A DNA stretch of 63,600 nt, filler included. It is 6 parts of 6 records of this genome, joined end to end, with 100 filler letters (N's around TTAATTAATTAA, not from the genome) between each part and the next. Parts side by side here need not be neighbours in the genome. Positions count along the whole stretch, not along the records: positions 1 to 20,456 come from SRR20825019_531; 5 more parts are not named here. One strand, 5' to 3'. Position 1 is the stretch's first letter, and each line of letters starts with the position of its first letter. Both the position numbers and the translations under genes were made by a program. Below are positions 1 through 63,600 of this stretch, in pieces. The notes beneath the pieces were generated by a model, which was not told the origin of the DNA, ran no database searches, and was given only the letters and a program-made list of their open reading frames with translations.

Positions 1-1
1 C

Positions 2-136
2 CCCGGAATGGGACAACCGCCGATGCCACCTCCCGGAATGGGACAGCCCCCTCCTCCTCCTCCTCCGGATGTTGACAGGCCCCCTCCCCCTTCAGAACCT
101 GGCCAACAGCGAGTGCGAAAGAATCGGTGGGGCTAA
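2..136 (+). CDS. 3' end of a proline-rich protein (5'-truncated), ending in a ULM-like RVRKNRWG motif; possible splicing-related protein
   Basis: Manual translation from nt 2: PGMGQPPMPPPGMGQPPPPPPPDVDRPPPPSEPGQQRVRKNRWG-TAA(134-136). Not in the ORF track because it has no start. Confidence 0.6.
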   Translation, partial: PGMGQPPMPPPGMGQPPPPPPPDVDRPPPPSEPGQQRVRKNRWG

Positions 137-875
137 TAAGGAGTCTAGACACAGCATGACTAGCTCCGAGGCTTTGCGAGATTGGCAATTTACTTCCCAA
201 TTGGGGATAATAAATCCCTAGAGTTGTCCCCTCCTCGAGTAAATTCTCAATTTGACTTCGTGTTTGGGCGCGGTTTTCGACCCCAAATTAGCTTTAAGAA
301 ACGGTTTGTGTGTTTCGAGGGGTGCGCACTCGACGATCCCGGGCCTCTTACCCAATCCAGTGTCAAGAACACACTCCGCATGACACACCGTGAAAAACTG
401 TGAGATTTGGTAACCAGGGTGCGGAGAACATCAGGAGTCAAAGGATTGTTGTTTTTGCCCGTGACTGCTACTCGTCTGTCGTCGACGTCAGAATGCGAAC
501 CATTAGAAAGGGTGGCATGACTGAACAACAGGAGAGGAGACTCGGCACTCATATCGCACTCCATCACTTTGCCTTCCGCGAGCTGCACTCGGCGGTTTGT
601 CGTCTTCAAGGGCCAGTCGCCTGGCTACCATCGGACACGTGGGATCAGTGCAGTCAAACTGCAGAGTGTTTGAGCGCTGCCTTCCTCCGGTTCTTCCGGC
701 TTTTGCGCTATCTCTCCATTCAGTATCCATGTCCCCTGCCCAACCGGAGGACAAGGCTGGGCCACGAAACAGCCGGCCCGTCAAACCCAGCTCGCCCAAA
801 AGCCCTATTGATATATACTCGGCGGGATCACTTAATAGAGTCTAATCAACTCGGTCTAGTTGGCTTTCCTTTGTG

Positions 876-3327
876 ATGGTTCTCACGAAGAAAGCCAAGG
901 CGGCCGCTAAGGCACCTGCAGCCCCGCCAAAGAAGGGTGCGGCGGCTCCAGAGAAAGGTATTCTGCCCACGTCTCTGTTGTGGATTTACACTAACGGCGT
1001 TGTGATCGACTTCAACAGAAGCTCAGAAAGGCAAAGCTCCTGTAAAGAAGCCCGTTGCCAAGGGAAAGGAAACTCCTGCTGAGAAGTCAGCGTTTGAAAA
1101 GCCTTCTTCTAAGGAAAAGCCTGCCCCCAAGGCGAAGGCTGCTGTGGCTCCTGCTAAGGTCCCAGCGGGCTCCAAGAGAAAGGCTGAGACGCCGGCGGAC
1201 CCCCCCGTAGAGTCTGCTGAGAAAGATGGCGCCGCTGCCAACAGCGCGAAGCGCCGAACCAAGGAACCTGCTCCGAAGGGCTCGCCTACTAAGGCTAAGT
1301 CAGCGGCACCCCGGCCCGAGCCCTCGAAGGCTGTTGCTGGAGTAAAGCGTAAGGCGGAGGGCGTTGAGAGCCCGGCAGAAGGTTCGACGGGCAAGCGCCG
1401 AAACAATGCGGATGAAGGGTCACAGAAGGACGCGGAGAAAAGCAAGGATGGTGATGTCGATTCAGAAAATGAACAAGGAAAGGACAAGGCATCCGCAAAG
1501 CCCAGTGATGATGCCGCGAACTTGTCGGAAGATGATGTTCAGAGAGAGGCAGGATCACCCAGCAAGAAGAATCCCGACACACCCCGTCAGCGGCGCTGGT
1601 GTGCTGTATGCAACGGCAGTCATGATGTGAGCAACTTCACGCGTGATGTGTATATTTGCATCAAAAAGAATTACCCCGATGATCACGAGAAGGTGAAAGA
1701 AGACTACAGAAAGCGTGCCGGCATATTTGCTAAGATGGACATTAAGAAACCACGTGGTGTTACAGCTAAAAAGGGCGAGGGAACGACGGACCTTGCGGTG
1801 AGGCCCGCTTCCACGGATGCCCAAAAGCCGGATGAGCCTGCGGCAGAGGCCGGTGAAGCTGAGAAGCCAGCCGCTCCTGCAAAGAGCGATGCTCCCAAGC
1901 CTGTGAGCGAGCAGCCTCCCCCGGCTGGCCAGAGGAAGTGGTGTGTGCTTTGTGAGGATAGTCACGACGCGGCAAACTTTCACCAAGAGATGATGGCTTG
2001 CATCGAAAAGAAGAATCCTGAAGAGCAGGAGGCCCTCAAGCGCGACTTCATGAAACGGCAGGGCATTTTCCTCCGCATGCGTTATAAGAGGCCAAAGAGC
2101 GGTGTATATGACGATACGTCGAAAGCTATCACCGCTGTGGCGGCGGCTGCAGATGCGGCCAAGGCCGCAGTATCCATGGTTACCGCTGAAGCCACCCCCG
2201 CCAAGGAAGGGACCGAGGGTGGAGAAGCTGCGGATGGAAAGAAAAAGGCGCCTGCTCCCAGGCTCAGGCGCTGGTGTGCTGTTTGTAATGGTAGCCATGA
2301 TGTGAGTAACTTCACTCGCGATATTTATATCTGCATTCGCAAGCATTTTCCCGATACTGTAGACCAGGTCAAGCGGGATTATCGCCAGAGGGCTGGAATT
2401 TTTGCTTCTATGGACATTAAGAAGCCACGTGGGATTACAGCGAAGAAGGGGTATATGGATGAACAGATCTCCGATTCTGAGGCCAACAAGGACCAAGGAT
2501 CCCCCAGCAAAGCTCGTCAGATGAGGTGGTGCCCGGTGTGTAGCGGCAACCATGACGCCGTCAACTTTACCCGGGATGTATATTATTGCATCAAGAAGAA
2601 TCACCCTGACAAGAACGAGGCCATGCGTGCTGATTTTAGGAATAGGATGGGCATCTTTGCCAGGATGGACATCAAGAAAGCCCGTGGATATAATGCTGAT
2701 CCAAAGGTGAATGAAGGTGAAGGTGGTGACGTTCAAATCGATGCCGCCACAAATGGAGATAATGCTGTTGCCGCCGCCGCTGCTGCTGCCGCCGCCGCCG
2801 CCGCTGGACGCGCTGGAGATGCCAGTGATGTTGTTGTAGAGAAGGCCGCGAAGCCCAAGGAACCCAAAGGACAGGACGACAATGCAAAAGCCACGAAGAA
2901 AGGATTCATTGCTGGCCAGAGGCGCTGGTGTGCAGTATGCAATGGTAGCCACGATGTGAGCAACTTCACTCGCGATATCTACATCTGCATCAGGAAGCAT
3001 TATCCAGATGATGTGGACAAGGTCAAGAGCGACTACAGAAACCGCTTGGGTATTTTCGCCAAGATGGACATTAAGAAACCACGTGGAGTGTCGGTGAAGA
3101 AGGTGCTTGATGGTACAGGGCCACCTCCTGAACCATTACCGGTAAACACCACATCTGTTAATGCTGCTGCCGCCACGAGTGCTGCTGCTGCCGCCACGAG
3201 TGCTGCCACTGCCGATCCTGCCGCGAATGCTGCTGCCGCCGCCGCCATCGCCGTTGCTGCAGTGAAGGACATGAAGGAAACGGAGAAGGAAATTGACCCT
3301 CCTGCCCAGGAGCAAACTCAGGCATAG
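876..3327 (+). CDS. ~796-aa Lys/Ala/Pro-rich protein with five ~55-aa C-x2-C-x3-H-x11-C repeats (putative Zn-finger nuclear protein); 2 exons, intron 958-1018
   Basis: ATG 876 (MVLTKKAKAAAK). A GT..CTAAC..CAG intron of 61 nt joins exon 1 in frame to ORF 1144-3327. Repeats RRWCAVCNGSHDVSNFTRDxYICI...GIFAxMDIKKPRG at ~1591, 1933, 2266, 2521, 2920. Confidence 0.85.
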
Positions 3328-3367
3328 TAATAAAAAATTCTCACACTCATCGAAATTGTACGACTAT

Positions 3368-4699
3368 TTAAGAACGACGGGCCTTCTTCTTTTCCGGGCC
3401 GGGTGGTGCCGGCGGGCGCCCCGCCCTTTTGGGGACAAGGGGCTCATCCTTCTTGCCACTGGTACCAGGCGGTGTTGCGGCCGTCAGGAACATCTTCGCG
3501 ATTTGAATTGGCTTCTCGCCAAAACCGGGAATATAGAAAGTCTCCTGCTTCTTGGCCTCGGCCTCCTTCAATTCTTTCAGCAAAGCCTCGGCCGGTTCTT
3601 CCCTACGCAAGAAAGTTGCCAAACGGTGCTGCTCCTGCGGTGTGTTCTGTGCTTCCTTCACAGATTTATATGCGGTCTCGAGTTTCTTGAAGACGCTGTC
3701 GGGCACAGTCTGATCAGGAAGGAGAGAGCCGGATACTTTGACGGTTCTCTGCAGAGACCCCTCGATCTTGGACGGACTATCATAGATACCGCAAGCCTGT
3801 GCCATGCATCAATATATATCCCAACGGGTTTCTCGACTCAAACATACCTCCAGGTACTTCTTGAACATCACGTCATGGCCGGCGGCGTCACAGGCGTGCC
3901 ACATGTTGAAGCAGTCAGGGCTGCAGAAGAAGGGGCAATATGCAACCTTTTGGCACTCCCTCTTCGTGGCCTCATTGGGGATGTTGTCGATGACAGTCTT
4001 CATGTCCTTGTTCAGATCCTCGACCAAGAGCCACTTCTCCAAGTTCACAGGGTACTTAGCAGAGAGCATGCATACAAGGCGGCTCGCAGGCTTAGCGCAA
4101 ACAGTGCAGGGCTTACGGGGATCCACCCTCACGGTCTCCTCCGAGTTCATCTTGAAGCTCACCACTGCAAAGGACGTTAGGGTACAATCAACGTCAACTC
4201 CCTGCACATAGTCCCTACCACTCATGATATCCTCCATAGTATGCTTGGGTCCCTTTTCGTTGAACAAGATCCTTAGGGTGCCGACAGCGCGGGCCTGCAG
4301 CCAGTCCTTGCGCTTCATGAATGGAAGGATGGTCTGTTTTGGCGGGGTGTCGTCATAGGTGGCGGCACCCTCGCCACTAACAGGTTCATTGAGAGCCTTG
4401 CGCAAAACAGTCCTCAGCTTAGAGTCTTTTGCATTAAGGCCAACACCCAACTTCATCTTCTTGGCCTGCCTCTGCAACTGCTGACGGGACCACGTCTCGA
4501 TGGGGCCATCGGGCTTTTCAGCAGCGCCACTCTTGTCAGTTTTGTCCGCCTTGTCCGCCTTGTCCGCTCCTTTCTCAGCGGACTTTTCAATGTCTTTGAT
4601 GGCCTTTTCAACAGCCTTGACTGCCTTCTCGGCATCCTTGACTGCCTTCTCTTCAGCAATGGTTTGCTTCTTCTTCGCAACCACCTTCTGTTGGGCCAT
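3368..4699 (-). CDS. ~426-aa protein with Lys-rich N-terminus, HeH/SAP-like motif and interrupted Cys/His Zn finger; intron 3797-3847
   Basis: ATG 4699 (MAQQKVVAKK). A GTATGT..CAG phase-0 intron fuses ORFs 3809-4735 and 3368-3805 in frame (KKYLE|ACGIYD). Motifs WSRQQLQRQAKKMKLGVGLNAKDSKLRTVL and CTVC..C..(insert)..CQKVAYCPFFCSPDCFNMWH. Confidence 0.75.
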
Positions 4700-4759
4700 G
4701 TTTCTAACGGTGATATTGATACACGAGAGCTGCACATTTTTCTGCGGTGAGTGACTCGC

Positions 4760-5350
4760 CGGGCGACAGAGCGATCATCGTTGGGTTGGGCCGTTCGGAC
4801 GGGTGTCACCACTGCCAGCGGCAGCCGCAGCAGGAGCCCTCTAGTCGCAAAAGCCCGGGCCGGCTCATGACCGTGCGCCGCCGGCCGGACACCCCGGGTG
4901 AAGTTTGAACGATCTCTTCTGCAGGGCGGGAGATCGATTGACTTTTTGCTGTGCACCTGATCATGCGAAGTGTAAGGAGTTGTCGACCCGCCATCCTGAA
5001 AAAAAAAACCGCCCGGTTTTCTATAATCTTTCTCGCGGTTACCTTCTCAGAAGTTAGGTCTTGTGATTCCTCGGCCGCCCCGCCCCGGCGGCTGAATGTG
5101 ACCAGATCGGGCCGGCGGGCGGCCCCCCCGGCCCCTGGTCGGCACGACGCCCGGGCCGGGCCTCGCGGCCTGGCCCCCACAGCCGCGGCCCTGAGAGGCC
5201 CACAGGGGCTAGGCGTCAGCCGAGAAGTGCCCACCGGGCCCGGACTCTCAGGCTTGCTGGCCCACGCCCCAGCGCTCTGACGGCTCGGACCCGCCGCCGG
5301 GGCCCGCGGAGGGAGTACTTACCGCGGCGACCCGGCCTACCCAGCACCCC
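4760..5350. promoter_or_regulatory. GC-rich island / putative bidirectional promoter between divergent genes
   Basis: GGCC/CCGG-rich blocks (~4810-4900, ~5070-5340) around a lower-GC core with an A10 run (~4999); lies between divergent starts 4699 and 5431. Confidence 0.5.
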
Positions 5351-5430
5351 TAGTGGTGATCGCTCGTTGCATGTTCAAGTATCGACTTGAAGCGCGTAAT
5401 CATTCATGAGGTGCTGATACAAAAGTATCA

Positions 5431-6863
5431 ATGACCACTATCGAAGATACTCTTCTCTTCAACACGGGATTAGAAGTCGATTTTGATGAAGTGAGTCTTA
5501 TACTTTTTGCTGAATCACAGTTGTTAACCTGGGGTGCAGGATGCTGGAAGAAGGATTATTGCAGACCGTGCCTTTGCTGCTGGAGAAACTATAATTGTAC
5601 TCGAGCCGTACGCGTGTGTGGTTGTCGAGGAGCGCATTGAGTCTGTGTGCGCCTACTGCTATGGTTTCTCTGATGATTCCGAAATGGTCCTGTGGTTTGG
5701 TGGAAGTTTTCAATTTAATTAACGCGCACTACAGGCCCTCAGTACCTCATGTAGTCTTTGTGGGTATGCATACTATTGCGATGATAATTGCCGTTCGGCC
5801 CACGAGATCAAGCACTCTCGGGAGGTTGGTGCATTTGCGTGCTGATGGTATGCAGCTGACCGGCCTTGTGAAGTGCCCCCTGCTATCAGCCCTACAGAAG
5901 TCGTGTCAGAGCTCTCTCAGCACCTGCACGGAGCGGACTCTGGCGAGGGAGGTCATTGCAATATTATGCCGCCGGCACGCCGAGGTTAACGATAGGGATC
6001 TTCTTACTGAATCTGAGCGGCAATCTCGCGTGAGCTACTCTTGGTACGTGTGCTCGTCTGGATCCGAGTCGCTTAGTTGACGCGTGTATTCAGCGTGCTG
6101 GACCTCGTGTCCCATCATGATATATTTCCTCCACACCGCCTGCAAATGTTCAGTAATATTCAGAGTGTACTGGTGTGCATTGCTAGTATCCGATGTTTTC
6201 CGAAGCGCTGAACCTCTCCTCCAGGGTAAATTGCTTCCACGCACTCACAAGACTATGGACATACCAAATGAGATCGAGGTGGATCAGAACTTGCGGTTTG
6301 TTTCCCATGAGACCGACTGACAGATGCTTCAGGTTCTATTGTGCAAGGAGCACTGCAACGCATTCGCGCTGCACGACCACGCAACAGAAGAGATAGCCGT
6401 TGGGCTATTTCCAAACGGGGGTTTATTTAATCATAGTTGCACCCCGAACATGGCCAAAGTTCGAGGCTCAAAGGGCGACCCGCTCCCACGATTCAGAGCA
6501 ATCCGAGGTAAACCATTGCCGAGCCCATATTTTCGAAATGCCCATGCGTACGTAGATATCGCGGAAGGAGAAGAGCTTACCCTGACATACGTGAATCTTG
6601 ACGATGATCCCACGACCCGCAATGATACTCTGAATGACTCGTGGTTCTTTTGTTGTTCGTGTGAAGCTTGTCAGGATATGGGGTATGTCATTTGTGCAAG
6701 GATGGTTTATAAGCTGACTGGTTGCGTTAGAGTCATGGAAGACTTTGTGGGACAGTACTGCCATGTGTGTCACGTGGACGATGAAGGCACGGTGAACCGG
6801 GGCCTCTATGTGCCACCTTCACCGGGACAATCTGGACCAAGGTGTGTGTGCATGAGTGTGTGA
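5431..6863 (+). CDS. SMYD-type SET-MYND lysine methyltransferase, multi-exon
   Basis: Spliced reading gives GRRIIADRAFAAGETIIVLEP (SET-N), CAYC...CSLCGYAYYCDDNCRSAHEIKH..EC (MYND), GLFP..GLFNHSCTPN, DIAEGEELTLTY and FFCCSCEAC (post-SET). Introns of ~45-60 nt, e.g. 5491-5539, 5687-5734, 5825-5873. Confidence 0.88.
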
Positions 6864-7134
6864 TGACAAGGGATGCGAATTTCCGACATATGAATTCGCA
6901 GAATATGTAACCACTGCAATGCCTCAGAATGAGAAAGCCTTGTATCGTGTGTCCAACATAAGCAGAGCTGATTATCGTCGTATAACAACTGCGTTTACTA
7001 ACGACATGCCATGCCGCGTCTGAAGACACGTGATAGATGGTAAGAGCGGCCAGGCGCCAACATCAACTGCAAGGTCAAGGAGGATCATACACTCCTTGCT
7101 TTCCTGCAAGGTCCTATCGGGTGCAACTCACAAC

Positions 7135-8037
7135 TTAATCCGAAAGAGAAAGATAAAGGTTGCGCAAGTACTCCACAGCAATGAACATTGTCACTGTGTG
7201 ACCACCACAGCGGCCGTAGTATGGCAGGAACCCCTCCCAAAGAGAAAGAGCGCCCTCCTTGGCGGCAATAGACTTGATGGTCTGGACCGTGGTGCGGTAT
7301 GGCATAACCCCATTAGCGTCGGCCTTCTGGAAGGCCATGCGGTTCTTGGCAGTCTCGAACGGCATGGTCACAAGAGAATACAGCAAACCGGCGCTCATCG
7401 ATGCAGCAAACACATTCGACAACTGGCCAGTGATGCCCATGTTCTTATACATTAACTTGAACTGGTCATATGTGGCAACCTGACAAGCTCCCACAAGCAT
7501 AGCACGGTTCACAAAAGGCATGGAGCCTCTCCAGAAAGCGCGGGGTCCTTCCTCAGACGCAATGCGCATACCGGCATCAACCACGCTCTTGTAGTTACGG
7601 CGCTGGGCCTCGGGGAGGGTGCGGTCATTAGACATACGCACCAACGCAACCTCAGCCGGGCAGCTGATGAAGGCAGCGCAGGCACCCGACACCATACCTG
7701 TGGCAAGGCGGGACCAAATATCAGTCTCCCGGTACTGTGCCGCGGCGTCACGGAACACCTCGTAAAGACCGAAGCGAGAGGTGGCATAAAACACCTGCCG
7801 GGTGATGCCGGCACCCAGACCCTGGTACAGAGTCATGACACCCTCGTTCTTGACAACGTTGGCAGTGAACCTGGGGAAGGAGAGCTTGGCGGAGCTGGCC
7901 TCAGCGGTCATGTTATTGAGGTTCATGCGGATAGCCAGGGTATTGAAGGGATGCACACAAATCCACCCGAACACGCCCCCTGCACCTGCAGTGGCAAAAG
8001 TGATACCACGGCTCAACTCTTTCTTCTGTCCGCTCAT
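7135..8037 (-). CDS. Mitochondrial carrier (SLC25), oxoglutarate/dicarboxylate carrier-like, intronless
   Basis: Three carrier repeats with motifs HPFNTLAIRM, CPAEVALVRMSND..LPEAQRRNYK (OGC/DIC signature) and MPFETAKNRM; RQVFYATSRFGLYE. Confidence 0.92.
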   Translation of the reverse strand: MSGQKKELSRGITFATAGAGGVFGWICVHPFNTLAIRMNLNNMTAEASSAKLSFPRFTANVVKNEGVMTLYQGLGAGITRQVFYATSRFGLYEVFRDAAAQYRETDIWSRLATGMVSGACAAFISCPAEVALVRMSNDRTLPEAQRRNYKSVVDAGMRIASEEGPRAFWRGSMPFVNRAMLVGACQVATYDQFKLMYKNMGITGQLSNVFAASMSAGLLYSLVTMPFETAKNRMAFQKADANGVMPYRTTVQTIKSIAAKEGALSLWEGFLPYYGRCGGHTVTMFIAVEYLRNLYLSLSD

Positions 8038-8119
8038 TCTAAATGCTGGGTGTTTTAACTCCTAGCCCTGGTTAATTATTTATGACGGGCCCATGGTCTC
8101 CAGTCAGTGGACTGTCGGC

Positions 8120-9000
8120 ATCACCAATCAGAGTGGAGCAATAAGCACAGTGCGGGTGGGGCCGGCAGTTCGTTTGGATGATAGATGACCACACGAGCTG
8201 GTGCGGGTCTTGCGCGAGTCCGCGTGAGCTGCCGGCCCGGCCGGGGGGCTACAAACTTGTGCCTTCCCCAGATAGTACCGCACACTTGGCGGCTGCCGGC
8301 GGACGGGACGCGAAGGGCCACACGGCGGACCGAATCTTGTGAAAGTGCCTTAACGCCGTTTCGGGGCTCGGCCGGCGGCCGCGGGCCAGGCTCGGCGGCT
8401 GGCGCCCGGGCCGGCCCGGGGTGGCCGGCCAACTGGGGGGCCGCGGGCGCTCCGGGGGCATGATCATCTTGGGCCGGCGCCGCCGGCCCCCGCCGGCGCA
8501 CGGCGCCCGGCCGGCGGCCCGACTCGCGGCTCGGGGGTAGTGACTAAAAATAACAACTGCCGATCTGTTATAGGAAGATTATATGAAATATTTCATTACT
8601 ACGCGATAATCGTTACCTCTTAATTGATGTGTGTCCACGAATCATAACGCTCCTGGCAGTTATTTGGTGGCCGCCCTGAGACTCTTACACTCACGGGCCC
8701 TACTTCCGATAGTGAGTGATGGAGTTGCAGTTACCTTACCAGGACCCGGCACCGCGGTCGGTCATGGAGGCTTGCCGCGGCCCGCCGGGGCGCGGGCCGG
8801 GCCCTGCCGACCCGGACGGGCCCCGCCGGCCGGGCCGGCCCGCCGGGCCCGGTCAGTGGAGGATGGGGTACTAGGCTCGGGGGAGTCCGGTCGTGGCCGG
8901 CGCAAAGGGCCGTGGTTGGTGTGAGTCAGTATCAAAGCCACCAGCCGGAGGGCTGACGGTCAGCTGATTGGCCGGAGAAGTCCATGGCCGACATGTTCGA
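8120..9000. promoter_or_regulatory. GC-rich island / putative bidirectional promoter with AT-rich core and CCAAT boxes
   Basis: GC blocks ~8370-8540 and ~8745-8860 flank an AT-rich core ~8545-8640. CCAATCAG at ~8125, CTGATTGG at ~8964, TGAGTCA at ~8922. Confidence 0.5.
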
Positions 9001-9093
9001 CTGCGCGGACTCGCTCGCTTGGAGGCCAGCGCTGTTGCCGCATGTGATAGGCTCCATTTTCCCACTACTTTCCTCCGCGCATAAATATCGCTG

Positions 9094-12000
9094 ATGCAAG
9101 TTGACCACACCATATTAGTACAGCACGTGAAGGACACATAGCAGGACCGGGACCGCCTTCCCCACTTTCCGCCATGCACCAGAGAATCGCATATCGGTGC
9201 ACAGTGTCACCAAGCGAGGCTCTTGTCCTTGATCTTTCTGATATTGGTGTACCCGTGTCGGAGATTGAGACCGCCCTTCCGGACTTTTCATCCTTGCATG
9301 GCCTCATTCTGTCACAGAACCACCTCTTCTCAACACCGCAGTTTCCTGAAGGCAGCAGGTCTGGTTTCATGGAGCAGCTACCATTCTCGTTTCCTGACTT
9401 CTGGCAATAGGATCCGCAACATGAACTTATCCCACAACAGCATTAGTGAACTAACCTCTCTTTCAAGTTTTCCTATCATCGGGACTCTGAATCTGGGCTG
9501 GAATGACCTGAGCCTTGATTCCCTCGCGGTACCTAGTGATGGTCGCAGTGTTTCACGAGCTAGTTGCTAACTGAGGTGTAGGCATTGCGGCAAACTGTGG
9601 TATTTGACTTGATCCTCAACGACAATGTGAAGCTTGCTCATGTTTGTCCGTATCTGACTTGTTTTCTTCTCCCGGTTCTCGTATTGACATACCTTTTAGC
9701 CCGCCTCGAGGTAATCCGGACATTGCCGTTGCTGTGGACACTAAATGGCCAGTTCATCACCGCTAAGGAAAGGGAGCACGCATTCAGGGTGGCCCACATG
9801 ACTGGAGAGGTGGACAACAATCACACCCAGACCCAGCTTATGAATGGCACCATTCTGACAATATCAGACACCATGGGAGATCACCAGCGCCTACAGGTAC
9901 CAAGGAATAGCCGTGTTGAAGCCAGACTTAATAACTCCCCTCCACCAGGCACTGGCATTGCACTACGATGACACGGTTGCTGCCGTCGGGCTGTTTAACG
10001 ACATGCCGTCGATCAAGCCTTTCTTTACTCCTCTCACTGACCTGAATGACGTAGACACCACAGCAGCACACCCAGCTATACTTATTGATGTTAGTGTGTT
10101 CGAATGATATTCACGCATGCGACTGACAGGTGTGCAGTTGATGGCGAATCTGAGACCCAATAGAAGGTGGGATATGGCAATTCTATTTTCTTCGATTCTC
10201 GAGTTTCCTATACCCTACGTTTTACAAAAGGAGGCAATGCGTCTTCTGGTCAAAAATTCTCTCACAGTAAGTGTGGTTGGTTGCAACACATGGTGGCCTG
10301 GTACATGCTTACGAATATTTTCTGCAGTCGGACGAGATACAGATGGTGGTGGAAATGCCTGAATATGCCAAATTGGCCCTGACAGTACACCTTGCTACGG
10401 CGGTGATAGAAGATCATGCCAAAGAAAAGCTCAAAGATGTGGGCGGGATGCTGTGGGACACGACGGGAAAATTATGGAAGGAGGTCCTCCTCTCGTTTCA
10501 GGCCAATACCGCATACAGGTCAACCATCGCATCATGCCTCCTTTCCCTGTTAACCCGATGTCCCTCCTTTTCGCTTCACATTGATCATCTGAAGTAGGTA
10601 GACTGTGTAATTGCATTTGGACTTTGGCTTACGGTGTGCCCAGGCCCGTGACAGCGTCGGCTGGCGTTAACCCGTCTGATATGATACGGGAAACCTCTCG
10701 AATGCAAAAGTCACGTACACCATTGCCTAACCCTCCACCGTCACCACATGGGATGGCAGGGAGGCAGAGCAGAGAGTCTAGGCCCTCGCCAACACCGCCA
10801 CAGAAGCACATATCTACGAAGCCTGCCCCACACCCACTAGATAGACGGGGTTACAAGCCGCCTGACCGCTCCCCGGTGTTCCAGTTCGACTTCAACACCT
10901 ATGAGCAGGAGCGATCGGAGGCCATGCCTGGTGAAGAGGTGATGATCAAACCAGGGGTGTTTACCGTCATTTTGGACAACATGGGCCAGGGTATCGTGCG
11001 ATTAGGGCCATACCCCGGGTGTGGCGCTGAGAAAAATCTTTTCGTTTTCATGAGAGAGCTACGATGGAGTGAGAAGGGATATTGGGTTAAGATCATGCCA
11101 GGGGCGATGACAGTGGTGAGCCGCACATCTCCCGTGGTGCAACAGACTCCCCATGAGCTGCACATATATGCAGATGTGTCCAAAATGGACGGCGGGTTCG
11201 TCGTTGCTTCACCTCTGAACATCAGGGACGAAAATCTGAAGCAATCACATGCGTCCTTTAGTGACCTTCGCAATGTGCCATATTACCTTACCACTGCAGG
11301 TGAGCGCCCCTTCACGGTCCAGCCTCGTCCCATGGGGGCCGTCAGGTCGAGGGTGGATACTGTGCTCAAGCATCGGATTATGGAAGAGTTGCGCATGGCT
11401 GACCAGCTCCTCAACTCTCACGCGAATGACACGACGAGGTCCCCGTCTCCGCCCAGGGTCAAAACTGCACCTGAACATCGGCAGACGGAAGAGGATGGCA
11501 CCTTTTTGACTGGGCTTGATATTGCTGAAGGAGATGGTGGGGAGAGCCAGCAGGATGTTCCTTCAAACGCGACTGAGTTTGGAGGTCCGGAGTCTACAAA
11601 TTTCACAGGAGAAAAGGAAAACTTTCCTTCCCCTTCCCCGAAACCCGTTGACCAGGAGTTCAGTATAGTGCAGTATGAAGAGAAGTTAGTCCGCCCGAGC
11701 CTACCGCCCCGCAAAGCAGTGCTTTCTCGCTGGTACGATGTGCCCACCGGCAGCAAATTCTCATTTATTGTTCCACAGCCGCAGCAATTCCCGTTCCGAA
11801 AGCAAAGGACCCGGCCGCTGACACGAGCCACATTACCTGGGGGCTGGAAGCAGATGCCATTCCTGGCGGCGCCTATCGACGACGACAACAAGCCGATGGA
11901 CGTCCACCCTGTGCCCAGTGGCCTGACTACTGCACGGAGCAAGAGTTCTAATTTTGGCAGCACGGTTCGTGGCAGCAATCAACCACTTTCAGGCACACCC

Positions 12001-12150
12001 AACACTTCGGCATCGCGAGGAATCAATCCTTCTCGCGGTTTGACTTCGTCCTTCTCGGTGAGGCGAAGCAGTCTCGCGACCAGAGGAGATGGCGGGATAC
12101 GACGGCCCCAGACATCCCATTCTGGTATACATCTTGGCAGCCACATGTAA
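9094..12150 (+). CDS. Leucine-rich-repeat protein (SDS22/U2A'-type LRR + LRRcap) with long low-complexity C-terminus, multi-exon; exon boundaries approximate
   Basis: LRR segments LVLDLSDIGV, LHGLILSQNHL, IRNMNLSHNSISEL, IGTLNLGWNDL and LRRcap RLEVIRTLPLLWTLNGQFITAKERE spread over short exons; last exon is ORF 10624-12150. A single-gene interpretation is not proven. Confidence 0.6.
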
Positions 12151-12213
12151 TCAAGATGTGGACACACCTACTTGTATACAACAGTGACACTGTTTGGCAT
12201 GCTGATCCAATCT

Positions 12214-14052
12214 TTATTGCTGACGAGGTGACTGATCCTCCACCTTAGAAGGCATGAAATATCCATGCTCGTCGCACAGATTCGTCAGCCGCGTGCCCGC
12301 CTCACCAAGAATAAACACAGCGGCCATGCACCGCACCGACCGAGCTCCCAAACCCTTGAAGAAAATCGGCATTCCGCCCTCTGCGTATAAGTTCTTTGCC
12401 GTCGCCAGCATACTACGATGTTTGATGGGCTGACTAACACCCCGGTCCGCCTGCATCCGAGTCTTGATGGTGTCCGCAGGTTGAGTCAAAGTTGCAGCAA
12501 TCTGACCAGCAAGCAGAGATGCCACGGCACTCGCCGCGACTTCGTGCCCGCTGAAGTAGCGTGAGTCGTCCATCAACACCTTTTTCATAACCGGTGCCAA
12601 CCCAAAGAAGCACGTAGTCCACCCAGTCTCGCGGATGAGCGTCGGGTTTATGCCTCGCATCAAGCCCACGAGCCCCCTGTTCTTAAGAATGCCCATGCTC
12701 TCGCCAAGAATGGTACCTCCACTCCGCTGCTGTGAAATCATCACAAGCTCACACGGCGCCACAACCCCGGCAGAAACAGCTCCGGCCGCCGCGGCGAGGC
12801 CCACCTGGACGGCTGGTCCAATCGATTTGTCCGACTCGTGCTCTAGTACCATGCTGGAATACAGCTGCCCGAAAAGCCCATTGGCAGCGTACTGCAGAGC
12901 TGATATGGGCCCGATGGACCCTGCATTGATCCACACTCCACGATACATCACGCGAGGATCCAGGGAGATGGGCTGCTTATATTGCAGCGTGTTCTTGATG
13001 TAAACAGTCGGCTGGGTGATGAAAGTTTCTATCACGCCCGCAGTGCCTCCGACCACAAACATCCTCATGAATGTCTCCTCTTCCTCGTCGTCCTCATCCT
13101 TTGACACACCATAACCCAACATATCGTTCATAAAGTGGGAATTGATCTGCATGCGGTGCAGCCAATGGCGCGCCCGGGCGTCGGGTTGAGTCTGGTTAAA
13201 CAGAGCAAACAAGACGTCCTCGGTTCCCACCACCTTGTGTCCCCTCTTTTCTGCCTCCTGGACGGCATCCAGCAGGGCCAGCTGCACATTCTTGCTGTAT
13301 TCGGCGTTTCCATAAAACACCTCCGGCGAGACACCCCGCCTCTCCAAGAACTTTATCGCCTTGGTTTTGTGCTTCTGATCAGCATCGAACATCGCCTTCA
13401 ACAAGTCCTCCGTCCCTATCAACTTCCTGTTGTTTTGCCTTGCCTCCCTCTGCGCATTTTGCAGCAGACGCATGGCGTTGAACGTGTACGTGTTCGATCC
13501 CTCCAGGCGGTCCAGGGTGACGCCCCTTTCCTGCAGCAGGTTAATAGCCCTACTCCTGGTCTTGTTTGCTGATGCGCTATGAAACATGGCCCACAACAGA
13601 TCTTCGCTCCCCACAACTTCGTGGCCGTTTAAGTGCGCCCTCTCGTTAGCACTCCGCAGAGCGAGCTGTACATTATCGCTGTACTTGAACGGCATGAACA
13701 CTTGTTCCTTTGTTAGTCCCCTCCTCTCCAAAAACTTAAGCGCGGTCGAGGTATCTGTTGGCGCGTGGAAAATCGCCCATAAGATATCTTCAGTTGCAAC
13801 GACCTTGTGTCCCACCCATCGCGCCCGCTTGTCCGCCGTCTGCATGATAATCTCCGCTTTCTTTCCCATGGGAAGCCGAGGCTCATCGTCGTCGTAGAAG
13901 GTCCCCTCGCTGTCACCACCGTCATCCTCCATCGCAGTGCCGACATCTTCCATGGCCGCGCCAGCAACCATGCTGACGGTGCTAGTCAGCTTACGCATAA
14001 GGCTGCTCTGGACAGCCTCCCCATCGCTCCCCACCTCGTCTATGGGCAACAT
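12214..14052 (-). CDS. Fusion: four Clp N-terminal (Clp-R) repeats + C-terminal mitochondrial carrier (SLC25) domain, 612 aa, intronless
   Basis: Four repeats of type A..EA...GH.VVGTEDLL.A.F.....A..L..RGV, then carrier repeats QPTVYIKNTLQ, APCELVMISQQ and QPADTIKTRMQ in one uninterrupted ORF. Confidence 0.88.
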   Translation of the reverse strand: MLPIDEVGSDGEAVQSSLMRKLTSTVSMVAGAAMEDVGTAMEDDGGDSEGTFYDDDEPRLPMGKKAEIIMQTADKRARWVGHKVVATEDILWAIFHAPTDTSTALKFLERRGLTKEQVFMPFKYSDNVQLALRSANERAHLNGHEVVGSEDLLWAMFHSASANKTRSRAINLLQERGVTLDRLEGSNTYTFNAMRLLQNAQREARQNNRKLIGTEDLLKAMFDADQKHKTKAIKFLERRGVSPEVFYGNAEYSKNVQLALLDAVQEAEKRGHKVVGTEDVLFALFNQTQPDARARHWLHRMQINSHFMNDMLGYGVSKDEDDEEEETFMRMFVVGGTAGVIETFITQPTVYIKNTLQYKQPISLDPRVMYRGVWINAGSIGPISALQYAANGLFGQLYSSMVLEHESDKSIGPAVQVGLAAAAGAVSAGVVAPCELVMISQQRSGGTILGESMGILKNRGLVGLMRGINPTLIRETGWTTCFFGLAPVMKKVLMDDSRYFSGHEVAASAVASLLAGQIAATLTQPADTIKTRMQADRGVSQPIKHRSMLATAKNLYAEGGMPIFFKGLGARSVRCMAAVFILGEAGTRLTNLCDEHGYFMPSKVEDQSPRQQ

Positions 14053-14289
14053 TCCCAGGCCCTTAATTAAAATATGCTTCGGAGGGCAGATGGTTATAAA
14101 AAGCGTAGCTGGGGTAACGAGTAGACGAACTAGTGGCGGAGCCTGAAAGTGCCCGATAACCTTGCAAGCCGCACGGTTCGCGGTTCAGGTTGTTGCGGCT
14201 CCGCCCTGTGGACATACGTGCCTCTATCATGATGGCCTCACGGCCTCATCGATTGTGAGTGTTCCTACGTGTGAAACTCAGTTCATGAG

Positions 14290-15150
14290 CTCGGGGACGC
14301 CCGCCGAGGCCGAAGGACCGCCTTCAATCAACCTCCGCTCCGGCCGCCAAGCGCGGCCTGACTGGCACCGACGCTGCCGTCGTGGTGGGTGCTAGGCTCG
14401 AAGCCCCAGGCCGCGCGCCCCGGGGCGTGCCGGGCCAGGCCCCCCGGCGGCGGTGACAGGCGGAACAGGCGCGCCCCCGCCCGGCCGGCCCCCGGGGTCA
14501 AGCCCTGGCCGCGTGCGGCCCCCGCCGCGTGCCGCCAGTGGGCGCGCCGCTAGCCGCCGGAGGCTCGAACCCCCTCCCCGCGGGCGCCCGGTTGGCGGGT
14601 CACACCAAGTTGGTTGGCCTCGAAGTTCGAAAGGTCCCGGCGACGAATTATGAATCTGACGATAGTTCCGAGTGATTCAATTCACTCAGTCCGAAGTCGG
14701 CCGATCGGACAGCCAAGCCGCTTGCGCCAAGCTCGGTAGTGCAGTGCGGCGCCCCGGCCCGCCCCGGCGGGGACTGGGGGCCGCGCGCGCCCCCGCCCAG
14801 CCGGCCGCGGCCCTGAACCGCCCAAACTGACTCTCGGGCAGTCCGGTGCCGGCGCCCGCATGCCACCCGGTTGGCGCGCGCCCCGGCCGGTGCCCACCGG
14901 CCCGGCCGGGGCGACCGCCCGGCGGCCACCGGGCTGGGCGGCGACCCGCCCGCCGGGGCTCCGGCCCCTCCGGAGGGGACACGGCGGTCCCGACGCCGCA
15001 CGGCCAGGCAAGCCGGTGCCGGATCACTTGACTCAGAGGGGGTGGACCGGCCGGGCCCGCCGGGCCGGGGACGGCGCCGCCAGGGGCCGGGACCGGACCT
15101 CCTTCCGCCGGGTACGTATCCGCCGCCGCGCCCCCAGGCTGCAGTGCCGC
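14290..15150. promoter_or_regulatory. GC-rich island / putative bidirectional promoter
   Basis: GC blocks ~14400-14600 and ~14745-15140 around an AT-richer core ~14645-14690; TGACTCA at ~15029. Lies between the divergent carrier and ISN1 genes. Confidence 0.5.
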
Positions 15151-15370
15151 CAGCGTTATCACGAGTACAGCAGCACTGAGAACAACTTCACTCACACAGC
15201 GAGCCGATTGGAACGCCCACACCGACAGCCCGTGCAGAATACACTTAACCACATCACCTGGCGGCAGACTATGCAGGGCGGACCAGTCTTCCACCGAAAT
15301 AGCTCCAAGCGGCCCCAAAAGTATTCATATATTTCTTCGATAGACACTCATACGTTAGTGTGTGGTAGTT

Positions 15371-16985
15371 ATGGCCGATCTCTTTTCCAGTCGCAGGCGC
15401 AACTATATGCTCTCTTCCCATAGGAAGGACAGACTGATCGAGTGGATGAAGGTACGGACATCAGGTAGCGGTGCCCACACATGCAGCTCACCCAACAATA
15501 GGAAATGTTAAACCACTCGTTTGTGTTGGACGCCAGCCGAACGTATGCAGACACATTTTCTTATTTTGAGGAGCTCATTGCGGAATATCAGAAGGACCGG
15601 GAGTCCAGCCGCCTTCTTCGCATAGTACCATCGATTGGAACCTTCTTCTCGGCGTTGCCACTTAGGGAGGCGTTCCTTCGGTATGACGCTAAATACTGCA
15701 TCACCGCTCGTCGGCATGTGACGTGAGTGTGCTCTCGGAGTATTTTCCTATTACATGGTTAGCCGGACCAGACTAACGGTATCCTAGGCCATCCTTCAAT
15801 GAAATTCGTCATATTCTCAACCTCGCCCAAGTAATTGCCCTAAAGGACACACTCAAGCTTGTTACCTTCGATGGTGACCAGACTTTGTATTCCGATGGGG
15901 GTTGTTACGAAGATAACAAGGTCTTGTCTGGGGCTGTGGCAGGACTACTTCGGGCTGGTGTTCGTATTGCTCTTGTGACAGCCGCCGGATACGGTCTTGA
16001 TGGATCAAAATATGCTCATCGCATTCAGGTCCTTTTGGATATGTTTGTGGAAGTGGGCTTAACCGAAGAGGAGATTGGTCGGTTCTATGTTTTTGGTGGG
16101 GAATGCAACTATCTTTTGCGATGTGTTCTGGTCAACGACAAGCCGGATGCTCCTTTCGTTCAACTTTGTCCGGTGCAACCTGAAGAGTGGCAGGCACCAG
16201 AGCTGGGAGGCCCGCGGCCTACATACTGGGATGCTGAGGAAGTCACTCGAATCCTCGACATCGCGGAAAATACCATGAAGGACACGCGTGATCAAATGCA
16301 ACTTCGTGCGCGTATCTTGAGGAAAGAGAGGGCGGTAGGGATGTTCCCAGGTGGCGATGCCCTTGTGAAAGAATATCCGAAAGGACATGGTGAGACCCTT
16401 TTCACCTGTATTAATTCCCTCGTTTTTCACACCTGCACAGGTCATTTGAAGCTTAAGAGGGAGGCATTGGACGAGACGGTGTTACGCATTATGGATGCCC
16501 TCCGAGTTGCGGAACCGAAGATCCAGCTGCCCTATTGTGTCTTCAATGGTGGCCGCGATGCCTGGGTCGATATTGGGCACAAGGGTGTTGGTGTGAGTAG
16601 CCTGTGACTTTTGGAATTTTTTGTTCTCATTTGTTGTGAAGGTGGAGGCACTACAAGCGTACTTTGGGGTTGCTCCGGCCACATGCCTCCACCTTGGTGA
16701 TCAGTTCCTAGTCACCGGAAACGACCATGCTGCCCGAAACGTTTCACCCTGCATCTGGATCATATCTCCTCGTGAGACCGAAAAGATATTGGAGACTCTC
16801 ATCAATGTGACCGGAATCAAGGTGTGTATGACATGACCTGCGATAGACTCATAAGACTGGTGTTAACGAGCGAGTAGCCCATCAACGCACGGAAGGATAG
16901 AGACAGCAGTGGGCCCCTGACGAGATTCGACGTGTGGACTGGACAGACTGTGAACGCGGATGACGGCTCTGTAGTGAACGAGTGA
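15371..16985 (+). CDS. ISN1: IMP-specific 5'-nucleotidase (ISN1 family, HAD superfamily), multi-exon
   Basis: Spliced: SRRRNYMLSSHRKDRLIEWMK|EMLNHSFVL...RRHVT|PSFNEIRHILN...LVTFDGDQTLY (HAD motif I), VTAAGY, GGECNYL, FNGGRDAWVDIGHK, LHLGDQF...GND. The start may lie further upstream (ATG 15271). Confidence 0.9.
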
Positions 16986-17398
16986 TGAGGCCCTAAGGCG
17001 CCCTCGCCTTTGGTCGCAAGCTACGCTGCGGTCGCACATCACACTTCAAACATCAACGATTTTGGGACCTCACGCAGGTCGCATCAGAAAATGATCGCAT
17101 GACTGTAAACTTTAAGAGTCAAAAATCCCAAGATTCAATCTCCTGTATCCCAAATTGTCCGATAATAACTCAATCACTATGGCCATGGGCCGCCTTCCAC
17201 CCAGGCCGTAGGCCGCCACTCGACCCAACCAGCGTTGGCAAGAACCCAATTATGCTCAGCAACCAATCCACTGCCCTTGCGTAGACTGCTTTTGCTATGG
17301 ACGCCGTACCCTTTTGACATGGGTACACCAACTGACCTATATACGTATGCTCCTTCCGGGTACACTCACGACATTGCAGCGGACAAAACTGTGCCAAT

Positions 17399-18372
17399 AT
17401 GCCCCACACCAACAACCCTAACCGCAAGAAGTGGCCCAAGAAAAGCGGAAAAAAGAAAAAAACACTACCGGCTCAGGGTGATGAGGGAAAAGATGGAGGG
17501 AAAGAGCTGACTGCAGCTCAGAAAAAGCGATCTTTGAAGAACACAATCCGGGGTGTGGAGCGCCTTTTGAAGAAGGATGTGAGTTTTTAGGATATATTCT
17601 GGGCTTTTGCTGACTCTTCACTTGAGACCCTGCCGGAAAACGTACGCAAAGAAAAGGAGGAACAGCTGAAATCTCTGCGAGAGCAGCTTGAAGGGAAAGC
17701 AGAGAAGGAAAGAGAGAAAAAGTTTGCGGTCAAGTATCGTAAAGTGCGATTCTTCGGTGAGTTGCGTTGATGGTTACATCCACCTGTTGCATGGACTCAA
17801 AACTATTCGCGTTGCAGAGAGACGTAAGATTATGCGCAAGATCAAGAAGGCAGAGAAAGCTCTTGCTGCGGCTGAGAACGAAGGAGGTGATACTGTTGCG
17901 GCAGAGAAAGTGCTGGCAGAGCTGCGTGTTGATCTTGACTACGTTGTTCATTTCCCTAAAAATACCAAGTACATGTCCTTGTTCCCGAACAAGGACTCAG
18001 TGGACAGTGAAGAGGTCAACAAGAAGCGGTGAGTTCATGTGGCGACCTTTTTGAGGATAGCTCTGATATTGGTGCAATTAGGGCTGAAGTCAGAGAGGAA
18101 ATTCGCGAGCGAATGGCTCGTCGTCGTGAGGCTGCTGACCATAATAGTGAAGCATGTATGATATGGGTAATGGCCTTGCTGCAATTTTTGACTGGTGTTG
18201 TTCAGCCGACAGTGAGGAGGACCTACTTGGGAATAGCGAGGACGAGGCCCCTGAGGAGGAGGAGGAGGAGGATGACTTCTTCTTAGCTGCGGATGCAACG
18301 GAAGAAGCGACTCCCAAGCGCAAAGGTTCTGACGGCAGTGGGAACGGGCGAGCAAAGAAGCGCAAGAACTGA
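17399..18372 (+). CDS. EFG1: rRNA-processing protein Efg1, multi-exon
   Basis: SLKNTIRGVERLLKKD|TLPENVR...KKFAVKYRKVRFF|ERRKIMRKIK...DLDYVVHFPKNTKYMSLFP and an acidic EEEDDFF tail match the Efg1 pattern; intron e.g. 17579-17626. Confidence 0.85.
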
Positions 18373-19103
18373 ATGGAGTACATTGCAATGCTTTTATATG
18401 ATGGAACCCCTCCTCTTGGTTGTTGGTAGATTGTGGAGGTGTTGTGGCTACACGAACGTTGAAGGCTAGAACGCTGCCAAGATCTGGATTAAACCTTATG
18501 CGGATGCCCGGACAAGCATCTTGCGTCGTGAAAAGTTTATGTGAATTTTGCGTATGAGGTGCGGCAGCGCCAAGCTGGTCAGCTTTCTTAAGGAGCACGA
18601 GGAGACGCGGCCGCAGTGTGGGACTAGAGTTTCCACTGTTGTCCCGGCCGCTCTTTTTCACTGAATGAGGTGTGGGGGGTAATTGGTGGTGGCACAGCAC
18701 TCCGTTCGGGTCCGAGGCCCAGTGCCAGAGATAACTTTGGTGGAACCACTCATCAGGGGACTCAAATTCCTCTCCTAATCACGTCTTTGACATATGTATA
18801 CTTTAATCGGTTCGTTTCCGAGTCATCTTGCATGCATGGCCGGTTATAATCATGATTGTAGATACATGAAGTCGCGACTCGTGCGTGACCCAAAGTGGTA
18901 TTAAATAGCAAGTGCTTGCAGACCAGAGGTAACACTGGTTATGGATCTCAGGTGCAAGAATTTTATTGTCATCAGCTCAGTTTGTTAACAAGGGAGAGAG
19001 TACAAGAACGTGTGAAAGTGCATGTTTCCAAGACCAAAAAGATCATCGTGAAGCTCTTGAAGTAACGGCATCTCCACAAAATGTCTGGTTTCAGTTGACA
19101 TGC

Positions 19104-20126
19104 TTATTTTGGTTCATGTTTTCTTTGCAGAGCAGCTATGACGGTTTTGCAATACTTTTGGTTGACAGCGTGGCGAGAAGGTTTGAACTTAATTCTTCCA
19201 CAACCCGTCATCCACGGATGAGACATTACTTCATCAATGTCTGGTCGGCGAGAGGGGTCAATGCTTAACATCCGCGAGAGCAAATCTTTGAATTCGTCGC
19301 TGCACTTGTTGTTTGTGTGATGATCAATGACTTGCCAGTATAGTTTCACCTCATTGTTGTACCACAATCGACAATAAGGGTCATCCAAATCTGTGTTGGA
19401 GTTCCAGCACGGAAAGCCAACAACGATCTCAAATATGGCCACACCCAGACTGAAGATGTCTGCCTTCTCGGGGTCGTATCCATCATCACTACGGATGCCA
19501 GGTGGCCCAAGGACCTCAAGGGGTGCGCGAGTCCTTGTCCCGCACTCCATGCGGCTGTGAATAATTATGCCATTTGAATCTCGTGACTTGCACCAAAATG
19601 CGAAGTCTGCAAGTTTGATGCATATATCATTGAGCCGTAGTCCCTGCTTAATGTGCTCGGGAGAGGCTTGATTCTTGAAACTAACAAGAAAGTTCTCCAC
19701 CTTGATGTCTCGATGAGCTACATGTGCGTCGTGGCAGGCCTCGACGGCACGGGCCATCTGCTTGCATATTGTGTGGGCGGCGTTGATGTCCAAATTTCCA
19801 GGCATGTCTGTGAATCGCCACAAGTCCATTTCACAGAGTTCGGACACAAGATATACGTTGGTCTCGTCTGCAAGAGCTTCGAGCATGGATAGCACGTTGG
19901 GATGGTTCACTTTTGACATTCCGTACATTTCCCACTTCATTGTGTTCATGTTCTTGGGAATATTTTTGTAGTCGAGGTACTTGATCGCGACATGTGTATG
20001 TTCCCCGCTGGCCTTGTTGTTCCTGTGAGGCACCTTCAACGGTAGTCTGGATGGGCAAGAACACTTGATGACTGCACCATTGGGAATATTGGCTATAACT
20101 TCTTCAATGTCAAACTCAAATTCCAT
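19104..20126 (-). CDS. Ser/Thr protein kinase (CAMK-like), atypical motifs, intronless
   Basis: VAIK, HPNVL, HRDIKVENFL, KLADFAF, CGT..APLE, DIFSLGV, ML..DP.RR. First ATG is at 20126 (MEFEF). Confidence 0.85.
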   Translation of the reverse strand: MEFEFDIEEVIANIPNGAVIKCSCPSRLPLKVPHRNNKASGEHTHVAIKYLDYKNIPKNMNTMKWEMYGMSKVNHPNVLSMLEALADETNVYLVSELCEMDLWRFTDMPGNLDINAAHTICKQMARAVEACHDAHVAHRDIKVENFLVSFKNQASPEHIKQGLRLNDICIKLADFAFWCKSRDSNGIIIHSRMECGTRTRAPLEVLGPPGIRSDDGYDPEKADIFSLGVAIFEIVVGFPCWNSNTDLDDPYCRLWYNNEVKLYWQVIDHHTNNKCSDEFKDLLSRMLSIDPSRRPDIDEVMSHPWMTGCGRIKFKPSRHAVNQKYCKTVIAALQRKHEPK

Positions 20127-20433
20127 GGGAGAGCAGCCCACGAGTAGGGCCTTGACGGACAAGTTCAAAATGGAATTTTGGAGAGTGCTCAGGAGTGGAC
20201 GGGGTAGACTCGGTACTTGCCGATATGTCGAGCTGTTGTGATTCGAAACTTGAGGAACCGGAGAGGGAAGACATCCTTCGATTTATACTGACAAAGAGTT
20301 TAATCACATGATGACATAGATGTAGGCCGCCTGCCCAGAGGGCTATGAGTTCACTTTTCGGTCAGAGGCCAAGGCAACAGCGGTGAGCAAGCATACTCGT
20401 GTTAGTGGCGGACGGTGTGCTCGGCCGAAAGAA

Positions 20434-20456
20434 GGGGGGGGGGGGGGGGGGGGGGG
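20434..20456. other. Poly-G contig end, probable sequencing artefact
   Basis: Homopolymer G run directly abutting the N spacer. Confidence 0.7.
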
Positions 20457-20556
20457 NNNNNNNNNNNNNNNNNNNNNNNNNNNNNNNNNNNNNNNNNNNN
20501 TTAATTAATTAANNNNNNNNNNNNNNNNNNNNNNNNNNNNNNNNNNNNNNNNNNNN
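20457..20556. other. Artificial contig-joining spacer (also 28813-28912, 39118-39217, 51553-51652, 58266-58365)
   Basis: N44-TTAATTAATTAA-N44 repeated five times; genes are truncated and composition changes at each. Confidence 0.98.
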
Positions 20557-23158
20557 CGGCCTGCCGATCGAATGGAAGATCGAAGAGCAGTACCGCAAGA
20601 AGGGCCGCGACAAGGATCAGGTGCCGATCAACGAATTCCGGGGCGAATGCCGCGAGTTCGCACGCGGTTGGGTCGACATCCAGCGCGAGGAATTCAAACG
20701 TCTGGGCATCACCGGCAACTGGGAAAACCCGTATCTGACGATGGATTTCCACGCCGAACGGGTGATCGCCGAGGAGTTCATGAAGTTCCTGATGAACGGC
20801 ACGCTGTATCAGGGGTCGAAACCCGTGATGTGGTCGCCGGTCGAAAAGACCGCGCTGGCCGAGGCCGAGGTTGAGTATCACGACAAGGAAAGCTTTACCG
20901 TTTGGGTGAAATTCCGCGTGGTCGGCACCGGCAGCGATCTGGACGGCGCCAAGGTCGTGATCTGGACCACTACACCCTGGACCATGCCCAGCAACAAAGC
21001 CGTGGTTTACGGCGCAGGTATTTCCTATGGCCTGTACGAAGTGACTGCAACGCCCGAGGAATGCTGGGCCGAGGTGGGCGAACGTTTCGTGCTGAGCGAT
21101 GCGCTGGCCGCCGACGTCATGGGCCGCGCGCGGCTTGAGGAAGGCATGTACACCCGCGTGCGCGATGTCACGCAGGACGAACTGGCCAAGGCCAGCCTTG
21201 AGCACCCCTTGAAAGGGGCCGAAGGTGCGGGCGGCGAATGGGACGACCTGCGCGACTTCCGTGCTGCCGATTTCGTCACCGACACCGAAGGCACCGGCTT
21301 TGTCCACTGTGCCCCGTCGCACGGTCTGGAAGAATACGAGCTGTACCGCGATCTGGGCATGTTGGAGCAGGTCATCACCTATAACGTCATGGAAGACGGG
21401 CGTTTCCGCGACGACCTGCCGTTCTTTGGCGGCAAGGCGATCCTCAAGCCCAACGGCAAGGAAGGCAACGCCAACGCGGCGATCATCGACAAGTTGGTCG
21501 AGGTTGGCGGCCTGCTGGCGCGTGGCAAGATCAAGCACAGCTATCCGCATTCGTGGCGCTCGAAAGCGCCCGTGATCTACCGCAACACGCCGCAGTGGTT
21601 CGCCGCCATCGACAAGGTCGTGGGCGATGGGCTGGACACATTCGGCAAGACCATCCGCGAGCGTGCCCTGACCGAGATCGACAACGTCAACTGGACGCCG
21701 AAATCGGGTCGCAACCGCCTGTATTCGATGATGGAGGCGCGCCCCGACTGGGTGCTGTCGCGTCAACGGGCGTGGGGCGTGCCGCTGACTTGCTTTACTA
21801 AGAAGGGCGCACTGCCCACGGACGCCGATTTCCTGCTGCGCAACGCGGATGTGAACGCACGGATTGTCGAAGCGTTCGAGGCTGATGGCGCGGATGTCTG
21901 GTACGCGGACGGCGCGAAAGAGCGGTTCCTGGGCGGCATCGACAACCCCGACGATTACAACCAGGTCACCGACATTCTGGATGTGTGGTTTGACAGTGGC
22001 TCGACCCACGCCTTTACCCTGCGCGACCGTGAAGACGGGTCCGAGGACGGCATCGCCGATGTCTACATGGAAGGCACCGACCAGCACCGTGGCTGGTTCC
22101 ACTCGTCGCTGTTGCAATCGGTCGGCACCACCGGCCGCGCGCCCTATCGCAATGTGGTGACCCACGGCTTTACACTGGATGCCAAGGGCATGAAAATGTC
22201 CAAATCCATCGGCAACACCATCGTGCCGGACGAGGTCGTGCGTCAGTACGGTGCCGACATTCTGCGGCTGTGGGTGGCACAGGCCGATTACACCGCCGAC
22301 CAGCGGATCGGGCCGGAAATCCTGAAAGGGGTGGCTGACAGCTATCGCCGCTTGCGCAACACCATGCGGTTCATGCTGGGGTCGCTGTCGGACTTTACCG
22401 AAGCGGACCGGACCGCAGCCGCCGACATGCCCGAGCTTGAGCAATGGGTGCTGCACCGTCTGGCCGAGCTGGATGAGGTGGTGCGCACGCGCTATGCCGC
22501 CTTTGACTTCCAAGGCGTCTGGCAGGCGGTGTTCAACTTTGCCACGCTGGATCTGTCGGCCTTCTACTTCGATGTGCGCAAGGATGTGCTGTATTGCGAC
22601 GGTGACACCCTGCGCCGCCGTGCCGCGCGCACGGTGCTGGACCTGTTGTTCCAGCGCTTGACTACCTGGCTTGCACCGATCTTGGTGTTCACCATGGAAG
22701 AGGTCTGGTTGGAGCGGAACCCCGGTGCGGATGCGTCCGTTCACATGGCCGATTTCCCCGCAACCCCTGCGGACTGGCGCAATGATGCGCTGGCGGCGAA
22801 ATGGGCCGGTGTGCGTGCCGCCCGCCGTGCGGTGACCGCCGCGTTGGAAGTGCAGCGGACCGACAAGGTGATCGGTGCCTCGCTCGAGGCCGCACCGGTC
22901 GTGCATGTCGAGGACGACGCCCTGCGCGCGGCGCTGCAATCGGTGGCCTTCGAGGATCTGTGCATCACCTCCGACATCGCGATCACATCGGACGCGGCAC
23001 CGGCCGAAGCCTTCCGCCTGCCGGAAGTTCCGGGCGTGGGCGTGGTGTTTGAAAAGGCCGCAGGCGACAAATGCCAGCGTTGCTGGAAGGTGCTGCCCGA
23101 TGTGGGCACACACAGCCACGCCGGTGTCTGCGGACGCTGCGACGACGCGCTGAGCTGA
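20557..23158 (+). CDS. ileS: Isoleucine-tRNA ligase (type 1), 5'-truncated
   Basis: GLPIEWK at contig start, IWTTTPWT, GTGFVHCAP, DWVLSRQRAWG, EGTDQHRGWF, KMSKS, C-terminal CQRCWK..CGRC. Confidence 0.97.
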
Positions 23159-23180
23159 AACAGCGCCATTTCAGGCTTGT

Positions 23181-23222
23181 GGCGGCCCGTTCCCGGATTG
23201 GGGGCGGGCCGCTTTTATTTTC
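23181..23222 (+). terminator. Rho-independent terminator after ileS
   Basis: GCGGCCCGTTCCC..GGGGGCGGGCCGC stem followed by TTTTATTTT. Confidence 0.8.
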
Positions 23223-23389
23223 AGCGTTCCATTCCCGACCCGTAACGTTAGGTCAACGGGACGCTATGCAGGCGCGAAGTGATGTGACAGGTTCCCGTTA
23301 TCGTGGCACGCCAAACGCCGCGCAACATCTGGACGCCAAGGTCAAAGACCGCCGTCCACAACAGTTTCGCAAAATAGCGAGGGACACAT

Positions 23390-24802
23390 ATGACACTGCA
23401 CACCGACACACCCATTGGCGGGGGCGGCGATACGCTGAACCCGGTCACGGCCTCGGAAAAGAACTGGGGCTGGTTCGCCATTTTCAACATCTGGGCAAAC
23501 GACGTGCAGTCGCTGTTCGGCTATTCGCTGGTGGCCTCGCTGTTCATCTCGTTCGGAGTCAGCGGCTGGACCGCCTTTGCCGCACTGATCTGCGCAGGAT
23601 TGTTCGTGATGTTCCTCGTGAACCTGTCGGGCGCACCGGGCGAGAAATACGGCATCCCCTATCCGGTGCTGGCACGGGCCAGCCTTGGCACTCAAGGGGC
23701 CAAGCTGCCTGCGATCCTTCGGGCCATCGTGGCAGTCTTCTGGTACGGCGTGCAGGTCTATTTCGCCTCGACCGCTGTGGCGTTGCTGATCCGGTCGCTG
23801 ACGGGGATCAGTGGCGGGACAGAGGTTCTGGGGCTGACCGGCGTTGACTGGCTGTCCTTCGTGATCGTCTGGGCTTTTCACATCGTGATCTTCTGGCGCG
23901 GCATGGACTGGGTCGAAACCTTCCTGAACATTGCGGGGCCGTTCGTCTATCTGGTGATGATCGGGCTGGTGATCGTGCTGTGGCAAAAGGCGGATGGCCA
24001 GCTGCTGGAGGCGGCGCGGACGATCTTTGTGCAGCCGGATGCGACGTTCCTGATCGAATTCAACGGGTTCGTGGCCATTGTCGGTACGATGGTGGCCTAT
24101 TTCGCCGCCGTGATGATCAACTTTTCGGACTTTTCGCGCTATGCCAAGGACAAGCCCGCGATGGTGCTGGGCAACCTTGCGGGGCTGCCGTTCAATATGG
24201 TCTTGTTCTCGGCCCTGGCCCTGTTGACCACGGCGGGCGCCGCGGTGGTCTACGGCGAGGCGATCATCAATCCGACCGAGATTGTCGAGCGCACCGACAG
24301 CGTGCTGCTGAGTGTCATTGCCGCGATCACCTTTTTCGCCGCGACAGTCGGGATCAACCTGGTGGCCAATTTCATCCCTGCGGTGAACGGCATTGCCAAC
24401 CTGGCCCCGCGCAAGATCAACTTTCGGATGGCGGGGCTGATCACATCCGGTTTCGCCTTTGTCATTGGGGGCCTTTGGACCAGCTTCATCGCCAATTTCG
24501 GCATCGGTGGATTTGTGAATACGCTGGGGGCGACGCTGGCGCCGATCTACGGGATTATGATCGTGGACTATTACGTGCTGCGCCATCAGACGCTGGATGT
24601 TGCCGGCCTCTATGACGAGGTCGGCGGGCCGTACCGCTTTGGCAACGGCTGGAACGCACCGGCAGTGGTAGCCTTTGCCATCGCGGCCGTGTTTTCGGTG
24701 GCGACGGTCTGGTTGCCTGCACTGGTTATGCTGTCGGGTTATGCCTGGGTGATCGGGGCGCTGATCGGTGGTGCGCTTTATTATATCCTCGCCAAACGCT
24801 GA
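23390..24802 (+). CDS. NCS1 nucleobase:cation symporter (purine/uracil/allantoin permease)
   Basis: GIPYPVLARASLG..GA, NFSDFSRYA, INLVANF, DYY motifs; ~12 hydrophobic segments; GAGG RBS. Confidence 0.92.
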   Translation: MTLHTDTPIGGGGDTLNPVTASEKNWGWFAIFNIWANDVQSLFGYSLVASLFISFGVSGWTAFAALICAGLFVMFLVNLSGAPGEKYGIPYPVLARASLGTQGAKLPAILRAIVAVFWYGVQVYFASTAVALLIRSLTGISGGTEVLGLTGVDWLSFVIVWAFHIVIFWRGMDWVETFLNIAGPFVYLVMIGLVIVLWQKADGQLLEAARTIFVQPDATFLIEFNGFVAIVGTMVAYFAAVMINFSDFSRYAKDKPAMVLGNLAGLPFNMVLFSALALLTTAGAAVVYGEAIINPTEIVERTDSVLLSVIAAITFFAATVGINLVANFIPAVNGIANLAPRKINFRMAGLITSGFAFVIGGLWTSFIANFGIGGFVNTLGATLAPIYGIMIVDYYVLRHQTLDVAGLYDEVGGPYRFGNGWNAPAVVAFAIAAVFSVATVWLPALVMLSGYAWVIGALIGGALYYILAKR

Positions 24803-24885
24803 ATGACTTGCGCACCGCTTACGGGCGGTGCGCAATGCGCAGGTTACGGGTTGAGCGCGCGCCGCTTTGGCCGCATGCTCGGGCC

Positions 24886-25341
24886 ATGAACCTGCATGAT
24901 GTTCCCACACAATTCGGCATCCTGTGCCTGACCGAAGACGACGACGCGATCACGGGCCTGTCGTGGGGCGCATCGGGGCGTACGGATGACACAGCCTTGC
25001 TGCGCGACGCCGCAGAACAACTGCGCGCCTATGATGCCGGCACGCTGGAGCGGTTCGACCTGCCGCTGCGTGTGGCGGGGTCCGACTTGCAGCAAAAGGT
25101 CTGTGCGGCGATGTCTGCAATTCCTTACGGGTTCACCCGCACCTACGGCGAGATTGCCCACGACGTGGGCGCGTCGGCTCAGGCGGTGGGGCAGGCGTGC
25201 GGTGGCAATCCGATACCGGTGATCATCCCCTGCCACCGGGTGATGGGGGCCAAGGGTCTGACCGGATTTTCAGGGGCAGGCGGGGTCGAAACCAAGGTGG
25301 CCCTGTTGCGCCACGAAGGCGCGGGCGGCTTCCTGATTTAG
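24886..25341 (+). CDS. ogt: Methylated-DNA-protein-cysteine methyltransferase
   Basis: IPYG.TRTYGE, AVGQACGGNP, IPCHRV active site. Confidence 0.93.
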   Translation: MNLHDVPTQFGILCLTEDDDAITGLSWGASGRTDDTALLRDAAEQLRAYDAGTLERFDLPLRVAGSDLQQKVCAAMSAIPYGFTRTYGEIAHDVGASAQAVGQACGGNPIPVIIPCHRVMGAKGLTGFSGAGGVETKVALLRHEGAGGFLI

Positions 25342-26033
25342 CCGTCGCGGCCGTAGACCAGCTGTTGCGCGATGCCTGCAAATGTCAGGTAAACCGAAGT
25401 GATCGCCAGCCCGTAGATGGCCCATGTGTCGGGATGAAAGTTCACCCAGGCGGCCCAGCCCGCAAAGACTGTCCATGCCAGCGCCACCGGCAGGCTCAGC
25501 TTGCGCCAGCGTTCGGTGCGCACGGGGTGAATGAATTTCAGCGGCAGGAACATCGCCACCGCCAGCACCGTCACCAGCGCCAGCGAGACCCAGAAATTCG
25601 GCTCTGTGGCAAAGATCACCAGCACCAGCATGTTCCAGCAGCCCGGAAAGCCGGAAAACGAGTTGTCCTTGGTCTTCATCCGCGTGTCCGCGAAATACAG
25701 CGCCGAGGCAAAGGTGATCAGGATGATCGCCACCCAGCCGGTCCAGCCGTCCATCAACCCCGATTTGAACAGGGCGAAGGCGGGAATGAACACATAAGTC
25801 AGATAGTCGATGATCAGATCCAGCAGCACGCCGTCAAATTCGGGTGCGTTGTTCTTTACATCGTATTTGCGCGCCAGCGGGCCGTCGACACCATCCACGG
25901 CAAAGGCCACCACCAGCCACAAGAACATCAGATCCCATTTGGCATCGACAGCGGCCAACATGGCCAGCATCGCAAAGACCGCGCCCGTAGCGGTCAGCAA
26001 ATGGACGGAAAGGGCTTTCATCTGGCGAGTCAT
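25338..26033 (-). CDS. pcs: Phosphatidylcholine synthase (CDP-alcohol phosphatidyltransferase)
   Basis: VHLLTATG, DGVDGPLARK...DGVLLDLIIDYLTYVFIP, F.GFP..WN. Confidence 0.9.
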   Translation of the reverse strand: MTRQMKALSVHLLTATGAVFAMLAMLAAVDAKWDLMFLWLVVAFAVDGVDGPLARKYDVKNNAPEFDGVLLDLIIDYLTYVFIPAFALFKSGLMDGWTGWVAIILITFASALYFADTRMKTKDNSFSGFPGCWNMLVLVIFATEPNFWVSLALVTVLAVAMFLPLKFIHPVRTERWRKLSLPVALAWTVFAGWAAWVNFHPDTWAIYGLAITSVYLTFAGIAQQLVYGRDG

Positions 26034-26125
26034 GGCACCCTTGATGGCGCATTGGTGGCGCGGATGCAAAAGGAAATCGGGCGAATTTACGGGATTGGCA
26101 CGGTCGGTTGCGCAAACATGTGCGG

Positions 26126-27046
26126 TCAGGCTTTGGGATGGGCGCTGTTGTAGACATCCATCAGCCGCGCCGTGTCGACGGCGGTATAGGCCTGGGTCGT
26201 CGACAGCGACGCATGGCCCAGCAATTCCTGGATGCTGCGCAGGTCACCGCCCGCGTTCAGCAGGTGCGTGGCAAAGCTGTGGCGCATGGCGTGTGGCGTC
26301 GCGGTCGCAGGCAGGCCCAACTGCATGCGCGCAGCCTCCATCGCCTTTTGAATGGCACGCGGCGCCAGTGCCCCGCCGCGCACGGCGCGGAACAGCGGTT
26401 GGTCGTCTTGCAGGATATGCGGGCAGGCGGCGATATAGGCGTCGACCGCCTGTTGTGCTGCCCCCACCACCGGCACGATGCGTTCCTTGCCGCCCTTGCC
26501 GGTGATCCGCATCACCTGCGGCAGCGGTGCGTCGCCCCCGCGCAGGCTCAGCGCCTCGGAAATCCGCAGGCCACAGCCCCACAGCAAGGTCAGCACCGCA
26601 ATGTCGCGCAACCCGACCCAGGGCGTCAGCGACTGCATCCCGATGGTTTCAACCAGATCATGGGCGGCATCCACCGCCAGCGGGCGCGGCAGCTTGCGGG
26701 TGTATTTCGGGGATCGGGTGGACAGCACCGCGGTGGGTTCGAACCCCTCGCGGGCGGCCAGCCAGCGGTAAAAGGATTTCACAGCACTCAGCTTGCGCGC
26801 CAGGGACCGTGGCCCAACATCGCCTGAGCGCGCGTGTGCCATCCACGCCCGCATGTCGCTGACGGTGATATGCGACAACGCGCCAAGGCCCTGAGGCGCG
26901 CCCTTGTGGGCAGTGATAAAGGCCAGGAATTCACCCAGATCGCCCGCATAGGCGGTGATCGTGTTGGCCGCCGCCCCCTTGAGGGCACGCTGATGGTCCA
27001 GCCATGTCTCCAGCGCGTCGCGCGCAGCCGGAGAGATCAGGCTCAT
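26126..27046 (-). CDS. xerC: Tyrosine recombinase XerC
   Basis: GLRISE, GKGGKER, HAMRHSFATH, LLGH.SLSTTQAY; coupled (ATGA) to upstream DUF484 as in the conserved xerC context. Confidence 0.92.
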   Translation of the reverse strand: MSLISPAARDALETWLDHQRALKGAAANTITAYAGDLGEFLAFITAHKGAPQGLGALSHITVSDMRAWMAHARSGDVGPRSLARKLSAVKSFYRWLAAREGFEPTAVLSTRSPKYTRKLPRPLAVDAAHDLVETIGMQSLTPWVGLRDIAVLTLLWGCGLRISEALSLRGGDAPLPQVMRITGKGGKERIVPVVGAAQQAVDAYIAACPHILQDDQPLFRAVRGGALAPRAIQKAMEAARMQLGLPATATPHAMRHSFATHLLNAGGDLRSIQELLGHASLSTTQAYTAVDTARLMDVYNSAHPKA

Positions 27047-27750
27047 GACAACCAGCGGCGCATCGTGCGCTCGAACACGCCGGTAAAGAAGGTCAGCAGA
27101 TCGGTGCCTTGCTGCGGGCCGAACATGTGCGGATCTTCCGCGCCCATGACCAGCAGTCCGGGCAGGCGGCCCGCGCCAAAGTTCAGTTTCAGGCAGGCCT
27201 CGGAGCGGATCCAGTCGCAATTGTTGCCGTAAATCTCCGGGTTTCCGTTCTGGACCTGCCGCAAGGTGACCTGACGGACGGGTCCGCCCCGGTTCTGGGT
27301 AAGATAGCCGTCGATAAAGCCGGGTTCCGCCACGCTCAGCACATCGCCCAGACGCTGTACCGCGGGATCATTGTCGTTCTGCACGCTTTCCAGCACCAGC
27401 TTGACCGCATCCACGCGCAGGATCTCGGCCACTTCGCCGCCCAGATCGCGCAGGAAGGTTTCAAATTCGATGGGGTCCAGCATCCGCAGAATCGCGCGGT
27501 GCACCTGATTTGTGCCGGCCAGATTTTCATAGGCGGCGGCAATCACGCTGCGGTGGGTGTCCTCCAGCCGGTCCAGCCGCGATTCGAGCCGTTCCATCGC
27601 AATGCCGCGCAGGTCGACGATATTGCCGCCCATGCTGCGTTCGTTGGCCGCGATCAGGGCGTGCATCATGTCCTTGTCATCAAGGATCACATCGGGACGC
27701 GAGATGATCGCCTCGCGCAGGGCGTCGTCGATTTTCGGGCTGCTGGTCAT
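27043..27750 (-). CDS. DUF484 family protein (YigA-like)
   Basis: NIVDLRGIAMERLE, AAYEN, F.P.QGTDLL.FF; position upstream of xerC. Confidence 0.85.
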   Translation of the reverse strand: MTSSPKIDDALREAIISRPDVILDDKDMMHALIAANERSMGGNIVDLRGIAMERLESRLDRLEDTHRSVIAAAYENLAGTNQVHRAILRMLDPIEFETFLRDLGGEVAEILRVDAVKLVLESVQNDNDPAVQRLGDVLSVAEPGFIDGYLTQNRGGPVRQVTLRQVQNGNPEIYGNNCDWIRSEACLKLNFGAGRLPGLLVMGAEDPHMFGPQQGTDLLTFFTGVFERTMRRWLS

Positions 27751-27961
27751 GAACTGCTCATTTTATTTTGTGGGACCCTAACATGCAGCGTCGGCAAAAT
27801 CTGCCCCTTTTTGGTCAAAAGGGCAGGTTTTGGCATGCGATGTGCGGGGTGTTGCCGAAATTCCCGTCTGAGGGGAGTTCTGGCGCAAGTTCCCCTCGAT
27901 TCGGAGGAAGCGCAGCCCCGTCCGGCAGATACCGGGCAGGGCGATGTTCAAACCCGCAGGC

Positions 27962-28615
27962 TTACAGGATTTTCTGGCCGGTTTTCGCCCAGTCTTTCAT
28001 GAACTGGTCCAGACCGGCATTGGTCAGCGGGTGCGAAGCCAGTTTCTTGATCACTTCGGGGGGGGCGGTCATCACGTCGGCACCGATGCGCGCGCAATCC
28101 TGCACGTGGGCCACCGACCGGATCGACGCGGCCAGGATGTTGGTTTCGAACCCGTAGTTGTCATAGATCGTGCGGATGTCTTCGATCAGGTCCATGCCGT
28201 CGATGTTGATGTCGTCCAGACGCCCGATAAAGGGGCTGATGAATGTGGCACCGGCCTTGGCCGCCAGCAGCGCCTGGTTGGCCGAGAAACACAGGGTGAC
28301 GTTGACCATCTTGCCTTCGCCCGACAACACTTTGCACGCTTTCAGGCCGTCCCATGTCAGGGGCAGTTTGACGGCGATGTTTTCAGCGATTTCCGCCAGC
28401 TTGCGGCCTTCGGCGATCATGGCGTCGGAGTCGAGAGCCACAACTTCGGCGCTGACCGGGCCACTGACCAGATCACAGATTTCCTTGGTCACTTCGAGAA
28501 TGTCGCGGCCCGATTTCAGGATCAGCGAGGGGTTGGTTGTCACCCCGTCGACCATGCCCAGATCGTTCAGTTCGGCGATGGCGTCGATATCGGCGGTGTC
28601 TACAAAGAATTTCAT
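27962..28615 (-). CDS. tal: Transaldolase / fructose-6-phosphate aldolase family
   Basis: [44 protein letters not shown]. Confidence 0.93.
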
Positions 28616-28743
28616 ATCGGTGGCTCCAGGTGCTGTTAGCGCAATCACAGGGCGGTGCGCGATCAGTTCGCGATGGCCTTGCTTTGTGTTTGCATGTACC
28701 CCAACTGAACACCCACCGAAACCCACAATTGCCGAGGCCAGAC

Positions 28744-28812
28744 GTGACGCGCCCCGAATTCTATGACGAAGGAGCCTTGGTTGCGGTGCTGACCACGCAG
28801 CCGCTGGACCGG
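28744..28812 (+). CDS. priA: Primosomal protein N' N-terminus (truncated)
   Basis: [23 protein letters not shown] resembles the Rhodobacteraceae PriA start; divergent from tal. Only 23 codons are visible. Confidence 0.55.
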
Positions 28813-28912
28813 NNNNNNNNNNNNNNNNNNNNNNNNNNNNNNNNNNNNNNNNNNNNTTAATTAATTAANNNNNNNNNNNNNNNNNNNNNNNNNNNNNNNN
28901 NNNNNNNNNNNN

Positions 28913-30348
28913 GCTACAGCATCTGCTCCATTTTGGAGACCGTTACTCCCAAAAACAAGAGAAACGTTTGGCACCCCATCATTTCCTAATACAAAATATC
29001 CATTAGCATCGGTTGTATAACCATCCAAACTATAGGTTTGATAACTCAAATTATTAGAACCATTATAAAACACAAGTGTAAGTCCATCCAAAGAAGAATT
29101 TCCAATACCTCCATCATACAATTCAACAAATTCAGCAATATCTGTTCCTTCAGTATCTGCATCAATTTCATTAATTAGCACCACTGCATCTGTTCCGCTT
29201 CCATCTCCTTCATAGATTTTATTAACAGTATTTGGCGTATTCAAAGCATCTCCTTCTTCAGCAGTAACATCAGGAAAATCGGGTAATCCTGCTCCATTAA
29301 AATTATTTCGAACCCAGTTGGATGTATAATTGGTAACATTTCCATTAGGAATTCTAGAAGCGCCTCCTACGGTAAAAGTAGCCCCATCAAAAGTAGGTGC
29401 TAGAACAACATCAGCATAGGTTAAATCTCCAGCATCTCCATCTAAAACTGCAATACCATCTACTATTTTTTCCCAAGGAGTATTATCTAAAGTTCCATCA
29501 GCATTCATATCTACTACCTCCCCTACGCTTCCAGTAAAGTTTTCAACCAAAAGCAAACTTACCGTACCATTTTCAAACTCATTAGCTAAAAAAGCTGTAG
29601 TATAGAACCCATCGGCATTCGTACTTCCTAATTGGTAGACACCGTCTATGGTACCTGCGGAAGAAACATCTCCTTCAATTTCTAGAATCCAATAAGATGA
29701 TAAATCGACATCTGACTTACCAAAAACCTCTACAAATTCGTTTGTATCACCCCCAGTATGGTTAAAAACAAACTCATTAATTACAGGAGTAATTTCTATT
29801 GATCCGAAAGTCTGATTGGCATTTATACCTCCAAAAGTTGAAGGGTTTTGTACTTCCCAAGAAAATTCTGAATAGTCTGTTCCTTGCCCTACAAGTGCTA
29901 ATGAAACACCTTCTGGAGTTGTACTACTTTCCGCTACACCAATATCCTCACTTAGTATTCCATCGGCAGGACCTCCTACTGCAGTAAAAGTTCCCTCATA
30001 ACTTAAAAACTGTACTACAGAATTACTCCCATCAATTAGGGCAATTCCATCAGGACTTCCATTTTGTAAACCATTTGACGGCAATGCAATATGAGCCACC
30101 CCATATCCATTACTTAAATTGGCAACTACAGTATTGATATTTAAGGTGTTATACGCTGTGCCATTTGAGCCGTTATACAAAACTAAACTATAGAGAGAAA
30201 GGTCGGTTCCAGCTGGCGCAGCAATTTCGATGCTTTCGCCTACATCTGTTCCTGCATTATCGTAATGAATTTCATTAATAAATACACTTTGTGAAAAGCT
30301 ATATATTGATAAAAATGCAGTAAATAAAGAAAGTAAAAATCTTTTCAT
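28913..30348 (-). CDS. Secreted protein with three lamin-tail-domain-like repeats (ExeM/NucH-type nuclease N-terminus likely), 3'-truncated
   Basis: Signal peptide; repeats VFINEIHYDN.GTD..E.IE, VINEFVFNH.G.D..EFVE, LINEIDAD..GTD..EFVE; LQNG.D. The catalytic domain is not in the window. Confidence 0.7.
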
Positions 30349-30493
30349 ATATTATTTTTAATAGGTTGATTACTACAAAAATAACATTATTTAATTTTTA
30401 GATGCTGAATATCAATATTATGTAATTGTTAGCTAAAACTAAACAAATAGGAAATATTCGAAAAAAGTGATTTTCTTACCCTTTTTCTTACCC

Positions 30494-31597
30494 TTAAAAA
30501 TCGAACTTTAACTGTACAGAAACTTCCTTTTGAATTGGCGTCTCTTTTTTCTTTTTTTCTGTGTTTAAATTAGCCAACGAAATTCCTAGAAGACGGACGG
30601 AGTTTTCTAATTTCTCTTGATATAATAATTCTTTTGCTGTTTCTAGAATAAGGCTTTTATCAGCAATAAAATAATCAAGGGTTTTGCTTCGTGTTTGCAG
30701 CTTGAAGTCGCTATACTTAATTTTTAAAGTAATTGTTTTCCCAGCTATCTTACTCTTTTTTAATCGGCGTTCCAATTCGTTTGCAATACTTTCTAAGCGT
30801 TCTAACATAAACACTTCGCTACTTAGATTCTCACTAAAAGTACGTTCTGCACCAACCGATTTCGGAATTCTATTTGGTTTGACTTCACTTAAATGAATTC
30901 CACGAACGACATTATAATAAAAAGCACCGCTTTTTCCGAAATTCTCGGTTAAAAACTCAACTGATTTTTCTTTTAAATCCTTTCCTGTAAAAATTCCAAG
31001 GGAATACATTTTCTGGGTGGTTACTTTTCCTACTCCATAAAATTTACGAATCTCTAAATCCTCCAAGAAAGGAATTACCTCATCGGGTTCTACTGTTTTT
31101 TGTCCGTTTGGTTTATTATAGTCGCTCGCAATTTTAGCTACAAATTTATTAATTGATATTCCTGCTGAAGCTGTTAATCCCACCTCCTCAAAAATACGAT
31201 CTCGAATTTCTTTAGCTATATTACTAGCCGATGGATTCCCTTTTTTGTTTTCGGTAACGTCTAAATAAGCTTCGTCCAAAGAAAGAGGTTCAACTAAATC
31301 GGTATACTCTAAAAAAATAGTTCTAATTTTAGTTGAAATCTCTTTATAGCGGTCAAAACGGGGACGAACAAAAATAAGTTCTGGACAATTTTTCTTGGCT
31401 TGATAGCCGCTCATTGCACTTCGAACTCCAAATTTACGTGCCTCATAACTAGCTGCCGATACCACTCCACGCTTTTCATTACCTCCTACTGCCAATGGTT
31501 TTCCTTTTAATTCTGGATTATCCATTTGCTCAACAGATGCATAAAATGCATCCATATCCACATGGATTATCTTTCGTAAAAGGACTGAATTTTGCAT
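30494..31597 (-). CDS. dinB: DNA polymerase IV
   Basis: IIHVDMDAFYASVE, ASYEARKFG, SLDEAYLD, KIASD..KPNG. Confidence 0.96.
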   Translation of the reverse strand: MQNSVLLRKIIHVDMDAFYASVEQMDNPELKGKPLAVGGNEKRGVVSAASYEARKFGVRSAMSGYQAKKNCPELIFVRPRFDRYKEISTKIRTIFLEYTDLVEPLSLDEAYLDVTENKKGNPSASNIAKEIRDRIFEEVGLTASAGISINKFVAKIASDYNKPNGQKTVEPDEVIPFLEDLEIRKFYGVGKVTTQKMYSLGIFTGKDLKEKSVEFLTENFGKSGAFYYNVVRGIHLSEVKPNRIPKSVGAERTFSENLSSEVFMLERLESIANELERRLKKSKIAGKTITLKIKYSDFKLQTRSKTLDYFIADKSLILETAKELLYQEKLENSVRLLGISLANLNTEKKKKETPIQKEVSVQLKFDF

Positions 31598-31600
31598 ATG

Positions 31601-31608
31601 CAAATTTA
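31601..31608 (-). promoter_or_regulatory. Bacteroidetes -7 promoter element (TAnnTTTG) immediately upstream of dinB
   Basis: Minus strand TAAATTTG ends 3 nt before the ATG. Confidence 0.5.
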
Positions 31609-31699
31609 AACTAAACAACTTTAGAGCGAACCAGGAATTATTAAAATTAAAAGAATTTCAATCAATATCATTTTAAGAAATTGCATAAAACGATAACAT

Positions 31700-31845
31700 C
31701 CCCCGCTAGCGCGAACATCATGCTCGTGCCGATTATGAGTAAGAAGCAAAAACAACCAAACAAACACCCTTATAATCTCCTCAAGGGGATATTGAATACG
31801 GAGCCCGAATCAATTCCCCCTTGGAAGGGGGCTATGGGATGTAAA
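31700..31845. repeat. REP-like palindromic remnants in dinB/oxidoreductase intergenic region
   Basis: GCTAGCGCGAACATCATGCTCGTGCC, ATCTCCTCAAGGGGAT and CCCCCTTGGAAGGGGG GC-rich hairpins in an AT-rich background. Confidence 0.45.
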
Positions 31846-32121
31846 AATGCACACTTATAACTAAATTTCTCTAAGCAAAGGGGAGATGTAAGACTACTCC
31901 ACTTATTCGCAATTGCACCGCTTTGTATATGTATAAGGATAGTAATAAAATAGAAACTGTTACAAAGCATGAACATTCTGTATAAAAAAGAATTCCCACT
32001 CGAATGGATTTGTACGACAACAGGAGTATATTAAAATCTTACTTAATAAGCAAAAAAATCTTCGCTCTTAAATTCCCAAAAAATAATACCTAACTTTATA
32101 AAACTGAAAAGTTATTAGATT

Positions 32122-32799
32122 ATGGCTACAGAAAAAATAGCAATTATACTTGGTGCAACTGGGCTTACTGGCTCTCTATTATTAAAAAAACTCATAAAAG
32201 ACGATCGTTATAAAACCATAAAACTATTTTCTAGGAGCGCTACAACTATTTCCGACCCAAAAATTAAGGAACACATTGTAGATCTATTAAATCTTGAGCT
32301 TTCCAATACAGATTTTACTGCAGATGAGGTGTATTGCTGTATTGGAACTACCAAATCAAAAACTCCCAACAAAAGCACTTATAAAGCTATTGATTACGGA
32401 ATTCCGATGGCAGCCGCCACGTTAAGCAAAGCTAATAACATTAACACTTTTATAGTTATTTCTGCCTTAGGCGCTAACCCAAAAAGTAAATTATTTTACA
32501 ACCGTATAAAAGGTAAAATGGAAAAAGATGTTTTAAAAATAAACATTCTCAACACTTATATTTTACAGCCCTCTTTAATTAGTGGAAAACGAGAAGAAAA
32601 AAGAGCGGGAGAATGGTTTTTTAAACAACTAATGAAAGCTTTAAACTACATTATGGTGGGACCATTAAAAAAATATCAATCGGTTGCTCCAGAAAAAATA
32701 GCTACAACTATGGTATATTTGGCGAATAATAACTTCCCTTCTGGGAGAATTAAAAATGATAAAATCAAACAAATTGCAGAAACAAATGATAGAGATTGA
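32122..32799 (+). CDS. NAD(P)H-binding SDR-like protein (YraR/TIP30 family)
   Basis: ILGATGLTG, CCIGTT, SALGA, FYNR.KG..E, QPSLI.G.R. Confidence 0.88.
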   Translation: MATEKIAIILGATGLTGSLLLKKLIKDDRYKTIKLFSRSATTISDPKIKEHIVDLLNLELSNTDFTADEVYCCIGTTKSKTPNKSTYKAIDYGIPMAAATLSKANNINTFIVISALGANPKSKLFYNRIKGKMEKDVLKINILNTYILQPSLISGKREEKRAGEWFFKQLMKALNYIMVGPLKKYQSVAPEKIATTMVYLANNNFPSGRIKNDKIKQIAETNDRD

Positions 32800-33253
32800 G
32801 CGTAAGTTTTTGGTAGTTTCTGATGATTTCAAAAAAGCAGCTTCAAAAAGAGAACATATTGTTCAAGGTTTTTTAAATAAAGATCCAGAACGAACCGTGA
32901 GAATTCGAATTAAAGGAGAAAAGGGATTTATTACTGTAAAAGGAATTTCAAACGCATCTGGAACTAGTAGATTTGAATGGGAAAAAGAAATATCTGTTTC
33001 GGAAGCGAAATCGTTATTAAACATTTGTGAAAAAGGTGTTATCGACAAATACCGATATGAAATATTAATAGGTAAACACACTTTTGAAGTTGATGAATTC
33101 TTAGGAGATAATAAAGGTTTGATTGTTGCTGAAGTTGAATTAGCATCAGAAAAAGAAGGTTTTGAAAAACCTTATTGGCTTGGAAAAGAGGTTACTGGAA
33201 ATGTTGCTTATTACAACTCACAACTCAGTGAAAATCCGTTTAAAAATTGGTAG
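32786..33253 (+). CDS. CYTH domain protein
   Basis: EIERKFL, RIRI, K.RY, EVDEF, AEVEL, WLG.EVT...YYN. Confidence 0.92.
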   Translation: MIEIERKFLVVSDDFKKAASKREHIVQGFLNKDPERTVRIRIKGEKGFITVKGISNASGTSRFEWEKEISVSEAKSLLNICEKGVIDKYRYEILIGKHTFEVDEFLGDNKGLIVAEVELASEKEGFEKPYWLGKEVTGNVAYYNSQLSENPFKNW

Positions 33254-33299
33254 AATTAAAATAGAAATCCATCCTAGGTGGGCTGCAAAAGGCTTTCCG

Positions 33300-34583
33300 C
33301 TACGATGATTTTTTAAAGTAACGTTTATAGACAAACTCAATTATAAAACAGATTATTACAATCCCCAATGAAATACTTATTCCTAGGGGATTGGAGCTAT
33401 ATTGCTGAATTATAAGTGCTAGTGAAGCAATAACACATAATAGAAACCCAATAAAAGGGATTGCTTTTTTGGCTTTTACTTTGGTAGCTTTTTTATAGCC
33501 CACAAAATTTACGGTAGCAAAAATAAGTAGAAAACCAACACTGCCAGCGGTAGAAATACTTTCCAATTCTAGTAAATTAACTAGAACAAGTGTTAAGATA
33601 GCTGTAATTAACAATCCAATAGGTTGATTCCAAAAAGTACTTGTTAATTCGTGTGGCAATTCATCGTCCTCTGCAATTTCATAACTCACCCTACTTCCTC
33701 CATAAAGGGTAGCATTAATAGCAGAAAAAGTAGAAATAAGTGCCGCAACAGTAATAATTGTAAACCCTACCTGCCCTAACATCGGTTTTGCCGCTTCGGC
33801 AAGCACATAATCTTCTGCTTCTGCAATCTTAGAAAAGGGTAAAGAACCAACAGTTACTATTGCTATAACAATGTATAAGAAAATAACAAAAAGTACAGCA
33901 TAAAAATAGGCTTTCGGTACGTTTTTCTCTGGATTTTTTAGATCTGAAACTGAATTTGCTATCAACTCAAAACCTTCATAGGCAACAAAAATAACCATCC
34001 CGCCAGTAAGTAATTGAATAGGAGCTTCCCAATTTGAAAATGCTAATTGCTCTAAATTAGTACTATCTTTCAATCCATATAAACCTATTATTACAAAACC
34101 TATAAGAATAATTAATTTAATAACTACAGCATAATCCTCTATTTTACCTACAATTTTTATGCTGTAATAATTAATAGCAGTTGCAAAAATTACAATGGCA
34201 CTAGAATAAATATGAGTATCTATAGCATTATTAGTTGTAATCTCCCATAAATTTGGAGCGTAGGAGCCAAATGCAGAAGCGTACAAAGCCAACATAATAA
34301 TATAACTTATCCAAAGCAGGTTGTTAATCCCTCCGCTAAAAATAGACTTTCCAAAACCTACGTTTATAAACTTAACAGTTCCACCACGATCTGGATATGC
34401 CAATGATAATTTTACGTAACTATAAGAGGTTACCAATGCAATAATACCAGCTATTAAAAAAGCAATAGGGGTTCCGCCTTTTGCTAAAGAAACTGCCAAC
34501 CCAAGTACGGCGAAAATTCCTCCACCTACCATCCCGCCAATTCCTATAGAAACTGCTTCTTTTAACCCTATTTTATTGCCCAT
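33300..34583 (-). CDS. APC-superfamily amino acid permease
   Basis: GGMVGGGIF, AYEGFELIAN, multi-TM profile. Confidence 0.9.
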   Translation of the reverse strand: MGNKIGLKEAVSIGIGGMVGGGIFAVLGLAVSLAKGGTPIAFLIAGIIALVTSYSYVKLSLAYPDRGGTVKFINVGFGKSIFSGGINNLLWISYIIMLALYASAFGSYAPNLWEITTNNAIDTHIYSSAIVIFATAINYYSIKIVGKIEDYAVVIKLIILIGFVIIGLYGLKDSTNLEQLAFSNWEAPIQLLTGGMVIFVAYEGFELIANSVSDLKNPEKNVPKAYFYAVLFVIFLYIVIAIVTVGSLPFSKIAEAEDYVLAEAAKPMLGQVGFTIITVAALISTFSAINATLYGGSRVSYEIAEDDELPHELTSTFWNQPIGLLITAILTLVLVNLLELESISTAGSVGFLLIFATVNFVGYKKATKVKAKKAIPFIGFLLCVIASLALIIQQYSSNPLGISISLGIVIICFIIEFVYKRYFKKSS

Positions 34584-34595
34584 AAATACAGTTCC

Positions 34596-35462
34596 TTATG
34601 ATAAAACTTTTTTAATATCTCGCCACGTAATCAGTTTTACCTCTTTTTCTTTTAACAACTTCTGAGTGCTTTCATCAGTAAAAAAATCAAAATCTACTTG
34701 TCGCCATTCAGCACCAAAATTTGGATGATCGATAGCAACTCCTTGCATTTCGTCGTTATTAAAAGCAGGGTGAATTAAAATAATATTTATTCCATTTTGC
34801 AAACTTTCAATAGCATGTTTATAATAAGCATCAAGACCAGCACCATCAAACCATTTCCACTCACCTGTAAAAACACTTTCAATAGTAAAATCTGTATCCA
34901 AAATATATTTTTCAGTTTCCATATTAAAATCGCCCAACAACTGTTTGCTCAGAAAAACAGCTAGGTTATATTCTTTCCCTAACTCCCTGTATACATTTAT
35001 AATTTCCTTGGTTAAGCCTAAACAAAACATGTGAGAATCCAAGTGTGTTGGTTTTACCCCCCAAGCAATAGCCAATTCTATTTGAGCTTTTAATTCTTTT
35101 TTTACTTCAGAAGGATTTACATTTTGTTTTACCATGGCACGCTTCGGATAAAAATGCCCATTTTTATCCACTAAACTAGGTACTTCTGCTGCTGAAAGCA
35201 CAGGACCAAACTTATAATTCTTCCATTCGCAAGTCAATGTTAAATGAATTCCATAATCAAACTGCGGATTTTCTTTGGCATAAACTGCCATTTCATATGC
35301 CCATGAGCAAGGCATCATAATACTTGTAGAATTAACAATTCCTTTCTCTAATGCTTTTTTAGTTGCTTCGTTTTCTGCAAAACACAAACCAGCATCATCC
35401 GCATGAATTATTAAAAGTTTATCGGTTGGTAAGTAGCCTAATTTTTCAACTATCTCTTTCAT
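34596..35462 (-). CDS. YdjC/ChbG-like carbohydrate deacetylase
   Basis: LIIHADDAG, G.HLTL..EW, THLDSHM, IHP. Confidence 0.88.
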   Translation of the reverse strand: MKEIVEKLGYLPTDKLLIIHADDAGLCFAENEATKKALEKGIVNSTSIMMPCSWAYEMAVYAKENPQFDYGIHLTLTCEWKNYKFGPVLSAAEVPSLVDKNGHFYPKRAMVKQNVNPSEVKKELKAQIELAIAWGVKPTHLDSHMFCLGLTKEIINVYRELGKEYNLAVFLSKQLLGDFNMETEKYILDTDFTIESVFTGEWKWFDGAGLDAYYKHAIESLQNGINIILIHPAFNNDEMQGVAIDHPNFGAEWRQVDFDFFTDESTQKLLKEKEVKLITWRDIKKVLS

Positions 35463-35468
35463 CAGAAA

Positions 35469-36395
35469 TTACCCTAAAAAATTATCCATTTCTTTATAAG
35501 CTTCAATTACTGCAAGCTCTCCTTCTTTACCCACTTTTGAGTTTCCATGTTCCATCCCTAAAACACCCTTAAATCCTTTCTCATGAATATATTTAAAAAT
35601 ATTTTTGTAGTTAATTTCTCCAGTGGTAGGCTCATTCCTTCCTGGGTTATCACCCATTTGGAAATAAGCAATTTCATCCCAAGAAGCTTCTATATTCGGA
35701 ATCAAATTCCCTTCAGTTATTTGCTGATGATACACATCAAAAAGAATCTTACACGAAGGCGAATCAACGGCTTTACAAATTTCATATGCCTGAGCAGATT
35801 TTTTTAAGAATAACCCAGGATGATTCATATAATTTAGTGGCTCTAATACCATTGTTATACCATGAGGCTCTAAAATTGCCGATGCTTGCTTAAGCGATTC
35901 CACAACATTAGCAGTTTGATAGCCATGTTCTAATCTTAAGTCTACATACCCAGGAACTACTGTAACCCATTTGGCATTTACACGCTTAGCAACTGCCACA
36001 GAATCTTGGATATACTTTAAAAATTCTTTGCGCAGGTTTTCGTCTCCATTTGTAAGGTTTGGTTCACTCCAATAAATTTCATGAGCTACAAAAACGCCCA
36101 TGGTTATTCCTTTTTTCTCCATAGTTTTAGCCATGGCTTCTTGCTCGGCAATGGGGCGGGTACGCATATTATTATCTTCAAAGGCTGTAAAGCCTTGATC
36201 TGCCATAAAATTTAATTGGTCGATAACATCCTCTCCAGCATGATTTTTAAACATTCCAATATGTGGAGCATACTTTAAATTAAATTGATGTGGTGATGTT
36301 TGTATAGACTTAGAAAAAGCAAAGGCTCCAGTAGTAAATACTGAAGCCCCAACACTTGTTGCTATTGTATTATGAAGAAATTTTCTTCTGTGCAT
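35469..36395 (-). CDS. Hydroxypyruvate-isomerase-like TIM-barrel protein with Tat-like signal
   Basis: MHRRKFL twin-Arg; LEPLN, LFDVYHQQITEG, DNPGRNEP.TGEINY, GMEH. Confidence 0.85.
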   Translation of the reverse strand: MHRRKFLHNTIATSVGASVFTTGAFAFSKSIQTSPHQFNLKYAPHIGMFKNHAGEDVIDQLNFMADQGFTAFEDNNMRTRPIAEQEAMAKTMEKKGITMGVFVAHEIYWSEPNLTNGDENLRKEFLKYIQDSVAVAKRVNAKWVTVVPGYVDLRLEHGYQTANVVESLKQASAILEPHGITMVLEPLNYMNHPGLFLKKSAQAYEICKAVDSPSCKILFDVYHQQITEGNLIPNIEASWDEIAYFQMGDNPGRNEPTTGEINYKNIFKYIHEKGFKGVLGMEHGNSKVGKEGELAVIEAYKEMDNFLG

Positions 36396-36455
36396 TAGTT
36401 CTGGTTTTTATAATGAAAGTTAAATATACAAAAAACCAAAAACTGCAAATGAATT

Positions 36456-36932
36456 TTATCCTCTTGTTATTTCTAATATTTCAAATTGTAAAGTTCCATT
36501 TGGCACTTTAACCTCTGCTATTTCTCCAACAGACTTCCCTAAAAGACCTTTTCCGATAGGAGAATTTACAGATATTTTTCCTGTTTTTAGATCGGCTTCA
36601 CTTTCTGCTACCAATTTATAGGTCATTTCCATCCCATTGGCATGGTTTTTTATTTTAACATTAGAAAGTGCTAAAACTTTTGATGTATCCAATTGAGATT
36701 CATCAATAACACGGGCATTTGCCAATGTTGCTTCCATTTTAGAAATCCGCATTTCCAATAACCCTTGCGCCTCTTTTGCCGCATCATATTCTGCATTTTC
36801 AGATAAATCTCCTTTATCTCTTGCTTCTGCTATTGCTTGTGATGCCTTTGGGCGTTCAATACTTTTTAGTTGCTCTAATTCTGCTCTTAATTTTTTTATT
36901 CCCTCTTCTGTGTAATAAGATACGTTACTCAT
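36456..36932 (-). CDS. greA: Transcription elongation factor GreA
   Basis: AEARDKGDLSENAEYDAAKE, IS..SPIG..LLGK. Confidence 0.96.
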   Translation of the reverse strand: MSNVSYYTEEGIKKLRAELEQLKSIERPKASQAIAEARDKGDLSENAEYDAAKEAQGLLEMRISKMEATLANARVIDESQLDTSKVLALSNVKIKNHANGMEMTYKLVAESEADLKTGKISVNSPIGKGLLGKSVGEIAEVKVPNGTLQFEILEITRG

Positions 36933-36950
36933 GACTTCATCTTTTATAAA

Positions 36951-36992
36951 TACAAAAAATCCCCTTTTCCAAAGAGGATTTAAACAAATATA
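36951..36992 (-). promoter_or_regulatory. greA promoter (TATATTTG) followed by terminator-like leader hairpin
   Basis: Minus strand: TATATTTG-TTTAA-ATCCTCTTT-GGA-AAAGGGGAT-TTTTTG, ~20 nt before the greA ATG. Confidence 0.6.
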
Positions 36993-37130
36993 CAAAATTT
37001 TAGTCAACGCAAACGACGAAAATTATTGTAGAAAATATCATATACTATCAAATAATATATTGATTCGTTTTACGTTCAATATTTTTCAGATTGAATTTAT
37101 TGTAACTTGCGCACTTTATAACATTTATTA

Positions 37131-37571
37131 ATGAGACATCTTTTTTACATTTTATCAATTCTATTTATTGTTACTGCATGTAGCAGTGACGATTCTTCCT
37201 TTGATAATCCAAATTTAATAGAACCTGGTTTTAGCTATAACATAAACTTAAACCTTCCTCAATACGCTAATTTAGCAACTCCTGGAACGGCAGTCTATGT
37301 AAACAATTCTAATGTTGGAATTAGAGGAATTTTTGTTATTAATCTTTTCGGAAGTTATAGAGCTTGGGAAGCTAGTTGCCCAAATCATCCACCAAACAAT
37401 TGTTCTACAATGACGCTGAGTGGGGTAACTTGTAAATGTAGTTGTGAAGATTATGAATATGAACTAGCTGGAGGAAGCCTTGTTTCTGAATTTTCTGGTG
37501 AAGGTAAAACATACCCACTACAAGAATATAGTGTTTCAGCAGAAGGTAGCAACGTTCGGATATATAATTAA
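37131..37571 (+). CDS. Lipoprotein with Rieske-like Cys motif
   Basis: Lipobox VTAC; ASCPNH..C..M....CKCSCE..EY...G; YPL..Y. Confidence 0.75.
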   Translation: MRHLFYILSILFIVTACSSDDSSFDNPNLIEPGFSYNINLNLPQYANLATPGTAVYVNNSNVGIRGIFVINLFGSYRAWEASCPNHPPNNCSTMTLSGVTCKCSCEDYEYELAGGSLVSEFSGEGKTYPLQEYSVSAEGSNVRIYN

Positions 37572-37576
37572 TTATT

Positions 37577-38095
37577 ATGGCACAAAAAAGACTTCTAGTT
37601 GATATGGATGGGGTGTTAGCCGATACCTATCAGCAGTTTTTCCGGTTAGAATCTAATATTACAGGTAAAAAAATAGAAAGAGAAAATGTAATTGGAGTTT
37701 CTGAAGCAGATGCTTTTCCAAATTATCTCAGCTATATCCATAAGGCTGGTTTCTTTCGGGATGCTCCTGTAATTGAAAACGCTATTGAAGTAATGAAAAA
37801 GCTTAATAACGTATATGATATTTTTATTGTCTCATCGGCAATGGAATTTCCAAACAGCTTGCGCGAAAAATACGATTGGCTACAAGAACATTTCCCTTTT
37901 TTACACTGGAAGCAAATAATTCTTTGCGGATCTAAAATTCCTGTTCAAGGGGATATTTTAATTGACGACCATTTCAAAAACCTCGATTACTTTAAAAAAA
38001 CAACTCTTTTATATACTCAACCCCATAATATGGGTCGCGATAAAGGACATCAACGAGTTAACAACTGGAAAGAAATTGAAAGCATTTTATTGTAA
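37577..38095 (+). CDS. 5'(3')-deoxyribonucleotidase (NT5C-like HAD)
   Basis: VDMDGVLAD, EKYDWL.EHFPF, DILIDD. Confidence 0.9.
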   Translation: MAQKRLLVDMDGVLADTYQQFFRLESNITGKKIERENVIGVSEADAFPNYLSYIHKAGFFRDAPVIENAIEVMKKLNNVYDIFIVSSAMEFPNSLREKYDWLQEHFPFLHWKQIILCGSKIPVQGDILIDDHFKNLDYFKKTTLLYTQPHNMGRDKGHQRVNNWKEIESILL

Positions 38096-38226
38096 CTAAA
38101 GGTTATCTATACTGATTTTGAGAATGGAAATTGCATTCTTTTGCACCTATATAAACTTCTAAAAGCTCGGTTATAGACTACAAATAGTTTTTTGGTTTAG
38201 TATTTGGGGGATTAAAAGCTTTCTCG

Positions 38227-38982
38227 CTATTTCTGCTCGTTAAAATCCCAATCTTTCAATCTATCTAAATACAAATACGATTCTACAAACAATCGTTGTT
38301 CTTTGCTAGTCATTTTTTCTAAAAGCTCTAAAGAAGAAATATAACTAGCTAAATTTCCGTTAGAAGAGTAGAATTTTCCATCGGTTACAAAGCTAACCTC
38401 AGCATCGTTTTGCACTAATAAATCTGGATAATCCTTTTGCAGTTGTTCTCCCCCACCAATCCACGTAACAATTTTCTTTCCACTGGCAATTCCAGATTTC
38501 CCAATAAGTTGTGCCCCACCACAATTACTAACCGTATATGTGGTTTCTTTATTTTTTTCAATAATAAAATTCACCAATTTTTCATTCCTAACGGCAGTCC
38601 ACATATCATAAGCACTTGGCACAAATAAAACGTCGAGTTTTGGTGCGGTATCAAATGTAAAATCTGGAACTACAACTAGCCCTTCTTCGGTTTCTACCGG
38701 ATCCAACGTTTCTGCAATGGTAATTACGTTAAATAATGTGTCTCCTGCTTCAGTATGCTTAGAAAACACATCCATAGGAGCTGTTACTTCGGTCATTAAA
38801 ACACGGTCGTACATTAAAAGTCCGATGGTAGGAAGACTTTCATCAATTTCTTTTGTGCTCTTTTGTGTACTCTCTATTTCTACTGTTTCTGTAACTTTTT
38901 TAGCATCCTCTTTTGAGTTTTTTACAGTACAACTCGCAAAAACAAATAGCGCTAAAACTAAAACTTTAATAATGGTTTTCAT
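38227..38982 (-). CDS. DJ-1/PfpI family lipoprotein
   Basis: Lipobox FASC; TEVTAPMDVF, PDFTF..AP.LDVLFVP, SNCGGA nucleophile elbow. Confidence 0.82.
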   Translation of the reverse strand: MKTIIKVLVLALFVFASCTVKNSKEDAKKVTETVEIESTQKSTKEIDESLPTIGLLMYDRVLMTEVTAPMDVFSKHTEAGDTLFNVITIAETLDPVETEEGLVVVPDFTFDTAPKLDVLFVPSAYDMWTAVRNEKLVNFIIEKNKETTYTVSNCGGAQLIGKSGIASGKKIVTWIGGGEQLQKDYPDLLVQNDAEVSFVTDGKFYSSNGNLASYISSLELLEKMTSKEQRLFVESYLYLDRLKDWDFNEQK

Positions 38983-39217
38983 CTGTTAATATTTATTTTT
39001 TATTTATCTGATAAAATTCACAAATCAACATCTTGGTTAGATTCCAAAATTAGTATAGCGAATTTAATGTGTTTATTTTTATTATTTTAATGTATTAATG
39101 TCCGAGTAAAAATACAANNNNNNNNNNNNNNNNNNNNNNNNNNNNNNNNNNNNNNNNNNNNTTAATTAATTAANNNNNNNNNNNNNNNNNNNNNNNNNNN
39201 NNNNNNNNNNNNNNNNN

Positions 39218-39296
39218 GGAAATGGGCACGCATTTCCCTGACTCGCCCTCAAGGCGAAATCGAGGCTGTGAGTTTTCACAGACTTCTCAAGGCTCC
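39218..39296. repeat. Multi-hairpin element at contig end (truncated structured repeat)
   Basis: GGAAATG/CATTTCC, CGCC/GGCG and CTGTGA/TCACAG stems in tandem. Confidence 0.4.
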
Positions 39297-39397
39297 TTCT
39301 GCCGCGAAGTTAATCCCTCCAAAAAACTACCAACAATGACAACCCCCAACCCCAACCGCTAGGATAGAAACATCCAAAAAAACCAAACCGGAGTCAC

Positions 39398-40429
39398 ATG
39401 TTTGTCGACCTCAGTTTAGGCATCAATGTTGTCATCTTCCTTCTGGCCGGCGCGGTGGTCGGCGTCTGCGGTGTCTGGCTGACAGAACGGGCTGAGCAGT
39501 TAGCGCATCTCACCGGCCTGGGACAGGCCATTTTAGGCGCCGTATTTCTCGGGATTATCACCTCGTTGGCGGGGACCATCACCTCAATTACCTCGGCATG
39601 GGAAGGCGCGGCAGAACTGGCCTTTGGTAATGCAATTGGGGGTATCGCGGCACAGACCACGTTTCTGGTGATTGCTGATATTCTCTACCGCAAAGCCAAC
39701 CTGGAGCATGCGGCAGCATCGGAGGAAAACCTGATGCAGGGCGTGTTGCTGGTGGTCATGCTGTCGCTGCCGATGCTGGCAATGGCAGGACCGGGTGTCA
39801 CGATCTGGTCGATCGATGTGATGTCCTTTGTCATTCTGGCTGCTTACCTGTTCGGCCTGCGTTTATTGCGTCAGTCCCACAACATGCCAATGTGGTCGCC
39901 GCGTACAACCAGCGATACCCGGGCTGAGAAACCCTCGCCGCCTTCAGCGGGGATTCGGTCGGCGGGATATTCTCTGTGGACAGCATTCTTATTACTGGCG
40001 ATTGCTGTCGCAGTGAGCGGCTGGCTGATTGCCGAAACGGGAATTGCCATCACCCGCCAGACCGGACTGAGTCAGACCTTATTCGGGACCATTTTCACCG
40101 CGGTAGTGACCTCGATACCGGAACTGGTGATCGCGATTACTGCCGTGCGGCGAGGTGCTCTGGCATTGGCAGTGGGCGATATTATTGGCGGCAATACCTT
40201 CGATGTGCTGTTTCTGGTGTTGTCTGATCTGGCATACAGACCGGGCTCTATTTATCAGGCGGTATCAGGCACGCTGGCTTTCTGGATGGCATTGAATATT
40301 CTGCTGGTCGGTATTTTGCTGTTGGGACTGCTGCGTCGGGAACGGCATGGTCTGGGTAATATCGGTTTTGAAGGGGCACTCGTACTCGTGAGTTATGCGG
40401 CGGGAGTGACCGTGATTTTCTCTTATTGA
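39398..40429 (+). CDS. Sodium:calcium antiporter (CaCA/YrbG-like)
   Basis: Two alpha-repeats (ITSLAG...GNAIG; VTSIPEL...GDIIGGN.FD). Confidence 0.88.
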   Translation: MFVDLSLGINVVIFLLAGAVVGVCGVWLTERAEQLAHLTGLGQAILGAVFLGIITSLAGTITSITSAWEGAAELAFGNAIGGIAAQTTFLVIADILYRKANLEHAAASEENLMQGVLLVVMLSLPMLAMAGPGVTIWSIDVMSFVILAAYLFGLRLLRQSHNMPMWSPRTTSDTRAEKPSPPSAGIRSAGYSLWTAFLLLAIAVAVSGWLIAETGIAITRQTGLSQTLFGTIFTAVVTSIPELVIAITAVRRGALALAVGDIIGGNTFDVLFLVLSDLAYRPGSIYQAVSGTLAFWMALNILLVGILLLGLLRRERHGLGNIGFEGALVLVSYAAGVTVIFSY

Positions 40430-40524
40430 GTCACACTAAAAACATTGTGACTGTCAGTGCTTACGATGATAATAAGACTGAATCATTGTGCCGTCGGTTG
40501 GCGGTTTTTAAGTGAGGAATTTCA

Positions 40525-40845
40525 ATGAAAACGATTGCTGTGACCACCATTTTGCTGACGATGTTTGCTGTCAGTGCCTGTGGTGTTAAAACATCCGGCG
40601 TGCGTACCCTGGGTGGCGATACCTATACCATTACAGTCAATGATCTGGATGACACCACAGCGAAGGGCACGGCGCTGGGACTTGCCGAGCATCATTGCAG
40701 TGAAATGGGCAAAGCGCTGCTGGTAACCAAAATTTTCAAGCAACACCAGGTGCGTTATCGCTATGACATTACTTTTCAGTGCGTTGATGCCGGCGATCCC
40801 CGACTGGAAAACCCTGAGTATGAAACTATTTACAGGTCGGAGTAA
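40525..40845 (+). CDS. Small hypothetical lipoprotein
   Basis: GAGG RBS, lipobox VSAC, GV..LG.DTY.I...A..HC...K...F.C. Confidence 0.75.
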   Translation: MKTIAVTTILLTMFAVSACGVKTSGVRTLGGDTYTITVNDLDDTTAKGTALGLAEHHCSEMGKALLVTKIFKQHQVRYRYDITFQCVDAGDPRLENPEYETIYRSE

Positions 40846-41264
40846 TGTGTCGTCGACAGCGGCTATGGCTACTCTTTTTCTGCTGTTTACTGCTGCCACT
40901 TCAGCTTCTGGCACAGGACCCGCCTTATCAATTGACGCTTACGGTCACTGATGCGGGGCTGGACCAGCCTGCGGAGGGGATGCAGGTCGTGCTGTTTCAG
41001 TTCAGCGAGAACCGTTCAACCTGGCGGCTGGTGGATAGCCAGGTTACCGATAAAGAGGGTGAGATAGATGGATTCCTGCCGGGCGGGGAGCATCGAGGGG
41101 TTTACCGGCTGGTGCTGAGGAATGAGAAATTCTTCCGGCAGAAGCATGAAGCCACGCCTTATCCGCTGATTCCTGTGGTGGTCACTATTAATAAGCCAGC
41201 GCCGGTGGCCTTGTCGTTAAGCATATCGAAAACGGGCTACAGCCTGTCTCAGGAACAGCCCTGA
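40845..41264 (+). CDS. Secreted transthyretin/HIU-hydrolase-like protein lacking catalytic residues
   Basis: Signal peptide; D...QPAEG.QV.L, TDKEGEI, GVYRL.....FF......YP.I.V matches the TTR fold; no N-terminal His and no C-terminal YRGS. Confidence 0.72.
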   Translation: MCRRQRLWLLFFCCLLLPLQLLAQDPPYQLTLTVTDAGLDQPAEGMQVVLFQFSENRSTWRLVDSQVTDKEGEIDGFLPGGEHRGVYRLVLRNEKFFRQKHEATPYPLIPVVVTINKPAPVALSLSISKTGYSLSQEQP

Positions 41265-41272
41265 AAGCGGGT

Positions 41273-41782
41273 TTATTCTTGGCGAACCCGAATTGAGCGC
41301 CAGTATTTCCGTGACCAGTAGATATTGTTCATGCTGGATATGGTGACACCGAGTCGGGTGGACGCGTGCAGGAAACGGTCCTCTTCCAGATAAATGCCGA
41401 CATGGTTGCCATTACGGAAAAACACCAGGTCGCCTGGCTGTAAATCGTTTTTGTTAATGGCCTGTCCCGCCCGGAACTGCTGAGAGGTGGTTCTGGGCAG
41501 CCTGAGACCGAAAATATCCTGATAAGTCTTCTGCACAAAGGCGGAGCAGTCAATGCCGTGACGACTTTGTCCGCCAAGACGGTAAGGCGTACCGCGCCAG
41601 TCCGCATGCTGCTGATAAAGCCGTGACAGCGTGGCTTCTGTGTGCGGCGCCGCCGGTTGTAATGCCGGATCGAAAGCTGGTGAGGGCATTTTCGGGCTAC
41701 TGCCGCAGCCTGCCAGCAGGGCCAGCATCAACAACAGTGACAGAAAGCGCCAGGGCGACTGGAAAACGAAAAAACGCGGCAT
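41273..41782 (-). CDS. NlpC/P60 lipoprotein endopeptidase
   Basis: Lipobox LAGC; GTPYRLGG, DCSAFV, LPRT, PGDLVFF, HVGIY, FLHAS. Confidence 0.92.
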   Translation of the reverse strand: MPRFFVFQSPWRFLSLLLMLALLAGCGSSPKMPSPAFDPALQPAAPHTEATLSRLYQQHADWRGTPYRLGGQSRHGIDCSAFVQKTYQDIFGLRLPRTTSQQFRAGQAINKNDLQPGDLVFFRNGNHVGIYLEEDRFLHASTRLGVTISSMNNIYWSRKYWRSIRVRQE

Positions 41783-41880
41783 CTTAATCAGTGACAACCA
41801 TTGTGGGTAAATCTGCAATATAAATTACAGGCTGCAGGCTGTAAAAACCAGCGGGCTTGTCACAAGTCATCCTCCAAAAA

Positions 41881-42414
41881 TTAATCGGTCAGGTGGTAAA
41901 AGGTCGGAATGCTGATGTTATATTCGTCACACAGCTCCGAGACTTCCTCCCCGCAAGCGATCCGGTACTGCATTTCGGCAATTTGTTCTTTGGACAGTTG
42001 CACGCCGGTGTGACTGTCGAGCGCCCTGCCACGATCAATGGGGGTGACAGTGGCTGTTGGCTGCTCAGCGTCGGATTGCCTGATGTCGGCGATGGCGGTC
42101 ATGACTTTAAGCGCCGCATCATTACTGTCTTTACTGGTATCAATGGCCTGATCCCGGACCACTAAATCGATGCCTTGCTTGCGCAGTCTTTCTGCTATTC
42201 GGGCCAGTTCAACCGTGTTGTCAGCCAGACGATCGAGTCGGGTCACAACCAGAATGTCACCGTTGTGAAGGGCATCAAGACAGGCGTTGAGTGTGTTCTG
42301 TTGATCGCCGTTGCCGGCTTTTTCTTTGAAAACGGTGTCGCAGTCTTTGAGTTTGTCGAGTTGCATTTGCAGCGGCTGACCATGCCGGCTTTCTCTCGCA
42401 TAGCCTATTCTCAT
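41881..42414 (-). CDS. Small serine recombinase (resolvase/invertase family), divergent
   Basis: IGYARES, GDILVVTRLDRLA, C-terminal HTH (YNISIPTFY). Confidence 0.8.
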   Translation of the reverse strand: MRIGYARESRHGQPLQMQLDKLKDCDTVFKEKAGNGDQQNTLNACLDALHNGDILVVTRLDRLADNTVELARIAERLRKQGIDLVVRDQAIDTSKDSNDAALKVMTAIADIRQSDAEQPTATVTPIDRGRALDSHTGVQLSKEQIAEMQYRIACGEEVSELCDEYNISIPTFYHLTD

Positions 42415-42534
42415 TGATCACTCCTCAGTTTTTTTACCCTTCACTGGGATAGGCAACAAAATCGGGCGTTTGTTCATGTTGGCGCTGGATTGGCTGAATA
42501 GCAAAGCGAGGCCCCGCGTTGTCAGAGCGGACAC

Positions 42535-42561
42535 AAAAAACCCGGCACAGGCCGGGTTTTC
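42535..42561 (-). terminator. Rho-independent terminator after HDOD gene
   Basis: AAAAAACCCGGC-ACA-GGCCGGGTTTT inverted repeat with T-tract on the minus strand. Confidence 0.75.
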
Positions 42562-42587
42562 TGGATGACATTCATATTATCCGCTGA

Positions 42588-43433
42588 TTAGCTCATTTTG
42601 AATAAAGCCAGTGCCTCACGGTATTCCTCGCTGTCTTCATCCAGTTCTTCAACACTGAAACCGGTATCAGCGCCGATTTGTTTGAATGAGACAACTTCAT
42701 TCAGGGTCAATGGATCAACCGCTTTGTCAGTACCGTTATAGCTTTGTAATACCGCGACCTGCACCACATCGACCAGATCCGGACCGTTATCTCCGCTGTT
42801 GCGGTTTAGATTGGTATGCTCGCGGGCAACGGCCACCAGATTGTCCGGGAATTCCCATTTCTGCAGAATGGCAGCACCCAGACGCGGATACAGATTATCA
42901 ATCAATTGATCCAGTTTTTTGCTGTCTCTGATAAGATCGCCGTCTTCGTCGGCCTTCATCAGAATGGGCAGCACACCGATAGAGTGAATCAGGCCGGCCA
43001 GCATGGCTTCATCGGTTTTAATGCCCGGCAGCTTGCCCGCAATAACCTGCGATGCCGCAGCGACTTTGGTGCTCTGTTCCCACAGCGCACGCAGACGTTT
43101 ATCCAGACGGTTATTGGTGGCCTGGAACATTTGTTCCATTACCAGACTGGTAACCAGATTGCGGACCATGGAGAGGCCCAGACGGGAAACCGCCATCTGC
43201 ACACTGTCGATAGATACCCGCCCACGATACAGCGGGCTGTTGGCAACTTTCAGCAGGCGGGCTGAAAGCGCAGCATCAGTGGTGATGATATCGGCCAGTT
43301 GTTTGGCAGTCGCTTCAGGGTCATCGACCACTTCCCTGACTTGCAGGGCGACTTCGGGAAGGGTTGGCAGCACAAGCTTGCCGCTGTCCATTTCCTCCAG
43401 GATAGTGTTGTAAAATAGGTCTTGTTCGCTCAT
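42588..43433 (-). CDS. HDOD domain protein
   Basis: LPTLPEVA, D..LSARLLKVANS, A..RLG, LAGLIHSIG.L, W.FP. Confidence 0.9.
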   Translation of the reverse strand: MSEQDLFYNTILEEMDSGKLVLPTLPEVALQVREVVDDPEATAKQLADIITTDAALSARLLKVANSPLYRGRVSIDSVQMAVSRLGLSMVRNLVTSLVMEQMFQATNNRLDKRLRALWEQSTKVAAASQVIAGKLPGIKTDEAMLAGLIHSIGVLPILMKADEDGDLIRDSKKLDQLIDNLYPRLGAAILQKWEFPDNLVAVAREHTNLNRNSGDNGPDLVDVVQVAVLQSYNGTDKAVDPLTLNEVVSFKQIGADTGFSVEELDEDSEEYREALALFKMS

Positions 43434-43527
43434 AGGTTTCGCTTCTGATAAATGAATTTGAAGTGTTGATGAATTTCAGTTATTTTGCTTTGTTTGCCGA
43501 CAGTTTTAGCTAATCGCAGGTATTCAG

Positions 43528-44706
43528 TTGAACGACGAGTTTCCGAGAATCAAACGCCTTCCGCCCTATGTTTTCAACATTGTAAATGATTTGAAAGCAA
43601 AAGCACGTGCGCGTGGTGAGGATATTATCGACTTTGGTATGGGCAACCCGGATAAACCGGCACCGGCTCACATTGTTGATAAGCTGGTAGAAGCGGCCCA
43701 GCGACCGGACACCCACCGTTATTCGGTTTCCAGGGGGATTCCGCGCCTGCGCAAAGCCTGTTGCGATTGGTATAAACGCAAATTCGACGTCGATCTCGAC
43801 CCGGACAGCGAATGTATTGTCACTATCGGCTCGAAAGAGGGCCTGGCGCACCTGGCACTGGCAACAATGGGCCCCGGCGATGCCGTCATGGTGCCGAACC
43901 CGGCTTACCCGATCCATCCTTATGGCTTTGTGATTGCCGGTGCCGATATCCGCCATGTGCCGCTGACTCCGGATGTCGACTTCTTCGCCGAACTGGAAAA
44001 GTCGGTCAAGGACTCCTGGCCCAAACCAAAGATGCTGGTACTGAACTTCCCGGGCAATCCGACCACACAATGCGTCGATCTGGAATTTTTCGAACGCATC
44101 GTCGCTTTTGCCAAAGAGCATCAAATCTGGGTGGTACATGACCTGGCCTATGGTGAAATCTGTTTCGACGGTTATAAAGCGCCATCGATTCTGCAGGTGC
44201 CCGGCGCTAAAGAGGTGGCGGTCGAGTTCTACACTTTGTCCAAGACTTATAATATGCCAGGCTGGCGGGTTGGCTTCATGTCCGGCAACCCGACTTTGAT
44301 CGCGGCGCTGGCACGGATGAAGTCCTATCTCGATTACGGGATGTTCACGCCGATTCAGGTCGCGGCGATTACCGCACTGGATGGCCCGCAGGATTGTGTT
44401 GATGAAATCGTCGCCACTTACAAGAGCCGTCGTGACGTACTCTGTGAGGGTCTCAATGCGATTGGCTGGGCAGTAGAAAAGCCTAAGGCAACTATGTTTG
44501 TCTGGGCCCGTATTCCGGAACGTTACCGCGAAATGGGCTCGCTGGAATTCAGTAAGAAACTACTCAAGGAAGCGAAAGTCGCGGTGTCACCCGGTATCGG
44601 TTTTGGTGAATACGGTGATGAGTATGTTCGCTTCGGCTTGATTGAAAATGAACATCGAACACGTCAGGCGATCCGCGGGATCCGTGACATGATGAGAAAA
44701 GCTTAG
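43528..44706 (+). CDS. alaC: Alanine transaminase (class I PLP aminotransferase)
   Basis: [37 protein letters not shown]; upstream of hom-thrC. Confidence 0.9.
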
Positions 44707-44714
44707 GGGGCTGT

Positions 44715-46028
44715 GTGCAATCAGTAAAAATCGGAATCCTGGGGTTGGGCACCGTCGGTGGTGGTACCGTCAGTGTGCTGACCCGCAACTCAAGAGAAAT
44801 CAGCCGTCGTGCCGGCCGTGATATTGAAATTTATCGTGTTGCCGATCGTGATCTGGATAAACCCAAGAGTTGTGATACCACAAACATCAACCTGACGGAT
44901 GATGCCTTTGAGGTCATCAATGATCCCGATATTCAGATCGTTGTCGAACTGATCGGTGGTACCGGTATCGCCAAGGATCTGGTGGTCAAGGCGATTGAGA
45001 ACGGCAAGCATGTGGTCACGGCCAATAAGGCGCTGATCGCGATGCATGGTAACGAGCTGTTTGAACTGGCGCAGAAAAAAGGCGTGACGATTGCGTTTGA
45101 AGCTGCGGTTGCCGGTGGTATTCCGATTATCAAGGCCATGCGTGAAGGTCTGGCGGGTAACCGTATCGAGTGGCTGGCCGGCATTATCAACGGCACCGGT
45201 AACTTTATCCTGACCGAAATGCGTGAAAAAGGCCGTGACTTTGCCGATGTGCTGGCAGAAGCTCAGGCGCTGGGTTACGCCGAAGCCGATCCGACTTTTG
45301 ATATTGAAGGCATCGATGCAGCGCACAAGCTGACCATTATGGCTTCCATCGCCTTTGGTATCCCGCTTCAGTACTACAAGTGCTATACCGAAGGCATCAG
45401 CAAAATTTCTCAGGAAGATGTGCAGTATGCCTCGGAACTCGGTTACCGCATCAAGCATCTGGGGATTGCCAAGAAAACCGCTTCCGGTGTCGAATTGCGC
45501 GTGCATCCAACCCTGATCCCGCAGCGTCGTTTGATCGCCAATGTGAACGGGGTCATGAATGCCGTTGTCGTAAAAGGTGACGCGGTCGGTCCGACCTTAT
45601 ATTACGGCGCCGGCGCCGGCGCTGAGGCCACCGCCTCTGCTGTAGTGGCCGATATTGTCGATATCGTCCGTGCGCTGACCACCGATCCGGAGAATCGGGT
45701 ACCGCATCTGGCGTTCCAGCCTGATGCGCTCAAAGATACCCCGATTCTGCCGATGAGCGAAGTGGTCACATCATACTATCTGCGTATTCACACCCTGGAT
45801 AAGCCGGGCGTGCTGGCCGATATCACCCGTATTCTCAGTGAAGAGGGCATTAATATCGAAGCTATTCTGCAGAAACAACCGGAAGAACATGAAGGCATGG
45901 TGCCCATCATCATGTTGACCCAGGCCGTGGTCGAGAAAAATATGGATCGCGCCATTAGTCAGATTGAAGCACTGGAAACCGTGCCTGATTCCATCATGCG
46001 CATCCGCATGGAATCTCTGGGTGGCTGA
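44715..46028 (+). CDS. hom: Homoserine dehydrogenase with ACT domain
   Basis: GLGTVGGG, HVVTANKA, EAAVAGGIP, GYAEADP, DKPGVLA. Confidence 0.96.
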   Translation: MQSVKIGILGLGTVGGGTVSVLTRNSREISRRAGRDIEIYRVADRDLDKPKSCDTTNINLTDDAFEVINDPDIQIVVELIGGTGIAKDLVVKAIENGKHVVTANKALIAMHGNELFELAQKKGVTIAFEAAVAGGIPIIKAMREGLAGNRIEWLAGIINGTGNFILTEMREKGRDFADVLAEAQALGYAEADPTFDIEGIDAAHKLTIMASIAFGIPLQYYKCYTEGISKISQEDVQYASELGYRIKHLGIAKKTASGVELRVHPTLIPQRRLIANVNGVMNAVVVKGDAVGPTLYYGAGAGAEATASAVVADIVDIVRALTTDPENRVPHLAFQPDALKDTPILPMSEVVTSYYLRIHTLDKPGVLADITRILSEEGINIEAILQKQPEEHEGMVPIIMLTQAVVEKNMDRAISQIEALETVPDSIMRIRMESLGG

Positions 46029-46067
46029 TAAAGTCTGCCCACCGAATTTAGTTTAGAGGAAAACACT

Positions 46068-47213
46068 ATGTCATTTCGCCCCCGTTACACTGGACTGATT
46101 GAACGTTATCGCGATCGGCTGCCGGTCAATGACGACACCCGCCTGATTAGCCTGGGCGAGGGGAATACACCGCTTATCAAGCTCAATCATATTGCCAAGG
46201 AGCTGGGTAAGGATGTCGATATTTACGTCAAATACGAGGGTCTGAACCCAACCGGTTCATTTAAAGATCGTGGTATGACCATGGCCGTGACCAAAGCCGT
46301 CGAAGAAGGCAGCAAGGCGATCATCTGCGCTTCTACTGGTAATACCTCGGCTGCAGCTGCGGCCTATGCCTCACGTGCCGGTATCGCCGCTTTTGTATTG
46401 ATTCCTGACGGCAAAATCGCCCAGGGCAAACTGGCTCAGGCGATGATGCATGGGGCCACCGTGATTCAGATCAAAGGCAACTTCGATGAAGGCATGCGCC
46501 TGGTCAAGGAAGTCGCCAACCATGCGCCGGTCACTATCGTTAACTCGATTAACCCTTACCGTCTGCAGGGTCAGAAAACGGCCGCCTTTGAAATTGTTGA
46601 AGAGCTGGGCCGTGCGCCGGATTATCACTGCCTGCCGGTGGGTAATGCCGGTAATATCACTGCGCACTGGATTGGTTACTGTGAGTATTCCTGCGATTCC
46701 GGTGATCACGTGACTGATGCCTGTGCCTACTGTGGCGGCAAATGTAAGTATGCCGGCGGTGCCATTGTCGGTAACCGTCCGAAAATGGTCGGCTACCAGG
46801 CATCAGGCAGCGCGCCGTTTATGCGTGGCCATATGGTGGATGATCCGGAAACCGTGGCGACTGCGATTCGTATCGGTCATCCGCAAAGCTGGGATAAAGC
46901 CTGGCAGGTTAAAGAAGAATCCGGTGGCTGGTTCGACGAATGCAGTGATGAAGAAATTCTGGCAGCGCAGAAACTGCTGGCAGAAAAAGAAGGCGTATTC
47001 TGCGAACCCGCATCAGCGACCTCACTAGCCGGTGCGTTACGCGATGTGAAAAATGGCAAGATTCCGGAAGGCAGCACCATCGTTTGTACCCTGACCGGTC
47101 ATGGTCTGAAAGATCCTGATACTGCTATTAAACAAAGCAGTTCTGCTGTGGTCACTGTTGATGCCAATCTTGAATCAGTTCGTGACGCCATCATTCAGAA
47201 TATGGCACAGTGA
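46068..47213 (+). CDS. thrC: Threonine synthase
   Basis: [40 protein letters not shown]. Confidence 0.95.
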
Positions 47214-47217
47214 GTTT

Positions 47218-47736
47218 ATGACGAATCTGCCGGATCCAAGTGAGCGGGAAAGACTGCTGGCCAAGCGGCCGCATGATATTTTTCTGAGTAATCTGATCGG
47301 TAACCATATTCTGATCTTTACCGCGATATCGACCTTTGGTCCGGCTTATATCAACTATCTGATTCTGGTGCCGCTGCTGTCTTTTGCTGCGCTCGGCTAT
47401 ACCTATTACCGTTCCGGCCATATTCGGCGTGAGGACAGTGAGTTTGTCTGGGCGCACTGGCAAGTGGCGCGGCGCTGGAGCAAGATATTTTTCTTTGTCC
47501 TGCTGATTGTCACCAGCTTCGCCGTGCTGGGCTGGTTGGGTAAAACCTATCTGGGCATGATGAAGGAAGCTGTCTACGCTATGGTTGGTGGCCTGAGTCT
47601 TTTACCCACCCTGGTGTCGGTACTGGTGCTGATTGTTATCGAATCAGACTCTTTGCATCATGCCCGTGTGGGCACTTTGCCCCGCTGGGCGCTAAGACGT
47701 TTTCTTGGCATTGAGACGGAACCGTCTCAGGACTGA
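47218..47736 (+). CDS. Hypothetical inner-membrane protein
   Basis: Four hydrophobic segments; starts 4 nt after the thrC stop. Confidence 0.7.
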   Translation: MTNLPDPSERERLLAKRPHDIFLSNLIGNHILIFTAISTFGPAYINYLILVPLLSFAALGYTYYRSGHIRREDSEFVWAHWQVARRWSKIFFFVLLIVTSFAVLGWLGKTYLGMMKEAVYAMVGGLSLLPTLVSVLVLIVIESDSLHHARVGTLPRWALRRFLGIETEPSQD

Positions 47737-48380
47737 GCCAGTCGTTTTTCCAGTTTTTCCCGCCATTCTGCAGAGAGCGCATCGATTTTCAACGCCTGCT
47801 TCAAAACAGGCGTTTTTTCGTTGTCAGGCAGGGATTTGTCGAAATAAGCACGAAACAAACGCTGCACGCTGAGTTGGGCCAGATGCGGCTCAGCAACGCT
47901 CACCTTATCGCCAGCGGCCACCGAGCCGGTCTCAATCACCCTGAAATAAATCCCGGTCGCGGCATGCGTCACAAACAGCCTGGGCATATCATCACGCTCA
48001 AAAGTCATACCCAGTTTAAAGCAGGGGACCCTGGGTTGAGAGATTTCCAGCAAGCAGTCACCCACCCTCAGGCGGTCACCAATACACAGACTGGCTTCGT
48101 CCAGTCCCTCGATGGTCAGGTTTTCGCCAAATTTGCCGAACGGCAGATCCGCCCGCCCAAGCTGTTGTTCCCAGAATGAATAGTGCTCGGCAGCAAAGCC
48201 GTAAACAGCTTTGTGTTCACCGCCGTGATTGACCCGATCAACCTGCTGATCGCCGTCGAGATTGAATGGATTGACATGAATGCGACCCGATACCGGTTGT
48301 TTGAAGATACCGGTCGATACGGTTTTATTTTTGTGCTGAACCTGTTTCGGCAGCGAAACATTAACAGAACGAACCAGCAC
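47727..48380 (-). CDS. MOSC domain protein (YiiM-like)
   Basis: GD.Q.D...HGG..KAVY, FGENLT, QPR.PCFKL, G.YFRV. Confidence 0.92.
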   Translation of the reverse strand: MLVRSVNVSLPKQVQHKNKTVSTGIFKQPVSGRIHVNPFNLDGDQQVDRVNHGGEHKAVYGFAAEHYSFWEQQLGRADLPFGKFGENLTIEGLDEASLCIGDRLRVGDCLLEISQPRVPCFKLGMTFERDDMPRLFVTHAATGIYFRVIETGSVAAGDKVSVAEPHLAQLSVQRLFRAYFDKSLPDNEKTPVLKQALKIDALSAEWREKLEKRLAQS

Positions 48381-48386
48381 AGAGCG

Positions 48387-48683
48387 TTAAGGTTGCTCGG
48401 AACGCTTGACGACCGAGTGAATCACTTTGTCGTACTCGAAAAATACTTCAAATTCACCGTAAATCCAGCGGCTGATAGGTGGCTCACCGACAGCAGGCAC
48501 TTTGGTTTCGGGTGCCCCGAATGCCTGTTCAACCTGAGTCATATTCATGCCCTGTGACGGACGCTGGACTCCGGTACTGCTGTTGGGCACGTCATAGCGT
48601 GGGTCAGCAATGGAGATGACTTCTGCCTGCACCGCCGTCAGGCTTAAAAGTGAAGCAGCAAGCACTAGGCTGATGTTCCGCAT
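48387..48683 (-). CDS. Small exported protein (SmpA/BamE-like fold)
   Basis: Signal peptide; GM.M.QVE..FG.P, PPISRW.Y..F.V.FE. Confidence 0.7.
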   Translation of the reverse strand: MRNISLVLAASLLSLTAVQAEVISIADPRYDVPNSSTGVQRPSQGMNMTQVEQAFGAPETKVPAVGEPPISRWIYGEFEVFFEYDKVIHSVVKRSEQP

Positions 48684-48716
48684 CGATAGGCTCCTTGAGT
48701 GAGTAACAACAGAATA

Positions 48717-49877
48717 CTACGCGCTCAGAAATTGCTCAATCAGCGTGTTCAGGTAGCGCTGCCCTTTTTCGGTAGGACGGAGGCGGTGAATATCATGTTC
48801 GATAAGCCCAAGGGACTCTGCTTCAGACAAAGGTTTTTTGATCCGCGATATCGGCACGCCGGTATGCTGCTGAAATAAAGGGGTGGGCACACCGTCCAGC
48901 AGACGCATTGCATTGAGCATAAATTCAAAGCCGACTTCCTTTTCATCGACCAGCGTGCCTTCCAGTAAACAGGCTTCAGTGCCGGCCGTGTCGAGATAAG
49001 CCTGCGGTTGTTTCTGCTTGACCCGGCGTTCAATCTGCTGTGGCATGGCACTGCTGATTTTGCCATGGGCACCGGCACCAATACCGAGATAGTCGCCGAA
49101 CTGCCAGTAATTGATATTATGCCGGCACTGTCGCCCCTGACGGGCATAAGCCGAGGTCTCATACTGGTGGTAACCGGCCTCGGCCAGTCTTGCCTGATTG
49201 GCCAGTTGCCAGTCATAGATTGGATCATCCTCAGGCAAAGTCGGCGGCTGACTGTAAAACAGCGTGTTGGGCTCGATTGTCAGCTGATAATAAGAGATAT
49301 GGGCCGGAGCCAGCGCAATGGCGGTGTCGACGTCATATCGGGCTTTGGCTTCATCCTGTCCCGGCAGGCCGAACATCAGATCCAGATTGAAATTATCAAA
49401 ACCTGCTTGGTAAGCAGTTTCCACCGCGGTAATGGCTTGCCTACTGTCGTGAATCCGGCCCAGCGATTTCAACGCATCGTCATCAAAACTCTGAATGCCA
49501 AGGGAGAGACGGTTAATGCCGACGGCGCGGTAATCCTCAAAGCGACCGGCTTCCACCGTGCCCGGATTGGCTTCCAGCGTGATTTCTGCATTATGTTGCA
49601 GTGGCAGCAGGGCGCGGATAGCTGAAAACAGCCGATCATAGGCTTGTGCTGACAGCAGGCTGGGCGTGCCGCCACCAATAAAGATAGTTTGCACCGAGCG
49701 ACCCCAGATAAGTGGCACTTCCTGCTCCAGATCGCGGATCAGCGCATCGACATAGGCCTGTTCAGGGATTTCCTGCGGGCTCTTGTGCGAGTTGAAATCG
49801 CAGTAGGGGCATTTGCGCACACACCAGGGCACATGAATATAGAGGCTCAGTGGTGGCAGGGCGGTAAAATTAAACAT
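48717..49877 (-). CDS. hemW: Radical SAM heme chaperone HemW
   Basis: LYIHVPWCVRKCPYCDFNSH, GGGTPS, rdgB-linked context. Confidence 0.93.
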   Translation of the reverse strand: MFNFTALPPLSLYIHVPWCVRKCPYCDFNSHKSPQEIPEQAYVDALIRDLEQEVPLIWGRSVQTIFIGGGTPSLLSAQAYDRLFSAIRALLPLQHNAEITLEANPGTVEAGRFEDYRAVGINRLSLGIQSFDDDALKSLGRIHDSRQAITAVETAYQAGFDNFNLDLMFGLPGQDEAKARYDVDTAIALAPAHISYYQLTIEPNTLFYSQPPTLPEDDPIYDWQLANQARLAEAGYHQYETSAYARQGRQCRHNINYWQFGDYLGIGAGAHGKISSAMPQQIERRVKQKQPQAYLDTAGTEACLLEGTLVDEKEVGFEFMLNAMRLLDGVPTPLFQQHTGVPISRIKKPLSEAESLGLIEHDIHRLRPTEKGQRYLNTLIEQFLSA

Positions 49878-50551
49878 CAGTTCTCAACAGACTCCGGTCG
49901 CCAGCCCTGTTTCCAGCTTTCTAGCGGCACGATGGCAGGCGGCTCGCCGTTATCAAAATACCAGGCATCGACGGCATAACGAATACCTGTTCCCAGCTCG
50001 ACGATGGTGGCGGTGTTATGCGGCGCGCGACCAATAAATATGCCGCGTGAGGTGCGCGGGGCAGCGCGATGCCATCGCAATAAACCTTCGCTTTCCAGCA
50101 TGCGAATATATACCGAGGTATTGGTCGCTTCATCGATACAGTCGAGTTGACCAATACGGCTGCCACGCAGTTCGTTCTGTCCCAGGTCGTCACTGGTACC
50201 AATTTTGTTGCCGACCAGGATTTCCAGTTGTGCGACTGCCTGCTGAATTTGTCCACGCTCCTGTCCGGCACTGTTCAGCCCAGGTAAAAACAGCGTTTTG
50301 ATTTGCTGCCATTCGGTCGCTGACAGCTGGGTATTGCTAACACTGCGGCAGCTTAAATCATGGCAGATAGAAAAGGCTGCCGGCGTCGGAAAACCGATAA
50401 AATTCCTGTGTGACAGTTGCCAGCTTTCGTGCAGATTCTGTTGTAACCAGATGGGTTTAATCGCCTGCTCGCTGTAGGGTCGATGACTACAGGCGGTGAC
50501 AGTTAGACTAAGCGACAATAAAACCGGAAGCAGGCGGATAGGCAGAGTCAA
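49877..50551 (-). CDS. Hypothetical lipoprotein (papain-like C/H/D motif)
   Basis: Lipobox VTAC; GQLDCIDEATN, PHNTA, YAVDAW. Confidence 0.7.
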   Translation of the reverse strand: MTLPIRLLPVLLSLSLTVTACSHRPYSEQAIKPIWLQQNLHESWQLSHRNFIGFPTPAAFSICHDLSCRSVSNTQLSATEWQQIKTLFLPGLNSAGQERGQIQQAVAQLEILVGNKIGTSDDLGQNELRGSRIGQLDCIDEATNTSVYIRMLESEGLLRWHRAAPRTSRGIFIGRAPHNTATIVELGTGIRYAVDAWYFDNGEPPAIVPLESWKQGWRPESVEN

Positions 50552-50563
50552 GACGGGCTGGCC

Positions 50564-51169
50564 TCAGGGCAAATGCCTCGTATACTGAAATTCCTCGATA
50601 AAACGGCGCATAGCCTGACCACGATGACTGACAGCATGTTTTTGCTGCGCACTCAGTTCGGCGGCACTGCAATCGGTTTCAGCAACAAAAAACACCGGGT
50701 CGTAACCAAAGCCCCCATCACCTGCCGGCTCAGTCAGAATCTGACCATGCCAGGTGCCCTGACAGATAAGCGGTGTCGGATCATCGGCATGACGCATAAA
50801 CACCAGCACACACTGGAATCGGGCCTGGCGCTCTGTGTCGGGAATATCCTGCAGCGCAGTCAGTAAAGCCTCGATATTGTCTTCATCGCTGGCATTTTCA
50901 CCGGCATAGCGGGAAGAATAGATACCGGGAGCGCCCAGCAGGGCATCGACTTCCAGTCCCGAGTCATCGGCGATGGCCGGCAGCCCGGTTTGAGCACAGG
51001 CATTACGTGCCTTAAGAATCGCATTTTCGACAAAACTGAGACCGGTTTCGGCCACTTCATTGACGCCCAGTTCAGACTGGGTGACTACCTCAATGCTCAG
51101 CGGCGTCAGCAGCTGCGCGAATTCGCGCAGCTTACCCTGATTTCCTGTGGCCAGTACGATTTGGCTCAT
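50564..51169 (-). CDS. rdgB: dITP/XTP pyrophosphatase
   Basis: ATGN.GK..E, ADDSGL, GFGYDP, SHRG. Confidence 0.95.
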
Positions 51170-51552
51170 GATGCCGCCAAGGCTGCCTGTTGTTTTTCCA
51201 TCAGTTCCTCAATCCCTTTTTTAGCCAGATCCAGCATGGATTGCAGTTCATCAGCACGGAAGGCATGGCCTTCAGCCGTACCCTGTAACTCAATATACGC
51301 CCCGGCTTCGTTCATGACTACATTCATGTCGGTTTCGGCGGAAGAGTCTTCGGCATAGTCCAGATCCAGTACCGGCATGCCCTGAAAAATACCGACCGAA
51401 ATCGAAGCGACCTGACCATAAAGCGGACTGGATTTGATTTTACGGGTTTTGAGCAGGTAATTGATGGCATCCTGCAACGCCACATAAGCGCCGGTGATAG
51501 AAGCGGTGCGGGTACCCCCATCAGCCTGAATGACATCGCAGTCGATGGTGAT
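51166..51552 (-). CDS. rph: Ribonuclease PH, 5'-truncated
   Basis: [39 protein letters not shown]. Confidence 0.94.
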
Positions 51553-51653
51553 NNNNNNNNNNNNNNNNNNNNNNNNNNNNNNNNNNNNNNNNNNNNTTAA
51601 TTAATTAANNNNNNNNNNNNNNNNNNNNNNNNNNNNNNNNNNNNNNNNNNNNG

Positions 51654-51812
51654 CTCTGGGTCATGCACAACATGAACAAGTATATGATGCCATTGCCGGA
51701 AAGTGGTTACACGATCCTTGATGACGGTACGATTGTCTGTGCCACACCGGAAATCGCCGAGCAGCTTCGTAATGCCGGGGTGACGGGCAATATCGTGATC
51801 CAGAATCAGTAA
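51654..51812 (+). CDS. cyoD: C-terminus of cytochrome bo3 quinol oxidase subunit IV (truncated)
   Basis: Manual translation LWVMHNMNKYMMP... matches the CyoD end; followed by SURF1. Confidence 0.65.
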   Translation, partial: LWVMHNMNKYMMPLPESGYTILDDGTIVCATPEIAEQLRNAGVTGNIVIQNQ

Positions 51813-51973
51813 GGACCGATGTGAAGATGTAATGCGCCTCTCTTTGGTTGTTGCCGGAGGGAGGCGCATTTGTTTTGCGCCAGTGTGTCGCGGTGTTTTT
51901 ATCCGCGAGAACCTGTAATTACGGGTTCAGCCCATTTTCTGGTGCGATCTGGCTCCCATTGAAGGTTTTGTAA

Positions 51974-52726
51974 ATGACCGCTGCCTCGCGAAACTGGTTC
52001 CGCATTTCGATTATCACCGGCATTGCCGCAGTACTGTTTGCCGGTTTCGTGGCTCTTGGTACATGGCAACTTTACCGTCTTCAGTGGAAGCTGGACCTGA
52101 TCGAGGCTGTGAATACACGTGTCGAAGCCCCCGCGGTTCCGGCACCCGGACCGGATATGTGGGATAAAATCACGCGGGAAAACGATGCCTATCGCCATGT
52201 CGAGGTGACGGGGAAATTTCTCAACAGTGAGGAAGTTCAGATTTATTATCCGACCGAGCTTGGGCCTGGTTATTTCGTGCTGACGCCGCTTTTGCGACCG
52301 GATGGTACTTATGTGCTTGTCAATCGTGGCTTTGTGCCGGAAGAAAAGCGCGAACCTTCAACACGGGACGCACCCGAAGGCGAGGTTACCGTGACCGGCC
52401 TGCTTAGAATGTCGGAAGACAAGGGCTGGCTGTTCTCACGCAAGAACGAGCCGGAAGAGGGGAAATGGTATCGCCGCGATGTGGCATCCATCATGTCCAC
52501 AAAAGGCCTTGCACCCTACGCGCCTTATTTTATTGACGCTGACAGCAAGGCCAATGCCGGTGGCTATCCCATCGGCGGACTGACGATCGTGAAATTCCGC
52601 AATGCGCATTTAAGCTATGCGCTTACATGGTTTGCCATGGCACTTGGCACACTGGTGCTTTATGCGCTGGTCCTGCGGTTTGAAGGTGTGTGGGGAACAC
52701 GCCCGGCTATTGACGATGACGATTAG
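51974..52726 (+). CDS. SURF1 family protein
   Basis: LGTWQ..RL.WK, LVNRGFVP, H..YA.TWF. Confidence 0.93.
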   Translation: MTAASRNWFRISIITGIAAVLFAGFVALGTWQLYRLQWKLDLIEAVNTRVEAPAVPAPGPDMWDKITRENDAYRHVEVTGKFLNSEEVQIYYPTELGPGYFVLTPLLRPDGTYVLVNRGFVPEEKREPSTRDAPEGEVTVTGLLRMSEDKGWLFSRKNEPEEGKWYRRDVASIMSTKGLAPYAPYFIDADSKANAGGYPIGGLTIVKFRNAHLSYALTWFAMALGTLVLYALVLRFEGVWGTRPAIDDDD

Positions 52727-52789
52727 AGCAAGCCGAACGGAAAGCACGGTGCTCTAAAAGCGGCATGTTTGCCACGCGGCTTTTCTGTT

Positions 52790-53953
52790 TCAGGATTTCA
52801 CAGGCAGGAACGCTTCTGCCAGTTCGGTCCAGAAGCTTGCGCCGATTGGCAATAGCCCATCGTTGAAATCATATTGCGGGTGGTGCAGCGGCTTGTCGTC
52901 GTTAGACTGGCGTGCACCGAGGAAGAAATATGTACCTGGCCGTTCATTGAGGAAATAGGCGAAATCCTCGCTTCCCATAAACGGGTTTTCGAGATCTTTC
53001 ACCTTGTCCTCTCCGGCAAAGCGCTTCGCCAGATCGCGCACGAAAGCGGTCTGTCCGGCATCGTTGATCGTTGGGTCATAGCTGCGTTCATAAATGACCT
53101 CTGCCGTTTGACCGAAGCTTTTCGCCTGGAAATCGGCGATCTCGCGAATACGTTGTTCCAGGAGGTCACGGGTTTCAGGAGTGAAGGAGCGGATGCCGAT
53201 AACGATTTCCGCCGTTTCCGGAATGATGTTACTGGCCGAGCCTCCATGGATTGAACCAACGGTCACGACCGCCTTTTCATGCGGGCTGACATTTCGCGAA
53301 ACAATGGTTTGCAGCGCCATGACGATGCTGGCAGCGGTCACCATCGGATCGGAGCAGCTTTCGGGATGCGCACCGTGGCCGCCAAAGCCTGTGATAATGA
53401 TTTTCGCTTCGTCGACTGCTGCCATGATCGGTCCGTCACGGAACCAGAATTCGCCGAAGGGCAGGGCTGGCTCGTTGTGCAGGCCAAAAACGGCGTCACA
53501 GGGGAAGCGCTCAAACAGCCCTTCATCGACCATGATCTTTGCGCCACCGAAATTTTCCTCGGCTGGTTGAAAAATCAGGTTCAGCGTGCCGTCGAAATTC
53601 TTCCGCTCGGCCAACATCTTGGCCGCGCCCAAAAGCATGGCGGTGTGGCCATCATGGCCGCAGGCATGCATCTTGCCATCGATGGTGCTCTGATAGGGTT
53701 TACCGGTTTCTTCCTGTATCGGGAGAGCGTCAAAATCAGCGCGAATGCCGATGGCCTTATCGCTGGCGCCGCATTTCATCTGCGCCACAATCCCGGTTTT
53801 CGCCAGCCCGCGATGCACGGTATAGCCCATGGCTTTCAGCTTTTTCGCGACGTAATCGGAGGTCCAGAGTTCATCCAGCCCAAGCTCGGGATTCCGGTGC
53901 ATGTCGTGGCGGATAGCAACGAGCTCTTCGTCGAAGTTTTTAAGTTCAGTCAT
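52790..53953 (-). CDS. M20D amidohydrolase (hippurate hydrolase-like)
   Basis: RADFDALP, MHACGHDGH, FQPAEE, SEDF, LHHP.YDFND. Confidence 0.93.
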   Translation of the reverse strand: MTELKNFDEELVAIRHDMHRNPELGLDELWTSDYVAKKLKAMGYTVHRGLAKTGIVAQMKCGASDKAIGIRADFDALPIQEETGKPYQSTIDGKMHACGHDGHTAMLLGAAKMLAERKNFDGTLNLIFQPAEENFGGAKIMVDEGLFERFPCDAVFGLHNEPALPFGEFWFRDGPIMAAVDEAKIIITGFGGHGAHPESCSDPMVTAASIVMALQTIVSRNVSPHEKAVVTVGSIHGGSASNIIPETAEIVIGIRSFTPETRDLLEQRIREIADFQAKSFGQTAEVIYERSYDPTINDAGQTAFVRDLAKRFAGEDKVKDLENPFMGSEDFAYFLNERPGTYFFLGARQSNDDKPLHHPQYDFNDGLLPIGASFWTELAEAFLPVKS

Positions 53954-53967
53954 GAATTACTTTCAGG

Positions 53968-54807
53968 TCATGCACCGCGTGTCGGTATGCGCCGTTCGAA
54001 ATAACGGAACAGGGCGACGAGGATACCGGTCAGGCACAAATAGAGGAATGCCAGAAACAGGAGAGGTTCATAGGTGAGGTAGGTGTCCTGTCTGACGCGC
54101 GAAATCGCGGCGAACAGATCAACCACGGTGATGGTTGCCACCAGTGGTGTTGATTTCAGTTGCATCACCATTTCGCCGTTGAGCGTCGGCAGGGCACGGT
54201 GAATGGCGCGGGGCAGCCAGATGCGCCTGAGAATGGTGAACCGGCCCATGCCGTATGCCCGGGCTGCCTCAAGCTCGCCCTTGGGAACACCGGCGAAAGC
54301 TCCGCGCATCACCTCACCTTCATAGCCAGCGCAGGAAAGCGTCAGCGCCAGAACACCATAGGGCCAGGCAACCCGCAGATAAGGCCAGAGAAACGAATCT
54401 CGGATATCGGGAATGCCGGGGAATAGTGAGCCGAGACCATAGTAAAGCAACCACAGTTGTAAAAGCAGAGGAGTGCCGCGAATGACTGTGCAGAAAACCT
54501 TGGCGGGCCATGCCAGAAAGCGCGGCCCGGTGACCTGAACCAGGCCGATGGGGATAGACAGCAGGAAGCCCAGCGTGAACGTGACAACCAGCAGCAGGAA
54601 TGTGACCCACAGGCCGGAGAGCAGAACGCCTGCATAGTCAGGCAGCCAGTCCCATCGCATCGAAATGGCCATCCAGATAACCAGCGCGATGGCAACCGCC
54701 ATCATCACCAGCCGGTGCGGCTTCAAAAGCGCATGAAAACCGGGCAGAGGCGGTGGGGCAGCAATATCCTGCAGATCGGCAGCGTGTTCGTCGTTCTGGT
54801 TGGTCAT
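53968..54807 (-). CDS. Polar amino-acid ABC permease (HisM-like)
   Basis: RGTPLLLQ, EAARAYG, LKSTPL. Confidence 0.9.
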   Translation of the reverse strand: MTNQNDEHAADLQDIAAPPPLPGFHALLKPHRLVMMAVAIALVIWMAISMRWDWLPDYAGVLLSGLWVTFLLLVVTFTLGFLLSIPIGLVQVTGPRFLAWPAKVFCTVIRGTPLLLQLWLLYYGLGSLFPGIPDIRDSFLWPYLRVAWPYGVLALTLSCAGYEGEVMRGAFAGVPKGELEAARAYGMGRFTILRRIWLPRAIHRALPTLNGEMVMQLKSTPLVATITVVDLFAAISRVRQDTYLTYEPLLFLAFLYLCLTGILVALFRYFERRIPTRGA

Positions 54808-55517
54808 ATCTGCGGCCTTGTGATGCCGCGGCGGGCGCGTTTTTCGATGAAGTGGATGGCGATGTTGGAGATGAGCGTTACGATCAGATAGAGAACGCCC
54901 GCAGCGGAGAAAAACAGCAGATAATCCTTGGTCACGCCGGCGGCCTGCCGGGTGGCAAGTGTCAGTTCTGTAAAGCCGACGACCGCCAGAAGAGCGGTAT
55001 CCTTGGTGGTGATCAGCCAGAGGTTCGCAAGGCCGGGAATGGCGTGCGGCAGCATGGCAGGCAGAGTGATCCGGCGCATGATCTTGCCCGGTGCCATGCC
55101 ATAGGCACGCGCGGCCTCGATCTGTCCGGGTGGAATTGCCTGAATGGCACCGCGTAGAACCTCTGTGGAATAGCCGCCCTGCACCAGCCCGATCACCATG
55201 ATCCCTGCCAGCATGCCGGAAATGTCCATAGCATCGTAACCGAATGAGGCGAGAGCGTTGTTCAGCGCGTTTGTGCCCGCATAGTAAAGCAGCACGATCA
55301 GCACCATTTCGGGAACGGCGCGGATGACGGTCGTGTAGATTTCCATCAGGTCGCGGATAACCGGTCCACCATAAAGTTTTCCAGCGGCGCCGAAAACGCC
55401 GATAATCTGGCCGACGATATAGCCGCCGGCTGCCACCTGAAGCGAAGTCAAGAGGCCGCGGAGCAGAACGCCGCCCCATCCGGGCGGAGACAGTGCGAGA
55501 AGTTCCCAGCTGATCAT
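54804..55517 (-). CDS. Polar amino-acid ABC permease (HisQ-like)
   Basis: RAVPE, GQIEAARAYG, KDTAL. Confidence 0.9.
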   Translation of the reverse strand: MISWELLALSPPGWGGVLLRGLLTSLQVAAGGYIVGQIIGVFGAAGKLYGGPVIRDLMEIYTTVIRAVPEMVLIVLLYYAGTNALNNALASFGYDAMDISGMLAGIMVIGLVQGGYSTEVLRGAIQAIPPGQIEAARAYGMAPGKIMRRITLPAMLPHAIPGLANLWLITTKDTALLAVVGFTELTLATRQAAGVTKDYLLFFSAAGVLYLIVTLISNIAIHFIEKRARRGITRPQI

Positions 55518-55602
55518 TTTATGCTGAAAGATCCTTGTTTACCCGCCGGGCAGACGGGAAAAGCCGGAAGCGTTTCCACTTCCGACCGGTTGATCCTGGC
55601 GA

Positions 55603-56388
55603 TCACTTGCCGCCGTAAATGTCGAAGTCAAAATACTCGGCCGAAATCTCCTCATAGGTGCCGTTCTCAAGGATAGCGGCAATCCCGGCGTTGAGTTTAT
55701 CCTTCAGTTCGCCATCGTCCTGACGAATGCCGAAGCCGACATCGGCGCTGATAACGCTCGGGTCAGGTGCAACTGTGCCGACAAGCTCGCAGCAGGCCGT
55801 GCCGTCTTCCGATTTCAAAAACTCATCCAGTGCCAGACCGTCAGCCTGGACGGCATCAAGACGCCCGGAATAAAGATCCTGATTGGCCTCATCCTGTGTT
55901 GCGTAGATCTTGATCGTCGCATCGGGGAAGTGCTTGCGCGCGTATTTTTCGTGGATCGACGCGCCCTGAACGCCCAGAAGCATACCGTTGAGGGCTTCAT
56001 TGGTCGGGGCGTCGATGCCGGCGCCCTTGGCTTCAATCACCACGGTCGGGCTGGTGTAGTATTTGTCGGAGAAGTCGATGATCTTCTTGCGGGCATCGGT
56101 GATCGAAAGCGATGCAACGATCATGTCGATCTTGCCGGAGGTCAGCGCCGGAATGATGCCATCCCATGCGACCGGCGTGATGACGCAATCGAGACCTTCG
56201 ACAGCGCACACGGCCTCGGCAATTTCTATTTCCCAGCCTGACCAGTTGCCCTGGGCATCCGGCACGGTGAAAGGCGGGTAGGGTTCGGCGGCGACGCCCA
56301 TCTTGACGGTTTCGGCAGCCTGCGCGCCACCGGCTATCAGGGCAGCGGTGGCTGCGGCGCCGATCATTGCGGATTTCAGCTTATTCAT
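55603..56388 (-). CDS. Polar amino-acid ABC substrate-binding protein (HisJ/ArgT-like)
   Basis: Signal peptide; YPPF, WDGIIPAL..GKID, SIT..R..IDFS. Confidence 0.92.
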   Translation of the reverse strand: MNKLKSAMIGAAATAALIAGGAQAAETVKMGVAAEPYPPFTVPDAQGNWSGWEIEIAEAVCAVEGLDCVITPVAWDGIIPALTSGKIDMIVASLSITDARKKIIDFSDKYYTSPTVVIEAKGAGIDAPTNEALNGMLLGVQGASIHEKYARKHFPDATIKIYATQDEANQDLYSGRLDAVQADGLALDEFLKSEDGTACCELVGTVAPDPSVISADVGFGIRQDDGELKDKLNAGIAAILENGTYEEISAEYFDFDIYGGK

Positions 56389-56455
56389 GTGATTTGGTTC
56401 CCTCTTATTGCATTGAACGGTTGGCAGAAAACCGCAGAAAAACGGCCTTCAGTCT

Positions 56456-57253
56456 TTATTGAACGGAGCTGATAAACTTCTTCAGCCGTTCGGATTCAGG
56501 ATTATCGAACAGGACTTCCGGCGCACCTTGCTCCTCAACACGGCCATTGTGCAGGAACACGATTTCGCTGGCGACTTCGCGGGCAAATTTCATTTCATGG
56601 GTAACAAGAAGCATGGTCCGGCCTTCCTCGGCCAGATCGCGGATAACCGTCAGCACTTCGCCCACAAGTTCCGGGTCAAGCGCGGATGTCGGCTCGTCGA
56701 AAAGCATCGCTTCCGGCTGGATGGCAAGTGCGCGGGCAATGGCGGCGCGCTGCTGCTGTCCGCCAGACAGAAACGAAGGATAGGCCTCGCGCTTGTCGAA
56801 AAGACCGACGCGCTTCAACAGGGTTTCGGCTTCGGCGATGGCTTCGTCACGTTTGACGCCGAGCACATGCACCGGCACTTCGATCACATTCTGCATCAGT
56901 GTCATATGCTGCCACAGATTGAAGTTCTGGAAAACCATGGCAAGGCGTGTGCGGATGCGTTGGATCTGCCGGCGGTTGGCGGGCATCAGCCCGCCATGAC
57001 CATCATCTTTCAGGGCGATCTCCTCGCCATGAACCCTGATCTTTCCACGTGTCGGAAATTCCAGCATATTGATGCAGCGCAGCAGCGTAGACTTGCCCGA
57101 GCCACTGCCGCCGATAATAGCGATAACATTGCCCTGACGTGCGCTTAGCGATACGCCTTTTAACACTTCCAGATCGCCGAAAGACTTGTGCAGGTCTTCA
57201 ACCGCGACTGCTTCTGCGGGGTCATCATCCCGCGATTTTTGCTCAGCCTTCAT
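56456..57253 (-). CDS. Polar amino-acid ABC ATPase (HisP-like)
   Basis: GGSGSGKST, LSGGQQQR, FDEPTSALDPE. Confidence 0.94.
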   Translation of the reverse strand: MKAEQKSRDDDPAEAVAVEDLHKSFGDLEVLKGVSLSARQGNVIAIIGGSGSGKSTLLRCINMLEFPTRGKIRVHGEEIALKDDGHGGLMPANRRQIQRIRTRLAMVFQNFNLWQHMTLMQNVIEVPVHVLGVKRDEAIAEAETLLKRVGLFDKREAYPSFLSGGQQQRAAIARALAIQPEAMLFDEPTSALDPELVGEVLTVIRDLAEEGRTMLLVTHEMKFAREVASEIVFLHNGRVEEQGAPEVLFDNPESERLKKFISSVQ

Positions 57254-57351
57254 AAAAATGCTTCTGCCGACTCCGGTAGGTCAGCCGGTGTGACGCTCTT
57301 ATTTCAGGCACTGGCGGCTGACGATGAAAATTTGTTCAGTGGCGCCATTAC

Positions 57352-57380
57352 TACACTTGCAGAGTTATTATGCAAGTGTA
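57352..57380. promoter_or_regulatory. Perfect inverted repeat, candidate operator between divergent genes
   Basis: TACACTTGCA-gagttatta-TGCAAGTGTA (10-9-10). Confidence 0.6.
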
Positions 57381-57422
57381 TAACTACGCGCCATACACAG
57401 ATCAATATGGAGTTGAACAGGG

Positions 57423-58265
57423 ATGGCATTCGGAGCGCAAACAATGGCGCAACCCATCAAGCGGGTGATCATGCGCAAGCCGGGCGCGAGCCTTTTGAAA
57501 GCAGACCCGGCTGTCTGGCATTATGGTGAAACCTTCAATGCCGAACGTGCGATAGAGCAATACGGTCGCTTTGCCGAGCTGGTGGCTGCTTCTGGCGCGG
57601 AGATCGTCTGGTATGAGGATCACGACGATGGGCTCGCCGATGCGATGTTCACGCATGATCCATCGCTTTGCTCCGATCACGGGGCCATCCTGCTCAACAT
57701 GGGCAAGCCGTTGCGCAAGGGAGAAGTGGATGGCCATGCCGCGCTTTACGAGGCTGCTGGCGTGCCGGTTCTTGGCCGCCTGGAAGGCGATGGCACGGTT
57801 GAGGGCGGCGATTGCGTCTGGGTGGATGAAAAGACGCTCTGCATCGGTCGCGGCGTTCGCTCCAATGCTGAAGGTATCGCCCAGGTCCGTCACATTCTGG
57901 CTCCCCATGGTGTCGAAGTTCTGAGCTTCGATCTGCCGTTGTGGCATGGCGAAGAAGCCTGTCTGCATCTGATGAGCGTGATTTCGCCGCTGGCGGACAG
58001 ACTGGCGCTGGTTTATGCGCCGCTTCTGCCCGCGCCCTTCTATCAGTTGTTGAAGGAAAAGGGCTACACGCTCGTTGAAGCGCCGACGGATGAATTCATG
58101 GCGTCGAACGGTCTGAACCTCAACGTCTTGCCGACCAACCCGAACGATGTGATTGCCGTTGCCGGTTTTGACAAGACCAGAGCCGCCATGGAAGCGGCTG
58201 GTTGCACGGTTCACACTTTTGAAGCCGATGCCCTTTGCATTGCCTGCGAGGGCGGGCCGACCTGC
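57423..58265 (+). CDS. Pentein (amidinotransferase/DDAH/arginine deiminase) family enzyme, 3'-truncated
   Basis: DAMFTHDP, EGGD, CLHLMS, GGPTC (Asp-His-Cys triad). Confidence 0.87.
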
Positions 58266-58365
58266 NNNNNNNNNNNNNNNNNNNNNNNNNNNNNNNNNNN
58301 NNNNNNNNNTTAATTAATTAANNNNNNNNNNNNNNNNNNNNNNNNNNNNNNNNNNNNNNNNNNNN

Positions 58366-58393
58366 GACGGTTAAAGTCCGGATGGAAGAGAAC
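58366..58393 (+). ncRNA. FMN riboswitch (RFN element), 3' end only
   Basis: GACGGTTAAAGTCCGGATGGAAGAGAAC matches the conserved RFN 3' tail; directly upstream of rib genes. Confidence 0.85.
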
Positions 58394-58497
58394 AAGGCGT
58401 ATCGACGCGCGGAATCTACCCTTTTACCGGGGTATTTTACGCCGTTGTTTTCGCTTTTGCCCTGCTTGCGTCTTGTTGCAACAACGAGGCCAAGGGC

Positions 58498-59505
58498 ATG
58501 ATATCAGCCCCGGAAATGACGATTTCAGCCACCGAGTGCACCGCATTGCGGCATGCGCTGGCTGGCGCCGCGCGCTTGGCCGGCGCCACCTCCCCAAACC
58601 CTCCGGTCGGCTGTGTGCTGCTGGATGAAAGCGGCGCGGTGCTGGCCGAGGGCTTTCACATGAAGGCCGGCGAAGCGCATGCCGAGGCCGTGGCAATCGC
58701 CAGCGCCCGCGCGCTTGGCGTGTCCAGCCGCATCCACACCGTGGTGGTCACGCTCGAGCCATGCAATCACCATGGCCGCACCCCGCCTTGCTCCGACGCG
58801 ATCCTCGCGACCCCGGCGCGCCGTGTGGTTATCGGCGCGGCCGATCCCAATCCGGCGGTCAGGGGCGGCGGCGCGGCGCGGCTCAGGGCCGCAGGGCTCG
58901 ATATTGTCCTTGCTGCCGACCACCCGGAACTCCGTGCTGAAAGTGTCGCCGCCAGACGGCTGATTGCGCCTTTTGCCAAACACGCCCGCACCGGCAGGCC
59001 CTGGGTCACCGTCAAGCAGGCGGTCGATGAGGCCGGCGGCATGGTGCCGCCGGCCGGTCGCAAGACGTTTACCGCGAAGTCCTCGCTGGTTCTCGCCCAC
59101 AGGCTGCGCCGCCGCGCCGATGCGATCCTCACCGGGGCCGGGACGGTGCTCGCCGACAATCCGGAATTCACCGTGCGCCACGTCGCCGATTTCCCCGGAA
59201 AACAGCGTTTTCTGGCACTGCTGGACCGCCGTCGGCGGGTGCCTTCGCGCTATATCGAGGCCGCCCGCGCGCGCGGCTTCACGGTTTTGCACCCCGCCAA
59301 CCTCGACGACGCGCTCGCCCTGCTGGGCGCGAGAGGCGTGCTGGAAGTGCTGGTCGAGGCCGGACCTTCGGTTACCGCCGCCGTGCTCGATGCCGGCCTT
59401 GCCGATGAGCATGTGCTGATCACCAAGGGTAATCCCGACCATGTCGCAATCACCCATGCCAACCCCGAATTTGATGCCGTGAAGGCGCCCGGAGAAGAAC
59501 AATGA
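58498..59505 (+). CDS. ribD: Riboflavin biosynthesis deaminase/reductase
   Basis: PNPPVGC, HAE, TLEPCNHHGRTPPC, G.GTVLADNP, LVEAG. The start may be 58516. Confidence 0.92.
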   Translation: MISAPEMTISATECTALRHALAGAARLAGATSPNPPVGCVLLDESGAVLAEGFHMKAGEAHAEAVAIASARALGVSSRIHTVVVTLEPCNHHGRTPPCSDAILATPARRVVIGAADPNPAVRGGGAARLRAAGLDIVLAADHPELRAESVAARRLIAPFAKHARTGRPWVTVKQAVDEAGGMVPPAGRKTFTAKSSLVLAHRLRRRADAILTGAGTVLADNPEFTVRHVADFPGKQRFLALLDRRRRVPSRYIEAARARGFTVLHPANLDDALALLGARGVLEVLVEAGPSVTAAVLDAGLADEHVLITKGNPDHVAITHANPEFDAVKAPGEEQ

Positions 59506-60713
59506 AAATGGAACGCGATTTCTCGATGGAACCGGTGGAGCGCGCGCTCGAAGCCATGCGCACCGGCGGCATGGTGCTTCTGGTCGATGACGAGACCCGC
59601 GAAAACGAGGGCGATGTCGTGGTCGCCGCCGAATTCGCCAATGCCGCAGCCATCAATTTCATGGCGAAATATGCGCGCGGGCTGATCTGCCTGACGCTGA
59701 CGGGCACGCAGGTCGATCGCCTCGGCCTGCCGCCGATGGTGGCCGATAACCGCGCCCGCCATACCACCGCGTTCACCGTCTCGATCGAGGCGGCGGAGGG
59801 CATCACCACCGGCATTTCGGCTGCCGAACGCGCCCGCACGGTCGCCGCCGCCGCCAATCCGGATGCGAAACCCGGCGATATCGTCTCGCCCGGCCACATG
59901 TTTCCGCTGCGCGCCGCAGACGGCGGCGTTCTTGTGCGTGACGGCCACACCGAGGGCGCGGTCGATCTGGCGAGGCTGGCCGGCCTCAATCCGGCGGCGG
60001 TGATCTGCGAGGTGATGCGCGATGACGGCGAGATGGCCCGTCGCGATGATCTTATGGCGTTCGCAATAGAGCATGACATCCCGTTTTTGACGATTGCAGA
60101 ACTTGCCGAATACCGCCTGCGCACCGAAATCCTTGTCGAAGAGGTAGCCGTGGCGAGCCTGCCCACCGGCCCCGGCGCGTTCAAGGCCCATGCCTTCAGG
60201 AGCAGCATCGACGGCGTGGAGCATCTGGCGCTGGTCAAGGGCCCGCTTTCGGCAAGCCCGCTGGTGCGGGTGCATTCGGAATGCCTGACCGGGGACGTGT
60301 TCGGCTCGCTGCGCTGCGATTGCGGCGATCAGTTGCGCGAGAGCATGGCGATGATCGGCGAGAAGGGCGGGGTCGTGGTCTATCTGCGTGGGCAGGAGGG
60401 CAGGGGCATCGGCCTTGCCAACAAGATCCGCGCCTATGGCCTGCAGGAGCAGGGGCTGGATACCCATGCGGCCAATCTGGCGCTCGGCCTGCCTGCCGAT
60501 GCCCGCGAATATTATACCGCCGCCCATATCCTCAAAAGCCTCGGTATTTCCCGGCTGCAGCTTCTGTCCAACAATCCGAAAAAGCCCGCCGCACTTGCCC
60601 GCTGCGGGCTGACGGTTGAAAAGCGGCTGCCGCTGATCATGGCCATCAACCCGCACAACCAAGCCTATCTTGCGGCCAAGCGCGAGAAGTTCGGTCACAT
60701 TCTTCCGATCTGA
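59502..60713 (+). CDS. ribBA: Bifunctional DHBP synthase / GTP cyclohydrolase II
   Basis: DD..RENEGD, PGH.FPL, GHTE; RVHSECLTGDVFGSLRCDCG, QEGRGIGL.NK..AY. Confidence 0.95.
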   Translation: MKMERDFSMEPVERALEAMRTGGMVLLVDDETRENEGDVVVAAEFANAAAINFMAKYARGLICLTLTGTQVDRLGLPPMVADNRARHTTAFTVSIEAAEGITTGISAAERARTVAAAANPDAKPGDIVSPGHMFPLRAADGGVLVRDGHTEGAVDLARLAGLNPAAVICEVMRDDGEMARRDDLMAFAIEHDIPFLTIAELAEYRLRTEILVEEVAVASLPTGPGAFKAHAFRSSIDGVEHLALVKGPLSASPLVRVHSECLTGDVFGSLRCDCGDQLRESMAMIGEKGGVVVYLRGQEGRGIGLANKIRAYGLQEQGLDTHAANLALGLPADAREYYTAAHILKSLGISRLQLLSNNPKKPAALARCGLTVEKRLPLIMAINPHNQAYLAAKREKFGHILPI

Positions 60714-60761
60714 AACCTTGTCTGCTTGTTCCGGCGCATTTTTATCCTGAAAGGAAACAGC

Positions 60762-61202
60762 GTGTCTCATCGCATCGCCATCGTCATCTCCCGCTTCAAC
60801 GAGAAGGTCACCACAGGCCTTCTGAACGGCGCCAGGGCCGAACTCACTGAGCGCGGCGCGCCGGTCGCCGACGCCGATATCTTCGACGTGCCGGGCGCCT
60901 TCGAAATCCCGCTGGTGGCGAAGAGGCTGGTGCAAACCGGCAAGTTCGACGGCGTCGTCACCATCGGCGCGGTGATCAAGGGCGAGACCGCTCATTTCGA
61001 ATATATCTCGGAAGCCGCCGTCCACGGGCTGATGCAGGTCTCGCTCGAAACCGGAGTTCCCGTGACCTTCGGCATTCTGACCACCTACACCGCCGCCCAG
61101 GCCTTCGCCCGCTCGGCCGATGACAGCCACAACAAGGGTCGCGAATCAGCCGCCGCCTGCATCGAGGCGCTGGAAGCGCTGGCGAAGGTCGCCGCCGCCT
61201 GA
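60762..61202 (+). CDS. ribH: 6,7-dimethyl-8-ribityllumazine synthase
   Basis: SRFN, VPGAFEIP, GAVIKGETAHFEY, FGILT. Confidence 0.94.
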   Translation: MSHRIAIVISRFNEKVTTGLLNGARAELTERGAPVADADIFDVPGAFEIPLVAKRLVQTGKFDGVVTIGAVIKGETAHFEYISEAAVHGLMQVSLETGVPVTFGILTTYTAAQAFARSADDSHNKGRESAAACIEALEALAKVAAA

Positions 61203-61263
61203 CCGGCGAGGTTCGGATTGGCGGCAAAGGCCGTTCCCCTGCGGGCAACCGCCTCACCCACCA

Positions 61264-61296
61264 GCCGTCACCCCGGATCAGGTCCGGGGTGACGGC
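61264..61296. repeat. REP-like palindrome / terminator after rib operon
   Basis: GCCGTCACCCCGGA-TCAGG-TCCGGGGTGACGGC perfect stem. Confidence 0.7.
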
Positions 61297-61406
61297 GGTG
61301 GAGGTTCCTCAACACGCCGGCGGCCACCCGACCGGAAGCGGTTTTTGCTTGTCAAAGCGGCCTTCTCCCGTCATCCATGGCTCGAACCGGAACGGAGGAT
61401 GAGGCT

Positions 61407-62054
61407 ATGGCGCGCGAATTGAAACCGGAATTCCTGATCGGTGACGAGCAGGAACTGCGTTCGCTGTTTCCGGCGACCCATGACCTTGCGGCGAAGAAAT
61501 CCCTGCCGCGCCTCGATCGGCATGCGATCGATTTCATCGCGCGCTCGCCATTTCTCTGCATCGGCACCCAGGCGGCCGACTGTCGGGCGGATGTCAGCCC
61601 GCGCGGCGATCCGCGCGGTTTCGTGAAGGTGCTCGATGAACAAACGCTGCTGATCCCCGACCGGCCCGGCAACAACCGGCTCGACACCCAGTCCAACATT
61701 CTGGCGAACCCCGCCGTCGGCCTGCTGTTCATGGTGCCGGGTTTCGATGACACGCTGCGGGTCAACGGCCGGGCCGCGATAACCCGCGACCCCGATCTTC
61801 TCGCGCTCCTTGCCGTGGGCGACCGCCTTCCGCTGACAGCGATCGCCGTCCATGTCGAGGAGGTCTTCCTGCACTGCGCCAAGGCCTTCCGCCGTTCAAA
61901 ACTCTGGGATCCTGCCTCCCGTCAGGACCGCAGCGAAATGCCGTCGCTCGCAAAGATCATCCTCGACCAGATCGACGCCGCCCCGGAGGACCCGGAGGAC
62001 ATGAAGAGGATCGATGAGGGACTGGAGGCGGGTTACAAGTCGTCGATGTATTGA
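61407..62054 (+). CDS. Pyridoxamine 5'-phosphate oxidase-like FMN-binding protein (MSMEG_1061 type)
   Basis: DVSPRGD..GFV, PDRPGNNRLD, LRVNGRA, HCAKAF.RS.LW. Confidence 0.9.
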   Translation: MARELKPEFLIGDEQELRSLFPATHDLAAKKSLPRLDRHAIDFIARSPFLCIGTQAADCRADVSPRGDPRGFVKVLDEQTLLIPDRPGNNRLDTQSNILANPAVGLLFMVPGFDDTLRVNGRAAITRDPDLLALLAVGDRLPLTAIAVHVEEVFLHCAKAFRRSKLWDPASRQDRSEMPSLAKIILDQIDAAPEDPEDMKRIDEGLEAGYKSSMY

Positions 62055-62098
62055 GACGCGTCGCTCTCCCGCGCCTCCGAGCGGGTGCCATCGCTTCC

Positions 62099-62602
62099 TC
62101 AAAGTCTTGAGGCGATTTCCGAAACGGCCTGTTCTACGCTGTTTCTGGCAGTGTCGATGCGGATATCGGCAATGGACCAGCCTGCATAGTCACGCTCTAT
62201 CACGTCCTGCCATGTGGGTTTCTTCCAGCCGGGGATATCGATCGGCCTTCCTTCCACGTGCAGACGGTGCATGGCGGGGTCGGAGCAGATGATTTCGACG
62301 CCGAGAAAGCGGGCATCGGCCCGTGCGGCTGCCGCTGCGAACATCTCTCTGGTGAGCGCCCAGGGGTTCACGCAATCGGTGATCACATCATGGCCGAGCG
62401 CGAGATTTGAGGTGGCGAGTGCGGCTAGAATCTCATAGCTTTCCGATCCGATGACCCGTTCGCGATCATGCGCCAGCATGATGGTCTCGATTTCGTCGAC
62501 ACGGAGATAGACCGCGCTCGTCTTGACGGACAGCGCCTTTGCGATGGTGCTCTTGCCCGTGCCGGGCAGGCCCGCGAAAGCGATAAGTGTTTTCAAGCTC
62601 AT
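62099..62602 (-). CDS. P-loop kinase (AAA_33-like)
   Basis: GLPGTGKST, LRVD.IE, D.VNP, CSD...HR. Confidence 0.85.
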   Translation of the reverse strand: MSLKTLIAFAGLPGTGKSTIAKALSVKTSAVYLRVDEIETIMLAHDRERVIGSESYEILAALATSNLALGHDVITDCVNPWALTREMFAAAAARADARFLGVEIICSDPAMHRLHVEGRPIDIPGWKKPTWQDVIERDYAGWSIADIRIDTARNSVEQAVSEIASRL

Positions 62603-62640
62603 GTCCTCTCGTTGCTGCATCCCCGATTTCGCGGGCAAAT

Positions 62641-63600
62641 TCAATGAAAATCCCGGCTCGGGAACAGGCGCTTGGCCTGTTCGCGCGGGTGGTGCGCTCT
62701 TGGCTGGAGTTTCGGGCGCCGGGGCGTGTCGTCGGCCTTGGGGTCGGTGATGCCGATGGCATCGTCCATCGGGTGGCCGAGTTCGGAGAGGCGAAAGGAG
62801 CAATCCTCGATGGTCTCGGCGATGATGTGGACGACGATGCCCTCGCGCTGCAGCTTGCCCGTCACCTTCAAAAGCCGGCCGCCCATCACCGTGCGGCGGA
62901 AGCGCTCATAGACCTTGTTCCAGACCACGACGTTGGAAACGCCGGTCTCATCCTCCAGCGTCAGGAAGATCACGCCCGATGCCGTGCCGGGGCGCTGGCG
63001 GGTGATGACGAGGCCGGAGACGCTGACGCGGCGCTGCGTGGTCGTCGCGAGGTCGCAATGGAGCGTCAGGCCCGGCATTTTCGGGCGCAGCAGCTCCATC
63101 GGGTGGGCGCGCAGGCTCATGCGGGTCGCGACATAATCCTCGACCACCTGCTCGCCGAGATTCATCGCCGGCAGCATCACATCGGGCTCGCGGATATGCT
63201 CGCCGTCGATCGGGTCGTTGAAGAGCGGCAGCGGTTTTGGCGCGCGGATCGCCTTCACCCGCCACAGCGCATCGCGGCGGGTGAGGCCGGCATCCGCAAA
63301 GGCATCGGCCTCGGCGAGGCGCTCCAGCACCGCCGGCTTGAGGCCGGCGCGCAGCCAGATGTCCTCCGGCGCCTGATAGCCGTTGCCGCGTGCTTTCTCC
63401 AGCCATTCGGCGTCCTCTTTTTTCAGCCCCTTGATCTGGCGGAGGCCGAGCCTGAGCGCATAGGCGCCGTCGGCGCGGCGTTCCAGCGTGCAGTCCCAGG
63501 CACTGCGGTTGACCGAGATCGGGCGCACCTCCACCTGATGGTCGCGGGCATCGCGCACGATCTGGGCCGGGGCGTAAAAGCCCATCGGCTGGGAATTCAG
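62641..63600 (-). CDS. dnaE2: Error-prone DNA polymerase DnaE2 (ImuC), 5'-truncated
   Basis: LNSQPMGFYAPAQIVRDAR, RQRPGTA.GV.F.TLEDETG, C-terminal SRDFH signature. Confidence 0.95.
   Translation of the reverse strand: MNSQPMGFYAPAQIVRDARDHQVEVRPISVNRSAWDCTLERRADGAYALRLGLRQIKGLKKEDAEWLEKARGNGYQAPEDIWLRAGLKPAVLERLAEADAFADAGLTRRDALWRVKAIRAPKPLPLFNDPIDGEHIREPDVMLPAMNLGEQVVEDYVATRMSLRAHPMELLRPKMPGLTLHCDLATTTQRRVSVSGLVITRQRPGTASGVIFLTLEDETGVSNVVVWNKVYERFRRTVMGGRLLKVTGKLQREGIVVHIIAETIEDCSFRLSELGHPMDDAIGITDPKADDTPRRPKLQPRAHHPREQAKRLFPSRDFH

Follow-up and report, generated by a model that had tools for sequence, protein, structure and literature searches.

To our knowledge, an SLC25 carrier nearly always consists of its six helices and little else, and N-terminal regulatory domains have been studied well only in the AGC and APC carriers, where they are Ca2+-binding EF-hand domains. 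In AGC the domain extends into the intermembrane space and controls entry to the substrate site, and an R-E pair at contact point II together with an Arg at contact point III is typical of amino-acid carriers, a rule with exceptions in ORC2 and UCP2 (PMC6769469, as excerpted). According to the available portion of PMC12583610, the N-domains of ClpC are protein-docking modules in which E32 and E106 are crucial determinants of phospho-arginine binding, and the accessible text of PMC13345244 describes mycobacterial ClpC2 as combining a ClpC1-NTD-like domain with a DNA-binding domain and responding to phospho-arginine. Among the papers listed by our full-text literature search, none, judged by title and abstract, describes a Clp_N-SLC25 architecture, in agreement with the initial annotation of the locus studied here; supplements outside the reach of the search may hold protist carrier inventories.

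The window that we analyzed is a stretch of 63,600 nucleotides, a concatenation of six contigs with N/TTAATTAATTAA spacers between them, of which only contig 1 (1-20456) is relevant. Positions 12214..14052 hold one 612-aa ORF plus stop (P0001), as had been annotated, and it lies on the minus strand. All the strings quoted in the initial annotation were found in this ORF (ALLDAVQEAEKRGHKVVGTEDVLFALF at aa 259, EDDEEEE at aa 320, QPTVYIK at aa 347 and APCELVM at aa 432). Its features are the following:

12214..14052, minus strand: whole ORF P0001, 612 aa plus stop, the sole copy in the window by tblastn
13870..14052, minus strand: N-terminal region (aa 1-61), acidic and poorly conserved, with the putative start codon
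13684..13869, minus strand: Clp_N-type repeat 1 (aa 62-123), VATEDIL motif, family repeat HMM E 7.5e-24
13489..13683, minus strand: Clp_N-type repeat 2 (aa 124-188), VGSEDLL, family repeat HMM E 2.2e-25
13300..13488, minus strand: Clp_N-type repeat 3 (aa 189-251), IGTEDLL, family repeat HMM E 6e-24
13117..13299, minus strand: Clp_N-type repeat 4 (aa 252-312), VGTEDVL, family repeat HMM E 5.2e-25
13072..13116, minus strand: acidic flexible linker (aa 313-327; GYGVSKDEDDEEEET)
12250..13071, minus strand: SLC25 / mitochondrial carrier domain (aa 328-601), three Mito_carr repeats, six long helices
12994..13011, minus strand: H1 signature PTVYIK, Val in place of the acidic residue
12739..12756, minus strand: H3 signature PCELVM, Met in place of the basic residue
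12628..12633, minus strand: R474-E475 in helix 4, putative contact point II of the amino-acid type R[DE]
12463..12480, minus strand: H5 signature PADTIK (aa 525-530), canonical PX[DE]XX[KR]
12331..12333, minus strand: R574 in helix 6, putative contact point III

The encoded protein has four Clp_N repeats that build two ClpC-like N-domains in tandem; a flexible linker joins these to an SLC25 carrier that is complete, though divergent in sequence. The first 60 residues of the protein are acidic (15 D/E vs 3 K/R), as had been noted, and have a pLDDT <50 in the full-length AF2 model; the region of aa 1-61 was not alignable with the homologues. A 4424-nt contig of X1, an independent public run, is colinear with the stretch over 12214-13908, spanning the domain junction, and shows a single mismatch over about 3.5 kb. 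This contig lacks a 50-nt GT..AG segment of the neighbouring gene and so has the appearance of spliced RNA, in a run that is not on record as RNA. As it reaches 13908 at most, the start codon of P0001 is a putative one, and the claim that the ORF is intronless is supported over 12214-13908, where the contig is colinear. Expression of P0001 rests on the splice-like joint in the X1 contig and on the transcriptomes of its relatives. Marine metagenome reads match the stretch at 0-1 mismatch. The runs X2 and X3 each contain two 151-nt records for the stretch.

Both Pfam families are present in 12 of the 12 homologues found (by precomputed annotation), among them complete ORFs of independent transcriptomes and Triparma genome proteins. 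The Telonema protein is 56% identical to the window protein overall and 64% in the carrier, with both halves conserved. P0001 is one real gene from a marine protist, and Telonema is its closest named relative. The other named holders are pedinellid (Pseudopedinella) and Triparma algae and two loricate choanoflagellates, Diaphanoeca and Didymoeca. A family-specific repeat HMM identified 2-5 repeats, odd numbers included, in all 22 sequences examined. The fused family is small and conserved, present in Telonema, in pedinellid and bolidophyte stramenopiles and in loricate choanoflagellates.

In our tree the fused clade received an SH-aLRT of 91 and the group of the window protein plus Telonema one of 98, and the sister clade consists of stand-alone carriers of ~267 aa, common in diatoms (513 matches, the named ones from diatoms and Triparma). 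The stand-alone carriers, all uncharacterised (e.g. the Phaeodactylum tricornutum 'predicted protein' P0323), are 68-88% identical among the matches listed, and the two clades differ by >60%. Like the fused carriers they have PxExxM on H3, no acid on H1, R-E on H4 and R..R on H6; they differ in having no Clp_N region, in starting about 11 residues before helix 1, in carrying N rather than V at the H1 position and in their much higher conservation. The fused family and its diatom sister clade represent an uncharacterised carrier lineage of ecologically important marine protists, and the patchy set of holders (Telonema, pedinellids, Parmales and loricate choanoflagellates) raises the question of gene transfer versus repeated loss.

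Next, we studied the properties of the N-terminal region. Pfam Clp_N (PF02861) scored 36.9 bits against a cut-off of 20.7 in 2 stretches, the best of them at aa 263-301; Pfam returned the three Mito_carr stretches that had been predicted, but just two of four Clp_N stretches. The four repeats themselves were borne out by other evidence: aa 69-163 share 44% identity with aa 196-291 (E 3e-25), indicating an internal duplication, the family repeat HMM detected 4 repeats in the window protein, each at E <= 7.5e-24, and the AF2 fold matches that of ClpC. When six relatives were rescanned with Pfam Clp_N, three exceeded the 20.7-bit cut-off, one fell below it and two had no match at E <= 0.01. In addition, phmmer aligned aa 189-289 with residues 5-116 of the ClpC N-domain.

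The AF2 model of aa 60-320 reached a pLDDT of 78 and a pTM of 0.66, with repeats 1 and 2 forming the first part of the N-region to be modelled with confidence and repeats 3 and 4 a second ClpC-like N-domain. Compared by VIA, whose stated noise level for helical models is a Z of about 13-14, the N-region model matched the ClpC NTD 2y1q at Z 17.5 (rmsd 2.4 A over 122/137 residues) and the phospho-arginine complex 5hbn at Z 16.4. A Z >= 8 was obtained with 112 of 996 chains, and Clp/Hsp100 N-domains fill the best 50 of these 112. By the AF2 model and VIA, the pseudo-dimeric eight-helix N-domain fold is present in the N-region; the structure prediction that had been proposed as a check thus gave a ClpC N-domain fold here and, as described below, a UCP1-like fold for the carrier. 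A histone-fold identity was considered and rejected: the weak Pfam matches (CBFD_NFYB_HMF at 22.2 bits, no stretch passing alone, and TFIID-18kDa below its cut-off) and the low-scoring H2A-H2B fold matches (TMt <= 0.28) were attributed to the helix-loop-helix resemblance of the Clp_N repeat. Pfam detected no AAA family in P0001 at E <= 1, and the repeats are followed by the carrier; P0001 is not a Clp ATPase.

The linker, with a pLDDT <50 over aa 300-323, does contain the reported EDDEEEE at aa 320, but its strong acidity is peculiar to the window protein, where we counted 8 D/E vs 1 K/R, while the other members range from 1:2 to 6:2. We rejected a conserved acidic linker acting as an autoinhibitory pseudo-ligand for the family as a whole, the strong D/E excess being found in the window protein only.

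The repeats share a set of conserved residues. Over 58 family repeats we counted G in 54, T/S in 58, E in 52, D in 57 and S/T at the second repeat position in 50; the first repeat of the 3- and 4-repeat proteins has G, not S/T, at the start position. The family G-T-E aligns with I-G-T-E-H of ClpC at both ClpC sites. Judging from these alignments, the Clp_N repeats appear to keep the ClpC G-T-E residues for phospho-arginine binding in putative pockets, although G-T-E may be conserved for structural reasons alone.

The annotation of a full SLC25 carrier was confirmed by Pfam Mito_carr (PF00153), with 97.7 bits against a cut-off of 22.3 and 3 stretches. AF2 modelled aa 330-600 at a pLDDT of about 80-90, and Foldseek matched this part to UCP1 8hbv (E 3.9e-8, TMt 0.69) and to ADP/ATP carriers (TMt 0.54-0.64), so that the six-helix, three-fold pseudo-symmetric barrel is present by both methods. 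We could not accept a named SLC25 subfamily for it: outside its own clade all matches were <= 30% identical with E >= 2e-13 and bore mixed names (oxoglutarate, PET8, tricarboxylate and carnitine/acylcarnitine). The tricarboxylate-named fungal carriers lie beyond long branches (2.9 and 1.5) in the tree, which calls for caution against a long-branch join, and the ESM Atlas returned only generic 'mitochondrial carrier' clusters for the carrier part, with no subfamily lead.

Congruently with the initial annotation, two of the three matrix signatures PX[DE]XX[KR] are altered, QPTVYIK on H1 having no acid and APCELVM on H3 no base, and only PADTIK on H5 is complete; this condition is conserved across the clade. 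H1 carries V in 16/20 fused rows and N in 121/122 stand-alone rows, with K kept in 19/20 and 122/122. On H3, M is found in 19/20 fused and 122/122 stand-alone rows and E is kept in all, while on H5 the P and D are invariant and K is present in 16/20 fused rows (A in the other 4) and in 122/122 stand-alone rows. The H1 acid and the H3 base are presumably partners of one bridge, by the pairing scheme of the ADP/ATP carrier, and both clades appear to have lost this one matrix salt-bridge pair. The cytoplasmic [FY][DE]XX[KR] motif on the even-numbered helices, whose positions were placed by the UCP1 alignment and by eye, is essentially missing: the site reads Y-A-A-N-G on H2, A-P-V-M-K on H4 (P for the acid in 19/20 rows, K kept in 19/20) and G-E-A-G-T on H6 (E or Q, without a base). 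Many accepted carriers have incomplete salt-bridge networks, so the incomplete matrix signatures make a canonical exchanger less probable but do not bear on SLC25 membership.

The residues R474, E475, R571 and R574 are invariant in 20/20 fused and 122/122 stand-alone rows, and both clades show little or no variation at the glutamine braces and at the prolines of the three signatures. By phmmer, R474 aligns with the helix-4 Arg of UCP1 and R574 with its helix-6 Arg. We take R474-E475 to be contact point II, partly on the strength of the UCP1/UCP2 equivalence.

These results lead us to favor, at somewhat better than even chances, the view that this genuine fusion gene encodes a working inner-membrane, amino-acid-like carrier with a Clp_N docking or sensing array in the intermembrane space. 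The carrier would be a transporter of the mitochondrial inner membrane whose substrate is amino-acid-like, with an amino and a carboxyl group, a proposal based on the R-E and the Arg at contact points II and III, respectively, on the prolines of the three signatures and on the glutamine braces. The matrix bridge of the H1 acid with the H3 base would be replaced by uncharged residues on both sides, and as the cytoplasmic network is almost absent too, gating is probably uniport-like or weak. Since the N-termini of SLC25 proteins lie in the intermembrane space, the Clp_N array would be located on that side as a multivalent docking or sensing module, whose conserved G-T/S-E-D pockets could hold a segment of a protein or a small ligand, either acidic or of the phospho-guanidino type. 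Binding might then control entry to the carrier or keep a partner close to it, on the model of the EF-hands in AGC and APC. The regulatory role proposed here, and the possible link between transport and proteostasis suggested in the initial annotation, would draw on the known SLC25 topology, the AGC precedent (in the excerpted text of PMC6769469) and the conserved ClpC-type pocket residues.

A repeat number of 2 to 5 and an unconserved linker argue against one fixed lid geometry; an array for multivalent binding or tethering accounts for them no less well than a fixed regulatory lid would. The full-length AF2 model (pTM 0.47) shows no confident arrangement between domains, and a complex prediction of the carrier domain with the Clp_N region gave no answer (score 0.00), which counts neither for nor against docking.

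A more specific version of this proposal, which we regard as a long shot, is that the array is a eukaryotic reader of phospho-arginine (phospho-guanidino) that senses free phospho-arginine or arginine-phosphorylated proteins of the intermembrane space and gates an amino-acid-type, possibly arginine-related, carrier. Phospho-arginine is the phosphagen of many protists and invertebrates. If true, mitochondrial solute flux would be coupled to the state of the phosphagen or of cellular energy, or else to a mark of protein damage, and the array would be the first phospho-arginine-reading module known in eukaryotes and a third principle of SLC25 regulation beside Ca2+/EF-hands and nucleotide inhibition.

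It is also conceivable, but unlikely, that the SLC25 part no longer transports and serves as a membrane anchor or scaffold that displays the Clp_N array and recruits proteins to the surface of the organelle, such as an adaptor or clients that are unfolded or tagged. The outer-membrane SLC25 members MTCH2 and SLC25A46 are precedents for anchors and scaffolds, and non-transporting SLC25 relatives also show incomplete matrix motifs and missing cytoplasmic motifs, just like the two of three incomplete matrix signatures and the missing cytoplasmic network described above. Moreover, carriers occur as structural subunits, Tetrahymena complex IV (7w5z, 8b6h) being among the best fold matches, and the variable repeat number would suit an avidity or recruitment platform built from domains that in ClpC dock proteins (PMC12583610, in the portion available). 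Against this, R474, E475, R574, the prolines of all three signatures and the glutamine braces vary little or not at all over clades more than 60% apart, the pattern expected of a working substrate site, and the sister clade is very strongly conserved although it has no array to display.

Similarly, SLC25 members occur in plastid envelopes and peroxisomes, and the carrier could belong to one of these or to another endomembrane, its Clp_N array then facing the cytosol or a periplastid space and interacting with the plastid-type Clp system. We consider this quite improbable. Several holders are ochrophyte algae (Triparma, Pseudopedinella), and the best matches of the N-region, by sequence and by fold, are ClpC-type N-domains, including those of Arabidopsis chloroplast ClpC1, ClpD and ClpT1/2; but Telonema, Diaphanoeca and Didymoeca are heterotrophs without known plastids, the Triparma proteins have about 20 residues ahead of the first repeat and, by eye, nothing hydrophobic at their start that resembles a signal peptide, and the nearest relatives of the N-region outside the family are mostly bacterial multi-Clp_N proteins rather than plastid ClpC.

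Finally, that the ORF is an assembly chimera, or two adjacent genes fused by a lost stop codon, and hence no real protein has next to no probability and is effectively refuted: the assembly is fragmented and mixed (six concatenated contigs, several of them bacterial, with a poly-G end on contig 1) and no run matching the stretch is on record as RNA, but the same architecture in all 12 homologues from independent transcriptomes, genomes and metagenomes, the X1 contig colinear across the junction, the nearly identical marine reads and the conservation of both halves with Telonema speak against a chimeric join or such a fused pair of genes.

The favored reading, a working carrier with an intermembrane-space array, places P0001 beside two groups of known proteins. 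Like AGC1/2 (SLC25A12/13) and the ATP-Mg/Pi carriers (APC/SCaMC), it has a soluble N-terminal domain of about 260-300 residues before a full carrier, and like AGC, which has RD, it has an R[DE]-type contact point II. Unlike them, it bears a Clp_N repeat array and no EF-hand family by Pfam at E <= 1, the repeat number of its family varies among species, and its carrier is close to no named subfamily. With the N-domain of ClpC/ClpC1 (and also of ClpA, ClpB/Hsp104, plant ClpD and ClpT) the N-region model shares the two-repeat, eight-helix fold, and the family repeat motif [FY]-[ST]...G-[TS]-E-x-[LIV]-L aligns with the phospho-arginine-site residues of ClpC. P0001 differs from ClpC in having no AAA+ module, M-domain or ClpP loop and in joining the N-domain to a membrane transporter; moreover, the fused family has G-T-E-D (D in 57/58 repeats) where ClpC has G-T-E-H, and arranges its repeats in arrays of 2 to 5.

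Clp N-type domains outside an unfoldase are also found in mycobacterial ClpC2, a precedent for the use of such a domain as a ligand sensor, and in bacterial multi-repeat proteins labelled 'Clp protease N-terminal domain-containing'. Among the latter are the proteins closest to the N-region outside the family (E 1e-12 to 1e-9), which have 6-9 Clp_N repeats and in some cases a TIR or NUDIX domain; the named ones are bacterial save one record labelled Papaver, and a carrier domain was found in 0/10 of those examined. In contrast to ClpC2 and these proteins, the output domain of P0001 is a eukaryotic transporter. We read the Clp_N + SLC25 fusion as a candidate new SLC25 variant whose N-terminal binding module would face the intermembrane space. 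A conserved family with a Clp N-domain array would add the recognition of a protein or phospho-ligand to the inputs of carrier control, and a membrane transporter of eukaryotes would join AAA+ unfoldases and the bacterial repressor ClpC2 among the proteins known to use a Clp N-domain.

The ORF at 12214-14052 (minus strand) encodes a 612-aa product and is the single copy of the Clp_N-carrier gene within the window. Pfam detected Mito_carr over three stretches (E 3.4e-28; 97.7 bits, cut-off 22.3), in line with the initial annotation. That annotation had also proposed four Clp_N repeats; Pfam sees only two stretches (E 4.2e-9; 36.9 bits, cut-off 20.7), but the full four are supported by an internal duplication (aa 69-163 versus aa 196-291, 44% identity, E 3e-25) and by a family-derived repeat HMM, which places them at aa 62-123, 124-188, 189-251 and 252-312 (E <= 7.5e-24 for every repeat). 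Judged by sequence comparison, the two additional repeats are real. All the sequence strings quoted for the protein were found (at aa 259, 320, 347 and 432), as was its acidic N-terminus, with 15 D/E versus 3 K/R in residues 1-60, a segment that is disordered in the model and unconserved. The linker GYGVSKDEDDEEEET is acidic in the window protein as described, a trait that most relatives lack.

Twelve homologues (E 2.8e-187 to 1.8e-56) were retrieved from 5.8 billion clustered proteins, and their precomputed annotation places PF02861 and PF00153 together in 12/12. When six of them were rescanned with Pfam, Mito_carr was detected in 6/6 and Clp_N at E <= 0.01 in 4/6, three of these above the cut-off; the Pfam model is therefore poor at detecting these repeats. 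The family HMM found them in 22/22 sequences examined. Several of the proteins from named sources are complete ORFs of independent transcriptome assemblies. In X1, a public sequencing run whose kind is not on record, 0.84 of the sampled words were present, and a 4424-nt contig covers 10400-10593 and 10644-13908 with one mismatch. This contig is colinear through the Clp_N/carrier junction (~13060-13130); the run is not recorded as RNA. With both Pfam families in every homologue and the junction colinear in X1, the proposal of a real fusion holds and a chimeric join of the two parts is very unlikely.

The same contig spans two convergent genes, which is no proof of one transcript. The neighbour, whose stop lies 63 nt from that of the carrier gene and in whose product no Pfam family was found, is:

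10681-12150, plus strand, convergent ORF, 489 aa, Pro/Ser-rich

In its 5' region the X1 contig lacks 50 nt (10594-10643, plus strand) with GT..AG ends. The segment lies upstream of the ATG (10681) and resembles a short 5'-UTR intron. The joint has the appearance expected of spliced RNA, which is suggestive only, because of the unrecorded nature of X1.

Contig 1 (1-20456) harbours the Clp_N-carrier ORF and closes with a poly-G run (~20436-20456). It looks eukaryotic, with a protein kinase ORF and the 50-nt GT..AG segment missing from the public contig. Contigs 3, 4 and 5 (28913-39117, 39218-51552 and 51653-58265) look bacterial, with unequal GC (33% in contig 3 versus 50-58%); the assembly is a mixture of protist and bacteria. 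The five spacers show that the window consists of six concatenated contigs and more than one locus; any feature read across a join is invalid.

20457-20556, 28813-28912, 39118-39217, 51553-51652 and 58266-58365, spacers, each 44 N + TTAATTAATTAA + 44 N
19104-20282, minus strand, contig 1, ORF with a Ser/Thr protein kinase domain (E 6.6e-42)
1006-3327, plus strand, contig 1, 773-aa frame from stop to stop; its only match, to an SBP domain, is below threshold (21.2 bits versus a cut-off of 27)
28861-30351, contig 3, lamin-tail-domain protein
30494-31657, contig 3, DinB/IMS polymerase
33300-34595, contig 3, amino-acid permease
44688-46028, contig 4, homoserine dehydrogenase with ACT domain
53968-55518, contig 5, ABC permease

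The fused family is small. It includes Telonema subtile (P0002, 56% identity), the pedinellids Pteridomonas danica and Pseudopedinella elastica, Triparma laevis, T. verrucosa, T. strigata and T. columacea, and the loricate choanoflagellates Diaphanoeca grandis and Didymoeca costata. The length of the array varies among members (P-numbers denote homologous proteins):

2 repeats: Triparma, P0008, P0010, P0100; P0106 (two detected)
3 repeats: pedinellids, P0003, P0005, P0006, P0070, D. grandis; P0004 (first repeat truncated)
4 repeats: window protein, Telonema
5 repeats: P0210

The consensus of 58 repeats reads [YLF]-[ST]-x-N-A...L..A...A...G-H...[VI]-G-[TS]-E-D-[LIV]-L-W-A-[LM]-F...S...A..[WF]-L..R-G-[VI]. 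In the pedinellid-type proteins P0003, P0006, P0016 and P0032 the N-terminal ~60-90 residues form an extra conserved segment before the first repeat, coiled-coil-looking and rich in charged residues, which the window, Telonema and Triparma proteins lack.

Among shorter proteins, aa 322-612 had 30 matches, 11 of them at 37-49% identity (E <= 1.1e-22, mostly from contigs of ~1 kb); the rest had mixed names at <= 30% identity and E >= 2.1e-13. In a tree of 37 carrier domains (48 near-complete ones minus 11 near-identical cluster mates) the fused proteins form one clade (SH-aLRT 91) in which the window and Telonema proteins pair (98). Stand-alone carriers (P0043-46, and P0042) are its sister groups; the remaining carriers are separated by long branches, for which long-branch effects are flagged. 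The stand-alone clade is large and strongly conserved, with 513 matches among 1458 candidates. Among the matches listed (120 of 513), identity to P0044 was 68-88%, the named members were diatoms (Thalassiosira, Phaeodactylum, Ditylum, Trieres, Cyclostephanos and others) and Triparma retinervis, and the annotation was only hypothetical or "mitochondrial carrier protein". Members of the P0044 clade (P0323 of Phaeodactylum, P0221 of Thalassiosira, P0322 of T. retinervis) are unusually short, ~267 aa, with PxNxxK on helix H1 and PxExxM on H3. Triparma species have both the stand-alone and the fused form.

The residue counts at these sites cover 20 rows of the fused clade (including three carrier-only fragments) and 122 stand-alone rows:

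H1 P-x-V-x-x-K, acid position: fused V 16/20; stand-alone N 121/122
H1 K: fused 19/20; stand-alone 122/122
H3 P-x-E-x-x-M, base position: fused M 19/20; stand-alone M 122/122
H5 P-x-D-x-x-K, K: fused K 16/20, A 4/20; stand-alone K 122/122
Glutamine braces Q357, Q442, Q534: fused 16-20/20; stand-alone 122/122
R474, E475, R571, R574: fused 20/20 each; stand-alone 122/122 each

Two of the three PX[D/E]XX[K/R] motifs are thus altered as had been noted, the H1 acid to V and the H3 base to M. We take these two positions to be salt-bridge partners, by the pairing in the ADP/ATP carrier structure, and therefore one bridge would be lost on both sides together. The [FY][DE]XX[KR] motifs of H2, H4 and H6 are essentially absent at the positions given by the UCP1 alignment. 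In that alignment R474 falls on the helix-4 Arg of UCP1 and R574 on the helix-6 Arg; R474-E475 are accordingly taken as the putative contact point II and R574 as contact point III. At contact point II, an R[DE] pair such as this R-E is described as typical for carriers of amino acids, most of which also have Arg at contact point III; ORC2 and UCP2 are among the exceptions (PMC6769469). We infer a putative working carrier, with an amino-acid-like substrate and weak gates.

AF2 modelling gave ClpC-like N-domain modules and a six-helix carrier. The model of aa 60-320 (25-row alignment; pLDDT 78, pTM 0.66) has two confident modules with a low-confidence loop between them, and matches the ClpC N-domain 2y1q (Z 17.5, rmsd 2.4 A, 122/137 residues) and the phospho-arginine complex 5hbn (Z 16.4); Foldseek returned the same ClpC N-domain entries with probability 1.00 and TMt 0.68-0.75. 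In the full-length model (pLDDT 69.3) the six-helix carrier part is confident and closest to UCP1 (E 3.9e-8, TMt 0.69) and ADP/ATP carriers.

When aa 60-320 was searched with phmmer against 1.84 billion representatives, only 131 matches reached E <= 1e-3, of which 21 had E <= 1e-10 and 5 had E <= 1e-30. The strong matches belong to the family, whole or as fragments, and the carrier domains of P0070, P0071, P0100 and P0106 were confirmed with a local carrier HMM. Ten of the remaining matches were scanned and 10/10 were multi-Clp_N proteins with 6-9 repeats, one with TIR and one with NUDIX, and a carrier domain in 0/10. All the named records but one, labelled Papaver, are bacterial (Actinoplanes/Paractinoplanes, Planctomycetota, "bacterium"). 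P0088 and P0090 carry 6-8 repeats with TIR_2 or NUDIX and without an AAA+ module, and look like cases in which Clp_N serves as the sensor of an effector domain. The source of the array may be such bacterial arrays or a ClpC-type N-domain.

The second module was aligned by phmmer to the ClpC and ClpC1 N-domains (E 5e-5), with IGTEDLL over IGTEHIL of ClpC and VGTEDVL over VGTEHIL. The glutamates of these ClpC motifs, E32 and E106, are reported as crucial determinants of its two phospho-arginine pockets, with half-maximal activation of ClpC by free pArg near 0.22 mM (PMC12583610); the ClpC2 pocket is described as also including a conserved Thr (PMC13345244). Over the 58 repeats the T/S is kept in 58/58, the E in 52/58 and the repeat-start S/T in 50/58, and therefore phospho-arginine-type pockets may be retained. 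These positions may also be kept for structural reasons.

The protein would lie in the mitochondrial inner membrane with its N-terminus facing the intermembrane space, because of SLC25 topology and by analogy with AGC, whose N-domain is described as protruding into that space (PMC6769469). The carrier part would perform transport of amino-acid type, and the Clp_N array would bind a partner or ligand and thereby regulate or tether. A multivalent binding platform seems more likely than a precise lid because repeat number is variable, sometimes odd, and the linker is unconserved. That the SLC25 part is instead a non-transporting anchor we consider unlikely, and residence in another membrane quite improbable. 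An artefactual ORF is scarcely credible given the two domains in all 12 homologues and the colinear X1 contig.

The fusion had been put forward as undescribed, and no account of Clp_N joined to a mitochondrial carrier was found in full-text searches of non-subscription literature, judged in part by title and abstract; public records call the fused proteins only hypothetical or uncharacterised. We regard the Clp_N array as a new type of N-terminal module for SLC25 carriers, and the architecture would surprise carrier specialists. In ClpC2, described as a pArg-sensitive repressor, a Clp-N-like domain is joined to a DNA-binding domain (PMC13345244), whereas here the array is joined to a carrier.
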